Shown one piece after another: positions 1-64,000 of a stretch of DNA of 64,000 bases. A program made the position numbers and the translations under genes. The notes under the pieces were generated by a model that was given only the letters and a program-made list of their open reading frames with translations, was not told where the DNA came from and searched no databases. Source of the stretch: a phage; the sequence record NC_102531.1; one strand, given 5' to 3'. Numbering within the stretch: position 1 is the stretch's first letter; the number at the start of each line of letters is the position of its first letter.

Positions 1-495
1 GGCGGACGGAATGGGAATACTTCTCATTCTTATAATAATTCTCAAATATCGAGGCAGTGAGGCAAATTAATAGGCCAGGCCGTTCACACAGTGGCACAAC
101 ATTTGCAACCTATCTTGGGCGGGTGAATGAGAATACCTATCATTGTGAGAACTGTTATCATTACGGGCAATTTAACATAATACCCATTATGCGCACCACT
201 GGCGATACATACAGGGATTGATAACATGGGTTACTGTTTACGCACATAACAATTATATTTCTTACTATTTGTGTGGGATATAGTTAGCAGCCGATAGATT
301 AGATATTAACCTGCAGACTTCTGACCGTCCAGACGTCTAAACGCCCACACACCAAGGATTATACATACACTCCTGAATGTAAACAGGGCCGCAAAAATGC
401 TACCATACAAGCTTGTAAATTTTCCATGCAGCACTTGACAAAGAGGAGAAAAACTTGTCTGACATAATGTGACCTAACTGTCACAACATGACACT

Positions 496-580
496 TTTAC
501 ACACCTATTAGTTTACACACTGGATTGTTTACATTCCTGATTGTTCACATGCTAACCATTTACATGATTGACTGTTTACA
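496..580. repeat. Periodic array of six TTTACA-core repeats (one is TTCACA) at 15-16 bp spacing, cores starting at 496, 512, 528, 544, 559, 575
   Basis: Counted directly in the sequence; non-coding context. Confidence 0.6.
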
Positions 581-592
581 CACCGATAATCA

Positions 593-612
593 GCCATGCC
601 ATTCGTTTGCAT
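593..612. repeat. 20-bp direct repeat gccatgccattcgtttgcat, copy 1
   Basis: Exact match to 824..843. Confidence 0.7.
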
Positions 613-676
613 GACAATAATTATACATGACAATAATCGCACTGATTATAATTAGCATGACATAATATAAAAGCAG

Positions 677-704
677 GGCAACTATTAGCAGATCTATAGT
701 TGCC
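677..704. repeat. Inverted repeat GGCAACTAT / ATAGTTGCC (9-bp arms) around an AGATCT-containing spacer
   Basis: Arms complementary on inspection; related GGCAACTAT / ATAGTTGCC motifs recur near 736 and 843. Confidence 0.5.
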
Positions 705-823
705 TTGCTTGTCATGTCATGATTAACTAAATACAAGGCAACTATGATCTGATTAATAGTTTGCAGACAAACTATCACGGGGGTGATGGTTACTGCTTTT
801 ATATTATGTCGCGACTCCGTCGC

Positions 824-843
824 GCCATGCCATTCGTTTGCAT
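824..843. repeat. 20-bp direct repeat gccatgccattcgtttgcat, copy 2
   Basis: Exact match to 593..612; preceded by palindrome cgcgactccgtcgcg. Confidence 0.7.
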
Positions 844-1454
844 AGTTGCCTTATTGTTACAGGTAAAACAATTACATTATTAATTATTTCTTATCTTTTT
901 CTTAGTCATCTAATGATTCCAGTCAGTATAGTAATGTACAGTAAACATTAGACGACTAAAGATTTCCCTGCTTATGATAACCTAACGTGACAATTACGAA
1001 CTGTTTACGAAAAATGTTGACACCGGGACAGGTTTATGTTATGTAGTTTATACGAATAATTATTTTGTACAGGTATTGACTATTCCGTTATTCTGTGGTC
1101 GGAATAAATACTTTGCAGGCTATAGAATGGTGATCGTACGTGGATTCTGAGATCTGTCGGCTATAGTTACACCCGATTTTTCACGTAGGACACGCTTTTT
1201 GGTTTGTGTAAGTGTATGAATTATAAGAATTTTTATTTGTTGACAAGATATTGAAGATATGCATCAGGTTAAAATTTATGCAGTAGCGGCATTACGTGCA
1301 ATTTTGGAAGAGAAAACGGGTAAAAATGACACTGCTACCACACAATGAAAAGTTATGCAATAGTTATTTTACCTGTATGTTTGTACAGTGAGGGCAATTG
1401 CTGGCTTGTTGGTTATTCCACTTGTCAGGCGGGGCCGTTTGTGGTAGGAAAAGA

Positions 1455-1485
1455 GCAGACAAAAAGAAAGGGGCCTAAGCCCCTT
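1455..1485 (-). terminator. Intrinsic terminator closing the leftward early block
   Basis: Stem AGGGGC / GCCCCT with loop CTAA, followed on the minus strand by TCTTTTTGTC; lies just downstream of the stop at 1498. Confidence 0.55.
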
Positions 1486-1497
1486 GATAATGTTGTA

Positions 1498-1761
1498 TTA
1501 TTTGTTACTCATCCAGCTTTCCCAAGCTGCCTGATAATCTGCCTCACTACGGCGGATCTCTTCTTGCTCTTCAAGGCGGATCTCTTCTTCAAGGTACCCC
1601 AGGATATCGGATTTTTTGGTCTGGCGTAGCATCCAGTCATCTTTTTTGCGGGTAAAGATCTTATAAGCTTTCTCGCAAACCTCTTTTTTGCTACCTTTTT
1701 GGACTTCAAGAATTCTGTAGGCCATGTACTGAACTAATTTAAGCTGATCCAGACGTTTCAT
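1498..1761 (-). CDS. Hypothetical early protein (87 aa)
   Basis: ORF with AAGAGGA Shine-Dalgarno upstream; terminator downstream. Confidence 0.5.
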   Translation of the reverse strand: MKRLDQLKLVQYMAYRILEVQKGSKKEVCEKAYKIFTRKKDDWMLRQTKKSDILGYLEEEIRLEEQEEIRRSEADYQAAWESWMSNK

Positions 1762-1838
1762 GATGTTTCCTCTTTATGTGGTTCGTTTTGATTAGTTGAT
1801 AATACAGCAGTTCGCAGATCAGTCTTTAGCAATTCATG

Positions 1839-2057
1839 CTATTTACTCACAAGGGTGTCGAAAACAAATTTTTCTTTATTGTCTAAACTCACGTATCCGA
1901 TTCGACCACGCAAGCCGCAAGTAGTGCCGTACTCGTAACCATTAAGGCCTTTAACCTTCCAATCCGTACCCATTAAAACCGCATTATATTCCTGACCAAC
2001 TACAAAAGCGCCCCCAGTCGATTCAATGCAAACAACTTTAATTTTACGGGTTGTCAT
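1839..2057 (-). CDS. Hypothetical protein (72 aa)
   Basis: ORF with AGAGGGA Shine-Dalgarno. Confidence 0.5.
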   Translation of the reverse strand: MTTRKIKVVCIESTGGAFVVGQEYNAVLMGTDWKVKGLNGYEYGTTCGLRGRIGYVSLDNKEKFVFDTLVSK

Positions 2058-2117
2058 TTTCTTTCCCTCTTTGTGTGGTTCTGATTAGTGGGCCTTTTGG
2101 CCCGTGTCATTATCTTA

Positions 2118-2390
2118 TTACTTACGGCGGCAGAATTCAAGCGTTTTTAATTGATAATCTTCCTCAGCCTGGAGTACTACCGCCTCGATCATTTCGTTGG
2201 CATTGTTAAAGCCATAACCTTTAGCGAACTCATCCGCGCCACCTTCGTGATCATGTTCTGCGTTCATCGCTTCCACAAAATGGAATTCCAAATTGTTGAG
2301 GTAGGGGCTTGATGTTCCGTCCTCTTTTTCGATGAGATCCCAAATAGCATTAAAACGTGATTCAACTTCTTGGTTAATCCAGCTTAACAT
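2118..2390 (-). CDS. Hypothetical protein (90 aa)
   Basis: ORF with GAGAGGA Shine-Dalgarno. Confidence 0.5.
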   Translation of the reverse strand: MLSWINQEVESRFNAIWDLIEKEDGTSSPYLNNLEFHFVEAMNAEHDHEGGADEFAKGYGFNNANEMIEAVVLQAEEDYQLKTLEFCRRK

Positions 2391-2601
2391 GGCGTTTTCC
2401 TCTCTTCCGGTTGTTGTGTGGGCACTTTTGCCCCTTCAAGATAAATGTTACCCCACCCCATGGCAGATGTCAACGGTTTTTATAGTTCTTATATGACAGG
2501 CACCCCCGGTGATTGTCTCCCCCCGTCGCCAGGTGCCTGCCGTGTAATAAGTATAACAAAAAACAGGACCATTGCAAGCCCTGTTTTCTAGTTAATAAGG
2601 A

Positions 2602-2793
2602 TTATATTTTTTCGCCTATGTAGTCCGGTCGGTTTTTCTCTGTCATGCGCTTTAGCAATTCTTGCATGTTACTTATGGCTTGTAGTGTATCCTCTTCCAG
2701 ACTTGAATCAACATAATCAGGATCGTCTATAACCTTTCTATGATTATGATAACGCAGTACCGCCAATACCTTTCTAACTTGTTCGGTATTCAT
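2602..2793 (-). CDS. Hypothetical protein (63 aa)
   Basis: ORF, weak Shine-Dalgarno. Confidence 0.4.
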   Translation of the reverse strand: MNTEQVRKVLAVLRYHNHRKVIDDPDYVDSSLEEDTLQAISNMQELLKRMTEKNRPDYIGEKI

Positions 2794-2942
2794 TTTTATC
2801 GCTCTTTAAAACAAGGTGCCAACCGTTTCCAATAGATCACTGACTACAAGGACAATACTGATCAGCACATATCTAACCATAAGGGGGAAGAGCGCCAGAG
2901 ATCCCGCCACAATCCCCAAGGTGATAATTATCTTTCTCATGG

Positions 2943-3227
2943 TTAACGGTTCACGTAAGTTTTCCCGTTTACGGTGATGGGCAGATCCTCCAGGTCTGGA
3001 TCTTCCTTAAGGTCGCGAGCAAGCTCACCGCACCGGATACCCTCGAATCCGTAGTACTCTGTCGTGCCGTCCCGGAAAGTTTTAGCGGCAAGGCATAAGC
3101 GATAAGTAACCCCGATTTGATTGACGGCATGAATATCCGTTAGATTAACCTCTTTTGCCAGCTCTTTAGCCATTACAGGCGCATTAAGTCCAACAACCAG
3201 GGCAACCACTGCGATCATCTTTTTCAT
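2943..3227 (-). CDS. Small secreted protein (94 aa) with N-terminal signal-peptide-like segment
   Basis: MKKMIAVVALVVGLNAPVMA then polar domain; AAGAGGA Shine-Dalgarno. Confidence 0.5.
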   Translation of the reverse strand: MKKMIAVVALVVGLNAPVMAKELAKEVNLTDIHAVNQIGVTYRLCLAAKTFRDGTTEYYGFEGIRCGELARDLKEDPDLEDLPITVNGKTYVNR

Positions 3228-3318
3228 TGTGTCTATCCTCTTTCTGCTAAGTTTAAGGCGGCGGTAACCGCCTGTTTATGCTTTGTTGGTTAATTTTCGG
3301 GTATCGGTATAAATTAAA

Positions 3319-3534
3319 CTATGCTGTACGCTCAACTATAACAACGGTTTGGGGGATCTCACCTTCCACCACTAATAAGGCCTTTTTCTGCGTGATGGAT
3401 ATCTTTACCCGTTGCAGCGTGGCGGTGAAGTCTTTCATTTCGTCACGTGGTGTTTTAGTGCAATACCAGATCTCAGGCTTGCCGATCTGTAAGTTGCGTA
3501 AAAATTCTGTTTTGCCTGTTTTGTTAGTGATCAT
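3319..3534 (-). CDS. Hypothetical protein (71 aa)
   Basis: ORF in the operon frame series. Confidence 0.45.
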   Translation of the reverse strand: MITNKTGKTEFLRNLQIGKPEIWYCTKTPRDEMKDFTATLQRVKISITQKKALLVVEGEIPQTVVIVERTA

Positions 3535-3543
3535 TTGCCAACC

Positions 3544-3648
3544 TCACCCGATACCGTTGGAAGACAAGATCATATTAGACATGGTTGCAATCAGGCCAAT
3601 ACCCAGGGCAATAACCAGGATCACCGCATCAATTAATTTCTGTTTCAT
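3544..3648 (-). CDS. Small hydrophobic peptide (34 aa, MKQKLIDAVILVIALGIGLIATMSNMILSSNGIG)
   Basis: Hand-translated; ATG preceded by AGAAGAGGA; below the ORF-track size cutoff. Confidence 0.35.
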   Translation of the reverse strand: MKQKLIDAVILVIALGIGLIATMSNMILSSNGIG

Positions 3649-3738
3649 CTTGTTTTCCTCTTCTTGTTCCAGGTGGCGGACCATTCCACCGCCTTATGTA
3701 TTATGCTTTGTTAGATGGTTGTTTGTTGTCAAGCTATT

Positions 3739-3993
3739 TTAACGATAATCATCGTACGCTTTATTAACCTGGCGAATATAACATTCAAAAGCCAGATCAA
3801 TAGATTTATATTCACGGATATATTCACCATAGGAAACAACATACATTTCTATAGCTTCCTCATATGCGAGGAGAATAGAATCTAAGCCTACGATCTCAGT
3901 CTTTGCAATAATAGCCATGATTTTTATCCTCTTTGTGGTTGGTGGGGCTTGTTCCTTTGATTTATATTCTACAGTCTTATAAGGCCATGTCAA
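3739..3993 (-). CDS. Hypothetical protein (84 aa)
   Basis: ORF. Confidence 0.45.
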   Translation of the reverse strand: MTWPYKTVEYKSKEQAPPTTKRIKIMAIIAKTEIVGLDSILLAYEEAIEMYVVSYGEYIREYKSIDLAFECYIRQVNKAYDDYR

Positions 3994-4251
3994 CTATTTT
4001 TCAAAAAATTTTTCTGCTGTGATATTCTTCCCGGTAGGGTTCGCTACTTTCAAAATTTTATCATGCACTGGACGCCCAAAAGAATAAGCGCCGTACACAG
4101 TAAACCAATAATCGCCGTCAGGCTGTACTATTACCGCCGCATATGGTACGCCTTTTTCGTTATTGCTGACAAAATAGATCACATTGCCATTAATAGCCTC
4201 AGCGCGTTTAATTTGTTCCATCATGATAGTTTGCCTCTTTTTATTTTTCAT
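3994..4251 (-). CDS. Hypothetical protein (85 aa)
   Basis: ORF abutting the upstream gene. Confidence 0.45.
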   Translation of the reverse strand: MKNKKRQTIMMEQIKRAEAINGNVIYFVSNNEKGVPYAAVIVQPDGDYWFTVYGAYSFGRPVHDKILKVANPTGKNITAEKFFEK

Positions 4252-4286
4252 AATTTCAGGCGGGGGCCTTTTCGGCCCCGCCAGGT

Positions 4287-4619
4287 TTATTTATTGATAG
4301 CGTGCAGCGGGAAAGCTACGCCAGGTTGATAGATAACCTTTACAACCTCATCAGGACAAAAGAAATTGCAGAACTCACCGCAATAGGCCTCATCCTCTTT
4401 CAACTCTTCATCAACATACTCAAAAAAGTAGTCGATGCTTGGATAATCTTGCCCTGGGTTATAGTCAACCATTGTCAGGACTAGTTCAAGATCGTTGCGT
4501 AGGATATGCATACCCGCTTTTAAGTATTTTGCTTCCATTTCTACTACATCGCCAGCGGTAACAATAGCCATGGTTTTAACTCCTGTTTCTGTTAATGATT
4601 GGGGGCCGCCCCTTGACAC
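4287..4619 (-). CDS. Hypothetical protein (110 aa)
   Basis: ORF. Confidence 0.5.
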   Translation of the reverse strand: MSRGGPQSLTETGVKTMAIVTAGDVVEMEAKYLKAGMHILRNDLELVLTMVDYNPGQDYPSIDYFFEYVDEELKEDEAYCGEFCNFFCPDEVVKVIYQPGVAFPLHAINK

Positions 4620-4792
4620 GTCCTATTATCCATATTGTAGGGCTTGATGCAAGTACTTATTTAAAAATTTTTTAAGCGCCTTGGGGGCCGCTGTAACGCT
4701 AAAATAATAAAGGCCATGCAACCGCATAGCCTTTATGTGATTATATCGCTGCAGGCCCTGCTAGGGGCCTTATTTTGCATCATTTGCCGGAA

Positions 4793-5098
4793 CTACACAG
4801 AGAAAACATCGTTCACAATAGCGATCACAATGCCGCCCACCTTGTCACGGTCAACAATGCACAAATCACCATAGATCATGTGGTAGTCTGGATGATCTTT
4901 CACGGAATAGTCAATGAGCGTTTTCTTGTCGTCCAGCTTTGTAACTTCCATTCTCATAACGATATGAGAATCATCAAAGGCATTATTCCGAAAAGTCATA
5001 GCCTGACCACCAGGGCACCCAGTGATCTCCACTTCCACACCGTCTACGATCTGACCATCAAAGAAATAAAGATTATTGGCGGGTATAAACATGATCAT
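4793..5098 (-). CDS. Hypothetical protein (101 aa; start moved to the ATG after AAGGAG)
   Basis: The track ORF begins at GTG 5113; ATG at 5098 has AAGGAG 4-5 nt upstream. Confidence 0.5.
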   Translation of the reverse strand: MIMFIPANNLYFFDGQIVDGVEVEITGCPGGQAMTFRNNAFDDSHIVMRMEVTKLDDKKTLIDYSVKDHPDYHMIYGDLCIVDRDKVGGIVIAIVNDVFSV

Positions 5099-5134
5099 TA
5101 CTCCTTTTTGCACTGATTATTTTAACAGGGTTTA

Positions 5135-5164
5135 AATTTACTTTATTGATGGCCCTGGAGTCAA
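5135..5164 (-). promoter_or_regulatory. Sigma70-like promoter, repeat family A copy 1 (-35 TTGACT, 18-nt spacer, -10 TAAATT)
   Basis: Inside a 50-bp element (5137..5186) repeated at 8880..8929 and, degenerate, at 9502..9541. Confidence 0.45.
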
Positions 5165-5183
5165 GGCCATCTAAAAATAAATT

Positions 5184-5384
5184 TTACAGGCCTACAATCT
5201 CTTTGATTCGTTTAATTGCTGCCTCAGCGCCTTGGGGGTAGAAATTATGGTAACCAATCACGCGAGTGATACTAATCGCCGTTTGATGATCTTCATAGTC
5301 GCCCTTGAAGATTTCTTGACCGTCAATCAGCACGGCAATTTTTTCTTCTTTTTTGAAGTTAATAACGCGGATATTGTTGCTCAT
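5184..5384 (-). CDS. Hypothetical protein (66 aa)
   Basis: ORF. Confidence 0.45.
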   Translation of the reverse strand: MSNNIRVINFKKEEKIAVLIDGQEIFKGDYEDHQTAISITRVIGYHNFYPQGAEAAIKRIKEIVGL

Positions 5385-5484
5385 TTTGTTTCTCCTTTCT
5401 GGTTTTTGTGGTGGTAGGGATTAGCTCCCCGTTGATTGTTATTATCCACATTCCGGACCGGATTGCAACACTCCGGAAGAAAAA

Positions 5485-5519
5485 TTTTTTAAAAAGATAG
5501 GCCCCCATGATCGGGGGCC
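5485..5519 (-). terminator. Intrinsic terminator
   Basis: Stem GGCCCCC / GGGGGCC, then TATCTTTTT on the minus strand. Confidence 0.55.
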
Positions 5520-5523
5520 GTTC

Positions 5524-5643
5524 TTAGTTACTTACAGCGATAAAGTACATCCCTACGCCTAGCAATATTTCAAGGGCGATAATCTCAAGCCATACCATAA
5601 CGCGGCGCACCTTATCGGTGCATGGCTTATCCTTGGTTGTCAT
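5524..5643 (-). CDS. Small membrane peptide (39 aa, MTTKDKPCTDKVRRVMVWLEIIALEILLGVGMYFIAVSN)
   Basis: Hand-translated; AGGAGGA Shine-Dalgarno; ATGA start-stop overlap with the upstream ORF. Confidence 0.35.
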   Translation of the reverse strand: MTTKDKPCTDKVRRVMVWLEIIALEILLGVGMYFIAVSN

Positions 5644-5903
5644 CGTCTCCCCCTTTCCTCCTGGTAGTAGTGACGCGATCTACAATGGCCCCCAGGAGTC
5701 CTATCACGACACACACCACAAGAAAAATTATCTCCGCTGTTGTTCGATCCATTGTTATAAAATTCCTCAAGATCAGGCCTGAAAATAAAGCGTTCGTTAT
5801 TGAATCCGTCACGCCAGGCGGCTGGCTTCAAATCTTCACTAAAGGGATTAATTAACGTGGCATTATTTAAACGGTTGGCCCACATATTTTCTATTCCTCT
5901 CAA
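5640..5903 (-). CDS. Hypothetical protein (about 81-87 aa; start uncertain)
   Basis: ATGA coupling to the 39-aa gene; the alternative frame 5627..5812 encodes a TM-containing ORF, so the frame choice is ambiguous. Confidence 0.3.
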   Translation of the reverse strand: MRGIENMWANRLNNATLINPFSEDLKPAAWRDGFNNERFIFRPDLEEFYNNGSNNSGDNFSCGVCRDRTPGGHCRSRHYYQEERGRR

Positions 5904-6234
5904 ATAGACGATCCGCCTCAGTTAAACATATCTCATGGGCTTGATCTCTGGTTTTAGCCTCATCAAAAACCTGTTGTGCCAGGCTGCAGCGTAGGGAGAC
6001 TGGAAGATCACTATAATAGGCGTTGACAAACGTTTGAGCGTCGTACAGGTCTGAAAATACTTTACCCTTTCTATTATTCCCCTTGTCAACAATTGCAAGG
6101 ATAACCAATACAATAGTTGCAACCACCCCCAAGAAAATAGATATAATAAACCATAAAAAGGCGGATCTGCCCATCTTGCCAGCGATCCAGGCGTTAAACA
6201 AGGCAACCAATACAGTCAAAATAATAAATTCCAT
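5863..6234 (-). CDS. Small membrane protein (123 aa, two hydrophobic helices)
   Basis: ATG at 6234 preceded by AAAGAGGT; track start at 6267 judged too far upstream. Confidence 0.5.
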   Translation of the reverse strand: MEFIILTVLVALFNAWIAGKMGRSAFLWFIISIFLGVVATIVLVILAIVDKGNNRKGKVFSDLYDAQTFVNAYYSDLPVSLRCSLAQQVFDEAKTRDQAHEICLTEADRLFERNRKYVGQPFK

Positions 6235-6298
6235 TCTATGTACCTCTTTTGCAGTTCTGTTTAACAATAAGGCGGCAAATATGCCGCCTGTTACCTGA

Positions 6299-6679
6299 TT
6301 AAAAATTATCGCCGTAAATCTTTCCGCTTTCTGCCCACACCACCACGCGGGGCATACTATCCCACACGTCTTGTTTTAGATTGAGCGCGTGCAATTCTTC
6401 GGTGGTGCCCATACCGGGCACGGGCTGATTGTATACTGCAAAACGACCACCCGCATAGTCATAGGCCAGAGTTAAATCACACTGGATCATCTTTTTGATC
6501 ATGGCATTAAGCATGGCGTTAGCCGCATACTGATCACGTTTTAAAGGCAACTCTTTGATTAGTTTGCGATAGTTTTCGATATGGTCGCACACTGTTTCAC
6601 GCGGAAGATCTTTCATATCCTCGCGAAAGGTAACCAGGTTAAACATAACGGTGTCAATAGCTTTAGTAGTGTTTTTCAT
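6299..6679 (-). CDS. Hypothetical protein (126 aa)
   Basis: ORF; hairpin GGGGGCAA / TTGCCCCC in the 5' UTR. Confidence 0.5.
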   Translation of the reverse strand: MKNTTKAIDTVMFNLVTFREDMKDLPRETVCDHIENYRKLIKELPLKRDQYAANAMLNAMIKKMIQCDLTLAYDYAGGRFAVYNQPVPGMGTTEELHALNLKQDVWDSMPRVVVWAESGKIYGDNF

Positions 6680-6769
6680 GATGTTTTCCTCTTTGTTTTG
6701 TGTGGGGGCAAACGTCTTGCCCCCTTGAGTTTTAATATAGCAGGTTTTTAGGTTATTGCAACACTTTAT

Positions 6770-7393
6770 TTATGAAAAAGTCATCTCGCCATATTCATCC
6801 ACATCAAACCGCCAATCATTGGCCTCGATAAGGCCGATCAGGTTTTCGGTAGTGAATTGTTCAAGATAGGCCCCCTCCAGGTCTACGTAAACCTTGCGGG
6901 ATAGTTCCCGTACCGTCTCGGTGATCAGCTCTTCCAGCTCTTCAACCTTACTTTCTTGCTTGGCTGTCAGGTCTAGCCATGTAGTATCGATGTACCCGCT
7001 TACAGTGTTTTCGTGACTATAGCGGCTATATGGATCACGCTCAACACTTGCGGATAGTTCGCCATCGTGCATTGTGCCGAACAAGTGACGAATTGAACGG
7101 AATTTAGTCAGAGACTTGACTTTACGCAAGAATTTTTCTAAATCCACGTTTTCAGCACTGATTGACGCGCCGTCACCCTGGCACCAAAAGCCGGACCAAT
7201 GTACCTTGGTATCTTCAAGGCCGTACTCTGGAAAGATATATTCTTCATAGTATTCAATTACATTTTCTGCAAAAAAGTTATCCCCGCTGTGTTCTTCTCT
7301 TTCGCGGACCATTTCAACGGCTTTTTCTTTTTGTTCGTCGGTCAGCACGTCGAAAGATAAATTGTAACCTGTGGTAATGTTAACGGTGGTCAT
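6770..7393 (-). CDS. Hypothetical acidic protein (207 aa)
   Basis: ORF with AGGAGAAAAT Shine-Dalgarno, downstream of a consensus-like promoter. Confidence 0.55.
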   Translation of the reverse strand: MTTVNITTGYNLSFDVLTDEQKEKAVEMVREREEHSGDNFFAENVIEYYEEYIFPEYGLEDTKVHWSGFWCQGDGASISAENVDLEKFLRKVKSLTKFRSIRHLFGTMHDGELSASVERDPYSRYSHENTVSGYIDTTWLDLTAKQESKVEELEELITETVRELSRKVYVDLEGAYLEQFTTENLIGLIEANDWRFDVDEYGEMTFS

Positions 7394-7421
7394 GATATTT
7401 TCTCCTATTTTCTTTGTTAGT

Positions 7422-7440
7422 GGCGGGAAGTTTTCCCGCC
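7422..7440 (-). promoter_or_regulatory. 5' UTR stem-loop GGCGGGAA gtt TTCCCGCC, conserved family B element
   Basis: 8-bp perfect stem between promoter and ribosome-binding site; related copies at 9293..9309 and 9958..9978. Confidence 0.45.
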
Positions 7441-7450
7441 TGTGTGTTTA

Positions 7451-7479
7451 AGTATACTTATTGATATTTACTTGTCAAC
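7451..7479 (-). promoter_or_regulatory. Sigma70-like promoter, family B copy 1 (-35 TTGACA, 17-nt spacer, -10 TATACT)
   Basis: Near-consensus hexamers with correct spacing upstream of gene 6770..7393. Confidence 0.55.
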
Positions 7480-7728
7480 ACTATTTTTTAAATTATTGTG
7501 GCGTAAAATGTTCAAGATCTCTTCAACGTCATCAACACGGCGGCAATTTTTAAACGCTACCAATTGCCCCAGGATTTTAATCACTGGACGGCCTTGCCAG
7601 TGCCCTTGGAGAAAGCGCGCCTTAACTTTATCGGTGGAACTATCGCGCCACCAAACTGCTTTATTATTGCAGTAGTAAAAATTATTCAGGACAACATCTA
7701 CTTTATCAAAATTTTTTAATTTGCGCAT
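7468..7728 (-). CDS. Hypothetical protein (86 aa)
   Basis: ORF. Confidence 0.45.
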   Translation of the reverse strand: MRKLKNFDKVDVVLNNFYYCNNKAVWWRDSSTDKVKARFLQGHWQGRPVIKILGQLVAFKNCRRVDDVEEILNILRHNNLKNSVDK

Positions 7729-7973
7729 GGCGTTTACTCCTTCCTTCTTGCTTTGATGTGGTTAGTATATCCGGACTATTCCAAGGTGTCAAGCTTTGAA
7801 TAAAATCACTGTCAATAATATTTTTAACGCCATAAAACGGCCCTAGACGCTGTTTTCAGGTCAAGAAAGGGGATTGCATAGGTAGGGGCTTTTGTGGCGT
7901 TTGTGGGGCCAACCGGGGGCGCTATTCGTAGGATAGAAATAAAAAGCCCCGCACAATGGCGGGGCGTTGGTTG

Positions 7974-8171
7974 TTATTTGCCTTTGTGGCGGTATCGTTC
8001 CGCCTGTCGTTCACGTTCCAAAAGTAGGCCCGGCAATTTACGATCATAATGATTCCGCCAGATCTTCCCAAATCTTTTTGGCTTATTCAGTTTATTGTTG
8101 CGCTGGCGGCGTTCCGGCAACTCTTCAGAATCATGAGGGCGCTTTACAATTTTTTCGAAATTAATTTTCAT
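7974..8171 (-). CDS. Small basic protein (65 aa)
   Basis: ATG at 8171 preceded by AGGGGGA; Arg/Lys-rich. Confidence 0.45.
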   Translation of the reverse strand: MKINFEKIVKRPHDSEELPERRQRNNKLNKPKRFGKIWRNHYDRKLPGLLLERERQAERYRHKGK

Positions 8172-8532
8172 AACTTCCCCCTTTACTGATCTCAATATTT
8201 GCCTGAATCGCCCGGATACGCCGTTTTATAACCTCCTGATCCTTGCAATCATATCCCCAAAAGTCTACGATTTTTGCGCCTCCAGCCTTTAGGCGGTATA
8301 GTGTTTCTTGCATCTTGTAAGCCGGGATCGGTCGCGGTGTTACCTGGTCGCCCTTCTCATTCTTGTACTTGATAATGTAGTCTTCATTGTCGTTGAATAC
8401 CCAAAATGGGTATTCTGTGAGCGCGTTGCTCTCTTTTTCGTTTTTGGATTGGATCTTGTTTACAATTAAAGCCGTAGCAATAGCACCAATAATAAAACTT
8501 GCCCCGCTGATCATGTTACTTTCTCCTTTCAT
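8161..8532 (-). CDS. Hypothetical protein with N-terminal hydrophobic segment (123 aa)
   Basis: ORF; ISGASFIIGAIATALIV looks like a TM helix. Confidence 0.45.
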   Translation of the reverse strand: MKGESNMISGASFIIGAIATALIVNKIQSKNEKESNALTEYPFWVFNDNEDYIIKYKNEKGDQVTPRPIPAYKMQETLYRLKAGGAKIVDFWGYDCKDQEVIKRRIRAIQANIEISKGGSYEN

Positions 8533-8590
8533 TGTGTTGATAAACTATCTTTATAGATGGCCCTGCTACCAGGACCACCGAAAAAACAGT

Positions 8591-8836
8591 TTATTTGACG
8601 ATACCGACAAAACAGATCCCGCCTTCCCCTATATAGGCAATATCGGTAATTTTATAATTTGTCAAGATCCGCGTGTTCAGCTCATTAATAAAATCTGTCA
8701 TCGCGTTGGTGTAGTTGTCTTCCATGTCTAGGGAATAATCCCAGGTGTAAACCTTTTTACGTCCGAAGCCTTTTACCATGATACGGGCGCTTTTGGTGTT
8801 AGTAGGAGCATAATACTTGGTGATTAGTGCTGCCAT
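8591..8836 (-). CDS. Hypothetical protein (81 aa)
   Basis: ORF with AAGGAG Shine-Dalgarno, downstream of the family A promoter. Confidence 0.5.
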   Translation of the reverse strand: MAALITKYYAPTNTKSARIMVKGFGRKKVYTWDYSLDMEDNYTNAMTDFINELNTRILTNYKITDIAYIGEGGICFVGIVK

Positions 8837-8877
8837 GGTTTTAACTCCTTTGCATTAGTTCAGTGTTAACAGTATAA

Positions 8878-8907
8878 AGTTTACTTTATTGATGGCCCTG
8901 GAGTCAA
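8878..8907 (-). promoter_or_regulatory. Sigma70-like promoter, family A copy 2 (-35 TTGACT, 18-nt spacer, -10 TAAACT)
   Basis: 50-bp element 8880..8929 identical to 5137..5186. Confidence 0.45.
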
Positions 8908-8926
8908 GGCCATCTAAAAATAAATT

Positions 8927-9268
8927 TTACTCGTTTTCTTCCAGCTTTGAAAGCTCTTCTTTCACTTCTTCAAGCTCTGTCTGCAATTCTTGGTACTCTT
9001 CATCGTCCTCAATATCCAGGCTGTCGATGTAGTCGCTAAATCCGCAGCGGTAAGCGATAGGATCTAACTCCTTGAGGATACGCGACGGAAGAAAAGAAAT
9101 GTTTCCGATCATAATTTCGCCATAAACCTCGTCTAGCCATTCATCATAGTTTTCGTCGTACTTGTCCTCGTCGATTTCAAAGTTATCGATCTTATTCTCA
9201 AGGTCTGCGATCTGTTTTTTCAGAGCGGCGATCTGCAGGGCTTTTTCTTCGGCGGTCATAGTAGTCAT
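8927..9268 (-). CDS. Acidic coiled-coil protein (113 aa)
   Basis: ORF; heptad-like acidic sequence. Confidence 0.5.
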   Translation of the reverse strand: MTTMTAEEKALQIAALKKQIADLENKIDNFEIDEDKYDENYDEWLDEVYGEIMIGNISFLPSRILKELDPIAYRCGFSDYIDSLDIEDDEEYQELQTELEEVKEELSKLEENE

Positions 9269-9319
9269 GGTGTTTTTCTCCTTTCGTGTGTCTGGGGAAG
9301 TTTTCCCGTCTATGTGCTT

Positions 9320-9347
9320 AGTATACTGATCTAAGTTAGCTTGTCAA
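9320..9347 (-). promoter_or_regulatory. Sigma70-like promoter, family B copy 2 (-35 TTGACA, 16-nt spacer, -10 TATACT)
   Basis: Same architecture as 7451..7479, followed by a GGGAA / TTCCC hairpin. Confidence 0.5.
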
Positions 9348-9467
9348 TTAAAAGTTTAAGAAAAATTTTGCTACACCGTTGGCGCTACCCATCAACATTT
9401 GCGCCAGGATGTAACCAATGATGCAAACGATAATAGTTACCTTTGTGTGCTGGCGTGTAGTGCTCAT
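9348..9467 (-). CDS. Small membrane peptide (39 aa, MSTTRQHTKVTIIVCIIGYILAQMLMGSANGVAKFFLNF)
   Basis: Hand-translated codon by codon; AGGAGG Shine-Dalgarno 7 nt upstream. Confidence 0.35.
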   Translation of the reverse strand: MSTTRQHTKVTIIVCIIGYILAQMLMGSANGVAKFFLNF

Positions 9468-9542
9468 CTTTAAGCCTCCTTTTCCGCTTAATTGTGGTTA
9501 GTTTACTTTATTGATTGGAGTCAAGGCCATCTAAAAATAAAC

Positions 9543-9938
9543 TCAATAAGTTTTTAGTACTTTCCCGTCCAATCTGTCAAGCTGGATCTCGATAGCTGCA
9601 GAAAACCTATTGTAAACCACATCGCCCAAGGAGTCCAGCCAATCTATGACGTTATACACCTGCTCTTTATTCTTGCAAGTCCGGATCCGTTTCATTACGT
9701 AAGACGGATCAATATTAGTGCTCTCGTTGTTGTGGTCATGCGCCTGGCCTGCCGCATTAGTTATAGATTTTACAACCACCTGAAAAGGCTTTAAGGTGCC
9801 TTTTGCGTTCATCTCACGCGCTTTTGCGGCGCGGTTGTTATATGTTACACAACGGCGGCAAATGTTGACTAAATGCATGTCAATAATTTTTTCATCGTTT
9901 GCCAGTTCGTTCATGATGCGGCGTACGTTCTTATTCAT
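9543..9938 (-). CDS. Hypothetical protein (131 aa)
   Basis: ORF with AGGAAA Shine-Dalgarno. Confidence 0.5.
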   Translation of the reverse strand: MNKNVRRIMNELANDEKIIDMHLVNICRRCVTYNNRAAKAREMNAKGTLKPFQVVVKSITNAAGQAHDHNNESTNIDPSYVMKRIRTCKNKEQVYNVIDWLDSLGDVVYNRFSAAIEIQLDRLDGKVLKTY

Positions 9939-9957
9939 GATCTTTTTCCTTTGTGTT

Positions 9958-9978
9958 GGCGGGAAACATTCCCGTCTT
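9958..9978 (-). promoter_or_regulatory. 5' UTR stem-loop GGCGGGAA aca TTCCCGTC, family B copy 3
   Basis: Same hairpin as 7422..7440 with one wobble pair. Confidence 0.4.
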
Positions 9979-10025
9979 TTGTGTATAGTTTACTTGAATT
10001 TTGCAGCGTGTCAATAATTTTTTTT

Positions 10026-10424
10026 TTATTCGTGGGCACATGTTACAATGTGCTTTTTATAGCCCAGGTGGTTAGCAAGTGCCGCCAAAAACTCTTCTTC
10101 ATAGATCCAGCCGTCGGCAGTGATTCCCATGGCACTTAATGCGCTTTCAAGTGCAGCGTTGGCTTTATCATAACCGTGACCGCTCGCCTTGCCGCCAGTA
10201 TAACCGTACTTATTGTTCTTGTTGTCGTGAATCCAAAATACACAGTAGTGAGTGTTACCGCTGGCGGCGGCATAGTACCGGATCTCCGCTACTTCGTGCA
10301 AATTATTATCATCGTCCAGGCCAACCAGATTATAGGCCTTGTAGAATCCGCGATCACGGCGGCAGCTTTTAACATCAGAAAAAGAGAAGTCAGCATTGTC
10401 AAAATTAAAGGTTGTGGTTTTCAT
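10026..10424 (-). CDS. Hypothetical protein (132 aa)
   Basis: ORF. Confidence 0.5.
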   Translation of the reverse strand: MKTTTFNFDNADFSFSDVKSCRRDRGFYKAYNLVGLDDDNNLHEVAEIRYYAAASGNTHYCVFWIHDNKNNKYGYTGGKASGHGYDKANAALESALSAMGITADGWIYEEEFLAALANHLGYKKHIVTCAHE

Positions 10425-10488
10425 GATTTTATCCTCTTAGTGTCTTTTGTGCTTTCAGTATATTTTGTTTCAGACTACATGTCAATAT

Positions 10489-10686
10489 TTATTTTTTATT
10501 AAACCAGTGGTTGATCTGACCTTTTGTCAGGGCGCAACGATTAAGCTGTTGCAGGGTATAGCTATGACCGCGACGAAATTTATAAAGGCCTTGCCCGTTG
10601 TTGATGGTTACATCCACCCGGCAAATCACTTGATTGGTGACCACCTGGCGAGTGTTGCGACGTACTTTGATCCCGTATGCGTTCAT
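10489..10686 (-). CDS. Hypothetical protein (65 aa; start at the internal ATG)
   Basis: ATG at 10686 preceded by AAAGAGGA. Confidence 0.4.
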   Translation of the reverse strand: MNAYGIKVRRNTRQVVTNQVICRVDVTINNGQGLYKFRRGHSYTLQQLNRCALTKGQINHWFNKK

Positions 10687-10767
10687 AAATTTATCCTCTT
10701 TACTGGTTAGTGCGGTGTTGTTCACCTTGTAGGGTAATAATACCATGATTAACCTTGTTGTCAACGA

Positions 10768-10941
10768 CTATTTTAAATTATTTTTATGATAGAATCCACC
10801 TGCCGCCCCCGCTAGGTTAACCACCATTTTTTCGTACTCTTCTTTATGTTCCAACGCTCCCGCCATAGCCTTTTCAACCAGGGCGATAGCCTCAGCGTCA
10901 TTAATCGCTACATTCTCCAGGTGAGTAGCATTACCTTTCAT
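10768..10941 (-). CDS. Small protein (57 aa, MKGNATHLENVAINDAEAIALVEKAMAGALEHKEEYEKMVVNLAGAAGGFYHKNNLK)
   Basis: Hand-translated; GAGGAGG Shine-Dalgarno 6 nt upstream. Confidence 0.35.
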   Translation of the reverse strand: MKGNATHLENVAINDAEAIALVEKAMAGALEHKEEYEKMVVNLAGAAGGFYHKNNLK

Positions 10942-11067
10942 TTTTGTACCTCCTCTTCAATTGTTTACCCTACTACCAGGTTTGCAAGCTTTCACCCCCC
11001 TGCCAGGCTGGCCCCGCCAGGTTGCAACGGTTAGCGCATCAGGTTAGAAAAAATTTTTTGAAAAGTG

Positions 11068-11096
11068 TTGACAGCGGCCCCGCCGGGTGGCACAAT
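11068..11096 (+). promoter_or_regulatory. Plus-strand promoter-like unit 1 (-35 TTGACA, AT-rich upstream, weak -10 CACAAT with TG at -15)
   Basis: Perfect -35 hexamer; weak -10; no ORF downstream. Confidence 0.35.
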
Positions 11097-11211
11097 ATAC
11101 CTATCGAAAGGACGGCAGGCACCGGTGACGGGGGAGACAACCACCGGGGATGGGCGCTGCATAAAATGAGAACGGTTATCATTATCATTTAAAAATTTAT
11201 GCAAAAAGTCC

Positions 11212-11242
11212 TTGCTTTCTTTGTCCTGTGTGATACTATAAT
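11212..11242 (+). promoter_or_regulatory. Plus-strand promoter-like unit 2 (-35 TTGCTT, -10 TATAAT)
   Basis: Perfect -10 hexamer at 11237..11242; downstream region shares GGGAGACAA and GAGAAnGnTTATCATT motifs with unit 1. Confidence 0.4.
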
Positions 11243-11358
11243 AACAAGCCGGGGCAACAGGGGCCGGGAGACAATCACCGGGCCTGCCCGTTATTCTGCA
11301 AACGAGAATGATTATCATTCAAAATTCTAAATGAGAACTCCTCGCATTTAATAAATTT

Positions 11359-11374
11359 AATTAGCATGCTAATT
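11359..11374. repeat. 16-bp perfect palindrome AATTAGCATGCTAATT (candidate operator)
   Basis: Self-complementary on inspection. Confidence 0.5.
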
Positions 11375-11523
11375 ACCCTCCGTAACAATTTCCTATAAAA
11401 CAGTATCCCATAAAATATTCCCATATAGAAATTTTAAAAATCCATTTCTGAAAACGAAAAATCGATTTCGTCCCCAAAAATTTCAGGTCGAGATCCGGAA
11501 CGATTTCCAGAAAATCCGGTTCA

Positions 11524-11547
11524 GAAAACGAAAAACAGATCGAGTAC
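11524..11547. repeat. Direct repeat GAAAACGAAAAACAGATCGAGTAC, copy b
   Basis: 22 bp identical to 11591..11612; partial copy at 11450..11466; contains GATC. Confidence 0.6.
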
Positions 11548-11589
11548 TGAGAAATTTATCGAGAAAAATTTTCAGAAAATTCAATCTTT

Positions 11590-11612
11590 GAAACGAAAAA
11601 CAGATCGAGTAC
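11590..11612. repeat. Direct repeat GAAACGAAAAACAGATCGAGTAC, copy c
   Basis: Matches copy b. Confidence 0.6.
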
Positions 11613-11924
11613 CTGGAAAGCTGCACCGCAACTTCAAGATAGTGGTTGGATTATTACCATAAAAGGTCAAGGGTAAGTGGAGGAAGTTCTGGTAGAAGGG
11701 TGTGAGCATGTGCGGGAAATCTGTAATGGTGGTCTGGAATATGGTGCAAACGATAGGATGAGTGGTTCATCTCGCCATGCCTGCTCTGAAAAATCCATTT
11801 TAGTTTTCGATCCATTTTCTGATTTTCTAAGGATTTTAAAATATCCAGCCTGGTGAAATATCAAAAGGAGGAAATCCATTTTAGAAATCCCCCTTACACT
11901 TGATATGCCAGGAATTTTCAAGTA

Positions 11925-12254
11925 TCAGCTGTCTTTGTTTTTAGGTTTGTACATGCGCAGAGGTATGGTCTTTGTAACACTCCATTTCCTCAACCCTTCC
12001 CAGCTCCAGTTGTGGGCGTGGTATCCGGTTATGCATGCACTGCTGGCGTGATCATAAGCATAAGAGAACGCTATGTGCACCAGGTGGGGCCAGTCCTTCC
12101 ACGGCTGTGGACCGTAAGCCTTTCTCCAACACCGACACAAACTAATTGTCTCAAGAATAGGGAGAATAACAATTCCATATACCACCACCAGAATGGTCAG
12201 TGCAATGATTGTCAGGAACACATACCCTGCAGTTGAAATGATGATCTCTGTCAT
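11925..12254 (-). CDS. Membrane protein (109 aa)
   Basis: ORF; N-terminal hydrophobic helix. Confidence 0.45.
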   Translation of the reverse strand: MTEIIISTAGYVFLTIIALTILVVVYGIVILPILETISLCRCWRKAYGPQPWKDWPHLVHIAFSYAYDHASSACITGYHAHNWSWEGLRKWSVTKTIPLRMYKPKNKDS

Positions 12255-12454
12255 TTGTCGTCCCCTTTCTTACGAATATAGATGTGAGAGCCTGCCTGTA
12301 TATAAATTTCTCGACCATCCTCTGCAAAGATATGAAATACACGATCACCTTCGTACTCGATACGAGATATCTTCATAATGGTCTTTCCACCTGGGATACG
12401 GATCTCGTCTCCCACAGCGATGTTCCATGCAGATTTAAGCTTAAACATCTGCAC
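12251..12454 (-). CDS. Hypothetical protein (67 aa)
   Basis: ORF with 4-nt overlap to the downstream gene. Confidence 0.45.
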   Translation of the reverse strand: MQMFKLKSAWNIAVGDEIRIPGGKTIMKISRIEYEGDRVFHIFAEDGREIYIQAGSHIYIRKKGDDK

Positions 12455-12686
12455 CCTCCTTTGGGAACTTGAACTCTGGCATAGCCATATACGCTACAAC
12501 AGGGTTGTGATCAAAGTAGAACTGACCGTTAATTATCCCGGTTTTGTCCACATAGTTACCAGATCCTGCAAGAACAACCTCGCAAGCTCCGAAATCTACA
12601 TTGCCATCCTCATCAGCCATAGCTACAATATACTTTCCTAGGGGCATGTTTTTAACGCCGTCTACAAATGTCCACCCTTTGTTCAT
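12441..12686 (-). CDS. Hypothetical protein (81 aa)
   Basis: ORF. Confidence 0.45.
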   Translation of the reverse strand: MNKGWTFVDGVKNMPLGKYIVAMADEDGNVDFGACEVVLAGSGNYVDKTGIINGQFYFDHNPVVAYMAMPEFKFPKEGADV

Positions 12687-12706
12687 ACTTTATCTCCTGC
12701 ACTCTC

Positions 12707-13039
12707 TTAAGGTAACCAGTAAACAATCTCGCCTTTCAGCTTCATGTCGTTTCCAACATAAATTTCCCAGCCATCCATCTTAGCAACTGTAGGCCCAAAG
12801 TCATCCGCACCCCTTACCTCTTTCCAGGCTCCGTAGTCAGGTTGCCAGATATAGAATCCACCTTCTTTGTCCCATGCTCCGTACACTACGTTTAACAGGT
12901 TTCCCATTGCAACAATGGTGGGCCGTGGGAATAATACATCTACAGATGCGCCACAATTTCGGGTATCTTTTAAGTTGCAATCCCAAAAGATGTCTGCCAG
13001 TGTGGCGGCGATAGCTTTACGTCTTTCCAATGTTACCAT
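12707..13039 (-). CDS. Hypothetical protein (110 aa)
   Basis: ORF. Confidence 0.5.
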   Translation of the reverse strand: MVTLERRKAIAATLADIFWDCNLKDTRNCGASVDVLFPRPTIVAMGNLLNVVYGAWDKEGGFYIWQPDYGAWKEVRGADDFGPTVAKMDGWEIYVGNDMKLKGEIVYWLP

Positions 13040-13049
13040 GGCACGATAC

Positions 13050-13241
13050 TCACTTGTTGTTAAGAAGTTCTAAAACTTTCTGTTTTACTTTATCAAGATC
13101 TGTTGATTCAAAAACTGTGCGATATCCCCAGCTTTGACCATAGGAGCGACTGCAATCTCCGTAGCACCATTGTTCAATTTGATAATATTCAAGGAATGGA
13201 TGCTGTCTGACTATGATACCATCCCGATTAAAAATTACCAT
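13050..13241 (-). CDS. Hypothetical protein (63 aa)
   Basis: ORF. Confidence 0.45.
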   Translation of the reverse strand: MVIFNRDGIIVRQHPFLEYYQIEQWCYGDCSRSYGQSWGYRTVFESTDLDKVKQKVLELLNNK

Positions 13242-13309
13242 GGTAAAGTTCTCTCTCTTTGTTGGTTTATGCTTGCATTATACACTACAGTTTTCAGATG
13301 TCAACCTTT

Positions 13310-13480
13310 TTATACTAAAATCTCCAGCCAGAAAGCACACGGGAACACCTTGATGATTGAATCTTTACCTGGTTCAGCAGTTCTTTTTCCGTAGGGCAGG
13401 TAGAAATACCCTCCTGCAGATTCGAACACAGCCCCTTCGGTTGTATCTATCACAGCTAGAATTAAGATTTTAGTCTCCAT
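13310..13480 (-). CDS. Small protein (56 aa, METKILILAVIDTTEGAVFESAGGYFYLPYGKRTAEPGKDSIIKVFPCAFWLEILV)
   Basis: Hand-translated; GAGGGAG Shine-Dalgarno upstream; fills a 290-bp gap in the track. Confidence 0.35.
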   Translation of the reverse strand: METKILILAVIDTTEGAVFESAGGYFYLPYGKRTAEPGKDSIIKVFPCAFWLEILV

Positions 13481-13533
13481 AGTGCTCCCTCTCTCAATTG
13501 TTGTGGTGACTATACCACCTCAAGAGCCAGCTG

Positions 13534-14091
13534 TCAACACTTTTTGTACTCCACCACGATCACATCAATGTCTGTGGTGGCAAGATTAATGACGTCTTCC
13601 ACGTGTTCCCACTTTAGACCACCAATACCGCATCCGATTTTAGGAATGTAGAACGGTAATGACATACCTTTGAATACCTCATTGACTCGCTCAAAGCCTT
13701 TCATGATTGAGAAGTATTCAGCGTTAGGTCCTGGGTAGAACTGAGTATATAGGTTGATTCCATATACAACCTTGTTCTTGGCAAAATGCTCCCAACAAGA
13801 AAACATGCCCAGCTTGTCTAGATTACCATAAGCAGTCTCTTTGTCGGCTGCCAATGCTTGAGGGAACTCACGGGCAATATCTTTCGCTATGCCTGCCCCC
13901 ATTGTGTGAAAGCAGTTACAACCGTGGATCATGTGTCCTGCCCCTTTCTTGAAAAGGGAGATCAGATCCCCCTCTACAGTATCAATAATCACGGTATGCC
14001 AGCTCCTCTTCTGCAATTTCCAAAAACTCATCCCAACACTGTGGCATATTTGAGTTGCCGAAGTGGCTTTCGTAGTAGAGATTTTTACCAC
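13534..14091 (-). CDS. Macrodomain protein, TARG1/OARD1/DarG-like (ADP-ribose binding or hydrolase)
   Basis: GDLISL...HGCNCFHTMGAGIAKDI and IPKIGCGIGGLKWEHV align with the TARG1 motifs GDLF...MGAGIA and MPRIGCGLDRLQWENV as recalled; true start may be an internal Met. Confidence 0.65.
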   Translation of the reverse strand: MVKISTTKATSATQICHSVGMSFWKLQKRSWHTVIIDTVEGDLISLFKKGAGHMIHGCNCFHTMGAGIAKDIAREFPQALAADKETAYGNLDKLGMFSCWEHFAKNKVVYGINLYTQFYPGPNAEYFSIMKGFERVNEVFKGMSLPFYIPKIGCGIGGLKWEHVEDVINLATTDIDVIVVEYKKC

Positions 14092-14407
14092 TTGGAAGGT
14101 AGAAATCTGTTACCTCGTAGAATCCACAATCATCGCACTCACCTTCTTCAAACTTAGCTTTAACTTTAATACCGAGGAAGGTGAAAAGTTTATGGATATC
14201 TTCAGTTTCGAACTCCCAGTGAATGTTGTTTTCCGCATCGGTGTAGAACTGGATCAGCAGACCATTGTCCAGTTTACCAAAATACTCTGTGAAGTAACTT
14301 CCTTCCCAGAAATCTTTATGACAAATAATATCCATGCGTTTGCCCATAATAATGGTGTGAGCGTTTTGGGCATCGTCACGAATCAGTTTTGGCATTTCAT
14401 AGATCAT
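13982..14407 (-). CDS. Hypothetical protein (141 aa)
   Basis: ORF with GGAGAA Shine-Dalgarno; its 3' end overlaps the macrodomain ORF in another frame. Confidence 0.45.
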   Translation of the reverse strand: MIYEMPKLIRDDAQNAHTIIMGKRMDIICHKDFWEGSYFTEYFGKLDNGLLIQFYTDAENNIHWEFETEDIHKLFTFLGIKVKAKFEEGECDDCGFYEVTDFYLPSGKNLYYESHFGNSNMPQCWDEFLEIAEEELAYRDY

Positions 14408-14475
14408 CTTCGTTCTCCGGGTTCAACAGGTGGTGGTGCTACAGGAAGATCATAAAACATGGCTATCACAGTCTC

Positions 14476-14673
14476 TTACACAGGAATTGCTTCAAACAGT
14501 CCGTTATCTATACCGTCCTTCAGATAGAGATTATATTCTATGTCGGTATCTGTATAAAGGGCAGCATCCAGCATTCTATCTGTGAGGCCATTCATTGGGT
14601 GGAGAAACCACCACCCACGCCAGTCAAAGTAACAGCCTGGTGCATCTTCTCTTACACGGATTCGATAAATCAT
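14476..14673 (-). CDS. Hypothetical Trp-rich protein (65 aa)
   Basis: ORF. Confidence 0.4.
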   Translation of the reverse strand: MIYRIRVREDAPGCYFDWRGWWFLHPMNGLTDRMLDAALYTDTDIEYNLYLKDGIDNGLFEAIPV

Positions 14674-14769
14674 GGGCAGTGGCCTCCTGTTAGTTATACA
14701 TCCCAGTTTTCTTCGTTCATCGCGTCCTCCCGTTATATGAAGTTATAATTGCACACCTTTCAACTTGTG

Positions 14770-15186
14770 TCAACAGAAAACTTCAACAAATTCTTCCACA
14801 GTTTTAATGTCGTGGGAAAAAGGTTTACGGCTATAACGGGCAATAGCACTATCAACCACCGCCCGGTACTCCAAATCTTCAGAATATTTCATGAAGCATT
14901 GCAGCGTCTCTGGGCAGATAGCTAAATAGCTCCACCACCCCTCTTCAGATTGGTAGTCGAATCCCATACTCTCCAACCATGAAGCATATACGCCTGCACC
15001 TTCAAGCCAGTGAGTATTTTCATCCAGAAACTTGTTAATAGACATGTGAGCTTCTAAGCATTTATCCAGCTCTTTTCCGTTAACCAGCCATGCACTAACT
15101 GTGGCGCATCCGAGGTCTACAGATTGAGTTGACAGGTTGTATTGGTCATAGTTCTCAGGTTTAACAATGATATCTTCTAATGTCAT
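14770..15186 (-). CDS. Hypothetical protein (138 aa)
   Basis: ORF with AAGGAG Shine-Dalgarno; follows a terminator. Confidence 0.5.
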   Translation of the reverse strand: MTLEDIIVKPENYDQYNLSTQSVDLGCATVSAWLVNGKELDKCLEAHMSINKFLDENTHWLEGAGVYASWLESMGFDYQSEEGWWSYLAICPETLQCFMKYSEDLEYRAVVDSAIARYSRKPFSHDIKTVEEFVEVFC

Positions 15187-15202
15187 TTTTCAGATCTCCT
15201 TA

Positions 15203-15233
15203 TACAAAAATGCCCCACCCTTTCGGGCAGGGC
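15203..15233 (-). terminator. Intrinsic terminator with GAAA tetraloop (GCCCTGCCC gaaa GGGTGGGGC, then ATTTTTG)
   Basis: 9-bp stem with T-run; the 22-nt hairpin sequence recurs exactly at 25334..25355. Confidence 0.65.
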
Positions 15234-15248
15234 TATGTTAACTAATTG

Positions 15249-16463
15249 TTAAAAAGGGATGTCATCATCAAAGGCGTACTGTGCGGGATTCTGATCCATT
15301 GGGTCATCTTCCTCATCATTTACAGGAGGAGCGTCTACAGTGTTTTGCTGTGGAGCTGCTTCCTGTTTGGCAGCCTGAGGTTCTTGATGGTCAGTTGACC
15401 CAGCACCGTTCTTGATCCAATCGTACAACGGCTCAGCCAGATTAGTCAAGACATCTTTTGCTTCTGCAGTAATTGCCGATGCAAAATCATCAACTTTCGT
15501 TTTCTTGTCAATGCGGCGACAAGCGTTCAACACCGCATTACCGACACTGGCACCTACTTCATCTTCAGTTCGGTTGGTGGCTTGAGCATACTCTTTCTTA
15601 AGCTCAATGGTGACTACGTGCAGTGTTTTAGCCACGCCTAGTGGGTCGTCTACCTTAAACCCGCGATCCAGGATGATCTGCAACGCATTGATGCTGTGCC
15701 CCGTCTCCACACCAATAGGGTCGTAAGAGGATTTACGCTTGCCACCAGAGCCTTGAGTGCCGTTCTCTGCCTTAGGTGGATAGGCTTTGAAACCACTGAT
15801 AATGTTTCCGGTGTCTTTGTCAACAATGGCTGCAACACGACCACCTACCACCAGGTCTTTAAGTTGCTCATCGGTGACAACCATAGCACCTTCGCCAATC
15901 TTGTGATCATTAACAGTAACCACGTTGCCAACAATCTGAGTCACATCGCCATAGATGCGTAAAACGTCCTGATTGGCATTCTGCTGAGGTTTCTGCTTCT
16001 GGCCTTGTGATTGTGCACCTTGCTGCTGAGTCGCTGCTGGAGCCTCTCCTGCACCCAGCTTGACCATCTTAGCCAGTGAGCCTTTGTAATAGGTCTTACC
16101 GTTATGCTCGTTTGCCTTCAAAGGGATATTTACGATCCATCCTGGTGTTACGGTTTCCCACTTGTCATCAATTTTAACAGAGACAGAGTCTTGATGACCC
16201 GGTTTAAGCAGCTTATCGCCCATACTGATCCAAACTTCTTCACCACCTTGAAGCAGGTTATCAGAGGAATCCAGTTCAGAAATCAGTAAAGAGATGGTGT
16301 GGCTGGATTCAATTTTCTTACCTTGCCACACAGTGGTTTTAATACCTGTTGTAGGATCAGCACCTTTGATAGGTTTGATGCTGACACGTTTAATCATGCC
16401 GTGAGCCAGTAAAACAGTTTCACGCGGATTCATCGGGTTAGCGAATTGTTGAATAACGCTCAT
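15249..16463 (-). CDS. Single-stranded DNA-binding protein-like (404 aa) with C-terminal DDDIPF tail
   Basis: C-terminus AQYAFDDDIPF matches the E. coli SSB acidic tip; Gln-rich linker; position in the replication module. Confidence 0.55.
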   Translation of the reverse strand: MSVIQQFANPMNPRETVLLAHGMIKRVSIKPIKGADPTTGIKTTVWQGKKIESSHTISLLISELDSSDNLLQGGEEVWISMGDKLLKPGHQDSVSVKIDDKWETVTPGWIVNIPLKANEHNGKTYYKGSLAKMVKLGAGEAPAATQQQGAQSQGQKQKPQQNANQDVLRIYGDVTQIVGNVVTVNDHKIGEGAMVVTDEQLKDLVVGGRVAAIVDKDTGNIISGFKAYPPKAENGTQGSGGKRKSSYDPIGVETGHSINALQIILDRGFKVDDPLGVAKTLHVVTIELKKEYAQATNRTEDEVGASVGNAVLNACRRIDKKTKVDDFASAITAEAKDVLTNLAEPLYDWIKNGAGSTDHQEPQAAKQEAAPQQNTVDAPPVNDEEDDPMDQNPAQYAFDDDIPF

Positions 16464-16828
16464 TATTTGTCTCCTTGTTCTTCGTTAGTGTTTGCCGTGT
16501 GTGCAAACCCTGCCTGAATTAATTTGTCCTGAACTTGAGCCAACAGGCCCATTGCAAAACTTGTGGTCCCAGAGAGGGCCATCAGCATATCTCGTTGTTG
16601 AGCTACCCAACCTAAGGCATAGTCCAAACGACGATATTTTTCTTCTTCACGCAGAGCCTGAAATAATTGTTCAGCCTCCGGTTGTTGTGTGAGCTCCTGA
16701 AGTCTTCCCATGAAAGAAGAAAGCACCAGCAAAAGAGACACTTGATCTTTACTTAACCCTAAGAAAAATTCTTGAGGTTGTTCTTGCTCGTTCATCGCAA
16801 CCGACGCTTGATCGTTCATTTGTTCCAT
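16463..16828 (-). CDS. Hypothetical protein (121 aa)
   Basis: ORF, 1-nt overlap with the SSB-like gene. Confidence 0.45.
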   Translation of the reverse strand: MEQMNDQASVAMNEQEQPQEFFLGLSKDQVSLLLVLSSFMGRLQELTQQPEAEQLFQALREEEKYRRLDYALGWVAQQRDMLMALSGTTSFAMGLLAQVQDKLIQAGFAHTANTNEEQGDK

Positions 16829-16872
16829 TATGGAATCTCCGATTTTATTTGAACAACATAGAAGGAGACACT

Positions 16873-16901
16873 ATTTTAGCATCCCCTTCTGTAAATTACA
16901 A
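16873..16901 (-). promoter_or_regulatory. Sigma70-like promoter (-35 TTGTAA, 17-nt spacer, -10 TAAAAT)
   Basis: Hexamers and spacing read from the sequence; lies between two minus-strand genes. Confidence 0.35.
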
Positions 16902-16911
16902 TAGGTATTTG

Positions 16912-17157
16912 TTAGCCAATCACTTCAAAAGTTCCCCAATTCCCGTCCAGCAGGCAGGTGATCGGATCCCCATCGTCGTCAAAGATTTCAAAGTTTTCAG
17001 CATCCAGGATGTGGCCCTCGAACACAATACTTTCGTCGCCACCGCCAGAAATAACAGCGTATTCCTTACCTTGAGTCAAGTTTTGACACCCTTTGCCACC
17101 AAAACCTACTTCAACACAACGTACTTTCTGTCCTGCGCGAGCAACTACTTCAGTCAT
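16912..17157 (-). CDS. Hypothetical protein (81 aa)
   Basis: ORF with AGGAGA Shine-Dalgarno. Confidence 0.45.
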   Translation of the reverse strand: MTEVVARAGQKVRCVEVGFGGKGCQNLTQGKEYAVISGGGDESIVFEGHILDAENFEIFDDDGDPITCLLDGNWGTFEVIG

Positions 17158-17174
17158 CTTAAGGTCTCCTGATA

Positions 17175-17495
17175 TTAATCGTCAAGTTCAAAATAGATTT
17201 TAACGGCTTCATCGAAGATTGGAATCCCGATGTTGTTGATAAGTTGCCAAACTACCATATCTTTACCTGGATCTGGGAGAATGTCAACCTTTCTCCATGC
17301 GCTGTATATCCAGTTCGGACCACCTTCTGCACTAACTGGCAGATTTTCACCAGCCTCCTGCAGATACTTATACAGCAAAAGATATTCTGGATACTCTAGA
17401 ACACTGTCCTCTGTAGTATATAGCAGTTCACGGTATACTTTTAAGAACCCTGCTGGGGTAATGTTTTCAGTCTTCATTTGCCGCTTCTCCTGCAT
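17175..17495 (-). CDS. Hypothetical protein (106 aa)
   Basis: ORF. Confidence 0.45.
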   Translation of the reverse strand: MQEKRQMKTENITPAGFLKVYRELLYTTEDSVLEYPEYLLLYKYLQEAGENLPVSAEGGPNWIYSAWRKVDILPDPGKDMVVWQLINNIGIPIFDEAVKIYFELDD

Positions 17496-17859
17496 TCATC
17501 AGGTCTGCCATAGCGTCACCTACGAAGAGAACAACCACATCGTTGACAGCGTCAGCATCATCTTTATTGACGTTGCTGAATTTAGGACACACAGCAATGA
17601 TCATATAGACACCGTTACCAACCTGAACTGTCCGTGTGGTGCACATCATGGCGGTATTTGTGCCTTCTTTGAAGGCGAAGCCTTGAAGACGCTCCTCTAA
17701 AGTGTTACCGGTAGATTTCAGAAGCGCCAGCTCGTCCAAGACATAGATGATATCTCCGGAAGTTAGTGTTGCCTTGCCATCAGACACCATAATAACTCCA
17801 TCAGCACCGTCAAGCTTAGAGGCTTCAAAGATATCAATATCCCAAATATTTTTCATCAC
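17467..17859 (-). CDS. Hypothetical protein (130 aa)
   Basis: ORF. Confidence 0.45.
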   Translation of the reverse strand: MMKNIWDIDIFEASKLDGADGVIMVSDGKATLTSGDIIYVLDELALLKSTGNTLEERLQGFAFKEGTNTAMMCTTRTVQVGNGVYMIIAVCPKFSNVNKDDADAVNDVVVLFVGDAMADLMNAGEAANED

Positions 17860-18176
17860 GCTTCCTCGTCGTCTAAGGAGTTGAAGATTTCACCGAAGTA
17901 TTCTAAGACTTCTAGCTCCCGTGTGGTGCAGAAAACACAGTCACCGTTGTCATCCTCGATAACGGCCTCTTTACCCAGCACATCTACTTCAAGTTTATCG
18001 TTCAACAGGACAGCCCCTGTGTAAACTTTGTCGGCTGTGCAGTCCCGAAAAGCAGAGTCTTTCTCCAGATAGTCTGGCTTAACCTTGGCTTTAATTCGTT
18101 GATATTGTTTGGTCATTGCTGTGGTCCCCTTTCGTTTTGATAGGGCCATTATATTAGGCCCCATCACTGTTGTCAA
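17856..18176 (-). CDS. Hypothetical protein (106 aa)
   Basis: ORF with 4-nt overlap. Confidence 0.45.
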   Translation of the reverse strand: MTTVMGPNIMALSKRKGTTAMTKQYQRIKAKVKPDYLEKDSAFRDCTADKVYTGAVLLNDKLEVDVLGKEAVIEDDNGDCVFCTTRELEVLEYFGEIFNSLDDEEA

Positions 18177-18179
18177 GTA

Positions 18180-18434
18180 TTAATGTTCAGGTTTTACAAA
18201 AACTACTTCATTAACAGTGCACCAGACAGAGTCTCCTTCATCATCTTTAAAGGTAAGGCACTGTGCTGAGTTTTCCAGCTCATCGATCTCTTCTTGTGAT
18301 AAAGGGGCCCCTTCTTCCAGGAGGGCTTTTACCAGAGGGTTCTCACAAAACTCTGCTTCATAAATTGCACCGACTGTGCAATCTTTAAAAGCTCGGTCAT
18401 TTGCAACGCATTCTGACTTCAAAGTAATTTTCAT
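18180..18434 (-). CDS. Hypothetical protein (84 aa)
   Basis: ORF. Confidence 0.45.
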   Translation of the reverse strand: MKITLKSECVANDRAFKDCTVGAIYEAEFCENPLVKALLEEGAPLSQEEIDELENSAQCLTFKDDEGDSVWCTVNEVVFVKPEH

Positions 18435-18510
18435 CTTAGCGGTCTCCTTAAGTGTTAAACAATCAACGCTCTGTTTGTGTGAAGCATCTTATATCTAATC
18501 TTACTTCCTG

Positions 18511-18909
18511 TCAACGACTATTTTCGATCATCCACCAAGGATCAAGATAAGTTTGTTGACTTTTTGCCCACTGACAAACTTCATTGTACATCTGAACCTC
18601 GTTGTCCGTCAATTCACGAATAGGTTCATCTACACCCTCATTTTTGTGGTAATCCCATTCTGCGTCTATCTCCCACAGCCATGACTTGTTGTCACCACGC
18701 TTACGCACACAGAAATCACCAGGGCGGCCTGCCAGTGCATTTAAGAACTCGTTCTCCGCTCGCTCCTGGAGAATACTAAGGAGCAAAACGTTGGAGCATG
18801 ACCGTAAAATATGCTTCAGCTCACAATCATCAATCTCAACTTCAATACGTTGTTTGACTGTGTGGGTACCTTTTACTAACATCCTACCTCCTCTAAACGA
18901 ACTCTGCAA
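18511..18909 (-). CDS. Hypothetical protein (132 aa)
   Basis: ORF. Confidence 0.45.
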   Translation of the reverse strand: MQSSFRGGRMLVKGTHTVKQRIEVEIDDCELKHILRSCSNVLLLSILQERAENEFLNALAGRPGDFCVRKRGDNKSWLWEIDAEWDYHKNEGVDEPIRELTDNEVQMYNEVCQWAKSQQTYLDPWWMIENSR

Positions 18910-19087
18910 GGGTTGTGTTGTTCACTGCACCACAGTAAATGGAGTATCCCAGCCCATTAGAGTGCAGAAACCACGGCGTGCCGAAATTATCTTTCACGTA
19001 GACATCGCCGTTGCTTGTAAAGGGCCAATATTCTTCACCAAGGGTGAAATACCTACTCATACCCTCAGCCAGATACTTTACTTTCAT
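18893..19087 (-). CDS. Hypothetical protein (64 aa)
   Basis: ORF. Confidence 0.4.
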   Translation of the reverse strand: MKVKYLAEGMSRYFTLGEEYWPFTSNGDVYVKDNFGTPWFLHSNGLGYSIYCGAVNNTTLAEFV

Positions 19088-19311
19088 AGGTCCTCTTCAA
19101 CAACTACAAACTTGGCAAGCAGGGTGGTTCCGTAGATATGATACTCACCGTTTGCCAGATGGGAGATAAACCAGGCAATCCCCTCCTCGTCTTTAATCAT
19201 CTTGTTTGCACGATCTTTATCGTAATAAACCTCGTAGGTCTTTCCTTCTTTAAAGAAGGACAGGTCTGTCATCTTTTCTTCTACAAAAGTAGCTTTAACC
19301 AAAGTTGTCAT
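19084..19311 (-). CDS. Hypothetical protein (75 aa)
   Basis: ORF. Confidence 0.4.
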   Translation of the reverse strand: MTTLVKATFVEEKMTDLSFFKEGKTYEVYYDKDRANKMIKDEEGIAWFISHLANGEYHIYGTTLLAKFVVVEEDL

Positions 19312-19682
19312 TGATCGGTCTCCTTCTTGTTAAGTCTGAATACTGCAATAATAGCATTCCCAAGGTGCAGTGTCAAATCATTTCCAAGATACCACAACAT
19401 TCCACGGTCATCTTTGATGAAAGGGTAACAATCTGGTGCCTTCCAGACATTGTACACTTTCCCGACCTGAAAGAAATCAGGACCTGTTGGGATTTTAGTG
19501 CCAGGCCACACTTGAGATACCTGAACACACTCTACCTGCATAATAACAGGGATAGTCATGGATGTAAATGTTTTTGTTGGTTCTACTACCATAAAAGTCT
19601 CCTCTTTGCTCAACAACACTTCCATGTGTTGATAGTTTACATTAGTGACAATCACCCCAATTACGACCACACAAGTATTCAC
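19308..19682 (-). CDS. Hypothetical protein (124 aa)
   Basis: ORF. Confidence 0.45.
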   Translation of the reverse strand: MNTCVVVIGVIVTNVNYQHMEVLLSKEETFMVVEPTKTFTSMTIPVIMQVECVQVSQVWPGTKIPTGPDFFQVGKVYNVWKAPDCYPFIKDDRGMLWYLGNDLTLHLGNAIIAVFRLNKKETDQ

Positions 19683-22419
19683 CTGTGATCTGGAACGGGA
19701 CTCCCATCATTTTAGAAGCTTGCCAGAAGCAATGCACCACCATTTCACCTACAGGGCTCCAGATAAGTTCAAGCTTTCCGTCATCGTTCAGGATAGGATC
19801 GTACACCGTGTTTCCGTCTCTGTCAACCACTTCGTTTCCGTCCTCATCCTTGCGTGCCTTTTTGTGCTTATGACCGTCGAACACATGAAGTTTGGCCTCC
19901 TGCTCTGCCTTAAATGCTTCCAGTTCTTCAATTGTGTCGAAGGTGTACACAGTCTTATACTTCGGTGTGTCAGGCACTTGAAGCTGATATTCGTCATGGT
20001 AATAGATAATACGACGGACACCTTCATCGTACCACCCACGCTTCACCATTTGGTGGTGCATGAGTATCCCAACCAAGTCACACAACGATGCACCACCATT
20101 TTGTTGGTATGCATTAAGCAAAGAGTGTTTAGAGCGAGTCCAGATGGCATGACCATCAAAAGAGTAGATAAATTTCTTACCTGTTGCTTCCCAGAATTTC
20201 TCCAAGTCCTCTTTACGCCCTTTAAGACCGGGGTTGGCATCCCAAAGCGCATCGATCACCCTTTGTCCCAACTCTGGAGAGATATCCAGCATGTCTGCAA
20301 CTTTATCTTTTTGTGCCCCATACATAACCCCATACGTGATAGGTTTACCGTCGTTACGAGACACCTCTCTGCCTGCTACTTTCGTATATGCCTCAGCATT
20401 GTTTTGGTGTGCGTCCCCGTTACTTACAACATCATAATACAAGCCGTTGTCGAACTCAAAGGCACCCCAAGCCCCGATAAGCTGCTCTAAGTTGGACCCG
20501 TCAATACCGATCTCAAAGTATCCTGGAGGAACACCCCACAGACTACGCATCTCTTTACCCATAACCACTTTAGGAGATGGTTTAGGCATGTTTGCACAAA
20601 TACTGTGTTTCTGTCTGGAAGTGTTTGTTAATCCAGAGCTTTTAGCAGGAAGCTTATGGTCAATCTTCAAACGTGGGTGATTAAGAAGACCAGTATCAAC
20701 CTTATCCTCCTTAATTGGATCAAGGACCGATCTGCGGTTTCGCAATGATAACCACAAGACGATATCTTTAGCCATCTCTCCGTTCAATTTTTCAAGATTC
20801 GGACATAGGTGTCCAAACGTATCTTTCAGTTGCGGAGAAGTAATAAGTGCCCTGGCTTTTCTACGTATTTTCCCGAATACTTCCTTTTTAATCCTCTCGG
20901 AGTTAGGAAAGCTTCGGAACTTGTGCACGGTTGTCTGGAACTTAGCATCAGTTTTGTTCCAGAAGTTGATAATCAGGTCACAATACTCTGACTCTAAAAG
21001 CTCGTCCATATATGCATATACTCGTGCATCAACATCTGCATCAGGTAGAGCTTTCTTCTTGCTGTCTTTAGTTACATCCTTAGTTCTCCACATTGTCGGA
21101 AGCCAACCAGCACTGATCAGGTATCGCTTAATATCGTCCTGATTGCTGATTTTCATAGGTATCTTGCAGTCAGGCATTCGCTTCTGCTGCAGATCGCTTA
21201 TTGCCTGATCCATCAGCTCTTTAGGTAAAGGTTGTGGTGTGGAGGTGCCCTTAATATAACCTCTCAAGAAATCAGCCATCTTGTCTGGGTCTTTGCAGCC
21301 CATCTCTTCACACCATTTTATCCCCATTTTACTGACATCTCCTGTGGAGGTAAATGCTCGCTTAGGTGGGGCTTTGAACTCTAAAGCGCTCATGTCTACA
21401 GGATAACCAAGCTTATCTTTTAACCATTTCCAACCATTATTGGAGATTGTCCCATCTTGGTTAAACGGCTTTTCAGGGAACTTGGGCCGCTGAGACATTG
21501 ACAGCTCTTTTAAAGGTAGTTGTGGTTCAACACGATCAGCTATTTCTTTCATCCACGCATCGCAACGGTCACGTAAAGCAATAGCCCCGTCTATGTCGAA
21601 ATACACACCCTGACGGGCCTGCAGCTCCATCAGGAAGTGCTGCAGCATGCCTCGGCGTAATGCGTTCTTCCAGGTGATCTTCTTGAACCCTTTTGGCTTC
21701 TCTTTGGCAGGATCGTACATAAAGTTCTGCATGTCAGATTTGCCGTAGAATACACCTTTTGATTCCGCTACCAGCTCTTTCCAGAGCAGCTCCTGGATGA
21801 TAACGTCCTCGAATACACGATCCACATACTTCCACAGCGGAAGATCGCGCCAGTCATCAATTTGAACTTTCTGGTTACCAAGAGCGTAGCCCCATGCCAT
21901 AAGGCCGTGAGGACCAACAGGCTGCATTTTCTTAGTAACCGGGTTGAATACAGAGTCCGGACAACCTTTTGGTAAAGGGCGATCAGGCCACAAGATTCGG
22001 CTCATCGCCAACGTATCGAACAGGTTAACCTGGTGGTCGTTGATAGTCCCCATACATTTAGGATCACGGAACATATCAAAATGAATACCGGATAATCTCT
22101 CCATCAGCATAAAGTCATAACTGTAGCAGTTATGGCAGTTCAAAGCTGTTGGTGACCAGTCGGAATTTCCTGTAAGCCAACCTTCCAACTCCGAAAAATC
22201 TGCTATGCGAACTTCAAAATCTTTATAAAGAGTTTTCTTTGCCAGAATAAAGTTCTTAGCCTTCTCTATATCCTCCTCGGAGTAGTGTGTGCGGTCATTT
22301 AGAGGAAGGAACAGCATAAAACGGTTCTTATTCAGCTCTTTAAACAGGCCGCAATGATAATAAAGATCTGGGTCTTCCAGCAAACCGGATGACTCAAAAT
22401 CGAACGACCACATGCTCAT
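19642..22419 (-). CDS. DNA polymerase, family A, T7 gp5-like, with N-terminal 3'-5' exonuclease
   Basis: FDFE exonuclease motif, motif B (KPITYGVMYGAQ), motif C (YYHDEYQ); N- and C-termini (ending NWGDCH) resemble T7 gp5 as recalled; AAGGAGA Shine-Dalgarno. Confidence 0.9.
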   Translation of the reverse strand: MSMWSFDFESSGLLEDPDLYYHCGLFKELNKNRFMLFLPLNDRTHYSEEDIEKAKNFILAKKTLYKDFEVRIADFSELEGWLTGNSDWSPTALNCHNCYSYDFMLMERLSGIHFDMFRDPKCMGTINDHQVNLFDTLAMSRILWPDRPLPKGCPDSVFNPVTKKMQPVGPHGLMAWGYALGNQKVQIDDWRDLPLWKYVDRVFEDVIIQELLWKELVAESKGVFYGKSDMQNFMYDPAKEKPKGFKKITWKNALRRGMLQHFLMELQARQGVYFDIDGAIALRDRCDAWMKEIADRVEPQLPLKELSMSQRPKFPEKPFNQDGTISNNGWKWLKDKLGYPVDMSALEFKAPPKRAFTSTGDVSKMGIKWCEEMGCKDPDKMADFLRGYIKGTSTPQPLPKELMDQAISDLQQKRMPDCKIPMKISNQDDIKRYLISAGWLPTMWRTKDVTKDSKKKALPDADVDARVYAYMDELLESEYCDLIINFWNKTDAKFQTTVHKFRSFPNSERIKKEVFGKIRRKARALITSPQLKDTFGHLCPNLEKLNGEMAKDIVLWLSLRNRRSVLDPIKEDKVDTGLLNHPRLKIDHKLPAKSSGLTNTSRQKHSICANMPKPSPKVVMGKEMRSLWGVPPGYFEIGIDGSNLEQLIGAWGAFEFDNGLYYDVVSNGDAHQNNAEAYTKVAGREVSRNDGKPITYGVMYGAQKDKVADMLDISPELGQRVIDALWDANPGLKGRKEDLEKFWEATGKKFIYSFDGHAIWTRSKHSLLNAYQQNGGASLCDLVGILMHHQMVKRGWYDEGVRRIIYYHDEYQLQVPDTPKYKTVYTFDTIEELEAFKAEQEAKLHVFDGHKHKKARKDEDGNEVVDRDGNTVYDPILNDDGKLELIWSPVGEMVVHCFWQASKMMGVPFQITGEYLCGRNWGDCH

Positions 22420-22437
22420 ATACAGTTCTCCTTAAAG

Positions 22438-22462
22438 GGGAGGCGGTTGTACTACCCCTCCC
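22438..22462 (-). promoter_or_regulatory. Intergenic stem-loop (GGGAGG / CCTCCC) just upstream of the polymerase ribosome-binding site
   Basis: Hairpin without a following T-run; candidate processing or stability element. Confidence 0.3.
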
Positions 22463-22477
22463 ACTCTTGGTTAAACA

Positions 22478-24556
22478 TTAAAAAGGCGTTTCATCGTCCT
22501 CAAAACCAGGAATCTGGTCAGAGGATGGATCATCGTACTGGAGGTCTTCCTGCGTGTCAACAGGCTTAACAGTAGGAGTTACAACCTTATCAGCCACAAC
22601 CTTGCCCATAGGTGTTTCTACAACTGCATGCTCCTGATCCTCAAACATGGCCTGAGGTCTCCAAACAACCTCCCCACCTTCTCCGTCTGTAAACATTTGC
22701 ATTTCTTTGTCCCAGTACCAATTACTGGCATCATGGAACTTACCTGTGTGCGGGTCCATAACTAGAGTGTCAGCAATACCTAAAGTTTTTGCTGGACGGT
22801 TTTTAAGACCTACCAGACGGACACGCCCACGAGAACGATCCACCATTTCTTCGGCCTCGACACCTATGACTACCCAACTCAACTGTTCAAGCCCAGCCGA
22901 TCCTCGCAAATTCTCTTTTCGCACAGGATACCAGAAAGGTAACGGGTTACCATCCTTGTCCTTAGGAGGCACAATCTCTGTACGTTTGAGGTGAGCAATC
23001 ACTAAGATAAACACGTTAAACTGCTTACAAAACGCAGCCAGTTGGGTCATAGCCATGTCCAGTTCTTTTCGCTCATCCTTAACATTAAGACCTGAAATTA
23101 CCATGGACAGGTGATCCAGTACAATATAACGACAATGGTACAGGCAAACCATTTGCTTAAGCTTAGTAATCAACTCGTCCACCGGAATAGATCCGAAATG
23201 TTTGAACACTTTGATTTTTCCAGCTTTTGCCCATGATTGGTGAATCTCTGCGTGTTCTTGATCAGTTAAAAACTGGCTAGGGTCTTCAACAAACTCTTTA
23301 ACATCAAACCCTAACTGGTTTGCATACAAGGAGTTAATTGCTTCCTCTGGGTCCTCCTCAAGATGGATCATGCATAGACGATCATCCTCTTCGTAGTCAT
23401 CGGCCTTCGGACATGTCGGGTCCATTAGGTATCTTGCAATACAGTGTTCCAGTTTTTTAGCTACGGTTGTTTTACCGCCACCTGACGGACCTGTAAGCAT
23501 TACGAGTGTCCCTTTGTGCAAGCCTTTTAGCATTTTTTGCAGTTTTGGGAACTCTGCGCTGATATCTACCCCGTTGGAAGTCTTTTTCCGCAAAGACTCG
23601 ATAGAGAAGTCTTCTAAATCCGACACAGCATCAGGCACATATTTAACAGGGTGCCGAAACATGTTGACAATATCTTCTAGCTTTTTAGCCTTCAGCATGT
23701 CACGGATATCTTTTACACCGTCAGGATCGTTTACCTCACCGGGATATTCTACGTGGTAAACGTTATCAGCCATCAAAAATGCTGCGATATTGTGAGTGGC
23801 CTCAACACCTTTAATGACGTGTTTTTGCTTTTCTACCTCGTTAGCTGCATCGTTATCCATTGCCAGCACAACTGTTCCATAGCTACGGATAAACTTCTCA
23901 TTGTTTGCAAAAGTATCTACTGCGTTTGCACATCCACAGTTAATTCCAACAAAAGGTAGGCAGGGTTTTCCTGCCAGATCACCACCGTTGATAACTGCAT
24001 CGATCCCGTCCTGGACCTCTTTAGCCCACTGCTTGACCTTTGCCGGGGCTTTAGCGTTGGTGAGAATCCCTTTTACCTGTATCTGATATGCAGCTTGCCA
24101 TGCTGCAATAACATCTCCTTCCCCCTCACAGACGTTAATCTGCTTGCGGTTGTTAGAGGATGCACACAGCTTTTGACCAAACATCTGAGAGTTAGCCTTT
24201 ACTATGCCTACTACAGACCAGTGTCCTTTCTGCTCTTTCGGCTTAGACCAATCACGTTTTTTGAAACCAGACAGATTCCCGTAGCGGTCGTAATATGGGA
24301 AATATGTTGCAGTAACTGTCACACCGTCTTCTTGGGACAATGCTGATCGCACACCAAAATATTGTGCAGCCATCAGACCGATATTTTGTTGTGGGACAGG
24401 GACAATTTTAGTATTTTCTAAAACAGTCTCTACAGTTTCAACTTCTTTTTCATCACGATAGTCTCGTTTCACACTTCCCCCACTTTTATACTTAGTTGCT
24501 TTCGGGTTTGGCTCACCGAAACGGTTGTATGCAGATGCCATAAATTTACTTCCCAT
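22478..24556 (-). CDS. Primase-helicase (DnaB-type helicase domain), T7 gp4-like
   Basis: Walker A LTGPSGGGKTT, Walker B-like DHLSM; N-terminal primase-like region; adjacent to the polymerase. Confidence 0.8.
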   Translation of the reverse strand: MGSKFMASAYNRFGEPNPKATKYKSGGSVKRDYRDEKEVETVETVLENTKIVPVPQQNIGLMAAQYFGVRSALSQEDGVTVTATYFPYYDRYGNLSGFKKRDWSKPKEQKGHWSVVGIVKANSQMFGQKLCASSNNRKQINVCEGEGDVIAAWQAAYQIQVKGILTNAKAPAKVKQWAKEVQDGIDAVINGGDLAGKPCLPFVGINCGCANAVDTFANNEKFIRSYGTVVLAMDNDAANEVEKQKHVIKGVEATHNIAAFLMADNVYHVEYPGEVNDPDGVKDIRDMLKAKKLEDIVNMFRHPVKYVPDAVSDLEDFSIESLRKKTSNGVDISAEFPKLQKMLKGLHKGTLVMLTGPSGGGKTTVAKKLEHCIARYLMDPTCPKADDYEEDDRLCMIHLEEDPEEAINSLYANQLGFDVKEFVEDPSQFLTDQEHAEIHQSWAKAGKIKVFKHFGSIPVDELITKLKQMVCLYHCRYIVLDHLSMVISGLNVKDERKELDMAMTQLAAFCKQFNVFILVIAHLKRTEIVPPKDKDGNPLPFWYPVRKENLRGSAGLEQLSWVVIGVEAEEMVDRSRGRVRLVGLKNRPAKTLGIADTLVMDPHTGKFHDASNWYWDKEMQMFTDGEGGEVVWRPQAMFEDQEHAVVETPMGKVVADKVVTPTVKPVDTQEDLQYDDPSSDQIPGFEDDETPF

Positions 24557-25340
24557 TAATTCTGCTCCTTACTGCAGGCTCGTTTGCTAAGAATACAGCT
24601 TTTGCCCAGCCACGGGGTGTGAGGCTTCGAATCATCTTTGTTCTTGCACTCTTTCCCCCCAGCTTGGCGTGTTGCATGGAATACCCGCTAACCGCGTCAA
24701 CTATTTGCGGGACAGGTTTTGTGGCCGGGATTATAAATCCATTACCTATCCAGCCGCAAGTTATTTTTGGATAGGCATCACGTGGAGCTATAAATTCAGG
24801 AAACCAGGGGTTTACATCATCCTCCGGTAAATACCCGCCATAATCAGAAGGGTGAAAACGGTAATCAGGTTTGCGCCACAGCGTGGACATAACACCCACA
24901 GGATTCTCTACATGCCACGGGCAATCGTAAATCTCTCCCAACTCTTCTGCAACCCGAGCATCCTTTACAGCGTTAATCTGGATCAGCGGGTCCTTAGCCA
25001 GCTTCTTCTTAAAGTGTGCAGCACCTGACACCGCTAAGTGGGTGCACGGAGGAAATGCAAGAACAAAGTCCGGAGCTGGGTACATGCAGAAAGTTTCCTG
25101 AGGGAACCATGGATCAATCCAATAATCTACATAGTGAATATTTGGATGATCGGTGATCACCTCTGCATAACTGCCGTGGTCAGCACCTTCTGCGTTAAAG
25201 CACAGGCACAGATATCCAGCTTTTGCCCAGTCAATGACTGCACCGCCAGATCCGTCAAACAGACTCCACACAACACCTTTGTGGTAGTGTTCTTTATAGA
25301 TAAATTTCAATTTGCTGTCTCCTAATGCAAAAAGCCCCAC
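24546..25340 (-). CDS. Compact C5-cytosine methyltransferase-like protein (264 aa) with variant catalytic motif
   Basis: Motif I SLFDGSGG, motif IV FPPCTHLAVSG (PCT instead of PCQ), motif VI HVENPVG; too short for a normal target-recognition domain. Confidence 0.5.
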   Translation of the reverse strand: MGLFALGDSKLKFIYKEHYHKGVVWSLFDGSGGAVIDWAKAGYLCLCFNAEGADHGSYAEVITDHPNIHYVDYWIDPWFPQETFCMYPAPDFVLAFPPCTHLAVSGAAHFKKKLAKDPLIQINAVKDARVAEELGEIYDCPWHVENPVGVMSTLWRKPDYRFHPSDYGGYLPEDDVNPWFPEFIAPRDAYPKITCGWIGNGFIIPATKPVPQIVDAVSGYSMQHAKLGGKSARTKMIRSLTPRGWAKAVFLANEPAVRSRINGK

Positions 25341-25355
25341 CCTTTCGGGCAGGGC
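25326..25355 (-). terminator. Intrinsic terminator, second copy of the GAAA-tetraloop hairpin
   Basis: Identical 22-nt hairpin to 15212..15233, followed by TTTTTGCA. Confidence 0.6.
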
Positions 25356-25361
25356 CTAGTG

Positions 25362-25844
25362 TTAAACCCGGATACCTATTGTATACTCGGTGGATACCAA
25401 TGTCAAATCTAAATTTAAAATTTCTTGCATCTCATAATATGCGTCCAGGGTGAGATACATTTCCCCATCCTTTTCTACATACTTGTCAAGGTGTTTGAGG
25501 CACTTTGGATAACTATCAAGTGCAGCTTTCAGACACTCAAATTCTGTGCTGTTGATGAATCCTTCCATCTTGGCTACCCGTTCTGGAGTAACGATAGCAC
25601 TGTAGTGAGATTTAGCTTCCTGAATGCAATGGGTCCAAGCATCAACTTTCTCTTCGAAAAGTCCGAAGAACTTCTTTTTGGTGAGCTTCAGATTCTTTAA
25701 GTGCTTAAGCACTCGGTTGCCGATCACAGCCACATCACGAAACTTAAGGATCACTTTGTCGATATCCTCGCGGCCTATTTTCACAAAGCAAGCTTCACAC
25801 ATTTCAGGAGCTGCGTAACCTACTTTCCACATAAAATCTGACAT
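25362..25844 (-). CDS. Hypothetical protein (160 aa)
   Basis: ORF. Confidence 0.5.
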   Translation of the reverse strand: MSDFMWKVGYAAPEMCEACFVKIGREDIDKVILKFRDVAVIGNRVLKHLKNLKLTKKKFFGLFEEKVDAWTHCIQEAKSHYSAIVTPERVAKMEGFINSTEFECLKAALDSYPKCLKHLDKYVEKDGEMYLTLDAYYEMQEILNLDLTLVSTEYTIGIRV

Positions 25845-25856
25845 AACACTATCTCC

Positions 25857-26255
25857 TTATTCTTCCTGAAAAGCTATGATATCATATGAACTTGCAGATG
25901 ATCCTGGTGAAGAATGACTCCAGTCCAGGTCATCAGAGTAGTCAGCGTACTGTGCACCGCTACGTAGTTTGTATTTTACCCACTTACCTGGTGCAGGGTT
26001 TTCACCACCTTCCCATACTTCCCAGCCTTCTGGCAGGCCGTCCTGAGCATAGTCATCCACCTCACTAATGATCTTAGGGTTTGGCACCAAGATCCCCGCA
26101 GGCTCTTCCTTCCGGATAAGTGTCCACACAGCGTAGGTATCTGAGCAGGCGCATGATAGCAAAGTATATCCACTATTCAGAACTTCTGCAAGCTCTTTTT
26201 CAGCATCTTCCAATTTAGTTAAGTGGTATTGGATAATCTTCACACCTGTAATCAT
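25857..26255 (-). CDS. Hypothetical protein (132 aa)
   Basis: ORF. Confidence 0.5.
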   Translation of the reverse strand: MITGVKIIQYHLTKLEDAEKELAEVLNSGYTLLSCACSDTYAVWTLIRKEEPAGILVPNPKIISEVDDYAQDGLPEGWEVWEGGENPAPGKWVKYKLRSGAQYADYSDDLDWSHSSPGSSASSYDIIAFQEE

Positions 26256-26599
26256 CAGAAACCTCCCACTTCTTCAGCAAATGCAGCTGCTGTCGTCGCT
26301 GCATCCAGATAGGACTCCAGTTCACGGGCTGCACGTTTGTAAATTGAGTGTCGCAAATCGTTTGGCAGTTGGTGGAAGTCCACCTCTTCACCGTTGTGGT
26401 AAACATGCACATCGGTAATTTGTCTAAATCCGTAATAGTCAACATCAGAATCACGGCACTCCGGGTCTGGCAACTGGACAACTGCCTGAGCTTCTACAGT
26501 AAACATATCGTCAAGTTCGAAATCGATTTCAAAAGTGTATGGTTTATAACGTTTCATCATTTGATTGTACTCTTTATTGATCAGACATATCTTTCGCAA
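26255..26599 (-). CDS. Hypothetical protein (114 aa)
   Basis: ORF. Confidence 0.5.
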   Translation of the reverse strand: MRKICLINKEYNQMMKRYKPYTFEIDFELDDMFTVEAQAVVQLPDPECRDSDVDYYGFRQITDVHVYHNGEEVDFHQLPNDLRHSIYKRAARELESYLDAATTAAAFAEEVGGF

Positions 26600-27899
26600 T
26601 TAAGGCCGGGGTAAGTTTGTAATAACGGAAGCCACCACCACCTTGCCAGTTTACAGACTTGGAAATACCACCTTGATCTTCGCCATCGATCACTTTTTCC
26701 AAGCGCGGAATAATATGGGTATGACAATGATCACCCAGTTCGATCAAGATCCAACGTCTTTTCATTTTGTGAGCTACAGCAGCAGTAGTTCCCGAACCAC
26801 CGAATGAATCCAATACCAAATCGCCTTCTCGCGTACACATTTCGAAAATCCGCTTCAAAAGCGCTTCTGGTTTTTTCCCATTTTTGAAACTAACGCCACC
26901 TTCATTTGCTATTCCATTCCAACTAATATCTGTCCAAACATCAGTTATTAGTTCCGCAGGCTGCATCTCACCGTCAATTTCCAAAAGCCTATTGGAGTAA
27001 AAGACCATTTGCCTACCATTTGCGATATAAAATCCTTCAACATCCTCATTTGGATGTACATAAACCTTATCCTTATCTTTCTTTGACTTCTCGATAGTTT
27101 CTTTTCTCTTTATTTTAGCACCACCACCAATTGCAACAGATTGAAATACACGTTCTGCATTATCAATTGCGAATTGTGCTAATTCATCATCGAATGTGTC
27201 AGGCAGTTTTTTCTTGGCTTCTTTTGCATCTTTATAGCCATTGGCCTTTGCAAACGCATCGGCAATACCGCACCACGTCCAATTTTTATAATGGTCATCC
27301 GGGTTTAATAGGTATTTGTTATATCCTGTATCATACCCTTTAGGTATATAGATTTTGTTAAGCGGTTTCTGGGTGCGATCTTTTGCATATACAAGCAAAA
27401 AGTTTGCTGTGGAGAAAACTGTGGCTCCTGTTGCCTTAAATCCCGAAGGGGAATTTGTGGTCATCGATATGGTAGTTAACTGATTTGCACGACCAAAAAT
27501 CTCGTCCATCAAAACTTTTAAATACGCCATTTCGCAATCATCTAAGTGAACGAATATTACCCCATCATCACTTAGAAGATTACGAATTATTTCTAACCTA
27601 TCCCTCATTAAGCCCAGCCAAATGGAATGCTCAAGGCTATCATCGTAGTGCTCAAAAGCCCTTCCAGTATTGAATGGTGGGTCTATGTAAACACACTTCA
27701 CTTTGCCTGCATACTCTTGCTCTAGCGCCTTCAATGCTAATAAGTTATCTCCAAAAATCAGTTTATTATCAAAAATATCGTTTTCGGTCACTTTCTGGCT
27801 GTGGTAAGACTTGCTAGAATCTTCTAACAAAATGTGCGGCTCTAACTTTTTGCGCTCGTTTTTACCTATCCAGGTTAGTTCTAATTTGGTTTTACTCAT
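26574..27899 (-). CDS. DNA methyltransferase, Mod-like, probably N6-adenine; no partner endonuclease recognised
   Basis: LIFGDNLLALKAL then VYIDPPFNTG (motif IV) and C-terminal SFGGSGTTAAVA (motif I), i.e. beta-class order. Confidence 0.8.
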   Translation of the reverse strand: MSKTKLELTWIGKNERKKLEPHILLEDSSKSYHSQKVTENDIFDNKLIFGDNLLALKALEQEYAGKVKCVYIDPPFNTGRAFEHYDDSLEHSIWLGLMRDRLEIIRNLLSDDGVIFVHLDDCEMAYLKVLMDEIFGRANQLTTISMTTNSPSGFKATGATVFSTANFLLVYAKDRTQKPLNKIYIPKGYDTGYNKYLLNPDDHYKNWTWCGIADAFAKANGYKDAKEAKKKLPDTFDDELAQFAIDNAERVFQSVAIGGGAKIKRKETIEKSKKDKDKVYVHPNEDVEGFYIANGRQMVFYSNRLLEIDGEMQPAELITDVWTDISWNGIANEGGVSFKNGKKPEALLKRIFEMCTREGDLVLDSFGGSGTTAAVAHKMKRRWILIELGDHCHTHIIPRLEKVIDGEDQGGISKSVNWQGGGGFRYYKLTPALIAKDMSDQ

Positions 27900-27960
27900 C
27901 GTTTGGTGCTCTCCTTAGTTTTTGTGGGGAGGAGTGCCTCCCCTTTATACTCACATCTTA

Positions 27961-28302
27961 CTACTCAAGGTCTTCAGAGTCAAGCTCAAAAAGAATCAAA
28001 CTGTGCATACCTGCAGAGAGATTAACACACCCTGCAACAATAAGGGTTTGATAGTAAGGTTCAGCACCCTCGATGTCTTCGTTAAAATCCACAACAAGAT
28101 AGTCACCTTTGTTAAAGGTGTATTTGTCCGATGTAAACGCAAAACCTGCCCAGTCCCCTACTGCAGGATCTTTATCAGTCACCTTTGTCAGCAGTAGATC
28201 TTTTTCACGAGATCTTTTAGTAAAATCGTGAATCACGACATCCTTCTCTTCAGGAGTTGGATTGCCACACACGTAGTTAACTATATTTCTCCACAAACTC
28301 AT
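27961..28302 (-). CDS. Hypothetical protein (113 aa)
   Basis: ORF. Confidence 0.45.
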   Translation of the reverse strand: MSLWRNIVNYVCGNPTPEEKDVVIHDFTKRSREKDLLLTKVTDKDPAVGDWAGFAFTSDKYTFNKGDYLVVDFNEDIEGAEPYYQTLIVAGCVNLSAGMHSLILFELDSEDLE

Positions 28303-29669
28303 ACGTCCCCCTCTTCTGCTCTGGTTTCAAAATCTTTCCTGACAATTTTGTCTAAGTCAGGAAAGGTTGTATTGTAAAACTCTACGACTCGCGGGTCAAC
28401 AATAATGTCAACTTCTCTTAGTGGACGCAACAAGTTTATTCCTTGTATTGTCTTAACTCGACTCAAAGCAACATACGTCATCCCAGGAGAGAAAGCTCCG
28501 TTCTTTCCAAGGTCCAGGTTGTAACAATCTAGCGTAAGTCCTTGACTTTTATGAGATGTTACGGCGTACCCAGATTTCAGAGGGAGTTGCTTGTATGATC
28601 CAATCACTACCCTCTCTATAAACTTCTCCATCTTCCTTTCTGCAATGTTGTATCTTTGAGATGGCTTATACTCGTTATTCTCCCACAACCTTTGTTCTAT
28701 GTCAACCTGTGTTCCATCTTCAAGCTCTACCACCACCGCCTTGTTCTTAAATTTAACAATTGTGGCACGTGTTCCGTTAACATAATAAGGTACTTTGTGC
28801 GTCGGGTCAACATCGTTGGCGGTTATCATAACTTTCATGCCAATTTTCAACTTCATCTCCTGCTCAACTGGCAAGGTGGAGGGAAACTTACCCTTCATTT
28901 CACCAGTGTATACCTTCTCTGGGGCGTTGATGGCATCATAGAACCTTCTGTTCACTTCCTCTGCTTGTTTGTTGGTGGCGCAAATTGTGAGAGCATCTGT
29001 TGGTACACCGCCTTTGTAACAGCGAGCATTAAGTTCTGCTACAACCTCTTTTATGCGACGACCCTCACGAACACAGTTGAGCATTGTGGCAAATCGAATA
29101 GACTCCTGTCGGAACTGATCTATTAGGGCTATGTTGTGGAGGTCAAGCTCTTTCCAAGATTCGGTATAGCAACACAGGTCCGTATGGTAGAAGTTGAAAT
29201 AGGCTTCCTTCTCCATAGAAGAGACAACAGGAGGTGCCTGGTAAAAATCGCCAAACAATATGACCTGTATGCCTCCGAAAGGTTTGTCATTTTTTCGAAG
29301 GAAGCGGAGTTTCCTATCCATCTCTATAAACTTATCAGCACGGATCATAGAGATTTCATCGATAATTAGGATGGTAAATGCCTTGCTTTTCAAAGGCTTT
29401 GCTGTTTTTGCCCTTATTGCGGTCCAATCTGACTCCATGCTCACACCTGCTGCAAGATCGAAGGTTCGGTGTGCTGTTGCTCCATTAACGTTTAAAGCGG
29501 CTACCCCTGTCGGGGCAACCGTTATGCAAGAGTCTCCATACATCGACTGGATCATGTTGATGAGATACGTCTTCCCACAACCTGCAGGTCCTGAAACGAA
29601 GACATTCTCACCACTCATGATTGCAACGAGGGCAGCATCTGTGCCTACATCATACTGCCCTTTTTCCAT
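28299..29669 (-). CDS. SF1B DNA helicase, Pif1/RecD/Dda-like
   Basis: Walker A GPAGCGKT, APTGVAA, Walker B IIDEISM, GDFYQAPPV, TSHKSQG. Confidence 0.8.
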   Translation of the reverse strand: MEKGQYDVGTDAALVAIMSGENVFVSGPAGCGKTYLINMIQSMYGDSCITVAPTGVAALNVNGATAHRTFDLAAGVSMESDWTAIRAKTAKPLKSKAFTILIIDEISMIRADKFIEMDRKLRFLRKNDKPFGGIQVILFGDFYQAPPVVSSMEKEAYFNFYHTDLCCYTESWKELDLHNIALIDQFRQESIRFATMLNCVREGRRIKEVVAELNARCYKGGVPTDALTICATNKQAEEVNRRFYDAINAPEKVYTGEMKGKFPSTLPVEQEMKLKIGMKVMITANDVDPTHKVPYYVNGTRATIVKFKNKAVVVELEDGTQVDIEQRLWENNEYKPSQRYNIAERKMEKFIERVVIGSYKQLPLKSGYAVTSHKSQGLTLDCYNLDLGKNGAFSPGMTYVALSRVKTIQGINLLRPLREVDIIVDPRVVEFYNTTFPDLDKIVRKDFETRAEEGDV

Positions 29670-30874
29670 TACGCCTCCTCGTAAAGAATGTCGATAGTGT
29701 TACCGTCACGATCAACTACATATTCAATAGGGTCTCCATCTTTGCGTGCTTCCGGAGCTACCACAATCTCATAGCGGCATGCACGGCACTTAGCGCTATT
29801 GTGTTGGTATGGCACACTAACCACATCTGCAGGGTCAACCATAACAGTCATTACAGTGCCGTAGCTCTTTGCATACTCTTTGCTGGCGCAGTGTAAGCCA
29901 TAGGAGCACGCAGCTTCCGGATCATCCTCTACAAAGTTACGAGGCATGGATACAAAAGCCCCCTGGTATTGTGGAACTTTACCACTGTGCCAATCCACCC
30001 ACTTGCTGCCGTTAAACTGAACCCCTTTGTAGCAAATGATTCGACCATCTTCTGCAATCTGAATATCATTGGCCTGCATAAAATCGTAGAGCATGTTTAC
30101 AGATTTTGCAGAAGGATTGCGTAGCAGGCGAACGAGGAATTTCACATAGCGGTCATCCAGTGTTCCGTCTGCATAATCTTTCTCAATTTTCTTTGCAATG
30201 GTGGATCGCATCTCTACACCGTAGTAGTAGAGCTTACCATCTTTCATGATCAGGTTGTCTGCAAGTGTGGTGAACTCATTCTTGCGTTCCAGCCAGACAA
30301 GGATTTCACCAATTGCCTCGTCATATTCCTGAACAGAGATATGGTCGAAGACTTTCTGGTAAACTTCCTCACTTTCGCTGCGGCGAATTTCAAAAATGCC
30401 TTCGTTGCAGGTAATCTGGAGGAGTTCCCCACAAATAACTACCAAAGGCTCAATGCTTCGAGTCTGTTGCTGAGACACACTGCTCACCACCTCCAGCACC
30501 GGATCTTTGACTTCTATTGAAGGTTCTTCTGACTTGATTGCTACCCCAGTGAACCCCACACCGTGAACAACACACAGTGGGTATACCACGCCCCAACGTT
30601 TAACGGAACCTTCGCCTAAATCTAAGATCATGGCGTACTTACCGTTATCTTCCAGACCGTATCGAAATAAACGGGCCTCTTCGCGGGTTTCAAAATCCTC
30701 ACGGGTGTAGCAGACGCTGTCACGGTCAGGATCGAACAACTCTGGGGCACCCACTGCCAGTGTCCAGGTTGTGTCGCCTTTCTCAATGGCACATGTGAAA
30801 CCCTTCTTCTCAAGTTCTGCACGGCGGTCTCGTGCTTCTTTACGGGTTTTGAAATGTTCGTAGATGAAAATCAT
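29669..30874 (-). CDS. Hypothetical protein (401 aa), partner of the GHKL ATPase
   Basis: Long ORF immediately downstream of the GHKL gene; no motif recognised. Confidence 0.55.
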   Translation of the reverse strand: MIFIYEHFKTRKEARDRRAELEKKGFTCAIEKGDTTWTLAVGAPELFDPDRDSVCYTREDFETREEARLFRYGLEDNGKYAMILDLGEGSVKRWGVVYPLCVVHGVGFTGVAIKSEEPSIEVKDPVLEVVSSVSQQQTRSIEPLVVICGELLQITCNEGIFEIRRSESEEVYQKVFDHISVQEYDEAIGEILVWLERKNEFTTLADNLIMKDGKLYYYGVEMRSTIAKKIEKDYADGTLDDRYVKFLVRLLRNPSAKSVNMLYDFMQANDIQIAEDGRIICYKGVQFNGSKWVDWHSGKVPQYQGAFVSMPRNFVEDDPEAACSYGLHCASKEYAKSYGTVMTVMVDPADVVSVPYQHNSAKCRACRYEIVVAPEARKDGDPIEYVVDRDGNTIDILYEEA

Positions 30875-30884
30875 CTTGGTCTCC

Positions 30885-32867
30885 TTATTTGATGTTATTC
30901 TTTGTATCGATCAGTTCACGGTATTCAATCATAGCAGGAGTGTCCCAATATTTCAAGCCTACATGCTTCAAAAGTGGGTATTTCTTTTCCAATCTTGCAA
31001 TATAGGCCTTCCCGCATTTAACTCGGTTGGCGATTAAGATTTTGGCACGATGATTTAGCTCGCTGTGCTTCCACGCGGTGTTACCTTCCCACTTGTGGAA
31101 ATGTGGCCGATAATTTCCAAAATCTTGCATGGGAATAATTTTCCCTAATTGTCTATACAGGCTGTCATATGAAGTTTCATTTGCTGCGCGAGTCAGTAAG
31201 AATTTCCAGGCGTCCTCTTTCAACAAATGTTCCACATTCTTCTCTGTAACATACTGGCAATCAGGATCAGTCCAAAGCAGACGAGATTCTGATACCAGGT
31301 ACAGATCTTCCCCTTCAGGAATCTGGAGTGCCGCACGCACACGGTCATAATTTTGCTGGTAGATGTTACTCATCTGTCCCAGCCAGCAGCTTCCCCGTTG
31401 GATATCTCCCTCATAAGGGATGCAATGCTTAATCTTCTTGAACTCTGCCTTCGTGAGGCGCTCACGATGGAAGTAGCCATCCTCTCTAAGCTTCTTAACC
31501 CAGTAACCCGGCTCGTAACGAGTTTTGGTTTCACCTTTCTTCGAAGGTCGGCGTGGAAGCTCAGATAATAATTTTACCGTATCTGCAAAGAACGGGTGGT
31601 GTGCCGCCTCTTTAAACTCTTTCACCAGATCCGTGTTCCGACAATAGAAAACGTTGCGTCCGGTGATCTCGCTTAAGTAGTTACACTTATTCCGGTTATA
31701 TTTGCCGTCTCCGTCGTTAAATACTAAATAGACTCCCCGTAGGAATTCTACCTTTCCGTAGCAGGAGTAGCCTATGCGGCCTTTATTTAAGCCGCCAGCG
31801 AAGATCTCACAATCTCCCAAACTTCCTAGTCCTGTCTCTTCCCATCGGTCCCACATAAAATTCTTACCGAAGATGTGCCCGAACACTCCACTGTTCTTCA
31901 TCATCTCGCGTGCTTCTGAGGATGTTTTTGCTGTCTCCAATTCCGCAACAACTTCTGCCCCACGAAGACGGATACCTTCTTTGACAAAAGCCTCCAGACG
32001 CTCTTGGAATCCACCATCGTCGTGCCCCTCTATGGTCCATTCGCGCCCAGGATTAATATTGCAATCCCCGATAGGGATCTCTACACAGATTGCAGGGTAG
32101 TCTGTCAATGTTTCCAGAAACTTAGAGCGGTAAGGTTGGTGTCCCATCACCACACGGCTCTCATCAGAGCTGGTATAACCTTTCAGGATGGTCATTTTCC
32201 AACCATCTTTCTCGTAGCGATACTGCGCCTCAACCTTGTCACCTTCCAGCATCTTACTGGTCATAGGGTCGGTAACGGTAAACGGAAACTTTGCATAGCG
32301 TAGGCATGACGCAATAGCAGTGCGATATTTCAGAACATGCTCTTTCTTAACATGGAACTGAACTTTTACCCCGTTGTGCTCTTCAGTCTTCCGCTCGCGG
32401 ATCTTGGTAACGTTTGGGATACCCTGATCCAAGAACAACAGATATGTGCTTTCAACACCGTTGTGCACACTGATCACATCGAAAGTGTCCACCATGCTGA
32501 ACGGGGCCTTTGAACCTACACCTTTATTACCTACCAGAGCGTTGCTGTTGCGCTTGGTTGACTCCCCGAGGTTCATGAAAGTGTTGCGGACCATCTCTTC
32601 CGACATGCCCAATCCAACGTCCTGCACAAAGAAGTATGGTTCAAGGTCTGTAGGAGAGTGAATGATGATCGGTACATCACCCCGTCCAGACTCAACATGG
32701 GAGTCCACAGCATTGAAGATTGGTTCACGGCAGCTTGCCAGCACCTTATCTTCGTAAATCCCTTTAATGATTAGCCCAAAAGTCTCTTTGTTCAGAGAAA
32801 TTGAGCCCCTGGTGACCTCCATATTTCCGGTTAGTACTGCTTTAGTTTCATTACTGTTTACAATCAT
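30885..32867 (-). CDS. GHKL-family ATPase domain protein (660 aa), rIIA-like candidate
   Basis: Bergerat-fold motifs: N-box EPIFNAVDS, G1 VQDVGLGMS, G2 GNKGVGSKAPF; the long C-terminal region is unassigned. Confidence 0.6.
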   Translation of the reverse strand: MIVNSNETKAVLTGNMEVTRGSISLNKETFGLIIKGIYEDKVLASCREPIFNAVDSHVESGRGDVPIIIHSPTDLEPYFFVQDVGLGMSEEMVRNTFMNLGESTKRNSNALVGNKGVGSKAPFSMVDTFDVISVHNGVESTYLLFLDQGIPNVTKIRERKTEEHNGVKVQFHVKKEHVLKYRTAIASCLRYAKFPFTVTDPMTSKMLEGDKVEAQYRYEKDGWKMTILKGYTSSDESRVVMGHQPYRSKFLETLTDYPAICVEIPIGDCNINPGREWTIEGHDDGGFQERLEAFVKEGIRLRGAEVVAELETAKTSSEAREMMKNSGVFGHIFGKNFMWDRWEETGLGSLGDCEIFAGGLNKGRIGYSCYGKVEFLRGVYLVFNDGDGKYNRNKCNYLSEITGRNVFYCRNTDLVKEFKEAAHHPFFADTVKLLSELPRRPSKKGETKTRYEPGYWVKKLREDGYFHRERLTKAEFKKIKHCIPYEGDIQRGSCWLGQMSNIYQQNYDRVRAALQIPEGEDLYLVSESRLLWTDPDCQYVTEKNVEHLLKEDAWKFLLTRAANETSYDSLYRQLGKIIPMQDFGNYRPHFHKWEGNTAWKHSELNHRAKILIANRVKCGKAYIARLEKKYPLLKHVGLKYWDTPAMIEYRELIDTKNNIK

Positions 32868-33364
32868 TTATTGCGCTCCTTGTAGTAGATATGACTCCCG
32901 AATTGAGCTGTCCTCTGCATCTTTTTTGCCCATTTCGGTCGTACTTTGGTTGTATGGTAGTGTGTTGCTCCACCTGTTATGTCCATAGCCATGTATGCAA
33001 CATGGTTGTTATTATAGACCTTTAGAAGCATCTTTGCAAGACTTTTAGCGTGATCCCATGAATCTTTTTCTGTCACCTTAAAAGTTTTGCCGTGGTTTGT
33101 CCACGAAAACTGGTTAGGTTGGTAGACAATCTTTCTTATAGTGTCTGGGTATTTGGGGTGAGATTTCCTGTTTAGTGTGGCAAACCCTGATGCCAGCATA
33201 CCCATCGTGCCATCCCCTCTAGCCTCCCTGTAGATATTGCATGCCAGAATGTTTTCCTTAGTATCTGAGGGCTTGCAAGTATGATATACTTTTTGTTTTG
33301 GTGCTGCAACAACAGGCAGCGATAAAAGTGCGCTCAAAATAATAGCAAAGATCTTAATTTTCAC
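32864..33364 (-). CDS. Secreted cell-wall hydrolase, SleB/CwlJ-like (candidate endolysin)
   Basis: Signal peptide MKIKIFAIILSALLSLPVVA; NIYREARG...QPNQFSW motif; GTG start; ATGA overlap with the GHKL gene. Confidence 0.6.
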   Translation of the reverse strand: MKIKIFAIILSALLSLPVVAAPKQKVYHTCKPSDTKENILACNIYREARGDGTMGMLASGFATLNRKSHPKYPDTIRKIVYQPNQFSWTNHGKTFKVTEKDSWDHAKSLAKMLLKVYNNNHVAYMAMDITGGATHYHTTKVRPKWAKKMQRTAQFGSHIYYKERNK

Positions 33365-33369
33365 AATGA

Positions 33370-33400
33370 CTCCAAATAGAAAATCCCCGCCGAAGCGGGG
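33370..33400 (-). terminator. Intrinsic terminator (CCCCGCTTCGGCGGGG then ATTTTCTATTT)
   Basis: Same 16-nt hairpin as at 59811..59826. Confidence 0.55.
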
Positions 33401-33412
33401 AGGTCTTAGAAA

Positions 33413-33841
33413 TTAATCGTAGTGTGCCAAAATCTCTCCATCGTTGCAAGTTCCCTCTACAAAGTTATGAAGATTCATGCACTCATCTTGATAGAAGAAT
33501 TTACCGCTTTTCAGCCGTAGGCCAAACAACTCCGCATCTCCACGATGGCAAGCCTCTACAAGTTCATAGATTTCATACGGCAACTCTCCGTCGTCATGGA
33601 AGAATCCAGCCTTATCGTTGACATAAATGAAGAAATAATCACTGCTATCGCAAGCATCCAATATTTTAAACCAGATTTCATCTACATCTTTTTCTCGGAT
33701 ATCGATCACGCAAGTGGAGCTGCATTCGTACTCCTTCTCCGGCTCCTCGGTCAATACCACCAGGTAGTTTCCCCGCTTACCTACTTTAGCCATACAACCC
33801 CCCTTAAGCTTTAGCCAAAATGGCGCTAAACTCTTCACCAA
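33413..33841 (-). CDS. Hypothetical Cys-containing protein (142 aa)
   Basis: ORF. Confidence 0.45.
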   Translation of the reverse strand: MVKSLAPFWLKLKGGCMAKVGKRGNYLVVLTEEPEKEYECSSTCVIDIREKDVDEIWFKILDACDSSDYFFIYVNDKAGFFHDDGELPYEIYELVEACHRGDAELFGLRLKSGKFFYQDECMNLHNFVEGTCNDGEILAHYD

Positions 33842-34988
33842 ACTCTTTTACAATCTTCATCAGGTTTGGGTATGCTTTGATCAGCTGAGCAACAATCTTG
33901 TCACGCCCTTTACCGATAAGCAAGGCATTTCCTAAGGCATTAGGTTTCATCATCGCCATAAAGACTGAGAATACAAAATCTCGGTTCTCGTCCTTGAAGT
34001 TTTCCCAAAGGAAATCGAGGAAGTTTGCCACGCAGCTGACAAGATCTTCGTCTGAGATACTTGCATTTTCCATCATATTACGAATAGCGATACAACCTTC
34101 AGATCCAAGAATCCACAAAATGTCTGGCTGCTTAGGACCTACGTATTCTTTGCAGCCACCTGCCATAATCCGACCGATTTCCGGTAAATTGCGTTTCTTG
34201 GTGTGGTATGTCCAGATCTCTACCGCTGCAGTGTGACCAATAGCACCTTGCAGAAGAATACGGGACATAGCGTCAGAAATAATACCGCTGTCAAAATCGT
34301 GCAAGATGTCAGATGCAGCAACCCAAGATCGTGGTGTGGCAAAAGATGGACAATTAATCTCAGCCATAGCCTCATAATTATCAATAGCTGATGGAACTCT
34401 TTTCAGATACCCAATTACAGAGGAGTGAACCCCGTTGAGGAATGCGTAGTCCTCAATAAACACCTCTGCATTGCTTGTAACCTCTACAATGATAAAGCGG
34501 TTAGCCAGAGGGGCTTCGAGCGCCGAAAGAACCGCACCATCTGTAGAACGGTTACCCGCAGCCACAAAAACAGAACCCTTAGGGAATGCATAGGTGCCGC
34601 ACTTGTGGTCAAGCATAATTTGCATTGCAACCTTTTGCAGGTAGTTATCTGCATGAGTGAGCTCATCCAGAAAGATAATTCCGCTCCAGTCAGGATCCGC
34701 AGGCCAAAATTCTGGAATTGCAAACACTGTACGTGTAGTTCCATCCGCTTCTACAGGGATAGGTAGCCCAGATAAGTCGGCAGGATCTTTATCTGACAGT
34801 CGCACGTCAACAAGGTTGTCATCTCGCTCACCGAACATATTATCAGCGATCTGCTTCATCACCTGGCTTTTACCCACACCCATTGGTCCCAAAATTAGGA
34901 CAGATCGGCTATGACGTTGGGCAAACTGAATAATAGCTGGCAACTCACGGACAGTGATTTGACCACTTTCGAATACGTTTCTTGACAT
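33804..34988 (-). CDS. AAA+ ATPase, MoxR/CbbQ/CobS-like
   Basis: Walker A GPMGVGKS, Walker B IIFLDELTHA, AAA_5-like layout. Confidence 0.7.
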   Translation of the reverse strand: MSRNVFESGQITVRELPAIIQFAQRHSRSVLILGPMGVGKSQVMKQIADNMFGERDDNLVDVRLSDKDPADLSGLPIPVEADGTTRTVFAIPEFWPADPDWSGIIFLDELTHADNYLQKVAMQIMLDHKCGTYAFPKGSVFVAAGNRSTDGAVLSALEAPLANRFIIVEVTSNAEVFIEDYAFLNGVHSSVIGYLKRVPSAIDNYEAMAEINCPSFATPRSWVAASDILHDFDSGIISDAMSRILLQGAIGHTAAVEIWTYHTKKRNLPEIGRIMAGGCKEYVGPKQPDILWILGSEGCIAIRNMMENASISDEDLVSCVANFLDFLWENFKDENRDFVFSVFMAMMKPNALGNALLIGKGRDKIVAQLIKAYPNLMKIVKEFGEEFSAILAKA

Positions 34989-35257
34989 TAGTAAAAGTCC
35001 TCTACTTGTGTGTAAGTGTTTTCAAAGTTTTCCAAAACAGATATCACATCGAATCTGTCAATATCATACGTGACTCTCCAGTTGTACGCAACCCTTTCTG
35101 CTGTTGCCTCTTCTGGCGCTAGTCGTCTGCTGGCATAAAAGAGTGTTGGAGTACACTTTCTTGCTTGCCCTCTAACTTTCCCATAATAATATCTGTGAAT
35201 ATCTTTGTCAAAATTTAACTCTTTTTCTGCACGAAGTTCATATTGCTGGTATAACAT
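34988..35257 (-). CDS. Hypothetical protein (89 aa)
   Basis: ORF. Confidence 0.45.
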   Translation of the reverse strand: MLYQQYELRAEKELNFDKDIHRYYYGKVRGQARKCTPTLFYASRRLAPEEATAERVAYNWRVTYDIDRFDVISVLENFENTYTQVEDFY

Positions 35258-35301
35258 CTCTACTACTCCTTAAGCAGCATCCTTGCCGCCATTCCTGCCC
35301 A

Positions 35302-35682
35302 CTAAAATGCAGTCCGAATCCAGACAAGGTTCTTATCTGCCCAATCATAGAGGCAAGTCATTGCACTATTGAATTGCTCACACGGAGGATAATCTTCTTC
35401 CATCTGGCGCATAGCAGAGCCTTGTGGGTAAAGCTCCCGTGCTGCAAACCACGCATCGTAGTCATCCACGGTATCGAAGTAGTATACAACATCCTCCAAC
35501 TCAGGATCGAACTTTGAACTATCAGGATCCAGTTGTTCAGGGAACTTGGAGCGTAACTTGCCAGCCACAATACTTGCCAACTCGCTAACATGCTTATTGT
35601 CCCACTCCACTAGCTTCCCGTCTTCAGTGATGCGTCCTAACCACTGATCATGAAGGTCAACTGTTGTCTTCCACTGAGCCAT
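35302..35682 (-). CDS. Hypothetical protein (126 aa)
   Basis: ORF. Confidence 0.45.
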   Translation of the reverse strand: MAQWKTTVDLHDQWLGRITEDGKLVEWDNKHVSELASIVAGKLRSKFPEQLDPDSSKFDPELEDVVYYFDTVDDYDAWFAARELYPQGSAMRQMEEDYPPCEQFNSAMTCLYDWADKNLVWIRTAF

Positions 35683-35684
35683 TA

Positions 35685-35942
35685 TCAGTCCACCTCTTCT
35701 TCTCGTTGTAGTTCAAGATACCCGTAGGTCTGGACATCTTGAAGGGTGTGGAACTCCCCCTCTGCCGCTAAGGCACGAACAACTTGGCACAAAACCTTAT
35801 GAGGAACTTCATCCAAACCTAGATTCAGTGCAGGAAACACCTTATCTAAGTCAACAAAATAAACGAACTGTAGCTCACCAGCTTCAAAAGGTGTATCTTC
35901 AATAAACATCTTCTCGGCATTAGTCAAGATCTGCACTTTCAT
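35685..35942 (-). CDS. Hypothetical protein (85 aa)
   Basis: ORF. Confidence 0.45.
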   Translation of the reverse strand: MKVQILTNAEKMFIEDTPFEAGELQFVYFVDLDKVFPALNLGLDEVPHKVLCQVVRALAAEGEFHTLQDVQTYGYLELQREEEVD

Positions 35943-36298
35943 TATTCTACCTCCTCTTCTTTTTCTTCGGCATTAGTTTCATGGCTACTCCACTCGGGAG
36001 TTTCTACCTCGACAGTAAACTCACGCACTACACGGTAATTGCCCATGAAGCGCTCTACTTCGTCAAGGCTTATGGAGAGGCCATTGGCAACCAGGTCTGC
36101 AGCACCCTCTTCTACCAGGTAGTCCAGATTGGCTTCCAGAGCCTCAGGTTCAAACCCTGTCAATGCAATCAGATAACCTTCCCCTTCATCAGGGAGGACA
36201 ATACAGCCCAATTGATTTTCTTTAAAAAGGCAGTGACCATCATTATTGATTGGGTGTTCATTGCAGTAAATAGCTGCACGATAAGTAACTTTAGACAT
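35942..36298 (-). CDS. Hypothetical protein (118 aa) beginning MSKVTYRA inside the 29-bp inverted repeat
   Basis: ATG at 36298 preceded by AAGGAGA; first 24 coding nt identical to 38142..38165 on the other strand. Confidence 0.45.
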   Translation of the reverse strand: MSKVTYRAAIYCNEHPINNDGHCLFKENQLGCIVLPDEGEGYLIALTGFEPEALEANLDYLVEEGAADLVANGLSISLDEVERFMGNYRVVREFTVEVETPEWSSHETNAEEKEEEVE

Positions 36299-36303
36299 CG
36301 GTA
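36275..36303. repeat. 29-bp perfect inverted repeat, left copy
   Basis: Exact reverse complement of 38137..38165; flanking bases differ on both sides. Confidence 0.85.
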
Positions 36304-36311
36304 AGGTCTCC

Positions 36312-36590
36312 TTAGGCAATTGTCATTTTACATTCTTGAAATTTTAACACAAGACGGTGATTGTGTCTAGTGTCTAAAAAGATTTTTTCAACCATCAGGC
36401 ACACGGTATAACCGTCCATCTTGTTGACAACAAAATCTCCAGGATGAGGGAGGATGTCTCCCGGATTGGGGAAACATAGTCCACTCAGAAAGGCATCGTC
36501 AGTGGTGGACTTAATAGATTTCCACACACTGTCTGCCTGAACATGTTCGCCGACGTAATATACATTACCACATGCCTTCATCATAGTCAA
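36312..36590 (-). CDS. Hypothetical protein (92 aa)
   Basis: ORF. Confidence 0.45.
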   Translation of the reverse strand: MTMMKACGNVYYVGEHVQADSVWKSIKSTTDDAFLSGLCFPNPGDILPHPGDFVVNKMDGYTVCLMVEKIFLDTRHNHRLVLKFQECKMTIA

Positions 36591-37486
36591 ACCCTCGCAT
36601 AAATTAAACTTGTATCAGTATACTTCTTTAATGGGTAAATATCCTGTCCATAGATGCAATCATTAAACACCTCATCTACCCAAAGGCTACACTTATATCC
36701 CATCATTTCTAAAACACCCATCTCTTCTTCGGTAAACTTATCACCGCTCTTGCAAGATGTCAATACCTCATTCTGAACTCTTGCTACCTCGAAGCGGTTA
36801 TTGGCAATATCGCTATTGGCGATCAAATACTCACCTAGAGGGTGTGCGGCATTAAAGATGCACAGTGGACGGCTGACGTAATAGTCTCCGGGTGTATAAA
36901 AATTGTTGAGGTCTTTCACTAGAACATTCTTATCAGTCACTTCATTTATAACATCATGCATATCGCACATCTTTATATGTTTGAGGATTCCATCCCCCAT
37001 CACAAAATAAAAACTTGCTGAGACACTTTCGGCATAGATCTTACTAGATCCGTTGTAGTTGTATTTTACTCGGATGCTAACGGGGGTTTTTCCTGTCGCG
37101 TTAGCCATCATCCAAAGAAATGGCAGCTCATACTTCTCCTCTGAGGAAACAAAAGGTGAGGTAGCCAGAGATCGAAAACCTCCAGAGAAGTTGAAAGTTA
37201 CAGAACCGCTCCGGCGGTATGATACCGCGTATTCTACTTTTATATCGACGTACCCATTGGAATAGGTGTGTCCTTCATTATCTAAATATGTCCACTTATC
37301 AGACCCAGATACCAATCTACGCTCAATAACCTTCATCACTACAGGAATTAGTGGGTTGGTACAAACCGCTTTTGAAGTAGCTTTATCATCTAAAGCCTCG
37401 TAAATTGCAGAAAGGATGTCCCCAGCTGAAAGATTGGTTGTTATGTCCTGTTTCCACCGCGTACTAAAACTGTTAAGATTTGCCAT
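36587..37486 (-). CDS. Hypothetical protein (299 aa)
   Basis: ORF; first gene of the leftward block. Confidence 0.5.
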   Translation of the reverse strand: MANLNSFSTRWKQDITTNLSAGDILSAIYEALDDKATSKAVCTNPLIPVVMKVIERRLVSGSDKWTYLDNEGHTYSNGYVDIKVEYAVSYRRSGSVTFNFSGGFRSLATSPFVSSEEKYELPFLWMMANATGKTPVSIRVKYNYNGSSKIYAESVSASFYFVMGDGILKHIKMCDMHDVINEVTDKNVLVKDLNNFYTPGDYYVSRPLCIFNAAHPLGEYLIANSDIANNRFEVARVQNEVLTSCKSGDKFTEEEMGVLEMMGYKCSLWVDEVFNDCIYGQDIYPLKKYTDTSLIYARV

Positions 37487-37526
37487 AAGTAAGTGCTCCT
37501 ATGTTAGTTTTCTTTCGAATGGGTGC

Positions 37527-37555
37527 ACTATATTGTGGAGTTAGAGTAAAGTCAA
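37527..37555 (-). promoter_or_regulatory. Sigma70-like promoter in the divergent region (-35 TTGACT, 17-nt spacer, -10 TATAGT)
   Basis: Hexamers and spacing read directly. Confidence 0.45.
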
Positions 37556-37565
37556 CACGTTTTTG

Positions 37566-38606
37566 ATGTTGACATCTGTTGAGACAATTGATACGATTTC
37601 TTCACTTACAGAGCACGAGAGACGACTCATGAATCTTGAAAAATATTATACACCAGAAGAGTTAGAGCGCTTGCTCAAAAAATATAGACGCAAACAGAAT
37701 AACGCACGGAAACGAGATATAGAGTTCGACCTGTCATGGGAAGAATACCTCCTATTTGGTAAAAAACTTTTAGGAGATGGAGTATGCGACTATACCCTTA
37801 TACCTTTTGACATGCACACAGATGAAAACGGGCTGGGAAATCCTTTCTACCCATCTCTGGAGCGGATAGATGATGAAGGTCCTTATGCGGTTGATAACTG
37901 TTGTGTGGTGGGATTGAGATGCAACTCTCTAAAGGACTGTCTGGTAGATAAAAAGACTGCAGTCTTGATTAAAGACGAAACTGATCGAAAAATTGTCCAG
38001 CAGATGATGCTCCACCTGAGCGAAGAGCGTATGGAGAAATTGAAAGGTGATTATACTTTTGAAGATTTCATCTTGCAATATGGAACGGAAGAGGATAAAC
38101 TAGCACTCTTTGACGAAGAAGAGGAGGAAGATATGCTACCGATGTCTAAAGTTACTTATCGTGCACCCAAGAAGCACATTTCCGACATTGTAAACGAGCC
38201 TATCACAGAAGAGATTGAAGAAATGACGCAACAGGTGCATGAAGAGGAAAAAGAGACTCAGGAGGTCGAAGAGGAGCTTACAGAAGAGGTTCCTGCACTA
38301 CCTGATGATGTTGAGATTGCCAAAGCTTACACTTTCTATTGTCAAACGTTCTACGATGTAGGTATGAAAGTTGATCTGTCGTTCAGCCAATTTAAGAGTT
38401 CGTATATTCGCAAATGCTGTGCTTTAACTGGTGAACGTCTTGAAGCTGGACTTAAACCTCTGTTGGTGACCGACTGGAATAAAGGTTTCACTAAAGGAAA
38501 CTTTATGGTAGTATCTCCAATTATGGAGAAAGCTATGACAGATCTTATGAAGACCACCCGCATGACAATGACCGAGTTGGCAGGTATTTTCAAACACGTT
38601 AAATAA
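37566..38606 (+). CDS. Hypothetical protein (346 aa) with internal MSKVTYRA copy at residue 193 and an acidic central linker
   Basis: First gene of the plus-strand island; contains the right copy of the 29-bp inverted repeat in frame. Confidence 0.5.
   Translation: MLTSVETIDTISSLTEHERRLMNLEKYYTPEELERLLKKYRRKQNNARKRDIEFDLSWEEYLLFGKKLLGDGVCDYTLIPFDMHTDENGLGNPFYPSLERIDDEGPYAVDNCCVVGLRCNSLKDCLVDKKTAVLIKDETDRKIVQQMMLHLSEERMEKLKGDYTFEDFILQYGTEEDKLALFDEEEEEDMLPMSKVTYRAPKKHISDIVNEPITEEIEEMTQQVHEEEKETQEVEEELTEEVPALPDDVEIAKAYTFYCQTFYDVGMKVDLSFSQFKSSYIRKCCALTGERLEAGLKPLLVTDWNKGFTKGNFMVVSPIMEKAMTDLMKTTRMTMTELAGIFKHVK
38137..38165. repeat. 29-bp perfect inverted repeat, right copy
   Basis: taccgatgtctaaagttacttatcgtgca, reverse-complementary to 36275..36303. 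Confidence 0.85.
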
Positions 38607-38639
38607 TAACAGGGGCCAATGGCCCCTTCTGGAGTTTTA

Positions 38640-40100
38640 ATGGATAGCAGAAGTTCAGAAATCATTGCCTCGCAGAAAGATGATGCCCTGAGAATGTTGC
38701 AGGCTGCACGTATGTATCTCCTTGAAAAGCTGCCGTTCTATGGCACACTACTGTCAGGGTTGCAGTTCGTAGAAAACCACACATGGTGCTCCACCATGGC
38801 AACCGACCATAAACGCATCTATTACAGTCCTGAGTTCATTATGGGATTGGCTGATGAACGCAAGGCTATTCTTAAGGCTTCTCTAACTGACGAGCAGTTT
38901 GAGATGGCTGAAGTTTTCTATTCCCCAAAATCTGTGAAAGAGGTGGCCTTCCTTCTGTCACATGAGGTGGGGCATATTATCTGTGATCACCTAGTCCGTG
39001 GTAAAAGCTTTGAGCCGGAACTGTTCAATATTGCTTGTGATCACGTTATCAACACAGGCCTTGTGGTTGACTTTAGCAAACCTCCTTGTGTTTTCTTCCC
39101 GAAGGGGAAAAGCACTACGTTCGTGAAAGGTAAGCCTTTTGGCTTCTTAGCCAGCTGCTACTGCGACATGAAGTTTCATGGATGGATTGCTGAGAACGTT
39201 TATGCAGTTCTTGATAAGCAAAGAGATCAGAATAACGGTAAAAGTAAGAACGGTAAAGGTGAGAACTCTCAAAGTGATAAGCGACAAACCGATGATCACA
39301 TGAGTGGGAACGGTGGCACCAATGATAATCTTGGAAAGGCTATGGGGTATGATCAGCCACAACCTGTAATCAGCCAATCTGATAAAGATCAGGCCATGCA
39401 GGACTCTGGTGATATGCTGGAGGCAGCAATGCAAGCGTCCGGAGGCCGTTGCCCTGAGGCGGTGCGTGAGTTTGTCAAGAACAGAGGTAAACCTGTAATC
39501 AACTATATAGACATCATTAAGCAACGCATGTTGTCTAAAAGAAAGGCCGAACTGACCTACAGAAAACCTGGTCGCCGATCTGGGTCTTTGACCAGCACAA
39601 TGCGAAAAGTTGGGGCTATAAACAAGAACCAGCACGTTATTGTTCCTGGTCGTAATCCGGAAAACACTATAGATATTGTGGTGGCTTTAGACGTTTCTGG
39701 CTCGATCTCTCAAAGAACTTTAAAGAAAATGTTCAATGAAATCACCGGATTGTGCAATCTGTATAAAGAGTTTAAGGTTACAATGTTCTGTTGGTCAACT
39801 GAGGTTGGAGAGGTTAAAGTATACACTCGCGGCAACATAGACGAGATGATCAACTATGAGGTCCACTCAACATGGGGCACAACAGCTGCTTGCGTGTTCG
39901 AGTATCTGGATGCCAACATACCTAATGCAAAAGATGTCATCGTCCTGACCGACCTATACTTTGAGCATAACTTTGAACAAAAGGTTGTTGACAACAAGTG
40001 GAAAAAGTACGATACTCTATGGGTCCTCACTGAGGGGTATAATAAAAATTATATCCCGAGCTTTGGGAAAACTGTGGAATTAATCGAGTACGCTAAGTAA
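38640..40100 (+). CDS. vWA-domain protein with N-terminal HExxH metallopeptidase-like motif (CobT-like partner of the MoxR ATPase)
   Basis: LSHEVGHIICDH (HExxH) and MIDAS-like VVALDVSGS; start placed at the ATG after GGAG rather than the ATG inside hairpin 38611..38627. Confidence 0.65.
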   Translation: MDSRSSEIIASQKDDALRMLQAARMYLLEKLPFYGTLLSGLQFVENHTWCSTMATDHKRIYYSPEFIMGLADERKAILKASLTDEQFEMAEVFYSPKSVKEVAFLLSHEVGHIICDHLVRGKSFEPELFNIACDHVINTGLVVDFSKPPCVFFPKGKSTTFVKGKPFGFLASCYCDMKFHGWIAENVYAVLDKQRDQNNGKSKNGKGENSQSDKRQTDDHMSGNGGTNDNLGKAMGYDQPQPVISQSDKDQAMQDSGDMLEAAMQASGGRCPEAVREFVKNRGKPVINYIDIIKQRMLSKRKAELTYRKPGRRSGSLTSTMRKVGAINKNQHVIVPGRNPENTIDIVVALDVSGSISQRTLKKMFNEITGLCNLYKEFKVTMFCWSTEVGEVKVYTRGNIDEMINYEVHSTWGTTAACVFEYLDANIPNAKDVIVLTDLYFEHNFEQKVVDNKWKKYDTLWVLTEGYNKNYIPSFGKTVELIEYAK

Positions 40101-40115
40101 GAGAGGAGGTTATTT

Positions 40116-40379
40116 ATGGCAACAGAGTTAAAATTTGCATCAAACCGTAAAACTAAGAAGTATCTGTCCTCAGTAGCTCCAGGCACTGTGGTGATGTTTG
40201 TTGATGAACTTGGGGATGTGAATACAGCACTTGTTGTAAAATCACATCCTGCAAACATATATGTTGGGGTATTTGACCTGTTCAGAAAGGTGTTTGTAGA
40301 ACTACCTCACAGTTTGGTTGTTACAGAAATGGATGCCTGCATAGAAATTCTTGGCGAAGTTATGGTGGAGGAACAATAA
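40116..40379 (+). CDS. Small paralogous protein 1 of 4 (87 aa)
   Basis: Shares the layout KF-x-S, G-x-VV, Cys or His core, V-TE(L/M)D, I-ILGE with the next three genes. Confidence 0.5.
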   Translation: MATELKFASNRKTKKYLSSVAPGTVVMFVDELGDVNTALVVKSHPANIYVGVFDLFRKVFVELPHSLVVTEMDACIEILGEVMVEEQ

Positions 40380-40642
40380 TGGCTACCAGCATTGTATTCA
40401 ATTCTAAGGTGAAGAACAAAAAGCGTGCAGACAGCTTTCCGTGTGGGACCGTGGTAAGTTGCGACGGAGACGGCATTCAAAACATAGTTATGATTGTCAA
40501 AACAGGAGAACATTGTGTGTGGGGGTTCGATTTAGAAAATAATGAGTTGTACGATCTGCCACCAAACATGAAAGTTACAGAGCTTGACACCAAAATTACC
40601 ATCCTTGGAGAGACAAGCTATTCAAAAGAAGGAGGAGAATAA
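40379..40642 (+). CDS. Small paralogous protein 2 of 4 (87 aa)
   Basis: Tandem paralog, TAATG-type junction. Confidence 0.5.
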   Translation: MATSIVFNSKVKNKKRADSFPCGTVVSCDGDGIQNIVMIVKTGEHCVWGFDLENNELYDLPPNMKVTELDTKITILGETSYSKEGGE

Positions 40643-40905
40643 TGACCACAAAAATCACTATCGCAGAACCGAAAGCTAACACTCAACCTATCGAAAAGTT
40701 TAAGTGCGGTGAGGTGGTAACATTCACACCAGATAATGAAGATGCTAAGATTTTCGCAATGGTCACAGCTGAGTGGATGTGTGACAACACCACACAGGTT
40801 CTGCGTTTTGACACCTATCTTACCGATGAAATCAGGAACGACAAGATTGTGACTGGTGTGGATACTGAGATTGTTTTCTACAAGAGCTTTTTAGAGGGTT
40901 TCTGA
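40642..40905 (+). CDS. Small paralogous protein 3 of 4 (87 aa)
   Basis: Tandem paralog. Confidence 0.5.
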   Translation: MTTKITIAEPKANTQPIEKFKCGEVVTFTPDNEDAKIFAMVTAEWMCDNTTQVLRFDTYLTDEIRNDKIVTGVDTEIVFYKSFLEGF

Positions 40906-40906
40906 T

Positions 40907-41140
40907 ATGGCAAAAATTCGTAAATTATCTAGTAATCAGGTTGTGAAAGACTTTGAATCTGGAGAGATTCTTTATGTTCGTGATGCAGATGACGAAGGTG
41001 AAGATCTCGTTATGTTGGTGGGGCACGCTGAGGACGGATGCATCCAAGCTGTTTTTCTTGAAACAGCTATGGTGCACTGGATAGAGCTGGACCTGAAAGC
41101 ACGAAAACCTAAAGCAGAAATCCTGATTTACGAAGATTAA
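40907..41140 (+). CDS. Small paralogous protein 4 of 4 (77 aa, most diverged)
   Basis: Similar length and motif order. Confidence 0.45.
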   Translation: MAKIRKLSSNQVVKDFESGEILYVRDADDEGEDLVMLVGHAEDGCIQAVFLETAMVHWIELDLKARKPKAEILIYED

Positions 41141-41155
41141 TAAAAGGAGAGAGCC

Positions 41156-41605
41156 GTGTTGAGCAAACGTGAATGCGACAGCATTAGCCTGAATTCTTAT
41201 AAGAAACAATGGTTTGGGGTGGAAGTTTGCCGACTGCGGCTAGGCTCCTACCTGAACTTCGTTTATTATGAGAGCGACAGTCGTATCGTTTCTTATGAAG
41301 TGTTCTACACTAAGAACACATTCGAACTGCGCCGTAAAGTAGAGGGAGGGAGAACTACCGCCCAGAATAATTGGGAAACTATTCTGCCTCCAGATGTTAT
41401 AGGAAGCCCCCTGAATGTATCTGAAGATGAAAATCTTATGGTTCATGCTATGATGGGACTTGACAGCTTAGAGCTGGCGATCTATGATATGTCCATCGAA
41501 GCAGTTAAGCTGGACTACATCGAAAACACTTTAGAGGAAGGTATCAAGAAGTTTCTCAGTGAGAAATTAAAAGACCACTTTCATAAGGAGCTATATCTGT
41601 TATGA
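41156..41605 (+). CDS. Hypothetical protein (149 aa), GTG start
   Basis: AGGAGA Shine-Dalgarno 6 nt upstream of the GTG. Confidence 0.45.
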   Translation: MLSKRECDSISLNSYKKQWFGVEVCRLRLGSYLNFVYYESDSRIVSYEVFYTKNTFELRRKVEGGRTTAQNNWETILPPDVIGSPLNVSEDENLMVHAMMGLDSLELAIYDMSIEAVKLDYIENTLEEGIKKFLSEKLKDHFHKELYLL

Positions 41606-41847
41606 AGACCCGTAAAGAACGTAACAAAATTTTACCTGGAGCTCTCGAACACCTGATGAAGTGCAGATCTATTTGGCACTCTGCCAAGGAAGGGCAGAAG
41701 GTGGTTGTGGTTAGTGACAATGCCAACCCGTTTGGAGATTATACCACCATGATGGCCCCATATGTCCGTGATGGCGTTGTAGAAGTGGTCCCTTACAACG
41801 GTTTGCATGAACGGCACTTTGAAAGCACTTTGCTAGTGGAGCTATAG
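41602..41847 (+). CDS. Hypothetical protein (81 aa)
   Basis: ORF, ATGA overlap. Confidence 0.45.
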   Translation: MKTRKERNKILPGALEHLMKCRSIWHSAKEGQKVVVVSDNANPFGDYTTMMAPYVRDGVVEVVPYNGLHERHFESTLLVEL

Positions 41848-41849
41848 TC

Positions 41850-42416
41850 ATGGCGGTCAATGTGGCTTACAACACAGGAAAGCTTGACAGAGACATTGGG
41901 TGTCTTGTCCTTTCAGATACAGAAGAGTATTGGGGTTATGGGTTGCTGTCAGACCCACACCCGAGCAACCTTGTATCAACAGTGCTATACCGCTACGACC
42001 CTGTGCCAACGGTACACGACAAAGACATTCACGACCTTCGGATCAAGTGTCTGGAAGATCTGCTGAACAATGGTTGCAACGATCTGCAGGTAGCCAAGGA
42101 GAAGCTTACAAACATTCACAAAGAGGAAGTGATGAGTACCCTCAGTAAAAGATCAGTGCACAAAAAGATGATGCTGAACTTTGCAATGGGTATCTACATG
42201 GATGGGTATAAGGGAGGGGATCCGATCCTCAAGCTTCGCTGCCCGACACTGTGGGAAAGAGTGGTTGACAGTAAGGACGGTACTGCCCTGCTCGAACTCC
42301 ACACTGCAGGTTGGATTTGGCGGTATGTAGACGGATACCCTCTGTGGGCATGTGGACCTGGGGAATTTGTTGACAGACCTAGCGCGGTGGTGGACTTACT
42401 ATTGCAGTTTGAATAA
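41850..42416 (+). CDS. Hypothetical protein (188 aa)
   Basis: ORF. Confidence 0.5.
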   Translation: MAVNVAYNTGKLDRDIGCLVLSDTEEYWGYGLLSDPHPSNLVSTVLYRYDPVPTVHDKDIHDLRIKCLEDLLNNGCNDLQVAKEKLTNIHKEEVMSTLSKRSVHKKMMLNFAMGIYMDGYKGGDPILKLRCPTLWERVVDSKDGTALLELHTAGWIWRYVDGYPLWACGPGEFVDRPSAVVDLLLQFE

Positions 42417-42473
42417 AAAGGTGAGGTATAAGGTATTCATACACCTACCAACAATACAACAGGAGAGACTAAG

Positions 42474-42749
42474 ATGACGAAAGAAGAGGCCGACGTATTA
42501 GATTTTGCACTAGAGGCTACGCAGGAGGCTTTGGTGTTAGCTTGGAAAATGAACCAGCGTGCTGCAGAATGCAACCGCCGCATCAATGAGATCTTGGGCA
42601 TGTCTATGTATGATTTCACCATGCATGCCGGAGAGATTCCTGAATTAACTGCCGAGATGAATGATCTTGACGATAAAATTAATATCATTCTGAAGACAGC
42701 AGAAACAACTCACCAAACCGCCCGTAAATTTATCAACGAGAAGGTGTGA
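42474..42749 (+). CDS. Hypothetical protein (91 aa)
   Basis: ORF. Confidence 0.45.
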   Translation: MTKEEADVLDFALEATQEALVLAWKMNQRAAECNRRINEILGMSMYDFTMHAGEIPELTAEMNDLDDKINIILKTAETTHQTARKFINEKV

Positions 42750-43216
42750 ATATGGACTACAGCTACTGCGGGGAAGAAGTCCCTTTTAATTACAGCAATC
42801 TTACAACGAGCAATCCATATGAGACTCGCCACGGCACGCACATCATTGCCATCGACTTTGATGGAACGTTTAATGCGAGCCCTTTCATCTTCTCCCGCCT
42901 GATCAGGGATCTGAAGAAGGAGGGGTGGACAGTCTACCTTGTGACTTTCCGATTCATTACTCAAGACAATGTAGACATTGAGTATTGGCGCAAGGAGCTC
43001 GATGTTGGTGTGTTCTACACAGGTGGTGTTCAGAAGGCAGCCTACCTGGCGCAGTTTGATATCTACCCAGATATCTGGATTGATGATTCTCCGGCATGTA
43101 TTCCGGCTAAGAATCAGTTAGAGTTTGCAATGAAGGAGATTGAGTATAAGTCTGAGGCTAAGCGGAACGGATGGCCCTTTATTATTGAAGATTACCCAGA
43201 TCCTGAACCGGAGTAA
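42746..43216 (+). CDS. HAD-superfamily phosphatase-like protein (156 aa)
   Basis: Motif I IAIDFDGTF (DxDGT) and C-terminal IWIDDSP (DD). Confidence 0.45.
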   Translation: MNMDYSYCGEEVPFNYSNLTTSNPYETRHGTHIIAIDFDGTFNASPFIFSRLIRDLKKEGWTVYLVTFRFITQDNVDIEYWRKELDVGVFYTGGVQKAAYLAQFDIYPDIWIDDSPACIPAKNQLEFAMKEIEYKSEAKRNGWPFIIEDYPDPEPE

Positions 43217-43221
43217 GAGCC

Positions 43222-43392
43222 ATGAGGCGAAGATATCATTACCTGATGTGGAAGTTATATCAAAATGCTGCCAAAGCCTATCATACCATGTTTGGCAATG
43301 ACGATCACTACATCATGTTACATCTCACCGCTATTGAGCATCACAATGAGTGGATTCATGCAATCGTGGCAGGTGATAAAGACTTTAAGTAA
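43222..43392 (+). CDS. Small His-rich protein (56 aa)
   Basis: Hand-translated MRRRYHYLMW...GDKDFK; below the track cutoff. Confidence 0.3.
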   Translation: MRRRYHYLMWKLYQNAAKAYHTMFGNDDHYIMLHLTAIEHHNEWIHAIVAGDKDFK

Positions 43393-43442
43393 AGTATACC
43401 TCAAAAACGTATAGTGCGGCTTTCTAGACGGAGACTGATTAA

Positions 43443-43823
43443 ATGTGCAAGTGTAAATCCTATAATTGGAAAGTGAAAGGTGCCAAGCATCCAAATGTTA
43501 TCGTTGATGTGCCTAAAAATCTTCGTGACGGCAAAAAACGTGTGTGCCTTGATAAGTGTATGGCTAAGCCTATCATGAGTTTGTGGGCAGCAGGTTTGAA
43601 AACGCTAAACTGCTGCTGTGGTCATAACAAAGATATTCCAAGCATCATTATCCCAGAAGATGCAGATCCTAAAGCTTATGCCAAAATACTGACCCGCTAT
43701 CCCAGCACCTTCCTGATCGGAAAATGGTGTCACGATGAACTCCAATGGTGGATAGCCTATGGTAGTATAGGCACTACTTTTGGCTTCCCAGCTTTGTCAG
43801 AGCGCTATGTCAAAGTGTCATAA
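43443..43823 (+). CDS. Cys-rich hypothetical protein (126 aa)
   Basis: ORF with multiple Cys clusters. Confidence 0.45.
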   Translation: MCKCKSYNWKVKGAKHPNVIVDVPKNLRDGKKRVCLDKCMAKPIMSLWAAGLKTLNCCCGHNKDIPSIIIPEDADPKAYAKILTRYPSTFLIGKWCHDELQWWIAYGSIGTTFGFPALSERYVKVS

Positions 43824-43927
43824 TAGAATTTAAGGCCTCAAACGAGGCCTGTGCCTTCATAAATTTCCCCACCCTGTGCGATTGCCTTCCTGAATAAAAT
43901 ACCCTCTCAGATCTCTTAAAATTAAGC

Positions 43928-43956
43928 TTGACACCACCACCAGATCTATATATAAT
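43928..43956 (+). promoter_or_regulatory. Perfect-consensus sigma70 promoter (TTGACA, 17-nt spacer, TATAAT) inside the plus-strand island
   Basis: Both hexamers exact with 17-bp spacing; GAGGAG Shine-Dalgarno and ATG at 43985 follow. Confidence 0.65.
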
Positions 43957-43984
43957 TCTCACCAACCAAACAGAGGAGATCGTC

Positions 43985-44389
43985 ATGGATAATCTTGCAG
44001 ATGTAAATGTCGAAATTGTTAAACTAAAGTTCTTGGGCTTTCGAGACCATTCTTTAACAGCCATACTAATGGATACTCACTTCACACCAGGTAAAGAGTA
44101 CACTGCCTTCCGTTATATTTGCGGAGATCACGAATCAGCTTACAGTGTGAATACAAACCTCGGCGAGGGATATTTCATCAGAGATATCACAGATCACTTG
44201 TGGGGCATGTGGGAGTTGGTGGAGGAAGAGAATAAATCCCTTCCTAAAGAGATTTGGGTGCACACCTTCCACACAGGTAAGTTTGGAGGTACGGAACATA
44301 AGTCTATCCACTATGATGAAGAAAGTGCCATCAAACAACAAGCTGTGCTTGGTGGATCTATAGAAAAATTTGTTAAATGCGAGGACTGA
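43985..44389 (+). CDS. Hypothetical protein (134 aa; start moved to the ATG after GAGGAG)
   Basis: The track start at 43928 is the TTG of the promoter -35 hexamer. Confidence 0.5.
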   Translation: MDNLADVNVEIVKLKFLGFRDHSLTAILMDTHFTPGKEYTAFRYICGDHESAYSVNTNLGEGYFIRDITDHLWGMWELVEEENKSLPKEIWVHTFHTGKFGGTEHKSIHYDEESAIKQQAVLGGSIEKFVKCED

Positions 44390-44392
44390 GAA

Positions 44393-44593
44393 ATGGCTGA
44401 TTTTTGTAAAGATTGCTCTGAAGAGTTGTTTGGCTTTGACTGCAAAGATTTGGAAGGTCTGATCACTGAGGATCAGTGGAAGGAAGGCTATGCAGCACCT
44501 GTTATTTGTGAAGGTTGTGGCTATACCTATGTTGACCATAAAGGTAAGCGCGTCAAGCCGTCTGAAGATGGGGCATGTTGGGAGTATTACTAA
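44393..44593 (+). CDS. Zinc-ribbon-like small protein (66 aa)
   Basis: CxxC ... CxxC pairs (CKDC, CEGC). Confidence 0.45.
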   Translation: MADFCKDCSEELFGFDCKDLEGLITEDQWKEGYAAPVICEGCGYTYVDHKGKRVKPSEDGACWEYY

Positions 44594-44597
44594 CTAT

Positions 44598-44630
44598 AAA
44601 AAGAAAGGGGCCGTTTGGCCCCTTTTTATT
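44598..44630. terminator. Bidirectional intrinsic terminator between convergent blocks
   Basis: Stem GGGGCC gttt GGCCCC with T-runs on both strands. Confidence 0.65.
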
Positions 44631-44640
44631 TACCCCCTTG

Positions 44641-47600
44641 TTAACGAGAAAAGGTTGCGTAGGCTTCTAGACGATACTGCTGGTCACCAGGGAACATAAC
44701 ACCTATAGAGGCTGTCCCTAGAATCCTGCCTTCCTTTCCAGACTCCATTCTGAACCCTACCCATCCTGAACTCCTTGCAGCCTCGATGTTGTCGCTATAC
44801 CCGAAAGTGGCAAGATCGTCAACACCAGCCCCAAACAGCAACTGAAGCTGACTTCTCGGAAGCCCTATAATTTCAGGAATATACGCACCAAAGTACACCA
44901 TCTGCCCTACCTTAGGACCGCTGCCGTACTCCATCGGTTTGCTTGTAGAGAAAGTCTTCATACCAGAAGTACCTGCCGGATTAGGGTATGCCCCGTTTGT
45001 TGCTGTACCTATCCACATTCTCCACTGTGGTGCCATCTGTTTGACAGTAAAAGATGTTGAAGACGTTTTGCGCCCTGCATCATCTGTAACTACAAACTTT
45101 ATGGTGACATTCCCAGTAGCTTTAAATGTTACCAGTCCTGTGGTGGCATCCACTGTTGCAATGTTGGTATTACTACTTTCCCAAGTCTTTCTAATCCCGG
45201 ATACGTTGGAAGGGGTAATAGAAGGTTCCTGCATCTGCAGTTTACCCCCAACAATCCCTATGCCGTTGCCCGGATTATACAGCACACCAACCTCGTCTAT
45301 AATGTTCCCTGCTTTGAGACTATACTTCCTTGAGAAGTTGTAGGTTCCGTTATAAGTGTGTGTCCCCGAGAAGGTGACATCTGCCTTCCCGTAAGAGATG
45401 CAAACCAAAGCATACTTCCTGTCAGGCAACGTTTCTCCAGTCTCTGGGTGAGTTTTACCTACCTGGAACACACTCGGGTCAGTAGAGTCGTGACTATCAC
45501 TAACGGAGCTTGGACCGCCCATCAACTGTGACAAACAATTCCTTACCCATGTCCAGTTATTATCGCTGGAGAAGTCCACAGTCAAATCAAACACAACCCA
45601 CTCATTTGGCTTCCACACAGGTGTTGTAATGGACTTGCCTACACCACCTCCTTGGAGTGTTGCCGACTGTTCAGTGATCAGGGCCGCATAGGCCAGAGTT
45701 CCTAAACTCAAAGTCTGGCTTGCTGTCCTCACTACCTTAGAATCAGCATCTGTGAAGTTGTTGATGATCTGGAATGTGCCATAAGTGTTTTTACAGGTAA
45801 TTCTGGCGTTCAGCGTGTCAATCTTCCTCACATCTGCCATAGCAGTGTTAGACACAGAGAAGTCAGAAGCTTTAGCTGAGTTTGCCGCAACAGCAGGATC
45901 AACGTTAAGAGTTGCGTTGAACTGACAGGCAGGGGTAACCAGCAGCTTGTTATCACCTATTTGCTTCCATGAAATACTTTGGACAGGTAGATTCCATTTA
46001 ATACCTGAGAAAACTTTAGCAACCCTTGGCCCCAAAGCTCCAGTCCTGTTGTCTTTACAGCACATAGACATGGTGATCGTTGACGGAGTTGCTTGACCAA
46101 ATAATTGCTGTGCTTTTGCAGAGGACATAGTGTAGAAATTGTCCTTAACAAACTCATCAGCAGCTAAAGATCCATCAGCTCTCCACCACTGAACCTGGTA
46201 CCCTGTTTTGTCCCAACCACCGACCTGCTTCAAGTCCTCCCAGGAGATTTCTAGATCCCCAGTGGTAGGGTTGATTGCAGCAGTTCCCGGTGTTCCGGGT
46301 GACCACAATGGGATATCGAACCACGCTGGTTTAACAGATTGTACTGCGTTCGGTCCTATTGCAGCAGCAAGTTGCTGACCCATCAACACACGAGCATCTT
46401 TTACCAAGCCCCATTCAATCATGGACCCGGAGTAGCCTTCTTTCTTATAGGCCGAAGATCCGTTCAAATGGATAAGTCTGCTGCAGTCGAAACCATACGC
46501 CCCGCCACCGTTAGGATCTGCAAAGTTAGTTATGATTCTATCCCTTATATTTTTCCATGCCCTGCCTCCAATCTCATAGTCATGGTCATAACATCTCTGC
46601 AGCGTTGTCCAGCAAATGATTGCCATTCTTCTGCCACCAGTAAACCCGAAAGCGCCGTCATTCAACTCTTTCCACAGATAGCAGTTAGTTGCCCACATAG
46701 CTCTGTGGATATTGAACCAGTTTATAGACTTAGCAGAATTGTCCCACTGAGTTCCAGGTAATTCAGGCCACACCGCATTCACCAGCATATCCTCTGTGCC
46801 AGCATCGACCAGGAAGCCTCTTACCTTCCTACCCATCCCTTCTCTGTCTTTAGCAATCCAATTGCCAAACAGCCTCAGTTTTGGACCATAAACAACATCT
46901 TCAGGGTGCTCAAAAGAGACATACTTCAAGTATACCGTAGGATCACCGTAGGTGCCATCACAAACACTTTTATGCATGTTCTCACCCAGGTCTAGACGAA
47001 GTCCTGTCACCACTTTAGATGTGTCGGTGAATTTGTCTGTTAAATCAAATTCATACCACCACCATCCGCCACCAAGCATAAATTTCTTGCACCGCGCAGT
47101 GTCTGTATCTGATATTCTCTTATCCCCTGCAAAAGGTGAATCAGCAAACTGATAGTGCAGAGCAGTCTCAAATAGATGTGTTGAGGTTCCGTTTTCTGCA
47201 AGAACTTGCTTACCTATTAAGTCACACTTAATAATCATCACAACACGCTTGTAGCCGTTTGTTATCGGAACCTGCATAGATATGGATGTTCCGTCCATGT
47301 TCGATCTTAGTGCGGTCATGATGATGTAAGGATCAACAGCATTACCCAAAGTTTCAGGTCCTGGAATTATCTTGTACTTCTTGACCTGCCCCATGAATCT
47401 GTCACTGGCGTAAGTTGCAGCCTCGAAGCAAGACCCACCTCCAGGTAGTTCCCCCGGACCCCAGAAAAATGCGCCATAACAGTTATAAAACCATTTGTTA
47501 GGGTCATATTTATTCTTGAAGGTCTGAACCTCGTTGGCCTGTTTTGTCAAGAAAACCTGCGTGTCTGTGAAGATTGCAGGGTTTACTCTCGCCTGTCTTG

Positions 47601-50277
47601 GAGGGTAACCTGTAGTTTGGTTAAACCACAAATTACAAGAGTAATCCCTCATATAGTCATAATCAGAGTATTTGTTTACATCTTCGTTCCAACACATGTT
47701 TAGGTTGGTACCGCCCATGCATACAATATATTCTGCGACATACTTATCACTTCTGGTAGGAATACCTATGAACCATCTGTTAACAGGCTCATCCCAAGCT
47801 GTGCGCTCATCTTTAACGCAGATAGCAATCCAGTCATGTGTTCCTGTTTTCTTGCACACATCTCGCTTCATACCATAGTAGAACTCTTTAGTATTCGGCT
47901 CAGGTGCATTTATCAGGTAACTCCATGCCTGATTTGCATAAGTTCCATTGGTGCGTGGATCATGATCAAAGGCATACATGATGATCCTTTCCCCACCAAG
48001 ATGTTCGCCAAGAGTAACTTTGACATTCACATCGCCGTAACCATTGCGAACAACCTCCATATTATCAATAGAGATACCTCTGGGCGTGTAGGCAATTTTC
48101 AGCGAGTTATCTTCACTAGTGCCGCCAAGTGTAATCCCTATGTTGTTTGTTGTCCCGTCGACATATCTTACTGTAGCTTCCCAGCGTATTCCGAAATATC
48201 CTGCATCATGGCTGACAATTTTCAGTGTACGAGCTCCCGGGTGAGGTTTTCCAGGATCAGGCCAAGGGTCTGGGTGTTCGTGAACAGTCAACGACGTTCC
48301 GTTCTGCTCATTAACCTGCAACATTTTACCACCCTTGCCATTAGGATTGAACTCCCACAAGGCTTGTGTTTTCACAATATTGTCATACGTGGCGCGTCTT
48401 TGATCGTAGATCTCTTGGGTCACATCATAAGTTACTGATCCAGCATCCATTCTGTGGAGTCTGACCATATACGATGTATCCCCTTCTACTGCAGGCTGGG
48501 TCCCATTCAGCCCAAAGTATACAGTATCGTTAACATGGAACTGCTTGTTTCTACCAACGGTATGCCACTTGCCGTTGGACGGATACGCAGGAACTATGGT
48601 GTTCCAGTTCAAAGTCCTTGTCGTGTGAGTTCTGCCTGTGCCATGCTTGTCATGATAGGTTATTTTTACAGAGTACAGGCCACGTCTGTTAACATTTCTG
48701 TTATACTGGGTAACAACAACTTCGTTGGCCCCGCCGTGGTTCCAGTTGGTGGAGAATTGGTAATTTGCATCTGTAACAACCGTACCTGCAGCATTCACCA
48801 GTTCAATCTTGTCAATGATGAACGTAGCTCCCTCTGGCTGAGGCTTCAATTTCATCTTGACCGTGTCACCAATGTAGATATTGCTAACACTGCTAACACC
48901 ATTAACGTCGAAAATATCATCAACGCCCCAACTGTCTACTGGGACATTTTTATACCAATTCTCAGGAACCTCTGTGAACCCCTGACTATTAAGTCTGCCG
49001 CCAAACAGGTTATTAGAGCCTGTAAAACTTCCCCTTGGGATACCTGACCACCAAAGTTTACCATTAACAACAGTAAAGGTCCCTAAGAAACCTTCTCTGT
49101 GGATGCCTTGGAAATAAACACTCTCTGTCCAGCTGACTGGCAGGCGTTGCTCAACATATTTAGCTGTAGCAAGAGCTTGATAGTGGATAAAATCGGCCCT
49201 AGGACTATTGTTTGCAGATTGTGCACCAATATCATTACATAAGTTGCGAGAGAACCCACGATACTGCTTAGTGCCATTATTGAAGAAAATGCCACTTGTG
49301 CCGTACCCACGAGCCATCATTACCTCATGGGTGTAGGTGATATTCAGTTCCCGCCATGTATCATCTCCCCAAATGTTTTGACCATAAAATACGTTAACAA
49401 GCTGCTGGTCATCGGGTCTATGCATCCTCTGTGTAGCAATTACTGCCCCGTTAGGACCACACATAAACCCTTTCCACTCCTCATCTGCAGGAATGCCCCT
49501 CAAATCGTTACGAGTAATCTGCACAGGAGGCCAAACAAGGTCGTTTCTACTGTTATTTCTCAGAAAGTCGTATCCAGCAATCCAGAAACCCCTAGGACCA
49601 CCGAAAATAACAGAGTTGTCATGCACCTCACAGTTGATGCTTGGGTTTTTCCAAGGGCCTGTTTCAGGATTTTCCGATGTCTCACCAATCTTTACAGGGG
49701 TTGCATGCTGATTTTTATCTACATGCAAAGATCCGTAGGTGTTGTTACCAGATCCATACAGGTTAAGTATGCCAGTACCTTCTGCCTCTGCAATAACCCA
49801 GACAGTGTTGTTAATACCGCCCATCACCTCAATAAGGCGTTCTGGGTGGGTGTCAAGGTGCAATCCTTTAACAATCTGCTCTGGGAGTGGTGTCCACTCG
49901 TTTACGCAAACATCATTACCGCCTGCCGCAGTGGATCCGATAAGACCTGCAGTGCAGCCGATGTAGAAAAACTGGTTATCAAAAGTCCGGATCACAAACG
50001 CGCGGTCTGCTCTCCACACATGATCAACATTCCAGGCTGTTTCGCTCGGATAGTTTATAGGGCTACGATCCCCAGTGCGGCACTCTCCGAACTTGTTATA
50101 GCCAGTAATATTAAGCTGACCATCATCAAAAAGTATAGCTAAGCTATTTACATAGGATACTGTGTTGCTTGTACCATCACTGTTGTCTATTGGGTATGAC
50201 AGAACAGCAAGTTCCTTAATTCCACCCCTCTTATCGAGGAAATGACGACCAAGTTTTAGCAAAGGGATTGGAAGCAT
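44641..50277 (-). CDS. Very large tail fibre or receptor-binding structural protein (1878 aa), putative
   Basis: Beta-rich Gly/Asn/Trp/Tyr-rich composition; position downstream of the fibre cluster. Confidence 0.6.
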   Translation of the reverse strand: MLPIPLLKLGRHFLDKRGGIKELAVLSYPIDNSDGTSNTVSYVNSLAILFDDGQLNITGYNKFGECRTGDRSPINYPSETAWNVDHVWRADRAFVIRTFDNQFFYIGCTAGLIGSTAAGGNDVCVNEWTPLPEQIVKGLHLDTHPERLIEVMGGINNTVWVIAEAEGTGILNLYGSGNNTYGSLHVDKNQHATPVKIGETSENPETGPWKNPSINCEVHDNSVIFGGPRGFWIAGYDFLRNNSRNDLVWPPVQITRNDLRGIPADEEWKGFMCGPNGAVIATQRMHRPDDQQLVNVFYGQNIWGDDTWRELNITYTHEVMMARGYGTSGIFFNNGTKQYRGFSRNLCNDIGAQSANNSPRADFIHYQALATAKYVEQRLPVSWTESVYFQGIHREGFLGTFTVVNGKLWWSGIPRGSFTGSNNLFGGRLNSQGFTEVPENWYKNVPVDSWGVDDIFDVNGVSSVSNIYIGDTVKMKLKPQPEGATFIIDKIELVNAAGTVVTDANYQFSTNWNHGGANEVVVTQYNRNVNRRGLYSVKITYHDKHGTGRTHTTRTLNWNTIVPAYPSNGKWHTVGRNKQFHVNDTVYFGLNGTQPAVEGDTSYMVRLHRMDAGSVTYDVTQEIYDQRRATYDNIVKTQALWEFNPNGKGGKMLQVNEQNGTSLTVHEHPDPWPDPGKPHPGARTLKIVSHDAGYFGIRWEATVRYVDGTTNNIGITLGGTSEDNSLKIAYTPRGISIDNMEVVRNGYGDVNVKVTLGEHLGGERIIMYAFDHDPRTNGTYANQAWSYLINAPEPNTKEFYYGMKRDVCKKTGTHDWIAICVKDERTAWDEPVNRWFIGIPTRSDKYVAEYIVCMGGTNLNMCWNEDVNKYSDYDYMRDYSCNLWFNQTTGYPPRQARVNPAIFTDTQVFLTKQANEVQTFKNKYDPNKWFYNCYGAFFWGPGELPGGGSCFEAATYASDRFMGQVKKYKIIPGPETLGNAVDPYIIMTALRSNMDGTSISMQVPITNGYKRVVMIIKCDLIGKQVLAENGTSTHLFETALHYQFADSPFAGDKRISDTDTARCKKFMLGGGWWWYEFDLTDKFTDTSKVVTGLRLDLGENMHKSVCDGTYGDPTVYLKYVSFEHPEDVVYGPKLRLFGNWIAKDREGMGRKVRGFLVDAGTEDMLVNAVWPELPGTQWDNSAKSINWFNIHRAMWATNCYLWKELNDGAFGFTGGRRMAIICWTTLQRCYDHDYEIGGRAWKNIRDRIITNFADPNGGGAYGFDCSRLIHLNGSSAYKKEGYSGSMIEWGLVKDARVLMGQQLAAAIGPNAVQSVKPAWFDIPLWSPGTPGTAAINPTTGDLEISWEDLKQVGGWDKTGYQVQWWRADGSLAADEFVKDNFYTMSSAKAQQLFGQATPSTITMSMCCKDNRTGALGPRVAKVFSGIKWNLPVQSISWKQIGDNKLLVTPACQFNATLNVDPAVAANSAKASDFSVSNTAMADVRKIDTLNARITCKNTYGTFQIINNFTDADSKVVRTASQTLSLGTLAYAALITEQSATLQGGGVGKSITTPVWKPNEWVVFDLTVDFSSDNNWTWVRNCLSQLMGGPSSVSDSHDSTDPSVFQVGKTHPETGETLPDRKYALVCISYGKADVTFSGTHTYNGTYNFSRKYSLKAGNIIDEVGVLYNPGNGIGIVGGKLQMQEPSITPSNVSGIRKTWESSNTNIATVDATTGLVTFKATGNVTIKFVVTDDAGRKTSSTSFTVKQMAPQWRMWIGTATNGAYPNPAGTSGMKTFSTSKPMEYGSGPKVGQMVYFGAYIPEIIGLPRSQLQLLFGAGVDDLATFGYSDNIEAARSSGWVGFRMESGKEGRILGTASIGVMFPGDQQYRLEAYATFSR

Positions 50278-50285
50278 TGTGTTCT

Positions 50286-50318
50286 CCAGATAAGAAAACC
50301 GCCCCGTCAGGAGCGGTT
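50286..50318 (-). terminator. Terminator or attenuator hairpin upstream of the 1878-aa gene
   Basis: Stem AACCGC / GCGGTT then TTTCTTATC; overlaps the ribosome-binding region. Confidence 0.4.
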
Positions 50319-50325
50319 AGATATA

Positions 50326-52071
50326 TTAACGTTGTGCAATTACTACGTCTACGATATCACCAACACCACAATACGTTAATTGCAGCAAGGTAACACTGTT
50401 AGCCTTGTTGTTAATAACAGGTGTTGCCGACAGGATAGCATACTTATCGTGCAAAGTCACGTTGTGACCTACAGCATCCTGAATTACATAGATAACCGCA
50501 GTGAATGGATAAGGTTTATCTTCCGCTGATGTCCCAGGCCACTGTCCTATTGTAAAATCCCCTTTCGCGTGAACAACATACATACTGGCCTGCCCGTTAG
50601 GTGTCCATGTCCCACTGGACGCGTCAACCTCCTCTAAATCAAAATCTACCTTTCCTGCGTGGAAAGTAGGGGCAGTAATGGTTTTACCCGCCTCAATTTC
50701 TTGAGAGGTGGTTATCTTGCCACTGGAGTTAATGCCATTACAGACAAAGTTGACATTAGAGAAGTCAGGCAACCACCCAGTCACCGTGCCGGATATTTCA
50801 AGGTTGTGAACAGAGGTGGTGCCAGTCCCTGCTGCGTTTAAACTGACATCTCCATTTACCTGCAAGTTGCGGGTAACGTTGCAGTTTTCAGAGTTTGCAG
50901 TTGTTGCAGTTAAAGTGGTTGTTGTCAGCTCGGTAATTACACCTTTGTTGGCTGTAAGCCCTTCTCCTTCAAAAGTTGCACGCTCATTGACTCTTAAGGT
51001 ATTCAGAGCTATGTTTTGGATAGAGGCCGTACCTCGAATAACTACAGACCCGCCAACCTCCAAATCGCCATTTATCAATGCATCACCAGTGCTTTCAATA
51101 TAGCTAGGGTAGATCATGGTGCCATCGACAGAGTATGTTATCCCTGTAACGGTACCTGTCACCTCAAGGTTCTTAACCCTGGTGGTCCCATCTACCTGCA
51201 ATGTCGGTTCGGTTGCTGCCTTCATGGCATTACCACGAATGTACACGTAGTCAAAAAAGTTATTACCCAGGCCATCAAAATGCACATCGTTATTATTAGC
51301 CACTGGTTTCCCAGAAGTTATAGTGTCAGCTATAACCCTGTGGGTGGACACTTCATGAGGTTGCAGCTCTGTACTTCTCCAGTCTGCATGCTTAGGATCG
51401 CTCCACGCAAAAGTAAGTGTAGAAGTATTTGCCGTGAGGATTAGATTCCTAAAGCGTGCAGTAGAATCTGCCCCATTAACAGGTCCATGTAAGGTAAGGG
51501 TGCCACCAACTATAGTGTTAGCGAGTTCTGTAAGACCTTTTACCACCAAAGACCCTACAGTAACTTTCATCCCCTCCATGGCTTTAAATATGCTATCAAC
51601 ATAGTCAACAACAAACTCTGTGTTTGCTATGGACTCTGACTTATCGTCCATTGGAGGTGTAGGTACTCGTGGGTCACCTTCGAACCTCGGGCTGTTAAGT
51701 TTTGCGTAGTATTTTGCCATTACTGCAGAGTCGGTGTATAATCTCCAGTTTGGAGATTGTGAAGGATCTGCTGGCATTCTAACCGGGTTAGATTTTGATG
51801 CTGCGGGAGCGTACCACCATTGAGGGCCTGTGTCCCCTTTAAACTCATACAGCTGGTTAAAAACTGTTGTGGATGCACCATACGCCCAAGGGATCGGTGG
51901 CGTTTTAAAATAAAGGTTGTCAAGCATGGCTTTTCGTACCGTAGGGATGGTGGTCCCATCCTCTACGACAACTTCATCCACAGCGTTACCGTTGACAACC
52001 AAGTGCAAACGTTCAGAATCAACAATTACTTGATCTACCGCCTGCTCAAAGCTTGTCATGTCTTGCGCCAT
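50326..52071 (-). CDS. Tail fibre or spike protein (581 aa), putative
   Basis: Thr/Gly/Asn-rich repetitive beta-helix-like sequence. Confidence 0.55.
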   Translation of the reverse strand: MAQDMTSFEQAVDQVIVDSERLHLVVNGNAVDEVVVEDGTTIPTVRKAMLDNLYFKTPPIPWAYGASTTVFNQLYEFKGDTGPQWWYAPAASKSNPVRMPADPSQSPNWRLYTDSAVMAKYYAKLNSPRFEGDPRVPTPPMDDKSESIANTEFVVDYVDSIFKAMEGMKVTVGSLVVKGLTELANTIVGGTLTLHGPVNGADSTARFRNLILTANTSTLTFAWSDPKHADWRSTELQPHEVSTHRVIADTITSGKPVANNNDVHFDGLGNNFFDYVYIRGNAMKAATEPTLQVDGTTRVKNLEVTGTVTGITYSVDGTMIYPSYIESTGDALINGDLEVGGSVVIRGTASIQNIALNTLRVNERATFEGEGLTANKGVITELTTTTLTATTANSENCNVTRNLQVNGDVSLNAAGTGTTSVHNLEISGTVTGWLPDFSNVNFVCNGINSSGKITTSQEIEAGKTITAPTFHAGKVDFDLEEVDASSGTWTPNGQASMYVVHAKGDFTIGQWPGTSAEDKPYPFTAVIYVIQDAVGHNVTLHDKYAILSATPVINNKANSVTLLQLTYCGVGDIVDVVIAQR

Positions 52072-52080
52072 GATTTCTCC

Positions 52081-52347
52081 TTAAGCTTTTTGCTCTTCGT
52101 TTTTAACGTGGTCAGGGTGCTGGCAACCCCACCGGAGCGAGATGAATTTGCTAATAAGCTGGGGGCAAGCTACTGAAGGCGCGTATATCCACGCATACCA
52201 TTCAGGAAGCGTATCATTATACCCCATATGAATAAACACCCCAGTCATCACCGCCATGCCTATGTTCGACCATAGCTTAGATTGGGATACTTTCGTAGGG
52301 TCATCAGATGCCGCAACCAGTCCCCATAAAAACTGAGTTAGTTTCAT
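52081..52347 (-). CDS. Small two-TM membrane protein (88 aa), holin-like candidate
   Basis: Two hydrophobic segments plus charged C-terminus KNEEQKA. Confidence 0.35.
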   Translation of the reverse strand: MKLTQFLWGLVAASDDPTKVSQSKLWSNIGMAVMTGVFIHMGYNDTLPEWYAWIYAPSVACPQLISKFISLRWGCQHPDHVKNEEQKA

Positions 52348-52358
52348 TTACCCTCTTT

Positions 52359-53402
52359 TTAAGCATAAGATATAGTGATCCATTGACCATTTACAAGTTT
52401 TTGGATAGCACCTGTCCAGTAATCACCTTGATAAGGGTGTTTATAAGCGTAGTTACCAGAGCACATCACATGTCCAGGGTAGACTCTTGACTCTCTGTAG
52501 GTGGTTTTGAAACGGTTTGCTATCCTTACATCATCAACACCTCTGCTGGGCATAGGGATAGTAAGGTTACCACTACCGTCTGCGCTGTTACCATTTACCC
52601 TACGGACCACGTTTCTTCCACCAACTGTTGCATATTGGCCCCTGACGGTTTCATCGTTACAATCAACTCTTCCACCTATTTGAGCGCTTCCGCAGGATTG
52701 TTGTCCGTTAACAGTGGCTCTTGGTATCGTAACTGCATTGGCATTTGCAGAGGAACTTTTTGCGTCGTTGCATTCAAGATTTCCTTGGATAGCCAGTCTT
52801 GCACGGTTGGCAGTTATAGCATTGAGCTTCATAGCTGAAAACACAGGCTGCCCACCAGAAGGTTGAAATCTCCAACGGAACCCGTCTATTTGGTGAGAAG
52901 GATCATCAAGATCTGTGCCGTCAGCACCACCGATGTTGTCCATAATCCAGAAATCCATCATCGTCTTGTCTGAGGTTATGGTGGTATATATTGCCGCACT
53001 GTCTGTTGACGCAGATGCAAACTCGATTCTTTGGAGACCTAAAGTTTGAGTCTGAATCATTATGTCTCCAGACTTGTCAACATATAGATCGTCCATTTCT
53101 TCAGGTGAATATACATTGAGAACTTGACGTGCAGCAGCTTTGTCTGGAACGTCTGCTAGATTATTAGTGACCCTTAAGAATCTATTATCCCATCCTGGGA
53201 CAACATCTTCTGTTAAATGCTTTAACCACGCAGAAAGCATGTGAAGTTCAAAGTTAACAACTTCACATGCCACTCTTTGTGTCATATCCCAACCTTTCAA
53301 TCTCTCTTCTTTTTTTGGTTGAGACTTATTCAATTCTCCCGTATTTTCAAGCACAACATCCTGATTGGCCCAAATATCAAGAGGGATAACTGGTTTAGTC
53401 AT
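52359..53402 (-). CDS. Tail fibre protein, paralog A (347 aa)
   Basis: Homologous over its length to 54417..55457; shared N-terminus and C-terminus KLVNGQWITISYA. Confidence 0.6.
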   Translation of the reverse strand: MTKPVIPLDIWANQDVVLENTGELNKSQPKKEERLKGWDMTQRVACEVVNFELHMLSAWLKHLTEDVVPGWDNRFLRVTNNLADVPDKAAARQVLNVYSPEEMDDLYVDKSGDIMIQTQTLGLQRIEFASASTDSAAIYTTITSDKTMMDFWIMDNIGGADGTDLDDPSHQIDGFRWRFQPSGGQPVFSAMKLNAITANRARLAIQGNLECNDAKSSSANANAVTIPRATVNGQQSCGSAQIGGRVDCNDETVRGQYATVGGRNVVRRVNGNSADGSGNLTIPMPSRGVDDVRIANRFKTTYRESRVYPGHVMCSGNYAYKHPYQGDYWTGAIQKLVNGQWITISYA

Positions 53403-53491
53403 CGCGTTCTCCTGAGAAAATTCCTTAGGACTATTTTAACACTTTAGAGAACAAAATGCAAGAACGGAGTCCTTTCCGTTCTGACCTTTGT

Positions 53492-53806
53492 TTACCTTTT
53501 ACTATGCTCTACGAGCATGTGCAAAATCTTTTGTACATCAGCTCGGATACCGGAGACATCTGTCCTGACATCCTGCTTAAGGTCGTTAATATCGGCCTCT
53601 AGCTTGCTTAACCGGGTCTCGATAACGGAATCAAGTCTATCTTTTGTAACCATACTGTTTTTCACTAAGATGAGGTCTTTCTCCAGCTCATCTAACCTCT
53701 TGGAAATGCCTTTCCATTTGGTGTGCCACTGGTTGAAAGCCCATACACAGATCGGGACAACGGTACCCATGCAGATACCGTACAATGCCGCCAAATCCAA
53801 CTCCAC
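53492..53806 (-). CDS. TM plus coiled-coil protein (104 aa), i-spanin-like candidate
   Basis: N-terminal hydrophobic helix then heptad-rich charged region. Confidence 0.35.
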   Translation of the reverse strand: MELDLAALYGICMGTVVPICVWAFNQWHTKWKGISKRLDELEKDLILVKNSMVTKDRLDSVIETRLSKLEADINDLKQDVRTDVSGIRADVQKILHMLVEHSKR

Positions 53807-53817
53807 AACACCTCCTC

Positions 53818-54402
53818 TTAGAGGGTAGGTCGCTCCGGGAAGAAAATGTCAGGGGCTTTAGATGTATCTATTTCAAGAAGTTTTACCCTGTACATTTTCA
53901 AATCTCTGATGTTACGTTTCTGGTCATCAGTAAGATCATATTCAAGGTCAATCATGTCTTGATAGGCACCAATTCTAGCAGTAGCCCAAGCAAGTTCTGT
54001 CTCTATGACACCCTCTGCCTGTTGAACAAAGAATTCATTGTCTGTGACAAATTCATCACCAACTAAACGCAAAGCGTCGTGGTGAAGCATAATGTTTTCT
54101 GGTACCTCTTCTTTTTTGGCGATAACCACACGAAGACCTGGAGCAGGCCATAAGGCATCAGGTTCTTCTGTAGATGTCTTAAGAATTCCCTTTTCGTCAA
54201 CAAGTAGGAAGATACAACCCGGATTTTCTTGTCGTAATGTTCGTGACTGCACATACCAATCGCCATCATCATTACGTAAAAAATACCCAGTGTATGCGGT
54301 GTAATCCTCAACCTCTTGAGGGGTCAGCTCTTTGGTTTCCTTGTTGGCGTGGTATTCGCCAGATCCCGGTTGGTAAAGTTTAAACTCTTGAAGTATTTTC
54401 AT
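53818..54402 (-). CDS. Tail fibre assembly chaperone (Tfa family)
   Basis: C-terminal KMYRVKLLEIDTSKAPDIFFPERP matches the Tfa signature as recalled; directly downstream of a fibre gene. Confidence 0.7.
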   Translation of the reverse strand: MKILQEFKLYQPGSGEYHANKETKELTPQEVEDYTAYTGYFLRNDDGDWYVQSRTLRQENPGCIFLLVDEKGILKTSTEEPDALWPAPGLRVVIAKKEEVPENIMLHHDALRLVGDEFVTDNEFFVQQAEGVIETELAWATARIGAYQDMIDLEYDLTDDQKRNIRDLKMYRVKLLEIDTSKAPDIFFPERPTL

Positions 54403-54416
54403 GCTAGTCCCCCGAT

Positions 54417-55457
54417 CTATGCATAATTAACAGTGATCCATTGACCATTTACAAGTTTTTGTAAAGGTCCTGCCCAGTAAGTTGAACCACGCATCTCTTT
54501 TTTGTCACCGAAATGCCAGCCTGTGACAACGTAGCCGTTGCGGATTGGGGATTCAGAAACGCCGTCCACAAGTCTTGCACCGATTCTGATGTCTTGCACA
54601 CCTGTCTGCGGGATGGTGATCGTTACATCACCGTTACCGTTAGCCGTCACTCCGTTCACAGAGCGAACCACATTTCTGTTACCGACAACACAGTGCTGGC
54701 TTCTTACAACCATACTGTCACAACTTGCACCACCATTAACATATACTGACCCAGCCGTCAATTGACTAGCCACATTACAGTTGGTGAATGTTGCTGTATT
54801 GCTGATAGTAAGGTTATTACACCTCATGTTATCGACAACTTCAACATTGCCTACCACTTTCAACAGCGCACGGTTAGCCGTGATCGCGTTAAGGTACATC
54901 AAAGTGAACTCTGGATTAATATCCGGCTGAGTTGGCTGGAATCTCCAACGAAACGCATCTATTGTAGATGTGCCACCATCATCAAACGACCCAATATTAT
55001 CACTTAACCCAAAGTCGAGAGTTGTCTTATCTGGGCCAATAGTTGTCTCTATCCAAGCCTTATCTGTATCGGCAGCTTTAAAGTTGATACGTTGCAAACC
55101 CAATGGGCCTGTCATTGTATCACCTGTAACTTTTACATACCTGGCGTCTGCCTCTTCCTTAGTAATAATCCCAAGGTTTCTACGGGCAACAGGGATGTTC
55201 AAAAGATCACTCAAGTTATTATCACGTACCAGATAACGGCCTTCTTGAGCGGGGATCTGCTCGTCAGCAATGTATTTTGCCCAAGTTCCGAGCATATTGA
55301 AAATATAGTTAAGTTCTTCACATGAGGGCTTTTGACCAAGATCCCAACCTTTTCTCCACAAATCATCAATCGGGCGTAGCCTGTTCTGTCTGTGGGTGTT
55401 AGGCAGAACCTGATCCTCCTCTGCCCAAATCTCTAATGGAAAACTAGGTTTTGACAT
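54417..55457 (-). CDS. Tail fibre protein, paralog B (346 aa)
   Basis: Paralog of 52359..53402 (C-terminus KLVNGQWITVNYA); followed by Tfa. Confidence 0.6.
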   Translation of the reverse strand: MSKPSFPLEIWAEEDQVLPNTHRQNRLRPIDDLWRKGWDLGQKPSCEELNYIFNMLGTWAKYIADEQIPAQEGRYLVRDNNLSDLLNIPVARRNLGIITKEEADARYVKVTGDTMTGPLGLQRINFKAADTDKAWIETTIGPDKTTLDFGLSDNIGSFDDGGTSTIDAFRWRFQPTQPDINPEFTLMYLNAITANRALLKVVGNVEVVDNMRCNNLTISNTATFTNCNVASQLTAGSVYVNGGASCDSMVVRSQHCVVGNRNVVRSVNGVTANGNGDVTITIPQTGVQDIRIGARLVDGVSESPIRNGYVVTGWHFGDKKEMRGSTYWAGPLQKLVNGQWITVNYA

Positions 55458-55469
55458 TTTATCTCCTGA

Positions 55470-57542
55470 TTATGAGAAGTCTGGCGGGACAACATCTTCT
55501 ACATACCCTTTCAGAGCAACCTGCCCCATATGAAGCACGGTAGAATCTCTAGCGGTAACAGTGATGCTGTCAGACATTACTTGCGGGTATGCCCACACAT
55601 ACTGTTTTACCTCAGGATATCTATACTCTATAGTTGCCATGTTTCCGCAAATACATCTCCATAAAAATTCTTGGTAATTCCTAGTTGGGTCGTAACCATA
55701 TACCGGAGCAAGCTCTTTACTAGGAACGAACCCTGCAAGGTATTGTATTTCAGACGGTTGCCAACCTAACTTAACGATAGGTATGTTTACAGACTCTTTT
55801 GCCTTTTCAATACCTCCCTGCATCACCCAATCGTAGCACTCGGTGCAGAAGAAATCAAGAGCACCTGCTTCCTTTTTATATTGGTCAGCAAGGTTCAGCT
55901 TTTGCGTAAGCTCAGTTTCCATAATGGTTGGGAAAAACAACAAAGCTGTCATCTGAGCTGATGCAGCGTGTGCCTTTATTGCCTTTGAAATAGCCGCAAT
56001 ACGAGCGCCAAGCTTACCACGACAAAATGCTACATACTTGTCGTAAACACCGCCAGTTTTAGGATCGTCAATAGTCCCAATATCTAATGCATACTCACCT
56101 GTCTCATCATAAAACGCCTGCTTTGTAGGGTAATCATAAATACAAGGTCTACGAGTATCGGTATTGTACCACCACCACGGTTCACCAACCTGCATAATCA
56201 CTGGCAGGTTGTTTCTCATAGCGGCTGATGCAAAATTCTTAAATACTGCAGTAAGGAAATTCATACCCTCTTCAATGGTTGGAGACAGGAGGTAGCTACA
56301 AGGTGTATACCCTGTTTTAGCGTAGTTATCGTTCCAGTCTCTTTGGGTCCATTCCAACGGGCAGGCATCGCTGAAAAGCTCAAAACTTACAGACTGCATA
56401 ACGTCGAAGTTATGTCGTTTGGCATTGTACATAAAATCATCATGCCATTTATAGGCTGCAGCGTTTAGCGCTCCTGTTCTGTTTATAGACCATTGGGTTC
56501 CTGACCATGTGTAGTCATAATAATGACTCATACCAACATAATGGTTTATGGTTCCGGTATAGCCCAGACGCTTGATATTGTTCAACACCCTTAAAGGAGA
56601 TACGTTCCACATATCGTCATATGCGGTGCAGATCCCAACGTCGTGCTCTCTCACCTGAATATTGTTAAGTTGCATCATTTTCCAGCCTGTGTCTGGCTGA
56701 AGCAGATCTAGGCGCAACTCACACTCTACGTTTTCCGTTCTCGGGTCTGTGCTGTTACTTACCCAGTCTTTAGGCATGAGCGGTATTAAAATCCTTCTCA
56801 CCTGCCGAGGATCAACACCCATCATGTTGTTGTTCTGGTCCATCCCAACGCAGTCCTCAAAATCAATATGAATTTCTGCAACATTCTTATCCTCTGAGAT
56901 GCTGACAGCATATTGAGCTAAAGGAACATAGATGATTGTGCCATCAACAAGGTCTACAGTCATAATCATCTTTTCAGGGGTGGAGAAGTTGCTGGCGTTG
57001 GTTATTGACATTCTGAACCAAAGCTTGGTGTTTCTCATCTCATAATGATCATCAAATCCAATACCGAAATGGTCATACTTGTCAACTGTTTCCCAAATGC
57101 ACCCAGCCATACCCCCATATGTTCTTGACACTAAACGGTTAATACAACAGTTGTTATCTGCAACAATACAGGTACTTTCAGTCTGCTGAGTAGTTGTAAC
57201 CCAATATCTTGGGTGAAACATTCTCTCCTCAACAGTATCCCAAGATATCCTGTCAAGATTCTCATCTGAAACTATTGTACATTTCGCCCTTTGTGTCCCG
57301 ATCATCACCCCTTGGGATTTTGATGAAAACTCCATAAAGAAGCTTCTTGGCAACCTGTTGGGTAATTTGTCAACAATTTCCACCGGGATCTCAATACTGG
57401 TTGCCCCAACTGGGATAGTTACATCGCCCTCAACATGATCATAATCCCTACCCGGAACGGCAGTATCCTGAACTGTGCGGTAATGAAACCGTGCAGCCAT
57501 TGTAGAGTAATCACGGTAAGGTTTAAAAACAGCTGTTGCCAT
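55470..57542 (-). CDS. Tail or baseplate structural protein (690 aa), putative
   Basis: Large ORF in the tail module; no motif recognised. Confidence 0.45.
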   Translation of the reverse strand: MATAVFKPYRDYSTMAARFHYRTVQDTAVPGRDYDHVEGDVTIPVGATSIEIPVEIVDKLPNRLPRSFFMEFSSKSQGVMIGTQRAKCTIVSDENLDRISWDTVEERMFHPRYWVTTTQQTESTCIVADNNCCINRLVSRTYGGMAGCIWETVDKYDHFGIGFDDHYEMRNTKLWFRMSITNASNFSTPEKMIMTVDLVDGTIIYVPLAQYAVSISEDKNVAEIHIDFEDCVGMDQNNNMMGVDPRQVRRILIPLMPKDWVSNSTDPRTENVECELRLDLLQPDTGWKMMQLNNIQVREHDVGICTAYDDMWNVSPLRVLNNIKRLGYTGTINHYVGMSHYYDYTWSGTQWSINRTGALNAAAYKWHDDFMYNAKRHNFDVMQSVSFELFSDACPLEWTQRDWNDNYAKTGYTPCSYLLSPTIEEGMNFLTAVFKNFASAAMRNNLPVIMQVGEPWWWYNTDTRRPCIYDYPTKQAFYDETGEYALDIGTIDDPKTGGVYDKYVAFCRGKLGARIAAISKAIKAHAASAQMTALLFFPTIMETELTQKLNLADQYKKEAGALDFFCTECYDWVMQGGIEKAKESVNIPIVKLGWQPSEIQYLAGFVPSKELAPVYGYDPTRNYQEFLWRCICGNMATIEYRYPEVKQYVWAYPQVMSDSITVTARDSTVLHMGQVALKGYVEDVVPPDFS

Positions 57543-58228
57543 TAACCCTCCTGTCTAGTTGCGTTTACTGTAATACTTTCACAATAAATGGTTGTGGTGT
57601 CCCAATCAGGTCTTACGTCAGGAACATACAGCAAAGTAGCCAGCCCACCAACTCCGAACTGGTTTTCTTCCCATACTGATCCGAAGCCAAGAGCTGTGGA
57701 GTCCCCTTCAAAACCAAAAGCTTGCCCTTGCGATTCTGTAAGGCGCAAATGACAAGGCAATGGCAGCATATCTAAGATCTGATCGATAGACTGCAATATG
57801 TCAAAGCAAGTTTTTCTAATGTTTATGTCAAACCTGAAGTTGTCTCCTTTCCACGTATCGAAATTGTTTCTTCCGAACAATTGTCGCAAGGTGGAGATGA
57901 CATCTTCGCGAGTCCCTCCCCTTGATGCTGCGGCCTGCTGAATAATTAGTGTGGCACGAAAATCAGCATCTGAGAGTCCATTCCTAAGAATACCAAGTTG
58001 ATTACCAACTTCGTCAAGGTATCTTCCGCTGGCATTGTTAAGCAATCTTCCTTCAGCCAAACCTACCAGCATCTTATCAACATCCTCCAACCTTTTAAGG
58101 TACACGGTTAAGAATGTGACTAAATTAACCTTCTCAGCCAGAAAATCTCCAGGCAGGTAGTCAAGACCTCCCTGAACAAAATCTGGCAGAGTGTGGATGT
58201 GGTTAACATCCGACTTAATCTCTGCCAT
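57542..58228 (-). CDS. Tail or baseplate protein (228 aa), putative
   Basis: ORF coupled to its neighbours. Confidence 0.45.
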   Translation of the reverse strand: MAEIKSDVNHIHTLPDFVQGGLDYLPGDFLAEKVNLVTFLTVYLKRLEDVDKMLVGLAEGRLLNNASGRYLDEVGNQLGILRNGLSDADFRATLIIQQAAASRGGTREDVISTLRQLFGRNNFDTWKGDNFRFDINIRKTCFDILQSIDQILDMLPLPCHLRLTESQGQAFGFEGDSTALGFGSVWEENQFGVGGLATLLYVPDVRPDWDTTTIYCESITVNATRQEG

Positions 58229-58239
58229 ATCTCGCCGCC

Positions 58240-59730
58240 TTAAATAGTTTGTTGGAAAGTTATATTACTTTCGTCGAGGTCAAACACCTCGGTCATGTTC
58301 GCAACAATATCGTTTGTAGTGTAAGCTTCATCAGAAGCTCCTACTGGTTTAACTTGAATTACCAGTCTATTAAATCTGCCTATAGACACAGCAGCAGATG
58401 CAGCACCGACCAATTGGATATTGTACAACGTATCTGCAACATCCAGTCCGTTAACAACCTGCAAAAGAGCCTCTACAATGGCATCTTTTTCGGTTGTGGA
58501 AAGCGCAGCACCGGAGTAGGTAATTCTTACATCCAGGCGGTAGGTATTTGCCTTGGAATAATAAATTCTTTCAGTTTGACCGTCAGATGTAGTGACATCG
58601 TAGAAAATATTACCATAAGTCCTGTTCGTACAGGCTATAGTTTGGTAAAGTGCTTGGCAAATGTCCTCCGTTGCACCACCAAACACAACCACTTGGAACT
58701 TGTAAGGAGGTATACCTTTAGCATCAGTTTTATCGGTGTTGTTGGAGAACACTCTCACTTTCTCAACACCTTTTACCTCGCTTACAGCGCTAAGGATTGC
58801 AGGACGGGTAGCCTTCGATGTTAACTGTTTTGTGCTGGAAGCTCTTAAGCGATACTCTGAGTCTTTTTCAACATCCCTTCCCTCATTGAATCTTTCTCGG
58901 TTGGTAAGCTTAATAAATCCACTGGGGGTAGGCGACATTGTTGTCACGGTTTCTGCCTCTCTTGACAGCTCACCAGCCTCGTTAGCGATAACATCTAGGG
59001 TGATAGTTCTTTCCCCTACAATCGGGGATACTCTGAAATCTACCCTACTATTAAGTCCAACTTGATCAAGATTCGAATTGTACCCTATCCACAACGTTCC
59101 TGTCAACATATCGATTTGAATCAAATCGTCGTTCAACAGAGTTGTATTATCGACAATGAATTGCTTAATCTCTCCGTAAAAGCTTGGCAGATCAGAAGAG
59201 TCCAGAGCCTTATCTGTTAAAACCAGACTTTTTGTTTTGATACTTCCATCTGTCTGGTTGGTAATTTGAAAGTTGTATTTCCCAATTCTTAGATCTGGAG
59301 CGTTTATCCTGTGAGCAATAAGATTCCCTGCTACCTGCACGTCGTTGCTAAGAACAAAGTTCCCACTGTCTAATGTGTAAGTTTTGGAATCGTAAATCAT
59401 GTTGTACGGCACAGTTGTGTTGATCGTCAACTGGCAGGTACCTGATGATTTAGAACGGCCTCTTCGGTAAATACCCTGTCTTCCAAGAAGTTCATCTAGG
59501 TAAATACCTTCTGCCCCATACAGCGTCTGCGATGCGTATACAGATGCTGCCATAAGAATAAGTTGATACTCTCGCTCGTTGAAGATAGTGGTCAGCTTAT
59601 CTGCAACGGAGTTACTCTGTACGTTGAAGTTTTCGCCAAAAGCACGGATCAGGCTTTGCTTAGTTTCAACGATTAGGTCATTTAGGGTTGGTATAACGAA
59701 ACCAGCCTCTGTCAATCCATACTTAGCCAC
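58240..59730 (-). CDS. Tail or baseplate protein (496 aa), putative
   Basis: ORF immediately downstream of the J-like gene. Confidence 0.45.
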   Translation of the reverse strand: MAKYGLTEAGFVIPTLNDLIVETKQSLIRAFGENFNVQSNSVADKLTTIFNEREYQLILMAASVYASQTLYGAEGIYLDELLGRQGIYRRGRSKSSGTCQLTINTTVPYNMIYDSKTYTLDSGNFVLSNDVQVAGNLIAHRINAPDLRIGKYNFQITNQTDGSIKTKSLVLTDKALDSSDLPSFYGEIKQFIVDNTTLLNDDLIQIDMLTGTLWIGYNSNLDQVGLNSRVDFRVSPIVGERTITLDVIANEAGELSREAETVTTMSPTPSGFIKLTNRERFNEGRDVEKDSEYRLRASSTKQLTSKATRPAILSAVSEVKGVEKVRVFSNNTDKTDAKGIPPYKFQVVVFGGATEDICQALYQTIACTNRTYGNIFYDVTTSDGQTERIYYSKANTYRLDVRITYSGAALSTTEKDAIVEALLQVVNGLDVADTLYNIQLVGAASAAVSIGRFNRLVIQVKPVGASDEAYTTNDIVANMTEVFDLDESNITFQQTI

Positions 59731-59797
59731 GTCACTCCTCCGGTATGAAAATCTCTACAAGGTATTTTACCAAATTTTGTAACAATAGTCAATCTGA

Positions 59798-59826
59798 GCA
59801 TAAAAATAAACCCCGCCGAAGCGGGG
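59798..59826 (-). terminator. Intrinsic terminator after the J-like gene
   Basis: Hairpin CCCCGCTTCGGCGGGG then TTTATTTTTATG; same hairpin as 33385..33400. Confidence 0.55.
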
Positions 59827-59835
59827 CTTTAAAGG

Positions 59836-62800
59836 TTAGTCGTGAGACTCGTTCCAAGGTCCTTGGAAGCTTGAGTTAGAACGGCTTACCACAACAGTAG
59901 GACAGGATATTGCGACCCCTGTTACAGAAGACGTTGACCATGGTGTGTAGATTTCAACAACAATATCTATGGTTTGTTCACCAAGACCTGTTATCCCTAC
60001 CGCACACATGCCGTTGTTGTCGTTTCCGTACTTCTTACCTGCAAGGATTTGATGTCCGGCTATCCAAACGTTGAGCTGGGAGCTGGCAAGAGTACCATTC
60101 AGTTTAAAGAAGAATGTTACGTTCTTACCCTGACCTGAAACGTTATCTACGTATCTCCACCTCCAACGGCAAACCCTTTGCTGGGAGTTATATACTGGAG
60201 CACAATCCCCGTAAGTCCTATGTGCAACAATTGCACCTTCGAACTGGTTAGCACGGATAACAGAAGCTTCTACACGACCACGGAAGGTACCTCCGGTTGC
60301 ATCTATGGTGCCCCTAAAGCTACCATTATTGGCATAAACATCCCCACGGAAGGTACCACTAGTGGCGTTAACTGCCCCTGTGAAGTTACCAGAACTAGCG
60401 TTGATGTTGCCTTTCACCCACACATCCATAAATTGGGCGTGCCCGTTCTTGTTAATATACCAACCGTATTTATGGTACCCGTTGCCATCGTAGTTGTTTG
60501 ACGAGATTTCTTGTGCGATCTTGGCAGAGGAGATCGTGCCATTCTCTATAAAAGCGTCTTTCAAGAACGCTTGGTTGTTCTTGATTGCGAAAGCAAGGGT
60601 TGCTGTTCCATTTCCTGGGTTGTATACCGCAAAATTGTTTGCACTAACCATGAAGTAGGATTGAACTTGGCCTCCAGACCCTTCCATCCCCAACTGAATA
60701 CCTGCAACATATTTATTCCCTGCGGAGTCTACCTGTATTTTTGTGCCCCATTGAGCATTTACTTTACCCTCTAAGTCGGTTACAGCCTTAGATGTTGTAG
60801 CTACTGCAGCCCTGATCTCAGACACATCCCCAACATCATCCATGATCTCCTGCTTAGCAACAGCAAGTTCTTGACGAATAGCTGACGCTGTGCCGTTGAT
60901 AAGGTCCACAGTGGCTTTGTTGGTATCGGAAATTGTAGCATCCAGCGCTGTTTTTGTGGAGGTCAGTTTTCCATCCAAAGCATCAATCGCTTGCTTGTTG
61001 GTAGAAATCTCCCCACGTGCAGAAGTTATCTGCTCTGACAGTGCAGATGTTTTCTGATTAAGCAGGTCAGTGGTGGCCTTGTTGGTATTGGCAATCAAGG
61101 TGTTGAGGTCAGTTTTTGCGGTAGTTATCTTTCCGTCAAGGGTGGTATAGTTTTTAGATACCGTCGCGTTTGTCTGACTAATCTTTTGATCCAGAGTTTC
61201 AGATGTCCTGTTCAGAAGATCTACAGTGGCTTGGTTAGTGCTCAAGATGCTTGCGTCAAGTTCTGTTCTCTGAGTATTGATCTTACCATCCAGAGTTTTA
61301 TCTCCGGCTAAATACCCGCTCTCAACTCCATCTATCTGCTCTACCAGCTCACCTTTGGCGGCAACCAATTTCTCATCTAAAGCCTCTGTCTTTTTGTTCA
61401 GAAGATCAGTAGTTGCTTTATTGGTTGTCTCAATCAGAGATGCCAATCTTCCACTTTCAGTGTTCAGATCGTTGGTGAACTTGTTCTGTGCAGCAACAAG
61501 TTTCCTATCCAGCGCTGTGATATTGCCATTGACATCCTCAAACTTCTGAGTTGTCTCTGTAACTACCGCACCTATTCTGTCTCCAAGTTGCTGGAATGCC
61601 TCATCTACCCTACCATCCATGTATTTATTAAGCTCTGTGACACGATTTTCAACCTCTTCAATAGAGGAATCCAAAGTGCTCATCAACTCTTTATAAGTTT
61701 CTGTCTTTTTGAATTCAGCATCTATCTGAGGCATCAAATCCTCGATAGAGGTGTAGCAGCGTGCAGCGCATTCTACAAACTGAGAACTACCAAAAGCGTT
61801 TGTGGTTCTAATATACCAATAATAAACCTTATCGTTCTGCAGACCTTCAGATGTCCAAGTTGAACCAACACCCATACGAGTGGCTTTTGAAGTAACAGTT
61901 GCATCACTGGTGTCGGGCAACCTTGTCATACCAGATGTCCAAAAGTCATACTGGGTACTTACACTTGCCAAATCCCTGCTGTGTGGAATCAAGGTGATAG
62001 CAAAGTATCCCTGCTTAACCTCTACAGAAACCGGAGCCTCAGGTGCCTGAATGTTAAACTCGCAGTACGCTTCTGGAGATACACCACCTTTATAAGATGT
62101 TGCAACCACGGTTGCTGTGTATGACCCTTTGGTCAAGCCTTCTACTCGGACAAACTGCTCAACTGTTTGTGCTGTCCAAACAATCTCTCCGTTCTTTCTT
62201 ACCTGCACAATATTTTGAGCGTATGTCCCAACGTTGTCCCAAGCCAAAACACCGTGAGTTACTTCTCCAGCTTGGAGAACGGAATATCTGAAGTTTTGCG
62301 GTTGAGCTACACCAGATGGAGATATTGGAATATCTACATCGCCAGAATCCGGAAGTTGCCCTGTGGCATCATTCCACTCTTTAGCATCTTGACGAAGTTT
62401 TACCTTGACACCACCCTTTTTAGTAAACTCCCATTCAAGAACTCTCATTTCTTGGCCCACTATACCAATACTTGGGAGGTCCATTGTAACGTAACGACCA
62501 GGTTTAAATTTGAAACCTCGCATATTGCAGGTGACTTCAATAATCCTGCCAGCTCTGGCACGTCTTAGGAAGATTGCAGAAACACGCTGAGCTTGATAAG
62601 GGCTGGTAACAAAGCGATAGTCTATATCGATTATCTTTCTTTCTCCATCCTTCTCTATCCACTCTGGGACAAACACTGATGGGAAATCTGTTTCAGAATA
62701 CCCTTTGGTCGGACTAGTGAATCTGCCAGTTATTGTGTTAGATCTTTTGTCAAATGAGGCTTCCGGATAGATCTTAACCTCACCACAGACACAGTCCTCA

Positions 62801-63675
62801 CTAAGTGTCATTGTTGCTGGGCCATAGTATGCACCAACCAGCAAACCATACTTACCAGCAACATAACTAAGATCTGCACCGCAAGCTTTCAGCATTTCTG
62901 CCATAATACTTGCTGGGGCCTCATCCATGTCAAACTCACCGTTAATGGTGTAACGGCGCTCACTGGTTCCGTCTGCGTTTTTTACCGCCTCGTCGCATAT
63001 GTTGGCAGCCTCCTTAAAGGACTCCCAGTTGATGGTTTCGTCAGGACATTTAAGGTACGTTCTTAAATAGTCTAGGATCACCAAGGCAGCGTTATTGGTA
63101 TACACCTCTTTACTGATGCGAGGATCATAGCATTTTTTACCAACCTTGACGAGTGTAACGTTTGGCAACCCAAAAGGAAACTTGTTAGGGTCAAACTTGA
63201 AACTGGCACGTAGCCAACTGATCCCTCTACCTATCATGTCGGGTGACCATGATGGGCAGTGTGTACCCATGAAAGGATCAGATGTTTTTCTGTCGTTATG
63301 TAGCTCCCACGATACCAGATCTCCATACGAGGAAATAGGATTACCGTCGATAAGTATGTCTTCTATACCTTCCAGAGGATGATTAGCAAGAACAATGGCA
63401 CAATGGAGGGTTCTGTCTCTGTCCTGCTCCAAAAACGCAAGCAGTCCAGACGTGCGTGTCTTCCCATACACTACAGAGCAAGGTGCAGCAGAAGATCTGA
63501 GAAGCTTTTGTCTATCTTGCTGACTTCTGTAAGATTTGTTGCCCTCAAAAATCTTATCCAGAGTTCTGGTGGTAACAGTGTTCAGGCTGTCAGCCAGAGC
63601 TGCCTTGGATGCGTTCCAGTCATAACTTGAAGATCTTGCAGAAGCAACGATGTTATCAATCATTGCAATTGGCAT
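59836..63675 (-). CDS. Host-specificity or tail-tip protein, lambda J-like (1279 aa) with internal coiled-coil repeat insert
   Basis: C-terminal half shows J-like segments (GYFAITLIPHS, YYWYIRTTNAFGSSQFVE, GNKYVAGIQLGMEG) against lambda J as recalled from memory. Confidence 0.55.
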   Translation of the reverse strand: MPIAMIDNIVASARSSSYDWNASKAALADSLNTVTTRTLDKIFEGNKSYRSQQDRQKLLRSSAAPCSVVYGKTRTSGLLAFLEQDRDRTLHCAIVLANHPLEGIEDILIDGNPISSYGDLVSWELHNDRKTSDPFMGTHCPSWSPDMIGRGISWLRASFKFDPNKFPFGLPNVTLVKVGKKCYDPRISKEVYTNNAALVILDYLRTYLKCPDETINWESFKEAANICDEAVKNADGTSERRYTINGEFDMDEAPASIMAEMLKACGADLSYVAGKYGLLVGAYYGPATMTLSEDCVCGEVKIYPEASFDKRSNTITGRFTSPTKGYSETDFPSVFVPEWIEKDGERKIIDIDYRFVTSPYQAQRVSAIFLRRARAGRIIEVTCNMRGFKFKPGRYVTMDLPSIGIVGQEMRVLEWEFTKKGGVKVKLRQDAKEWNDATGQLPDSGDVDIPISPSGVAQPQNFRYSVLQAGEVTHGVLAWDNVGTYAQNIVQVRKNGEIVWTAQTVEQFVRVEGLTKGSYTATVVATSYKGGVSPEAYCEFNIQAPEAPVSVEVKQGYFAITLIPHSRDLASVSTQYDFWTSGMTRLPDTSDATVTSKATRMGVGSTWTSEGLQNDKVYYWYIRTTNAFGSSQFVECAARCYTSIEDLMPQIDAEFKKTETYKELMSTLDSSIEEVENRVTELNKYMDGRVDEAFQQLGDRIGAVVTETTQKFEDVNGNITALDRKLVAAQNKFTNDLNTESGRLASLIETTNKATTDLLNKKTEALDEKLVAAKGELVEQIDGVESGYLAGDKTLDGKINTQRTELDASILSTNQATVDLLNRTSETLDQKISQTNATVSKNYTTLDGKITTAKTDLNTLIANTNKATTDLLNQKTSALSEQITSARGEISTNKQAIDALDGKLTSTKTALDATISDTNKATVDLINGTASAIRQELAVAKQEIMDDVGDVSEIRAAVATTSKAVTDLEGKVNAQWGTKIQVDSAGNKYVAGIQLGMEGSGGQVQSYFMVSANNFAVYNPGNGTATLAFAIKNNQAFLKDAFIENGTISSAKIAQEISSNNYDGNGYHKYGWYINKNGHAQFMDVWVKGNINASSGNFTGAVNATSGTFRGDVYANNGSFRGTIDATGGTFRGRVEASVIRANQFEGAIVAHRTYGDCAPVYNSQQRVCRWRWRYVDNVSGQGKNVTFFFKLNGTLASSQLNVWIAGHQILAGKKYGNDNNGMCAVGITGLGEQTIDIVVEIYTPWSTSSVTGVAISCPTVVVSRSNSSFQGPWNESHD
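60978..61758 (-). repeat. Tandem degenerate coding repeats (about 4-5 units) encoding the coiled-coil insert of the J-like protein
   Basis: Recurrent DNA phrase ...agaagatc...agtggc.ttgttggt... and peptide TNKATTDLLN-like units; coordinates estimated from residue positions. Confidence 0.4.
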
Positions 63676-63920
63676 TAATACCTCCAGACATCAACAACGA
63701 TAGAATCTTTCATGTCGAACATAAAGACCCCTTTATCACCTTTAGCCCAAATCTGGTTGTTCCAGAACACACCAGCGGTGAGCCCGTTCAGACCTTCGAA
63801 AATGACAATATCTCCACGCTGAACCTGTTTAGGAGTATCCAGCCGAGTCATAAAGAGATCAAAAATAGTGGGCAGGTGTGTGGTTTTGAAACGGAGCATG
63901 CACCATCTTTTGCTTTCCAA
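63675..63920 (-). CDS. Small tail-assembly-associated protein (81 aa)
   Basis: TAATG overlap couples it to the J-like gene. Confidence 0.4.
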   Translation of the reverse strand: MESKRWCMLRFKTTHLPTIFDLFMTRLDTPKQVQRGDIVIFEGLNGLTAGVFWNNQIWAKGDKGVFMFDMKDSIVVDVWRY

Positions 63921-64000
63921 CTCTGTTTTATACGTTCCTTCAAAATTAGAAAGAAAATCTGTTCCGTATTGGGCATCAACACACTTAGCTGCAAAGGTGC

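Follow-up and report, generated by a model that had tools for sequence, protein, structure and literature searches.

Positions 37487..44640 of the 64,000-nucleotide phage sequence analysed here (NC_102531.1; the window) hold a genus-wide set of dispensable accessory genes, not a foreign island. The block contains 15 rightward genes (denoted g1 to g15) and, taken as a whole, is quite probably explained as the Vequintavirus counterpart of the transcription unit 'genes 11-26' of phage rV5, transcribed early by the host RNA polymerase, two-layered in its content and with g2 as partner of a MoxR-type ATPase. The architecture itself is not new; a unit with the same boundaries was proposed for rV5 in 2013 (Kropinski et al., 2013, Virol J 10:76, PMC3606486; GenBank DQ832317).

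Layout and boundaries

The window is 99.7% identical at the nucleotide level to JLBYU08, an rV5-like coliphage of the genus Vequintavirus. Between 37.5 and 44.6 kb the genes lie contiguously on the plus strand with minus-strand blocks on both sides, and the 37-45 kb bins are the only ones in the window with a positive GC skew. The oppositely oriented 7-kb block of the first-pass annotation is thus real and runs from a promoter pair to a bidirectional terminator. GC content in the block (0.40-0.47) is the same as in the flanks. rV5 ORFs 11-26 match the block one-to-one and in the same order by tblastn, and the rightward promoter P11, the bidirectional terminator and the switch points of GC skew are shared. 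The rV5 genome has four transcription units, one of which is this strand flip (PMC3606486). rV5 differs in carrying a single g3/g4 allele (~40% identical) where the window has two paralogs, in the splitting of g2 into ORF12/13 in its original record (g2 is intact in the window) and in having no promoter annotated before ORF25, where the window has a perfect consensus. The block has 15 genes rather than the seventeen first counted; Murica is annotated with 15 CDS in the same region, and JLBYU08 has 16 only because a frameshift splits g11.

The divergent intergenic region (37487..37628) measures 142 bp and not 79 bp as first proposed, because g1 begins only at 37629, and what had been called gene 1 contains the rightward promoter; the divergent promoters themselves stand. 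A 79-bp gap would arise only if gene 1 started at ATG 37566. Phage FV3 has AGG at that position, but the alignment of relatives shows no variation at ATG 37629.

Promoters and hairpins

The two sigma-70-type promoters of the divergent region form a conserved back-to-back pair, with 13 bp between their -35 boxes. The leftward promoter (TTGACT-17-TATAGT; 37527..37555, minus strand), for gene 10 and onward, keeps both hexamers in five relatives, and the minus-strand gene at ATG 37486 has an AGGAG Shine-Dalgarno sequence upstream. The rightward promoter (TTGACA-17-TACGAT with a TG extension; 37569..37597, plus strand) equals P11, annotated at the orthologous position in the rV5 GenBank record, and is invariant in 4/5 relatives, the -10 being TAAGAT in FV3. 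The leftward promoter faces the MoxR/rIIAB/replication genes and the rightward one g1. Judged from sequence, host RNA polymerase is predicted to transcribe the block early, alongside the leftward early/replication arm. Because promoters of the sigma-70 type are spread over the whole genome, finding them here is in itself no proof of early expression.

On the right, the block ends at an intrinsic terminator (44597..44632) common to the block and the convergent tail-fibre gene, for which the rV5 record has an annotation on each strand. Its hairpin (44604..44625) folds stably on the plus strand (-19.6 kcal/mol, z = -4.2) as well as on the minus strand (-18.7, z = -3.7), with an A-run on the 5' side and a T-run on the 3' side, and is therefore terminator-like in both directions, as the first reading had it. 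The stem is invariant in five relatives, the loop being inverted in FV3. Two further plus-strand hairpins lie within the block. That between g1 and g2 (38611..38627) is GC-rich, is labelled a terminator in the Murica annotation and shares its GGGGCC/GGCCCC stem with the terminal terminator (repeat family D2), but its U-tract is interrupted and its z is only -1.3; it may be an attenuator. The other (43833..43850; -13.9 kcal/mol, z = -3.5) directly follows the g13 stop codon, lacks a U-tract and marks the start of a variable slot; its stem is kept in five relatives, with a different loop in FV3.

An internal promoter (43928..43956, plus strand) matches the sigma-70 consensus at 12/12 positions (TTGACA-17-TATAAT), with GAGGAG and then an ATG (43985) downstream. 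It is as textbook as had been claimed but not exceptional: ten sites in the window deviate from the consensus by at most one base, where chance would give 0.49, and another of them, at 18148 on the minus strand, is likewise perfect. All relatives examined have the -35 box at this same position; the -10 box varies (TATAGT in the closest relative, TAGGAT in rV5, a different -10 with a TG extension in Bas54 and FV3). That the perfect -10 is limited to the Murica lineage, and that the rV5 authors annotated no promoter here, would fit a block forming one operon from the rightward promoter, the 12/12 match being a lineage-specific accident in a spacer and not a functional unit boundary. The lack of a U-tract in the hairpin at 43833..43850 makes read-through from upstream likely, which points the same way. 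We nevertheless regard this as unlikely, since all five relatives keep TTGACA at the same distance from the conserved hairpin, among them Bas54 and FV3, in which both spacer and downstream gene differ and the -10 is TG-extended. Near-consensus promoters are moreover enriched 20-fold in the window, 9/10 on the coding strand, and the 161-bp gap holding this one is the largest non-coding gap of the block. With the internal promoter taken as functional, it and the weak hairpin after g1 may tune relative expression along the unit, the promoter acting before g14-g15.

Gene content

The features listed in the first-pass annotation (metallopeptidase and vWA motifs, paralogs, HAD motifs, Cys-rich and zinc-ribbon-like proteins) were all recovered. 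g1 (37629..38606, plus strand; start fixed by alignment), annotated 'anti-sigma factor' (rV5 gp11), is an Srd-like protein matching PHROGs 3118 (E 9e-113), 4592 'decoy of host sigma70' (3e-15) and 1400 'Srd' (2e-10). Its orthologues in Mydovirus and Seunavirus are 39-40% identical, and rV5 gp11 was assigned as an Srd homologue by PSI-BLAST (PMC3606486). Homology to the T4 Srd 'decoy of host sigma70' is at profile level only, via the Srd PHROG families. From its sequence g1 would consist of two Srd/HNH-like halves joined by an acidic linker, the second half making it longer than T4 Srd. T4 Srd was later reported to stimulate RNase E. The g1 orthologue in Bas54 gave no phenotype on K-12 or CFE311 in transposon sequencing.

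g2 (38640..40100, plus strand; ORF open from 38619) combines a zincin metallopeptidase (HEVGH) and a vWA domain (MIDAS motif DVSGS) in one protein, with Pfam matches to DUF2201_N (98.7 bits) and DUF2201 (42.7 bits) above cut-off. A tandem array of three 87-aa paralogs, g3, g4 and g5 (40116..40905, plus strand), follows. g3 and g4 are 37% identical (E 2e-11), and g5 aligns to the g3/g4 profile over 76 columns (hhalign E 2.5e-5). The g3/g4 slot is dimorphic in the genus, g3+g4 being present in 43 records and one allele ~40% identical in 74. The 77-aa g6 (40907..41140, plus strand; PHROG 12046, function unknown) is unsupported as a further paralog of g3-g5 (hhalign probability 0.9%). The 149-aa g7 (41156..41605, plus strand) is restricted to Vequintavirinae, and its homologue in Seunavirus and Mydovirus stands immediately after the vWA gene.

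g8, g9 and g10 (41602-41847, 41850-42416 and 42474-42749, plus strand) belong to PHROGs of unknown function and are genus-specific, with 91-99% identity within the genus and no homologue in the other genera examined. g11 (42746..43216, plus strand) is a small putative HAD-type phosphatase; the DxDxT, T, K and DD motifs show no variation among five homologues, its model has an alternating beta/alpha pattern, and the Mydovirus and Seunavirus orthologues are 44-48% identical. It has no Pfam, NCBIfam or PDB match, and no significant match by Foldseek. g12 (43222-43392, plus strand) has 56 aa; g13 (43443-43823, plus strand) has 126 aa, is Cys-rich (CKC...DKC...CCCGH) and gives an AF2 model of low confidence (pLDDT 58).

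g14 (43985..44389, plus strand) is a two-module protein in a polymorphic slot, found at >=90% identity in 85 records and as the N-terminal module alone, at ~50% identity, in ~30. Its C-terminal 45 aa are common to unrelated coliphages, and Bas54 and FV3 have different or extra genes in the slot. g15 (44393..44593, plus strand; 66 aa, PHROG 2210) has two CxxC pairs in a zinc-ribbon-like pattern and ~70% nucleotide identity to many Felixounavirus records. Like the morons of lambdoid phages (promoter-gene-terminator units between conserved genes), the g14 slot comes with a promoter of its own, a downstream terminator and allelic replacement among close relatives. Unlike morons it occurs in virulent phages and not prophages, its terminator is common to the conserved g15 and the tail-fibre operon, and it is never empty among the relatives examined. 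Within the block, moron-like behaviour is limited to this slot.

Conservation and dispensability

Searches with the block hit 121 phage records and those with a DNA-polymerase control 120; essentially all of the ~120 genus records carry the block. Synteny of g1, g2, g7 and g11 extends to other genera of the Vequintavirinae (Mydovirus and/or Seunavirus), and g2 occurs in phiTE and UPEC06 as well; the remaining genes are absent from Mydovirus, Seunavirus, phiTE and UPEC06. Seunavirus and Mydovirus also keep the divergent junction, and their rightward block is longer still. The content falls into two layers, a subfamily-conserved head (Srd-like g1, zincin-vWA g2 with g7, HAD-like g11) and a set of small genes confined to the genus, in which the g3/g4 paralogs and the promoter-proximal g14 occupy the two polymorphic slots.

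Bas54 (MaxBurger; locus L007) is ~94% identical to the block in nucleotide sequence, with most proteins 84-100% identical (lowest g12, 84%, and g15, 89%). It differs in its single-copy g3/g4 allele and in a gene pair of 330 bp + 189 bp that replaces g14, with a different -10 box. All 15 orthologues (bas54_0042-0056) tolerate transposon insertions on Escherichia coli K-12 (HIDEN-SEQ preprint, 10.1101/2025.11.20.689424, supplement file 9), 14 being called non-essential and one of reduced fitness (10.1101/2025.11.20.689424). The 'accessory-like' label given at first is therefore supported, mostly by these published experiments. Comparison with related phages found the block universally conserved and syntenic but not essential.

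The g2 protein and its putative MoxR partner

An AAA+ ATPase annotated MoxR in JLBYU08, rV5 and Bas54 is encoded outside the block on the leftward arm (33804..34988, minus strand). It matches Pfam AAA families below cut-offs only, and no MoxR-type Pfam model above threshold. Among phage records, MoxR-type ATPases (812) and vWA genes (624) have parallel taxonomic distributions; phiTE and UPEC06 have the two genes next to each other on the same strand, and in N4-like and jumbo phages 1-3 kb separates them. In Bas54, the MoxR gene (bas54_0063) is required against the defence system DS-28 and is named an anti-DS-28 gene in the main text of the preprint (10.1101/2025.11.20.689424). On the clinical strain CFE311 its log2FC is -7.23, a complete loss (10.1101/2025.11.20.689424). 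In the same data (10.1101/2025.11.20.689424) the g2 orthologue is depleted on CFE311 with a log2FC of -2.20 (~4.6-fold, adjusted p 0.009). The g7 orthologue has a log2FC of -2.28 (adjusted p 0.195), and 12/13 other genes of the block lie within +/-0.5, the exception being the g6 orthologue (-1.32, n.s.). The preprint authors neither reported nor followed up the depletion of the g2 orthologue.

g2 is probably the vWA cofactor of the MoxR-type ATPase, ~2.5 kb left of the divergent promoters, and possibly also its protease. The coupling of g2 to DS-28 is one that we infer, and the depletion could reflect another property of CFE311. Host takeover, suggested at first for the block at large, is plausible on sequence grounds for g1, as a member of the T4 Srd family; the anti-defence suggestion has indirect support for g2 alone, through the depletion of its orthologue on CFE311.

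Alternative readings

Horizontal acquisition of the block as an island or mobile cassette, carrying genes for host takeover and anti-defence and placed oppositely into a leftward genome, would account for the orientation of the block, its many small ORFans and two polymorphic slots, and for the sharing of g15 and the g14 C-terminal module with unrelated phage groups. The 'island' and 'cassette' framing is nevertheless not supported: composition is normal, with GC content as in the flanks, neither direct nor inverted repeats flank the block, it has no integrase, transposase or other mobility genes, essentially every genus record carries it, its head genes and divergent junction are kept in Seunavirus and Mydovirus, and the strand flip is one of the genome's four transcription units. 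Such an origin is largely refuted and very improbable. Also improbable, if less so, is a role in morphogenesis for the block, or for g2 and MoxR at the least, in which a chaperone with a fused protease would assemble or process virion proteins, hence its place beside tail-fibre genes. The lateral tail-fibre operon does abut the block, PHROG labels the g7 family 'tail protein', and a MoxR-vWA role in tail development was shown for the archaeal virus ATV. For the MoxR and metallopeptidase-vWA pair of jumbo phages in group 2.2, Iyer et al. (2021, PMC7824862) proposed just such a role with virion proteins. The jumbo and N4-like pair resembles ours in its DUF2201_N + DUF2201 fusion and in an AAA+ partner in the same phage set, but is adjacent on one strand, whereas the Vequintavirus genes lie on opposite strands with divergent promoters between. 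An assembly role conflicts with Bas54 on K-12, where the MoxR, vWA and g7 genes are all non-essential with 91-94% of TA sites disrupted; nor was any product of genes 11-26 found in rV5 virions by mass spectrometry (PMC3606486), MoxR is needed solely when a specific defence system is present, and N4-like phages keep the pair among early/replication genes, not structural ones.

The reading we prefer, accessory genes with g2 as MoxR partner, would have the ATPase overcome DS-28 of E. coli CFE311, with the g2 orthologue partly required on the same strain; the vWA/zinc-protease probably helps the neighbouring ATPase to overcome host defence. Essentiality was measured in Bas54, whose g3/g4 and g14 slots carry other alleles than the window; the Bas54 non-essentiality calls and the anti-DS-28 phenotype of MoxR should transfer to the phage studied here.

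Organization of the plus-strand block

A megablast search with positions 37000-45000 finds matches in 121 phage records, 107 of them with at least 80% query coverage at at least 90% identity; almost all of the 121 are rV5-like Escherichia phages (genus Vequintavirus), with JLBYU08 as the top match (99.7%). Sixteen GenBank records labelled 'Campylobacter phage' (MG0656xx, host C. jejuni) are 97-99% identical over the island and the DNA polymerase gene, and this host label looks doubtful. In the annotation of JLBYU08, the leftward run on the left of the block comprises small early genes, SSB, DNA polymerase, primase, methylases and helicase, together with rIIA/rIIB, an ATPase annotated as MoxR and a 'fucosyltransferase'; the neighbour on the right is the leftward gene of a 1878-aa Ig-like lateral tail fibre. 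The product of 36587..37486 (-), annotated 'alpha 1-3 fucosyltransferase', has no Pfam match and its sole PHROG match is of unknown function; the name goes back to a weak similarity recorded for rV5 in 2013 and probably has no foundation.

The block itself is real: plus-strand ORFs tile 37.5-44.6 kb, and the 37-45 kb bins are the only ones with positive GC skew. The first-pass annotation counted 17 genes here, but careful annotation of near-identical relatives gives 15 (genes 11-25 of Murica), denoted g1-g15. It also placed a 79-bp divergent region at the left edge, which requires the first gene to start at ATG 37566; this codon is AGG in phage FV3, whereas ATG 37629 is invariant in an alignment of five members of the genus. 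A rightward promoter (37569..37597 (+), TTGACA-17-TACGAT, TG-extended) lies between the two ATGs and coincides exactly with promoter P11 annotated in the rV5 GenBank record. Because ATG 37629 is invariant and this promoter lies between both ATGs, the intergenic region is 37487..37628 (142 bp). Its leftward promoter (-) reads TTGACT-17-TATAGT; the two promoters stand back to back with their -35 boxes 13 bp apart, forming an inverted repeat, and the divergent promoter region is 98% conserved in five phages. The description of the island was thus essentially right apart from its gene count and left boundary.

The bidirectional terminator proposed for the right edge is present as a hairpin at 44604..44625, preceded by an A-run and followed by a T-run. 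It folds at -19.6 and -18.7 kcal/mol on the two strands (z -4.2 and -3.7), and the rV5 record annotates a terminator on both strands between genes 26 and 27. A GGGGCC...GGCCCC stem is common to this terminator (44598..44624) and to a hairpin between g1 and g2 (38602..38628), which may be a leaky terminator setting the g1:g2 expression ratio. Two hairpins have altered loops in FV3 (AAAC to TTTT at 43833..43850, GTTT to AAAC at 44604..44625) and unchanged stems, which is consistent with selection on structure rather than sequence. The window equivalent of the rV5 'P20' promoter, TTGACA-21 nt-TACTAT, was rejected, as the 21-nt spacer makes it implausible as a promoter. The rV5 late-gene motif TGGTAAAATA has a single one-mismatch site, inside g1, which is uninformative on timing. 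No RNA family of Rfam occurs anywhere in the window, and our literature search found no transcriptome of a Vequintavirinae phage.

Much of this organization is already described. Kropinski et al. (2013; PMC3606486) proposed four transcriptional units for rV5, '11-26' among them; gp11 was identified as an Srd homologue, and none of the gene 11-26 products is listed in the virion mass spectrometry (PMC3606486). In tblastn all 15 window proteins fall in the same order on rV5 (ORF11-26), 13 of them with 88-100% identity and with about 40% at the g3/g4 slot; nucleotide coverage against rV5 is 93%. The unit, promoters, terminator and skew switch were published for rV5 in 2013.

Predicted internal promoter and the g14 slot

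The internal promoter reported at 43928..43956 is present, matching TTGACA-17-TATAAT at 12 of 12 positions on the coding strand; GAGGAG and ATG 43985, the start of g14 (43985..44389), follow 18-29 nt downstream. Such a match is nothing out of the ordinary in this genome: the window holds 10 sites with at most one mismatch to TTGACA-N17-TATAAT against 0.49 expected, nine of the 10 on the local coding strand. A second perfect copy lies at 18148..18176 (-) in the leftward replication block, and a one-mismatch site at 51714..51742 (+) is on the non-coding strand of the tail-fibre region.

In five of five relatives the -35 box and its position are kept, while the -10 box ranges from 6/6 to 4/6 matches, with or without a TG extension: TATAAT in the window and Murica, TATAGT in JLBYU08, TAGGAT in rV5 and TG-n-TATTCT in Bas54 and FV3. 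Directly 3' of this promoter, g14 is found at 90% identity or more in 85 records, about 30 records have its N-terminal module alone (about 50% identity), and FV3 and Bas54 carry an additional 330-bp gene. All these variants keep the hairpin behind g13 and, at a set distance from it, the TTGACA box; the hairpin has no U-tract, therefore read-through from upstream is also likely. Taken at the level of sequence, the pattern argues for a promoter maintained ahead of an exchangeable gene, in a moron-like arrangement. Like a moron, the slot has a promoter and a terminator, and its content is replaced in Bas54 and FV3; unlike a moron, it is never empty among the relatives compared, and its terminator is shared. 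The C-terminal 45 residues of g14 (90-134) are 42-57% identical to proteins of podoviruses and of T1-like siphoviruses (Jk06, Rogue1, where the counterparts are named 'putative fusion protein') and look like a small shuffled module.

Distribution and origin

A foreign origin of the block is not supported by its composition, repeats, mobility genes or distribution. Its GC content (0.40-0.47) is that of the flanks, and no meaningful flanking repeats and no mobility genes were found; with normal GC and no flanking repeats, a mobile-island origin was rejected. The island matches 121 records and a DNA-polymerase control query 120, so essentially all sequenced members of the genus have the block. 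The related genera Mydovirus (phage Mydo) and Seunavirus (phage KE22) share this divergent junction, and there the rightward block opens with orthologues of g1 (39-40% identity) and g2 (43-46%), contains a g11 orthologue further along and extends for more than 13 kb. Both phages have a gene labelled 'tail protein' that overlaps the g2 (vWA) orthologue at its stop codon (9418-9825 of the Mydo locus L004; 12409-12813 of the KE22 locus L009). The gene in this position is a g7 homologue by tblastn in KE22; the Mydo gene has no score. Because the g3-g6 array separates g2 from g7 in Vequintavirus, it is an apparent genus-specific insertion.

Two genes intact in the window are split elsewhere: g11 by a frameshift in JLBYU08 (8747-9219 of L002), and g2 into ORF12/13 in the original rV5 record (2653-4114 of L006). 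Each split reflects either a sequencing error or a dispensable gene tolerated as a pseudogene. In Bas51 and Bas54, near the 44.6-kb boundary, distal island genes would also be lost if the fibre gene concerned were the intimin-domain one.

Proteins of the block

Within the genus most block proteins are 91-100% identical, and the two polymorphic places are the g3/g4 and g14 slots. In 43 records the g3/g4 slot holds both g3 and g4, which are 37% identical to each other; in 74 records one gene takes their place, with about 40% identity to either. On profile comparison g5 is a probable remote paralog of the two (hhalign E 2.5e-5); there is no support for g6 as a fourth one. Both slots are candidates for host-specific functions.

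g1 (37629..38606) has profile similarity to T4 Srd-type families (phrog_4592, E 3e-15; phrog_1400, E 2e-10) and finds no Pfam model and no PDB relative; it is a candidate Srd-type host-takeover factor. The four HAD motifs of g11 (42746..43216; DxDxT, T/S, K and DD) are kept in its homologues, with D37, D39, T41, T67, K97, D113 and D114 invariant in five of them, down to 61% identity. No sequence match to g11 exists in Pfam, NCBIfam or PDB, and its AlphaFold2 model, of medium confidence (pLDDT 61), has a beta-alpha repeat, and Foldseek with it against PDB gives nothing better than E 0.02. Translation shows a Cys-rich g13 and two CxxC pairs in g15. The g13 model (pLDDT 58) is too low for a structure search, and large-database searches with g11 and g13 return close, unannotated relatives only. 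g15 (44393..44593, 66 aa, conserved) has about 70% nucleotide identity to many Felixounavirus genomes, the source of most of 271 weak matches; among unrelated groups of myoviruses, such conservation of DNA is unusually high. A PDB sequence search with g1, g2, g11 and g13 gives nothing usable, NCBIfam gives noise only for all 15 block proteins and the five leftward neighbours tested, and block proteins other than g1, g2, g11, g13 and g15 fall in PHROGs of unknown function.

The metallopeptidase-vWA assignment of g2 (38640..40100) is borne out by Pfam (DUF2201_N, 98.7 bits against a cut-off of 23.2; DUF2201, 42.7 against 26.4), and its translation contains the HExxH motif HEVGH and the MIDAS DxSxS motif DVSGS. 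For the ATPase at 33804..34988 (-), in the leftward arm, the AAA-family Pfam matches are all below gathering scores (AAA_5, 16.7 bits against 22); the name MoxR is taken from other groups' annotations. Genes of these two kinds occur together in other phages. In phiTE and UPEC06 the MoxR gene directly precedes the vWA gene on one strand; a distance of 1-3 kb separates the two, again on one strand, in N4-like and jumbo phages (Paride, CB4, V13); and the ATPase gene of N4 and the vWA gene of G7C have similar positions, each in its own genome. Across phage groups the MoxR-like ATPase is found in 812 records and the vWA protein in 624, with parallel taxon counts.

Transposon data from Bas54

A saturated transposon library of the close relative Bas54 (MaxBurger) is described in the HIDEN-SEQ preprint (10.1101/2025.11.20.689424). 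The island corresponds to bas54_0042-0056, and the accessory character suggested for it is supported by the supplement of that study, in which 14 of these genes are non-essential on E. coli K-12 and bas54_0043 has 'reduced fitness'. MoxR, rIIA and rIIB, which flank the island, are likewise non-essential on K-12, and MoxR (bas54_0063) is one of two genes needed against DS-28, a predicted defence system of the clinical strain CFE311 (10.1101/2025.11.20.689424).

In the resampling comparison of K-12 with CFE311, MoxR has a log2FC of -7.23 (adjusted p 0). The only island orthologue significantly depleted on CFE311 is that of g2, bas54_0055 (log2FC -2.20, adjusted p 0.009); the orthologues of g7 (bas54_0051; -2.28, adjusted p 0.195) and g6 (bas54_0052; -1.32, adjusted p 0.68) do not reach significance, and the other island genes are within +/-0.5 and not significant. 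The authors reported MoxR alone; that the vWA gene is depleted with it can be seen in the supplementary table only (10.1101/2025.11.20.689424). In supplement file 9, Data S6 (labelled K-12 vs CFE303) repeats the TRANSIT run of Data S7 (K-12 vs CFE311), and a CFE303 table appears to be absent; because of this duplication the clinical-strain data represent one strain, CFE311.

Discussion

In the model suggested by these signals, host sigma-70 RNA polymerase would fire the conserved promoter pair in both directions. The rightward transcript would span g1-g15 and stop at the shared terminator, and relative dosage would be modulated by the weak hairpin after g1 and by the internal promoter. The products would be non-structural, dispensable accessory proteins. 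Island-gene dispensability is, like the unit itself, already known, having been measured in 2025; as a discovery the block matters little, and its practical value is as a pointer. A single lead goes further than what is published: the vWA gene is depleted together with MoxR.

The pairing of MoxR with a metallopeptidase-vWA protein has been read as a virion-assembly chaperone acting with a processing protease (Iyer et al., 2021; PMC7824862). Dispensability on K-12 speaks against an obligatory function in assembly, and the available data favour counter-defence over assembly. Most likely, g2 acts together with MoxR. A universal third partner in g7 was rejected, since the g7 family is confined to Vequintavirinae. 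Going further, we suggest only tentatively, and judge it rather unlikely, that MoxR has in g2, possibly joined by g7, its substrate-engaging or proteolytic partner in a joint counter-defence machine that disables DS-28, with the dimorphic g3/g4 slot and the promoter-driven g14 slot as additional counter-defence loci, host-specific and subject to diversifying exchange.

A search for host-range or anti-defence determinants in phages under development for therapy and biocontrol could reasonably turn to the g3/g4 and g14 slots. Among virulent phages (Vequintavirinae, N4-like and jumbo phages), hundreds carry the pair of MoxR and protease-vWA proteins; for this pair the assembly-chaperone reading stands against the defence-overcoming role indicated by Bas54. 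Vequintavirus would be a convenient system in which to test the two, as MoxR and g2 flank one promoter pair and both can be deleted.

Follow-up and report, generated by a model that had tools for sequence, protein, structure and literature searches.

Layout of the array and its neighbourhood

Within the 64,000-nucleotide stretch of sequence record NC_102531.1 that we analysed (the window), four consecutive plus-strand ORFs, termed O1 (40116 to 40379, 87 aa), O2 (40379 to 40642, 87 aa), O3 (40642 to 40905, 87 aa) and O4 (40907 to 41140, 77 aa), lie exactly where a preceding sequence-only reading had placed a run of 77-87 aa ORFs joined by 1-nt or TAATG junctions. The O1/O2 and O2/O3 junctions are TAATG overlaps, with the O2 start codon overlapping the O1 stop, and the O3/O4 junction is TGA-T-ATG, which leaves 1 base between the two genes. 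As read from the sequence, Shine-Dalgarno-like GGAGG or GAGGG motifs precede all four start codons: the one upstream of O1 (GAGAGGAGG, plus strand, 40101 to 40109) is annotated as an RBS in phage Murica, and the others sit on the same strand in the 3' ends of O1 (40364-40371), O2 (40630-40637) and O3 (40894-40898), a placement that fits translational coupling. Over the region from 38600 to 42500, the window matches Escherichia phage inoa at 99.8% identity and dozens of murica-type Vequintavirus (rV5-like) genomes at 98% or more, and in near-identical GenBank phages O1-O4 are each annotated as a separate hypothetical CDS. The four ORFs are real genes of a Vequintavirus, an rV5-like E. coli phage.

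The array belongs to a run of plus-strand genes that spans 37563 to 44593, has minus-strand genes on both sides and corresponds to rV5 'genes 11-26', described as one transcription unit in the rV5 paper (PMC3606486). At the head of this block a consensus scan located a sigma70-type promoter (TTGACA-17-TACGAT with an upstream TG, plus strand, 37569 to 37597), the counterpart of the annotated rV5 promoter P11, and the plus-strand island described earlier is indeed a block of non-structural genes behind a promoter of this type. Farther along the block, downstream of the array, a perfect sigma70 consensus (TTGACA-17-TATAAT, 12/12) and an 11/12 site, at 43928-43956 and 41460-41488, may on their sequence be internal promoters.

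An Srd-like anti-sigma gene lies upstream of the array and a MoxR-type ATPase gene a few kb from it. The conserved left flank is a VWA-metallopeptidase gene (38619 to 40100, plus strand) with zincin-like and VWA parts (DUF2201_N/DUF2201; Pfam E 6e-28 and 7e-11), and the downstream neighbour (41156 to 41605, plus strand) encodes a 149-aa protein of phrog_6790. Databases disagree on the labels of these flanking genes (37563-38606, 38619-40100, 41156-41605): the DUF2201 metallopeptidase/VWA protein appears as 'HNH endonuclease' (phrog_1314) or 'anti-sigma factor' and the 149-aa protein as 'tail protein' (phrog_6790) or 'holin', all names that Pfam did not support here. A single 493-aa ORF encodes the VWA-metallopeptidase in the window, as in most relatives; in the rV5 reference NC_011041 (L003:1524-2985) it is split into the overlapping CDSs gp012 and gp013 (about 448 and 81 aa), for which a frameshift or sequencing error is probably responsible.

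Relatedness and predicted fold of the four proteins

O1 and O2 are certainly paralogs on direct alignment (BLASTP, 39% identity, E 1e-12), and BLASTP gave no match for the other five pairs among O1-O4. Searches against PHROGs assigned all four proteins over their full length, O1 and O2 to phrog_10698 (E 1e-41 to 1e-43), O3 to phrog_12861 (E 9e-62) and O4 to phrog_12046 (E 5e-55), with a weak full-length cross-match of O3 to phrog_10698 (E 0.078). These three families all carry the label 'unknown function' and are kept by PHROGs as unrelated, whereas profile-profile comparison combined with predicted structure joins them here into one superfamily. The motifs that the sequence-only reading had described as common to all four proteins (GTVV, VTE[LM]D, I.ILGE) are exact in O1 and O2 only and degenerate in O3/O4 (GEVV/GEIL, VTGVD/IELD, EIVFY/EILIY), and the only residues invariant across all four are M1, one Gly and one Ile.

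Semi-global shuffle tests gave z = 3.8-4.7 for the O2-O3, O2-O4 and O3-O4 pairs, compared to z <= 2.25 for neighbouring small-protein controls. Profiles were enlarged with divergent members from public assemblies (rV5 gp014, O1', P0027, P0029 and P0010), and hhalign aligned the O1/O2/gp014 family with O3 over 74 columns at a probability of 79-87% (87% with the enlarged profile; P 4e-6), with a score of 35.0 that none of 400 column-permuted controls reached (10.6 ± 2.3, maximum 23.1). When O3 was added to the family, O4 aligned over 69 columns (probability 80%, P 1.5e-5) with a score of 31.2, again reached by 0/400 permuted controls (10.0 ± 2.0, maximum 19.9), and an O1/O2 profile without O3 compared directly with O4 was not significant (probability 4%, 5/400 permutations reaching the score). 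In hmmsearch runs against 767 ORFs (every ORF of 45 aa or longer from a genome-equivalent set), the O1/O2/gp014 profile retrieved O3 (E 2.2e-5) and the profile including O3 retrieved O4 (E 3.3e-4, with the next ORF at E 0.1); a profile of all four found no fifth member among these 767. On these comparisons O3 is very probably a paralog of O1/O2, and O4 is probably one as well, being the most distant member and the weakest link, reached via O3 only. The claim of a tandem, strongly diverged paralogous family is thus borne out by BLASTP for O1-O2 and by hhalign, the permutations and the 767-ORF search, and the alignment check proposed with it returned similarity that is significant by BLASTP for O1-O2 only and by profiles for O3 and, through O3, for O4. 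A DNA repeat search found no nucleotide similarity among the paralogs, and their divergence, judged from the sequences, is old.

Two further sets of small genes were considered as family members and set aside, as neither had family HMM support. One is the 81-aa gene at 41602-41847, which has a weak local resemblance to O4 (shuffle z 3.5) and contains 'GQKVVVV', a stretch similar to the G-x-VV motif. In Seunavirus and Mydovirus (L004:2469-2935, L005:2497-2957), genes of 66 aa and 86-88 aa lie upstream of the VWA gene, between it and the Srd-like gene, and they are of array-gene size with unrelated sequence.

AlphaFold2 applied to the O1/O2 family alignment (pLDDT 83, pTM 0.68) produced a model of O1 in which a long N-terminal strand (residues 2-16) precedes five others, and the O4 model, of moderate confidence (pLDDT 70), is likewise all-beta with the same strand order. 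In the register of the sequence alignment, the strands of this O4 model (pLDDT 70) agree with those of O1 at 70% at offset 0, compared to 25-57% at offsets of at least 2 residues. The proteins are predicted to fold as an SH3/Tudor-like small beta-barrel behind a basic N-terminal beta-strand; the modelled barrel is five-stranded, antiparallel and strongly bent, as is characteristic of the SH3-like/Tudor superfamily. We liken this fold class to Tudor domains (SMN/TDRD/PHF19), KOW domains, the uL2 SH3-like domain and the UvrD C-terminal Tudor domain; Pfam and NCBIfam searches returned no Tudor, SH3, KOW or LSM match for O1-O4. An Sm/Hfq-like identity was rejected: proteins of that kind have an N-terminal alpha-helix and a five-stranded sheet with Sm1/Sm2 motifs, whereas the model begins with the 2-16 beta-strand in place of a helix, and no LSM or Hfq profile matched. 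All four proteins are acidic (pI 4.5-5.0), with a net charge of +1 to +4 in the N-terminal 20 residues and of -7 to -9 in the barrel.

Among structures in BFVD, the O1 model resembles (Foldseek E 5e-4 to 1e-2, TM 0.5-0.65) small, uncharacterised proteins of 70-90 aa from Vibrio phage Thalassa (A0A2H5BHC0), Serratia phage Hera (A0A7T3N9D3), Escherichia phages SU7 and LAMP and Klebsiella phage Seu621; these proteins differ from O1 in sequence (9-22% identity) and are at most candidate homologues. Several of the BFVD matches are common to the O1 and O4 models, and a gp014-type protein, from phage Pr121LW, ranks third among the matches of the O4 model.

That only O1 and O2 are true paralogs, with O3 and O4 being unrelated ORFans of similar size that share an all-beta pattern by chance, would account for the silence of BLASTP on five of the six pairs, for the division into three PHROG families, for the 4% probability of the direct O1/O2-to-O4 comparison, and for both the independent travel of O3 and the absence of O3/O4 representatives from an exhaustive profile search (see below). 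We nevertheless judge it improbable, because both profile-profile links stand about 10 SD above their column-permuted controls and O3 and O4 are the top non-self matches among the 767 ORFs, well clear of the next. Moreover, the alignments are full-length and co-linear with predicted strands in register, the charge layout is common to all four proteins, and the O4 model finds a gp014-type protein third in BFVD.

The first slot, distribution and selection

Aligned at the DNA level with rV5, the array contains an exchangeable cassette (slot 1, plus strand, 40128 to 40641), in place of which rV5-type phages carry a single 85-aa gene (gp014). Identity to rV5 falls from about 100% to about 50% after O1 codon 4 and recovers at the O3 start codon. 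The O1+O2 form, found for instance in the BASEL isolate HeinrichReichert (Bas58), is present in 43 records and the single gp014-type gene in 74 (about 117 GenBank Vequintavirus genomes), and the gp014-type protein is ~40% identical to O1 or O2 between flanks that are at least 98% identical. Among the array positions only this first slot is polymorphic. Its proteins form three clades, with O1 in clade A and O2 in clade B (56-64% identity within clades, 33-40% between), and the allele carried is decoupled from the relatedness of the flanks, as Pr121LW (gp014 type) has flanks nearer to the window than Aya (O1/O2 type). By analogy, the behaviour of the first slot is that of an accessory hot spot, with a pattern that resembles counter-defence loci, a likeness that is partly supported: of the diversifying-locus pattern that the sequence-only reading had regarded as typical, the exchange of O1+O2 for gp014 is present, and O3 and O4 depart from it in being invariant.

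The middle part of rV5 gp014 is slightly nearer to O1 and its C-terminal part slightly nearer to O2; an origin of gp014 as an O1/O2 chimera by unequal crossing-over was considered and dropped, as these differences are too small to support it. Sixteen records named 'Campylobacter phage' (among MG065635-MG065682, host Campylobacter jejuni) match rV5-like phages of E. coli here at 98-100% identity, and it looks as if their host labels are wrong or the preparations contaminated. In the tRNA cluster of JLBYU08 (L025:29476-29575, outside the window), a 100-nt 'tRNA-Stop(tta)' is annotated among six ordinary tRNA genes and may represent either a suppressor-like tRNA or an artefact of annotation.

A tblastn search of 50,697 phage records found the array genes in about 117 Vequintavirus records only, and the VWA gene is kept in 624, such that the small genes do not generally accompany it. 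When 1.84 billion representative proteins were searched exhaustively with a profile, 3 real clusters of the O1/O2/gp014 family emerged and no O3 or O4 representatives were returned; P0028, P0030, P0031 and P0032 were judged spurious as homologues, since their scores come from many short additive matches in long repeat proteins, and such spurious matches (LRR-like 'IKELPANLKVGG' or low-complexity repeats) reached E values down to 2e-14. Three word-indexed searches of 5.8 billion proteins recovered near-identical Vequintavirus proteins only, IMG/VR held 2 loci only, and the family was absent at the loci examined in Seunavirus, Mydovirus, phi92-like phages and Certrevirus. Because a homologue of the 149-aa neighbour directly follows the VWA gene in Seunavirus and Mydovirus, the array is a genus-specific insertion.

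Individual members do occur elsewhere. A solitary O3 homologue (81% identity) lies upstream of an Srd-like gene, without O1, O2 or O4, in a different, 137-kb phage, and a short contig carries a gp014-like gene at another position; members are therefore able to function without each other. The 137-kb phage is uncultured (L020, Logan SRR25667319 contig), carries the O3 homologue at 10001-10279 in a different gene order, with a weak ParE-like match further downstream, and may be an undescribed relative of the Vequintavirinae.

Substitution patterns contradict the description of these genes as fast-evolving. The dN/dS ratio is 0.008-0.025 for O3 (among the lowest in the compared neighbourhood), 0-0.09 for O4, 0.2-0.29 for O1, 0.15 for O2 and 0.10-0.12 for gp014, and the extremely conserved O3 and O4 proteins retain 88-100% identity across about 117 GenBank genomes. 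All of these genes evolve under purifying selection in their plus-strand frames, and the divergence among the paralogs is old. Being constrained, the genes are therefore functional.

The four-gene array is also kept in a divergent lineage (L015-L017), whose proteins are 58% (O1'), 70% (O2'), 98% (O3) and 95% (O4) identical to those of the window, compared to 55-82% for neighbour genes. Sliding identity between the window and L015 delimits a conserved O3-O4 block (plus strand, 40650 to 41250) that includes the first ~100 nt of the next gene and shares about 90% DNA identity with the L015-L017 lineage, against 65-75% elsewhere. This pattern of identity points to exchange of the block between lineages in addition to strong protein constraint. 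Within O3, a 90-nt patch (40777-40866) is only 82% identical to rV5 and Pr121LW in a gene pair that is otherwise 93-100% identical, and despite this patch the O3 protein differs by one amino acid only; its changes, nearly all of them synonymous, give the stretch the appearance of a small recombination patch.

Possible functions of the array

Few E. coli phages are isolated more often than those of the rV5 type, which also feature in cocktails for biocontrol and therapy, and to our knowledge no function is known for most of their early genes. Searches of Pfam, NCBIfam, PADLOC, PDB sequences and Rfam returned nothing meaningful for O1-O4 and linked them to no characterised family, and the literature held nothing specific on function, transcriptomics or anti-defence for the array genes. 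In the main text of the rV5 proteomics paper, gp14-16 are not among the virion proteins that are named.

We consider it most likely, with a probability of roughly 40%, that O1-O4 are early-made, non-enzymatic, stoichiometric binders of host or host-defence proteins, on the grounds of the predicted fold, the lack of a catalytic signature, the promoter and Srd-like gene context, the restriction to one genus and the exchangeable slot. Under this explanation the proteins would be made early in infection, as the promoter consensus and gene position suggest, and each would latch stoichiometrically onto a different host or host-defence protein. The host targets of the invariant O3 and O4 would themselves be invariant, and the first slot (O1+O2 or gp014-type) would be a cassette, exchangeable by recombination, that follows a variable target. 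Against this stands that neither experiment nor homology links the array to a host-takeover or anti-defence protein. A more specific version, in which the family would form a novel class of phage inhibitors with an SH3-like fold, slot 1 would be a swappable specificity cassette for a strain-variable E. coli defence or host factor and O3 and O4 would disable conserved host proteins, appears unlikely at present.

The strongest competitor, though itself doubtful, places O1-O4 inside a phage-internal machine, either as a hetero-oligomeric small-barrel assembly or as adaptors or substrates of the VWA-metallopeptidase/MoxR system. The translationally coupled junctions suggest matched stoichiometry, the array adjoins the DUF2201 VWA gene with the MoxR-type ATPase gene a few kb off, and purifying selection on O3 and O4 is very strong; their conservation would fit an internal phage function just as well as it fits binders of invariant host targets. 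Such a machine is, however, difficult to reconcile with the variation in copy number (3 genes in rV5-type and 4 in murica-type phages), with the presence of O3 alone in the 137-kb phage, and with sister genera that retain the VWA and MoxR genes while lacking the whole array. Less probably still, the proteins could be barrels (Sm-, KOW- or uL2-like) that bind nucleic acids and act as modulators of RNA or translation, of the phage or the host, a reading that their acidity weakens.

Acidic DNA-mimic anti-restriction proteins acting in the manner of Ocr, ArdA or Ugi are likewise small, acidic and, as the array proteins probably are, made early, yet such a role is very improbable here, because the predicted fold is a compact beta-barrel and not an elongated one and because the BASEL study found Vequintavirinae to be exceptionally sensitive to restriction-modification (PMC8594841), which argues against at least an anti-restriction role of the array. 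The same phages are reported to be commonly hit by abortive-infection systems (PMC8594841), and owing to both properties any counter-defence in Vequintavirinae is not broad.

Whichever function the proteins serve, the array is an ordinary kind of phage accessory-gene cluster that consists of very old copies of one gene for a small acidic protein of predicted beta-barrel fold. Its analysis unites three orphan PHROG families in a single small-barrel superfamily. Editing assisted by Cas13a is established for another Vequintavirus, EdH4 (PMC9712115), and the dimorphic slot, with 43 versus 74 genomes and near-identical flanks, amounts to a natural experiment on protein targets; if the proteins are neutral accessories, the cluster is one more case of ordinary phage mosaicism.

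The closest known counterparts of such a cluster are polymorphic accessory or counter-defence slots, such as anti-CRISPR loci and hypervariable early-gene regions. Unlike these, the array has no Aca-like regulator detectable by Pfam (no HTH match in the flanking genes) and no match to a characterised inhibitor or known inhibitor family, and two of its four genes are invariant. As in such slots, the array consists of small genes of unknown function within a non-structural unit, and it combines diverged alleles and a copy-number difference at a fixed position with near-identical flanks and a distribution confined to one genus.

Follow-up and report, generated by a model that had tools for sequence, protein, structure and literature searches.

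The best described counterpart of the locus analysed here belongs to phage rV5, in which the paralogous proteins gp33 and gp30 displayed 42-43% identity and were accompanied by a single Caudo_TAP chaperone; a late promoter, P030, was recorded as well, and the idea that the pair serves two LPS chemotypes was already printed (Kropinski et al. 2013, PMC3606486). A Mu GpS/GpU-like locus with two paralogous short tail fibres and one chaperone was also described in the BASEL collection (Maffei et al. 2021, PMC8594841, S5D Fig). Fibres of the same type, with homologous joint and tip and with a Tfa gene directly after them, are encoded by phi92 of the Stephanstirmvirinae (gp147/gp148), PVP-SE1 (gp46), 4MG, Mydo and Av-05, all of which have one fibre copy, in contrast to the two described below. 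In phi92, gp147 is 25-28% identical outside the tip, and a lipoprotein gene follows Tfa. This fibre, fibre III, hangs from the wedge protein gp145, and the wedge that carries it is formed by gp145 and gp146, which are homologues of gp35 and gp36 (PMC13450770). In phiTE, residues 3-92 of the short tail fibre gp236 constitute the joint bound to wedge 1 (PMC11972413), and it is this baseplate joint that is modelled in 9CUY. The phiTE fibre shares with the fibres studied here the N-terminal ~100 residues and the terminal motif QK.VNG.W.T, but it is 554 aa long, contains a coiled coil as well as Ig-like domains, is present in single copy and belongs to a flagellotropic phage.

Phage Mu offers a further comparison. 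Inversion of the G segment switches between S/U and S'/U', each tip having its own Tfa, and its GpU-type chaperone and the Tfa of our locus are members of one Pfam family, in which the C-terminal part, responsible for trimerisation, is conserved and the N-terminal part, which binds the fibre, varies. In contrast to Mu, both fibre genes of our locus are complete, co-oriented and constitutively present, and they share one Tfa. An invertible switch of the Mu G or P1 C type was considered and rejected, as the genes are on the same strand, flanking inverted repeats are lacking apart from weak ones of 14-18 nt, and there is no invertase. T4 gp12, a baseplate-mounted fibre that binds the LPS core, is a functional analogue that depends on gp57A and not on a Caudo_TAP Tfa. 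HHpred similarity to T4 gp12 was reported for both rV5 paralogs (Kropinski et al. 2013, PMC3606486); in our three PDB searches (copy A, copy B and a B-only profile) no T4 gp12 chain was returned at E<=1.

Gene content and order of the fibre locus

The window, a stretch of 64,000 nucleotides of phage DNA (NC_102531.1), was assigned by sequence comparison to an rV5-like E. coli phage (Vequintavirus), genomes of this group displaying 98.9% DNA identity to the region 52359-55457. The genes of the locus, all located on the minus strand, correspond to rV5 ORF33, ORF32, ORF31, ORF30 and ORF29, with identical order and spacing and with proteins 98-99% identical, and the sequences of rV5 gp33, gp32 and gp30 differ from those of the window in nothing material. 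We refer to the right-hand fibre (rV5 gp33, 346 aa, 54417-55457, 99% identical to ORF33) as copy A and to the left one (rV5 gp30, 347 aa, 52359-53402, 99% identical to ORF30) as copy B. The locus is the short tail fibre module of an rV5-like Vequintavirus, with the published paralog pair gp33 and gp30 and its one chaperone. The pair with one chaperone that a first-pass annotation of this DNA had pointed out is thus real but already known from the literature, and its description is only partly confirmed, as detailed below. Three observations go beyond the rV5 and BASEL papers: homogenisation of the tips in a sister clade, N-domains specific to each paralog, and the replacement of a gene slot.

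The chaperone gene (rV5 gp32, 194 aa, 53818-54402) lies directly downstream of copy A. Residues 121-192 of its product match PF02413 Caudo_TAP (E 8.4e-12), and the protein belongs to phrog_136, tail fibre assembly protein (E 2e-36); a PDB search with it gave no sequence-level match to Mu Tfa beyond noise. The earlier statement that Tfa adjoins only the right-hand copy is correct. A phmmer search of every ORF in the 64-kb window detected no second Tfa-like one, and each of the nine two-paralog loci examined has exactly one Tfa. Downstream of copy B we found no chaperone gene of its own, the next gene being the one for an 88-aa small hydrophobic protein (rV5 gp29, 52081-52347; phrog_1322, membrane protein).

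The location of this 88-aa ORF after the left copy is as first described. The two transmembrane segments ascribed to its product are not supported, the best 19-residue Kyte-Doolittle window scoring 1.05 and the PVP-SE1 homologue being annotated with one TMD. The protein is 56% identical to PVP-SE1 gp42 and has homologues in single-fibre phages. Between the chaperone and copy B lie a 104-aa ORF (rV5 gp31, 53492-53806) and an 89-bp spacer, neither of which had been mentioned. The 104-aa protein displayed an N-terminal transmembrane helix (Kyte-Doolittle peak 1.9, residues 3-25) followed by a coiled coil; it falls in phrog_5345 (unknown function) and is 32% identical to PVP-SE1 gp44, with homologues encoded after Tfa in PVP-SE1, 4MG, Mydo and Av-05. 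The order in the single-fibre genera is fibre, Tfa, 104-aa gene, a small gene, the ~88-aa gene and the next fibre. In PVP-SE1 the small gene encodes a 4-TM protein, whereas in 4MG, Av-05 and Mydo its product is annotated as a membrane or hypothetical protein, and it is the slot of this gene that copy B occupies. Since one-fibre phages carry this slot between the same 104-aa and 88-aa genes, the contrast between a chaperone after one copy and an 88-aa protein after the other is an accident of synteny. Gene order thus marks the 88-aa gene as one conserved next to the fibre gene that comes after it, neither a B-specific partner nor a substitute chaperone.

Directly 3' of the 104-aa gene is a terminator-like hairpin (53461-53482, minus strand), AGAACGGA-AAGGAC-TCCGTTCT, then TGCATTTTGT, with an RNA fold of -18.5 kcal/mol (z -4.3). 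It is weaker in two other genomes (L013 and L015), so that a terminator function is uncertain and we do not rely on it. Upstream of copy B there is a late-promoter-like motif, TGTTAAAATA (53432-53441, minus strand), which has the same sequence as the putative late promoter P030 of rV5 (Table S4). The motif TGNTAAAATA occurs five times in the window, always on the minus strand, versus 1.06 expected, and TGCTAAAATA is kept upstream of copy B in both L013 and L015. Meanwhile, the operon with copy A and the chaperone is headed by the motif TGGTAAAATA (59763-59772, minus strand; rV5 P036), which is followed by the baseplate wedge genes corresponding to rV5 gp35 and gp36 (57542-59730, minus strand; 228 aa and 496 aa; phrog_4056 baseplate protein and phrog_6 baseplate wedge subunit).

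Likeness and divergence of the two fibre copies

A search for protein homologues returned eight clusters, and copy A belongs to phrog_4465, tail fibre. PDB searches matched its N-terminal residues 1-108 to the phiTE short tail fibre (9CUY chain c, E 1.6e-19) and its residues 286-343 to residues 440-501 of the Mu tail fibre protein S (5YVQ_A, E 1.8e-6). The N-terminus of copy B also matches the phiTE fibre (E 2e-8 with the single sequence, 2.4e-14 with a B-only profile); its tip gave no match to Mu GpS 5YVQ in PDB searches with either of these queries. An AlphaFold2 monomer model of copy B, built from a 9-sequence alignment, was unusable (mean pLDDT 31.5, pTM 0.18), and trimeric interdigitated fibres of this kind call for multimer rather than monomer prediction.

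The two proteins are collinear homologues (BLASTP, 43% identity, E 8e-95) without large indels, which bears out the earlier claim of homology along their length. The distribution of this likeness differs from the one first described, namely shared termini around a divergent centre. Identity is 41% over residues 1-66, 35% over 67-112, 59% over 113-200, 37% over 201-285, 30% over 286-326 and 75% over 327-346, so that the central block 113-200 is the best conserved long block and the sub-terminal tip (286-326) the most divergent part. Of the shared termini, the C-terminal one stands, as the last ~20 residues are near-identical, the 346-aa and 347-aa ORFs ending in KLVNGQWITVNYA and KLVNGQWITISYA; the N-terminus, at 38-41%, falls below the centre, and within it residues 19-35 read PNTHRQNRLRPIDDLWR in A and ENTGELNKSQPKKEERL in B. 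The terminal motif QK.VNG.W.T is also present in the fibres of PVP-SE1, phi92, 4MG, Mydo and phiTE, and is therefore a hallmark of the family, not special to this pair.

At the nucleotide level, the 3'-end boxes of B (52351-52422) and A (54409-54480) are direct repeats of each other over 72 nt (81% identity) and share an exact core of 30 nt, CAAAAACTTGTAAATGGTCAATGGATCACT. Within the last 25 codons, 12 of the 14 identical residues use the same codon, compared to a background of 37% for the whole gene and 28% outside two outlier windows. Residues 31-60 also displayed an excess (the same codon at 7 of 8 identical residues), which we treat as possibly due to chance since these residues are interspersed with different ones.

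Comparison with single-copy orthologues separated the two copies. The N-domain of A is 54-57% identical to those of Av-05, PVP-SE1, Mydo and 4MG, and that of B 43-51%; for the tip, the values are 57% and 42-43% (Av-05 and PVP-SE1). The tip motif of A, GVSES..GxVxTGWxFGxKKExRG, is common to all single-copy orthologues and was lost in B (~286-326); the two tips align without large gaps (44-45% identity). In a relative-rate test against Av-05, 70 lineage-specific changes were assigned to B and 36 to A (p 0.001). These comparisons identify A as the orthologue-like copy and B as the derived, faster evolving one, with a diverged N-terminal adaptor and tip. The sister status of A and B was unsupported in an NJ tree (bootstrap 28-38%).

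Both copies are under strong purifying selection, with dN/dS of 0.025 for A and 0.057 for B (pS about 0.19), next to 0.036 for Tfa. Copy B is intact in >110 genomes. Its intactness, the selection acting on it and its own late-promoter motif mark copy B as a gene that, by these signatures, is functional.

Sister-clade tips and the retention of two copies

A sister clade of five genomes (L015 and L020-L023) provided insights into the reasons for keeping both genes. Its Tfa is 44-46% identical to that of the window. Both of its paralogs carry the same tip (84-89% identical in amino acids, 74-84% in nucleotides), one that differs from the tips of the window, and the fraction of same codons in these tips is 0.48-0.70 versus the background of 0.28. 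The codons shared by A and B at the 3' end in the window (12 of 14, with the 30-nt exact match) form a signature of the same kind. Meanwhile, the N-domains of A and B are 37-41% identical to each other in every genome, and across genomes those of A orthologues are 75-88% alike and those of B orthologues 62-79%. Since the sister clade has the same tip on both genes and keeps both, differing tips are not the general reason for having two copies. The tips track the single chaperone, and the stable difference between A and B lies in the end that attaches to the baseplate.

Based on these findings, the explanation that we favour, with about even confidence, is that a Mu GpS-type fibre underwent a lineage-specific duplication, with one Tfa folding both products, the copies sitting at different docking positions and the tip of B conferring a second specificity. 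The N-terminal ~100 residues of copy A would form the joint by which the fibre inserts into the baseplate wedge, and its C-terminal tip a Mu-S-like glycan-binding head, with trimerisation nucleated by the Tfa encoded directly downstream. Copy B would be an old duplicate that came to occupy a variable slot, flanked by genes for two small membrane proteins, under a late promoter of its own, and both copies would be incorporated into the virion. The divergence of the B tip in the rV5 clade would be an additional step, probably towards recognition of a second LPS core or glycan. The co-evolution of both tips with Tfa, together with the presence of exactly one Tfa at all nine two-paralog loci, leads us to infer that the single chaperone folds both fibres. 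Likewise, because each copy keeps its own conserved N-terminal adaptor, the copies are presumably not interchangeable, which suggests that there are probably two docking positions or partners on the baseplate or fibre network. The wedge proteins gp35 and gp36 are, by analogy with phi92, the probable docking partners; one attachment site per wedge is known in phiTE and phi92, so a second docking site is hypothetical.

Published virion data touch on this point. Cryo-EM of the Vequintavirus phages Bas49 and Bas54 showed a Mu-like short tail fibre density, one among three fibres, in maps (EMD-51868 and EMD-51869) whose resolution of 7-9.5 A leaves the paralogs indistinguishable (PMC12143355). In the main text on rV5, 'total phage proteomics' includes gp30, gp32 and gp33; the accompanying mass spectrometry table (Table S5) covers 19 proteins, and none of the three is found in three of the four parts of that table (PMC3606486). 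The protein in the remaining part, part 2, is probably gp64. The O177 paper labelled 'proteomics' reports in silico work only.

A related possibility, which we hold only tentatively, is that the copies are retained because their N-terminal adaptors set them at two non-interchangeable positions on the baseplate or fibre network, rather than mainly for binding different receptors; that repeated gene conversion homogenises the tips and so keeps both compatible with the one Tfa; and that the distinct B tip of the rV5 clade is a secondary, clade-specific specialisation. Regarding receptors, neither paralog showed allelic variation in the BASEL study, and the LPS-core requirement was one and the same, Glc I (PMC8594841), so that two specificities are not called for by these data. 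The proposal of dual or alternative receptor specificity made in the first-pass annotation is partly supported: the loss of the tip motif in B, its dN/dS of 0.057 and its own promoter speak for it, while the same tips of the sister clade speak against it. Two receptor specificities from a duplicated fibre, the hypothesis printed by Kropinski et al. (2013), are plausible for the window phage on the strength of its divergent tips.

In its pure form, dual specificity would make A and B equivalent fibres that occupy the same site, giving mixed virions with tips that differ in the LPS core chemotype they bind. The 30% identity of the window-clade tips over residues 286-326 and the phiTE-type N-terminal joint of both copies are compatible with it, as is the plating of rV5-like phages on K-12, R1 and R3 core types (PMC7229145). 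Nevertheless, N-domains that are 37-41% identical and paralog-specific in both clades are unexpected for competitors for one site, both genes persist in the sister clade with the same tips, and data from LL12 and BASEL converge on one shared core sugar, Glc I. We consider this explanation unlikely.

It is more doubtful still that copy B is not a receptor-binding fibre of the virion at all, with A alone functional and B being a duplicate with a redundant or regulatory role, a helper in assembly or a fibre restricted to particular hosts or conditions. Such a role would agree with the single short tail fibre density seen by cryo-EM, with the lack of an adjacent chaperone and of the conserved tip motif in B, and with the absence of gp30 from three of the four parts of Table S5, where gp33 is likewise absent. 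It is at odds with the purifying selection on B (dN/dS 0.057 at pS about 0.19), its conservation across two deep clades, the late-promoter motif that precedes it and its full-length collinearity with A, attachment joint included.

That B is folded by another helper (the 88-aa, the 104-aa or a host chaperone) or folds unaided is very improbable. A gene, a hairpin and a promoter do lie between B and Tfa, and the sub-terminal tip of B is unlike that of A. However, the tips of both paralogs change with Tfa in the sister clade, and the 88-aa and 104-aa ORFs were rejected as alternative chaperones, being membrane-type proteins without Tfa similarity whose genes stand in the same order in single-fibre phages. 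Remotest of all are A/B heterotrimers. Such mixed trimers would be initiated by the single Tfa and the C-terminal nucleation strand common to both copies, with shafts kept in register by near-equal lengths. The lengths (346/347 aa, and 346/354-355 aa in the sister clade, without large indels), the identity of the C-terminal strands down to their codons, the identical sister-clade tips and the one chaperone would suit them, but to our knowledge heterotrimeric Mu-S-type fibres have no precedent, shafts of 46-50% and N-domains of 37-41% identity would make the joint asymmetric at a docking site with threefold symmetry, A and B have separate promoters, and every observation is explained by homotrimers.

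Relevance for rV5-like phages

As the pair and its single chaperone had already been published, the value of this analysis lies in its refinements. Phages of the rV5 type are common, have a broad host range on E. coli and are used in biocontrol and in phage-therapy cocktails, and their short fibres are thought to serve the last, irreversible step of adsorption. Knowledge of the mounting, position and ligand of each paralog would help to predict and engineer their host range. The locus also offers a compact natural example in which one Tfa apparently serves two fibres, which bears on the joint swapping of tips and chaperones in engineered phages.

Composition of the fibre module

Along its whole length, the region at 52000-55500 shared 98.9% identity with phages of Escherichia from the genus Vequintavirus in our search of the phage collection, with matches to bov10K2, rV5_ev147, slur16, LL12, FFH2 and the BASEL phages RudolfGeigy and JeffSchatz. 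In total, 113 phage records span at least 80% of this region. About 16-21 records titled "Campylobacter phage", with C. jejuni as host (e.g. A142, A141, C15), are 98.5% identical to the E. coli Vequintavirus region, and their host labels look doubtful. All genes in the fibre part of the window lie on the minus strand and were named by comparison with the rV5 record DQ832317. From right to left, they encode fibre copy A (54417-55457, 346 aa, rV5 ORF33), the chaperone Tfa (53818-54402, 194 aa, ORF32), a 104-aa protein (53492-53806, ORF31), fibre copy B (52359-53402, 347 aa, ORF30), an 88-aa protein (52081-52347, ORF29), and the 581-aa product of the next fibre gene (50326-52071, ORF28). Relatives of this last protein, gp28, carry the N and C domains of Phage_phiTE_241 in precomputed Pfam assignments (PF26208/PF26209; L013 7330-9075), and a Pfam scan of the window gp28 itself gave no match at E<=0.01. 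In gp34 (55470-57542, 690 aa), a Calx-beta domain is joined by the N-terminal and TIM-barrel domains of the N4 gp65-like "non-contractile tail sheath protein" (E 4e-80). This is the protein that the BASEL paper and a 2026 receptor-prediction preprint treat as the NGR/ECA-type glycan-binding fibre. In the window and in Av-05, its gene separates the wedge genes from copy A, and it is missing from that site in PVP-SE1, 4MG and Mydo.

The first-pass annotation had assigned an assembly chaperone to the right-hand copy only, and this was borne out. The 194-aa protein matches Caudo_TAP (PF02413, E 8.4e-12) and phrog_136, and when every ORF in the 64-kb window was scanned with phmmer, neither a second Tfa nor a third fibre of the A/B type was detected. 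In Tfa proteins, the N-terminal domain that binds the fibre is variable and the C-terminal trimerisation domain is conserved (PMC9608196), a layout that fits the restriction of the Pfam match to residues 121-192.

Position and transcription of copy B

The single-fibre genera Seunavirus (PVP-SE1, 4MG), Mydovirus (Mydo) and Avunavirus (Av-05) share the order wedge genes, (gp34 homologue in Av-05), fibre, Tfa, 104-aa membrane protein, small gene, ~88-aa membrane protein, and gp28-like fibre. The small gene is gp43 in PVP-SE1 (L002 5997-6470), encoding a 157-aa membrane protein with four TM segments; 4MG and Av-05 have a putative membrane protein of the same size, and Mydo a 133-aa hypothetical protein (L006, L007, L008). 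The flanking genes are homologous, as the 104-aa protein of the window resembles PVP-SE1 gp44 (32% identity) and the 88-aa protein resembles gp42 (56%), indicating that B sits in the slot of the small gene. By this comparison, B is an insertion and the small ORFs are bystanders, the 88-aa gene being expected with or without B. The slot is a variable, moron-like site within the fibre operon.

The 88-aa protein had been described as having two TM segments, which is unsupported given its weak hydrophobicity (best 19-residue Kyte-Doolittle window 1.05) and the single TMD annotated in its PVP-SE1 homologue. The 88-aa (phrog_1322) and 104-aa (TM helix plus coiled coil, phrog_5345) membrane-type proteins are conserved in the fibre module across Vequintavirinae (homologues at L002 5686-6755 and L005 1070-1336), and the 88-aa type is also present in phi92 (gp144), immediately ahead of the wedge genes. 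In ECP26 (L009 4445-4728), the 88-aa gene is unannotated and the start of the next gene downstream is shifted forward by one base relative to the other genomes, which suggests an indel or frameshift.

The sole sizeable spacer of the module is the 89 bp between the 104-aa gene and B (53403-53491, minus strand). It contains a strong hairpin followed by a T-tract (53461-53482, minus; -18.5 kcal/mol, z -4.3) and the late-promoter-like motif TGTTAAAATA (53432-53441, minus), identical to P030, which Table S4 of the rV5 paper lists as a putative late promoter with exactly the sequence upstream of copy B (PMC3606486). The distant relatives L013 and L015 retain the motif and the TTGCATTTT tract, and the hairpin is weak in both. 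The window contains five copies of the pattern TGNTAAAATA against 1.06 expected, always on the coding strand. The copy ahead of B matches rV5 P030, and the one ahead of the 496-aa wedge gene, at 59763-59772 (minus), matches P036, which places A and the chaperone in the wedge operon and B at the start of the late transcription unit that follows. Further minus-strand copies are found at 5118-5127, 16872-16881 and 27111-27120.

Divergence of the two fibres and their tips

Copies A and B are collinear homologues, as first annotated, with a similarity far beyond chance (BLASTP 43% identity, 59% positives, E 8e-95). Their description as sharing termini around a divergent centre did not hold, since identity is comparatively low at the N-terminus (41% at residues 1-66, 35% at 67-112) and the long block with the highest identity lies in the centre (59% at 113-200), followed by 37% at 201-285 and 30% at 286-326. 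The claim of near-identical C-termini applies to the last ~20 residues only (75% at 327-346). The terminal motif (L/I)QK.(V/I)NG.W.T is a family hallmark, common to the single-copy fibres of PVP-SE1, phi92, 4MG and Mydo and to the phiTE short tail fibre.

Copy A is closer than B to the full-length single-copy orthologues among the matches listed (e.g. 45% vs 36% for PVP-SE1; 46% vs 38% for Mydo). It retains the orthologue consensus at residues 1-66 (65% to PVP-SE1, B 44%) as well as in the tip (56-59%, B 38-40%), while B retains it better at residues 67-112 (59% vs 43%). With Av-05 as outgroup, 70 changes were specific to B and 36 to A (p 0.001); a tree of the fibres did not resolve the branching order. 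Among seven Vequintavirus genomes, dN/dS was 0.025 for A, 0.036 for Tfa, 0.024 for gp31 and 0.057 for B, the 0.48 of gp29 being inflated by the ECP26 anomaly, and pS was about 0.18-0.19 for both fibre genes and 0.10-0.13 for Tfa and gp31. Judged by these rates, A and B are clearly both constrained genes, the B protein being about twice as variable.

Nine loci, including distant relatives from a large protein collection and IMG/VR, fell into two clades, all nine with one Tfa and the same gene order. Relative to the window, identities in the rV5 clade (window, L013, L018, L019) were 87-99% for A, 78-96% for B and 78-99% for Tfa, and in the sister clade (L015, L020-L023) 72-74%, 45-49% and 44-46%, respectively. 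Over the last 61 residues, A and B are 44-48% identical in the rV5 clade and 84-89% (74-84% at the nucleotide level) in the sister clade, where the two genes share the codon at 48-70% of identical tip residues (background 28%). Outside the tip, divergence between A and B is equal in the sister clade and the window. The last 25 codons of the window copies display the same signature, with 12/14 same codons and a 30-nt exact match. By contrast, the N-terminal domains (1-112) of A and B are 37-41% identical in every genome and those of orthologues are more alike (A 75-88%, B 62-79%). From these comparisons, the duplication is older than the split of the two clades. The tips of both copies vary in step with the single chaperone, for which gene conversion and dependence of both fibres on that chaperone are the best explanation. 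It is the attachment end and shaft, rather than the tip, that have stayed different throughout.

Docking, receptor specificity and the published record

Both copies match the short tail fibre of phiTE over their N-terminal ~100 residues (9CUY chain c; E-values A 1.6e-19, B 2e-8, B-type-only profile 2.4e-14). In the phiTE structure, this fibre is bound to wedge protein 1 through a globular joint made up of residues 3-92 (PMC11972413), and its phi92 homologue, fibre III (gp147), is suspended from wedge protein gp145 (PMC13450770). For A, the tip (286-343) aligned to residues 440-501 of Mu tail fibre protein S (5YVQ, E 1.8e-6); B had no direct match to this protein in PDB searches with a single sequence or B-type profile. 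In low-resolution cryo-EM of two Vequintavirus phages, one density was attributed to a short tail fibre, and its C-terminus was Mu-like (PMC12143355).

The fibre pair is already described by Kropinski et al. (PMC3606486) and Maffei et al. (PMC8594841), the latter noting two paralogs without considerable allelic variation between genomes, and the BASEL GenBank records label both genes "short tail fiber protein". According to the rV5 main text, "total phage proteomics" detected gp30, gp32 and gp33 (PMC3606486). The mass spectrometry table of that study (Table S5, Additional file 5) holds 19 proteins: 61, 60, 53, 52, 133, 79, 152, 82, 34, 237, 41, 62, 235, 106, 37, 1, 27, 228 and, judging from the main-text coverage figure, 64. 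As gp30, gp32 and gp33 are not in parts 1, 3 and 4 of its four parts, virion incorporation of the paralogs and chaperone is not documented there; to the extent of those parts, the published evidence leaves incorporation unsettled, which weakens the two-fibre model. LL12 and BASEL genetics point to a single LPS-core requirement, heptose-linked glucose, by which a second specificity is neither needed nor excluded.

Most likely, A and B would each form short trimeric fibres, with one Tfa assembling both from the C-terminal end. A would dock on the wedge, as phi92 gp147 does, while B has a conserved adaptor of its own and probably docks at another place or on another partner. In the rV5 clade, the diverged tip of B may have added a second glycan specificity. 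We infer the presence of both fibres in the virion, the two docking sites, the sharing of the chaperone and what each fibre binds.

The initial observation is thus real, with some inaccuracies. Its dual-receptor interpretation is a published hypothesis which the comparative data support only partly, and the locus holds no new kind of system. What is modestly new is that the two tips evolve in concert with one chaperone, set against adaptors that are specific to each paralog.
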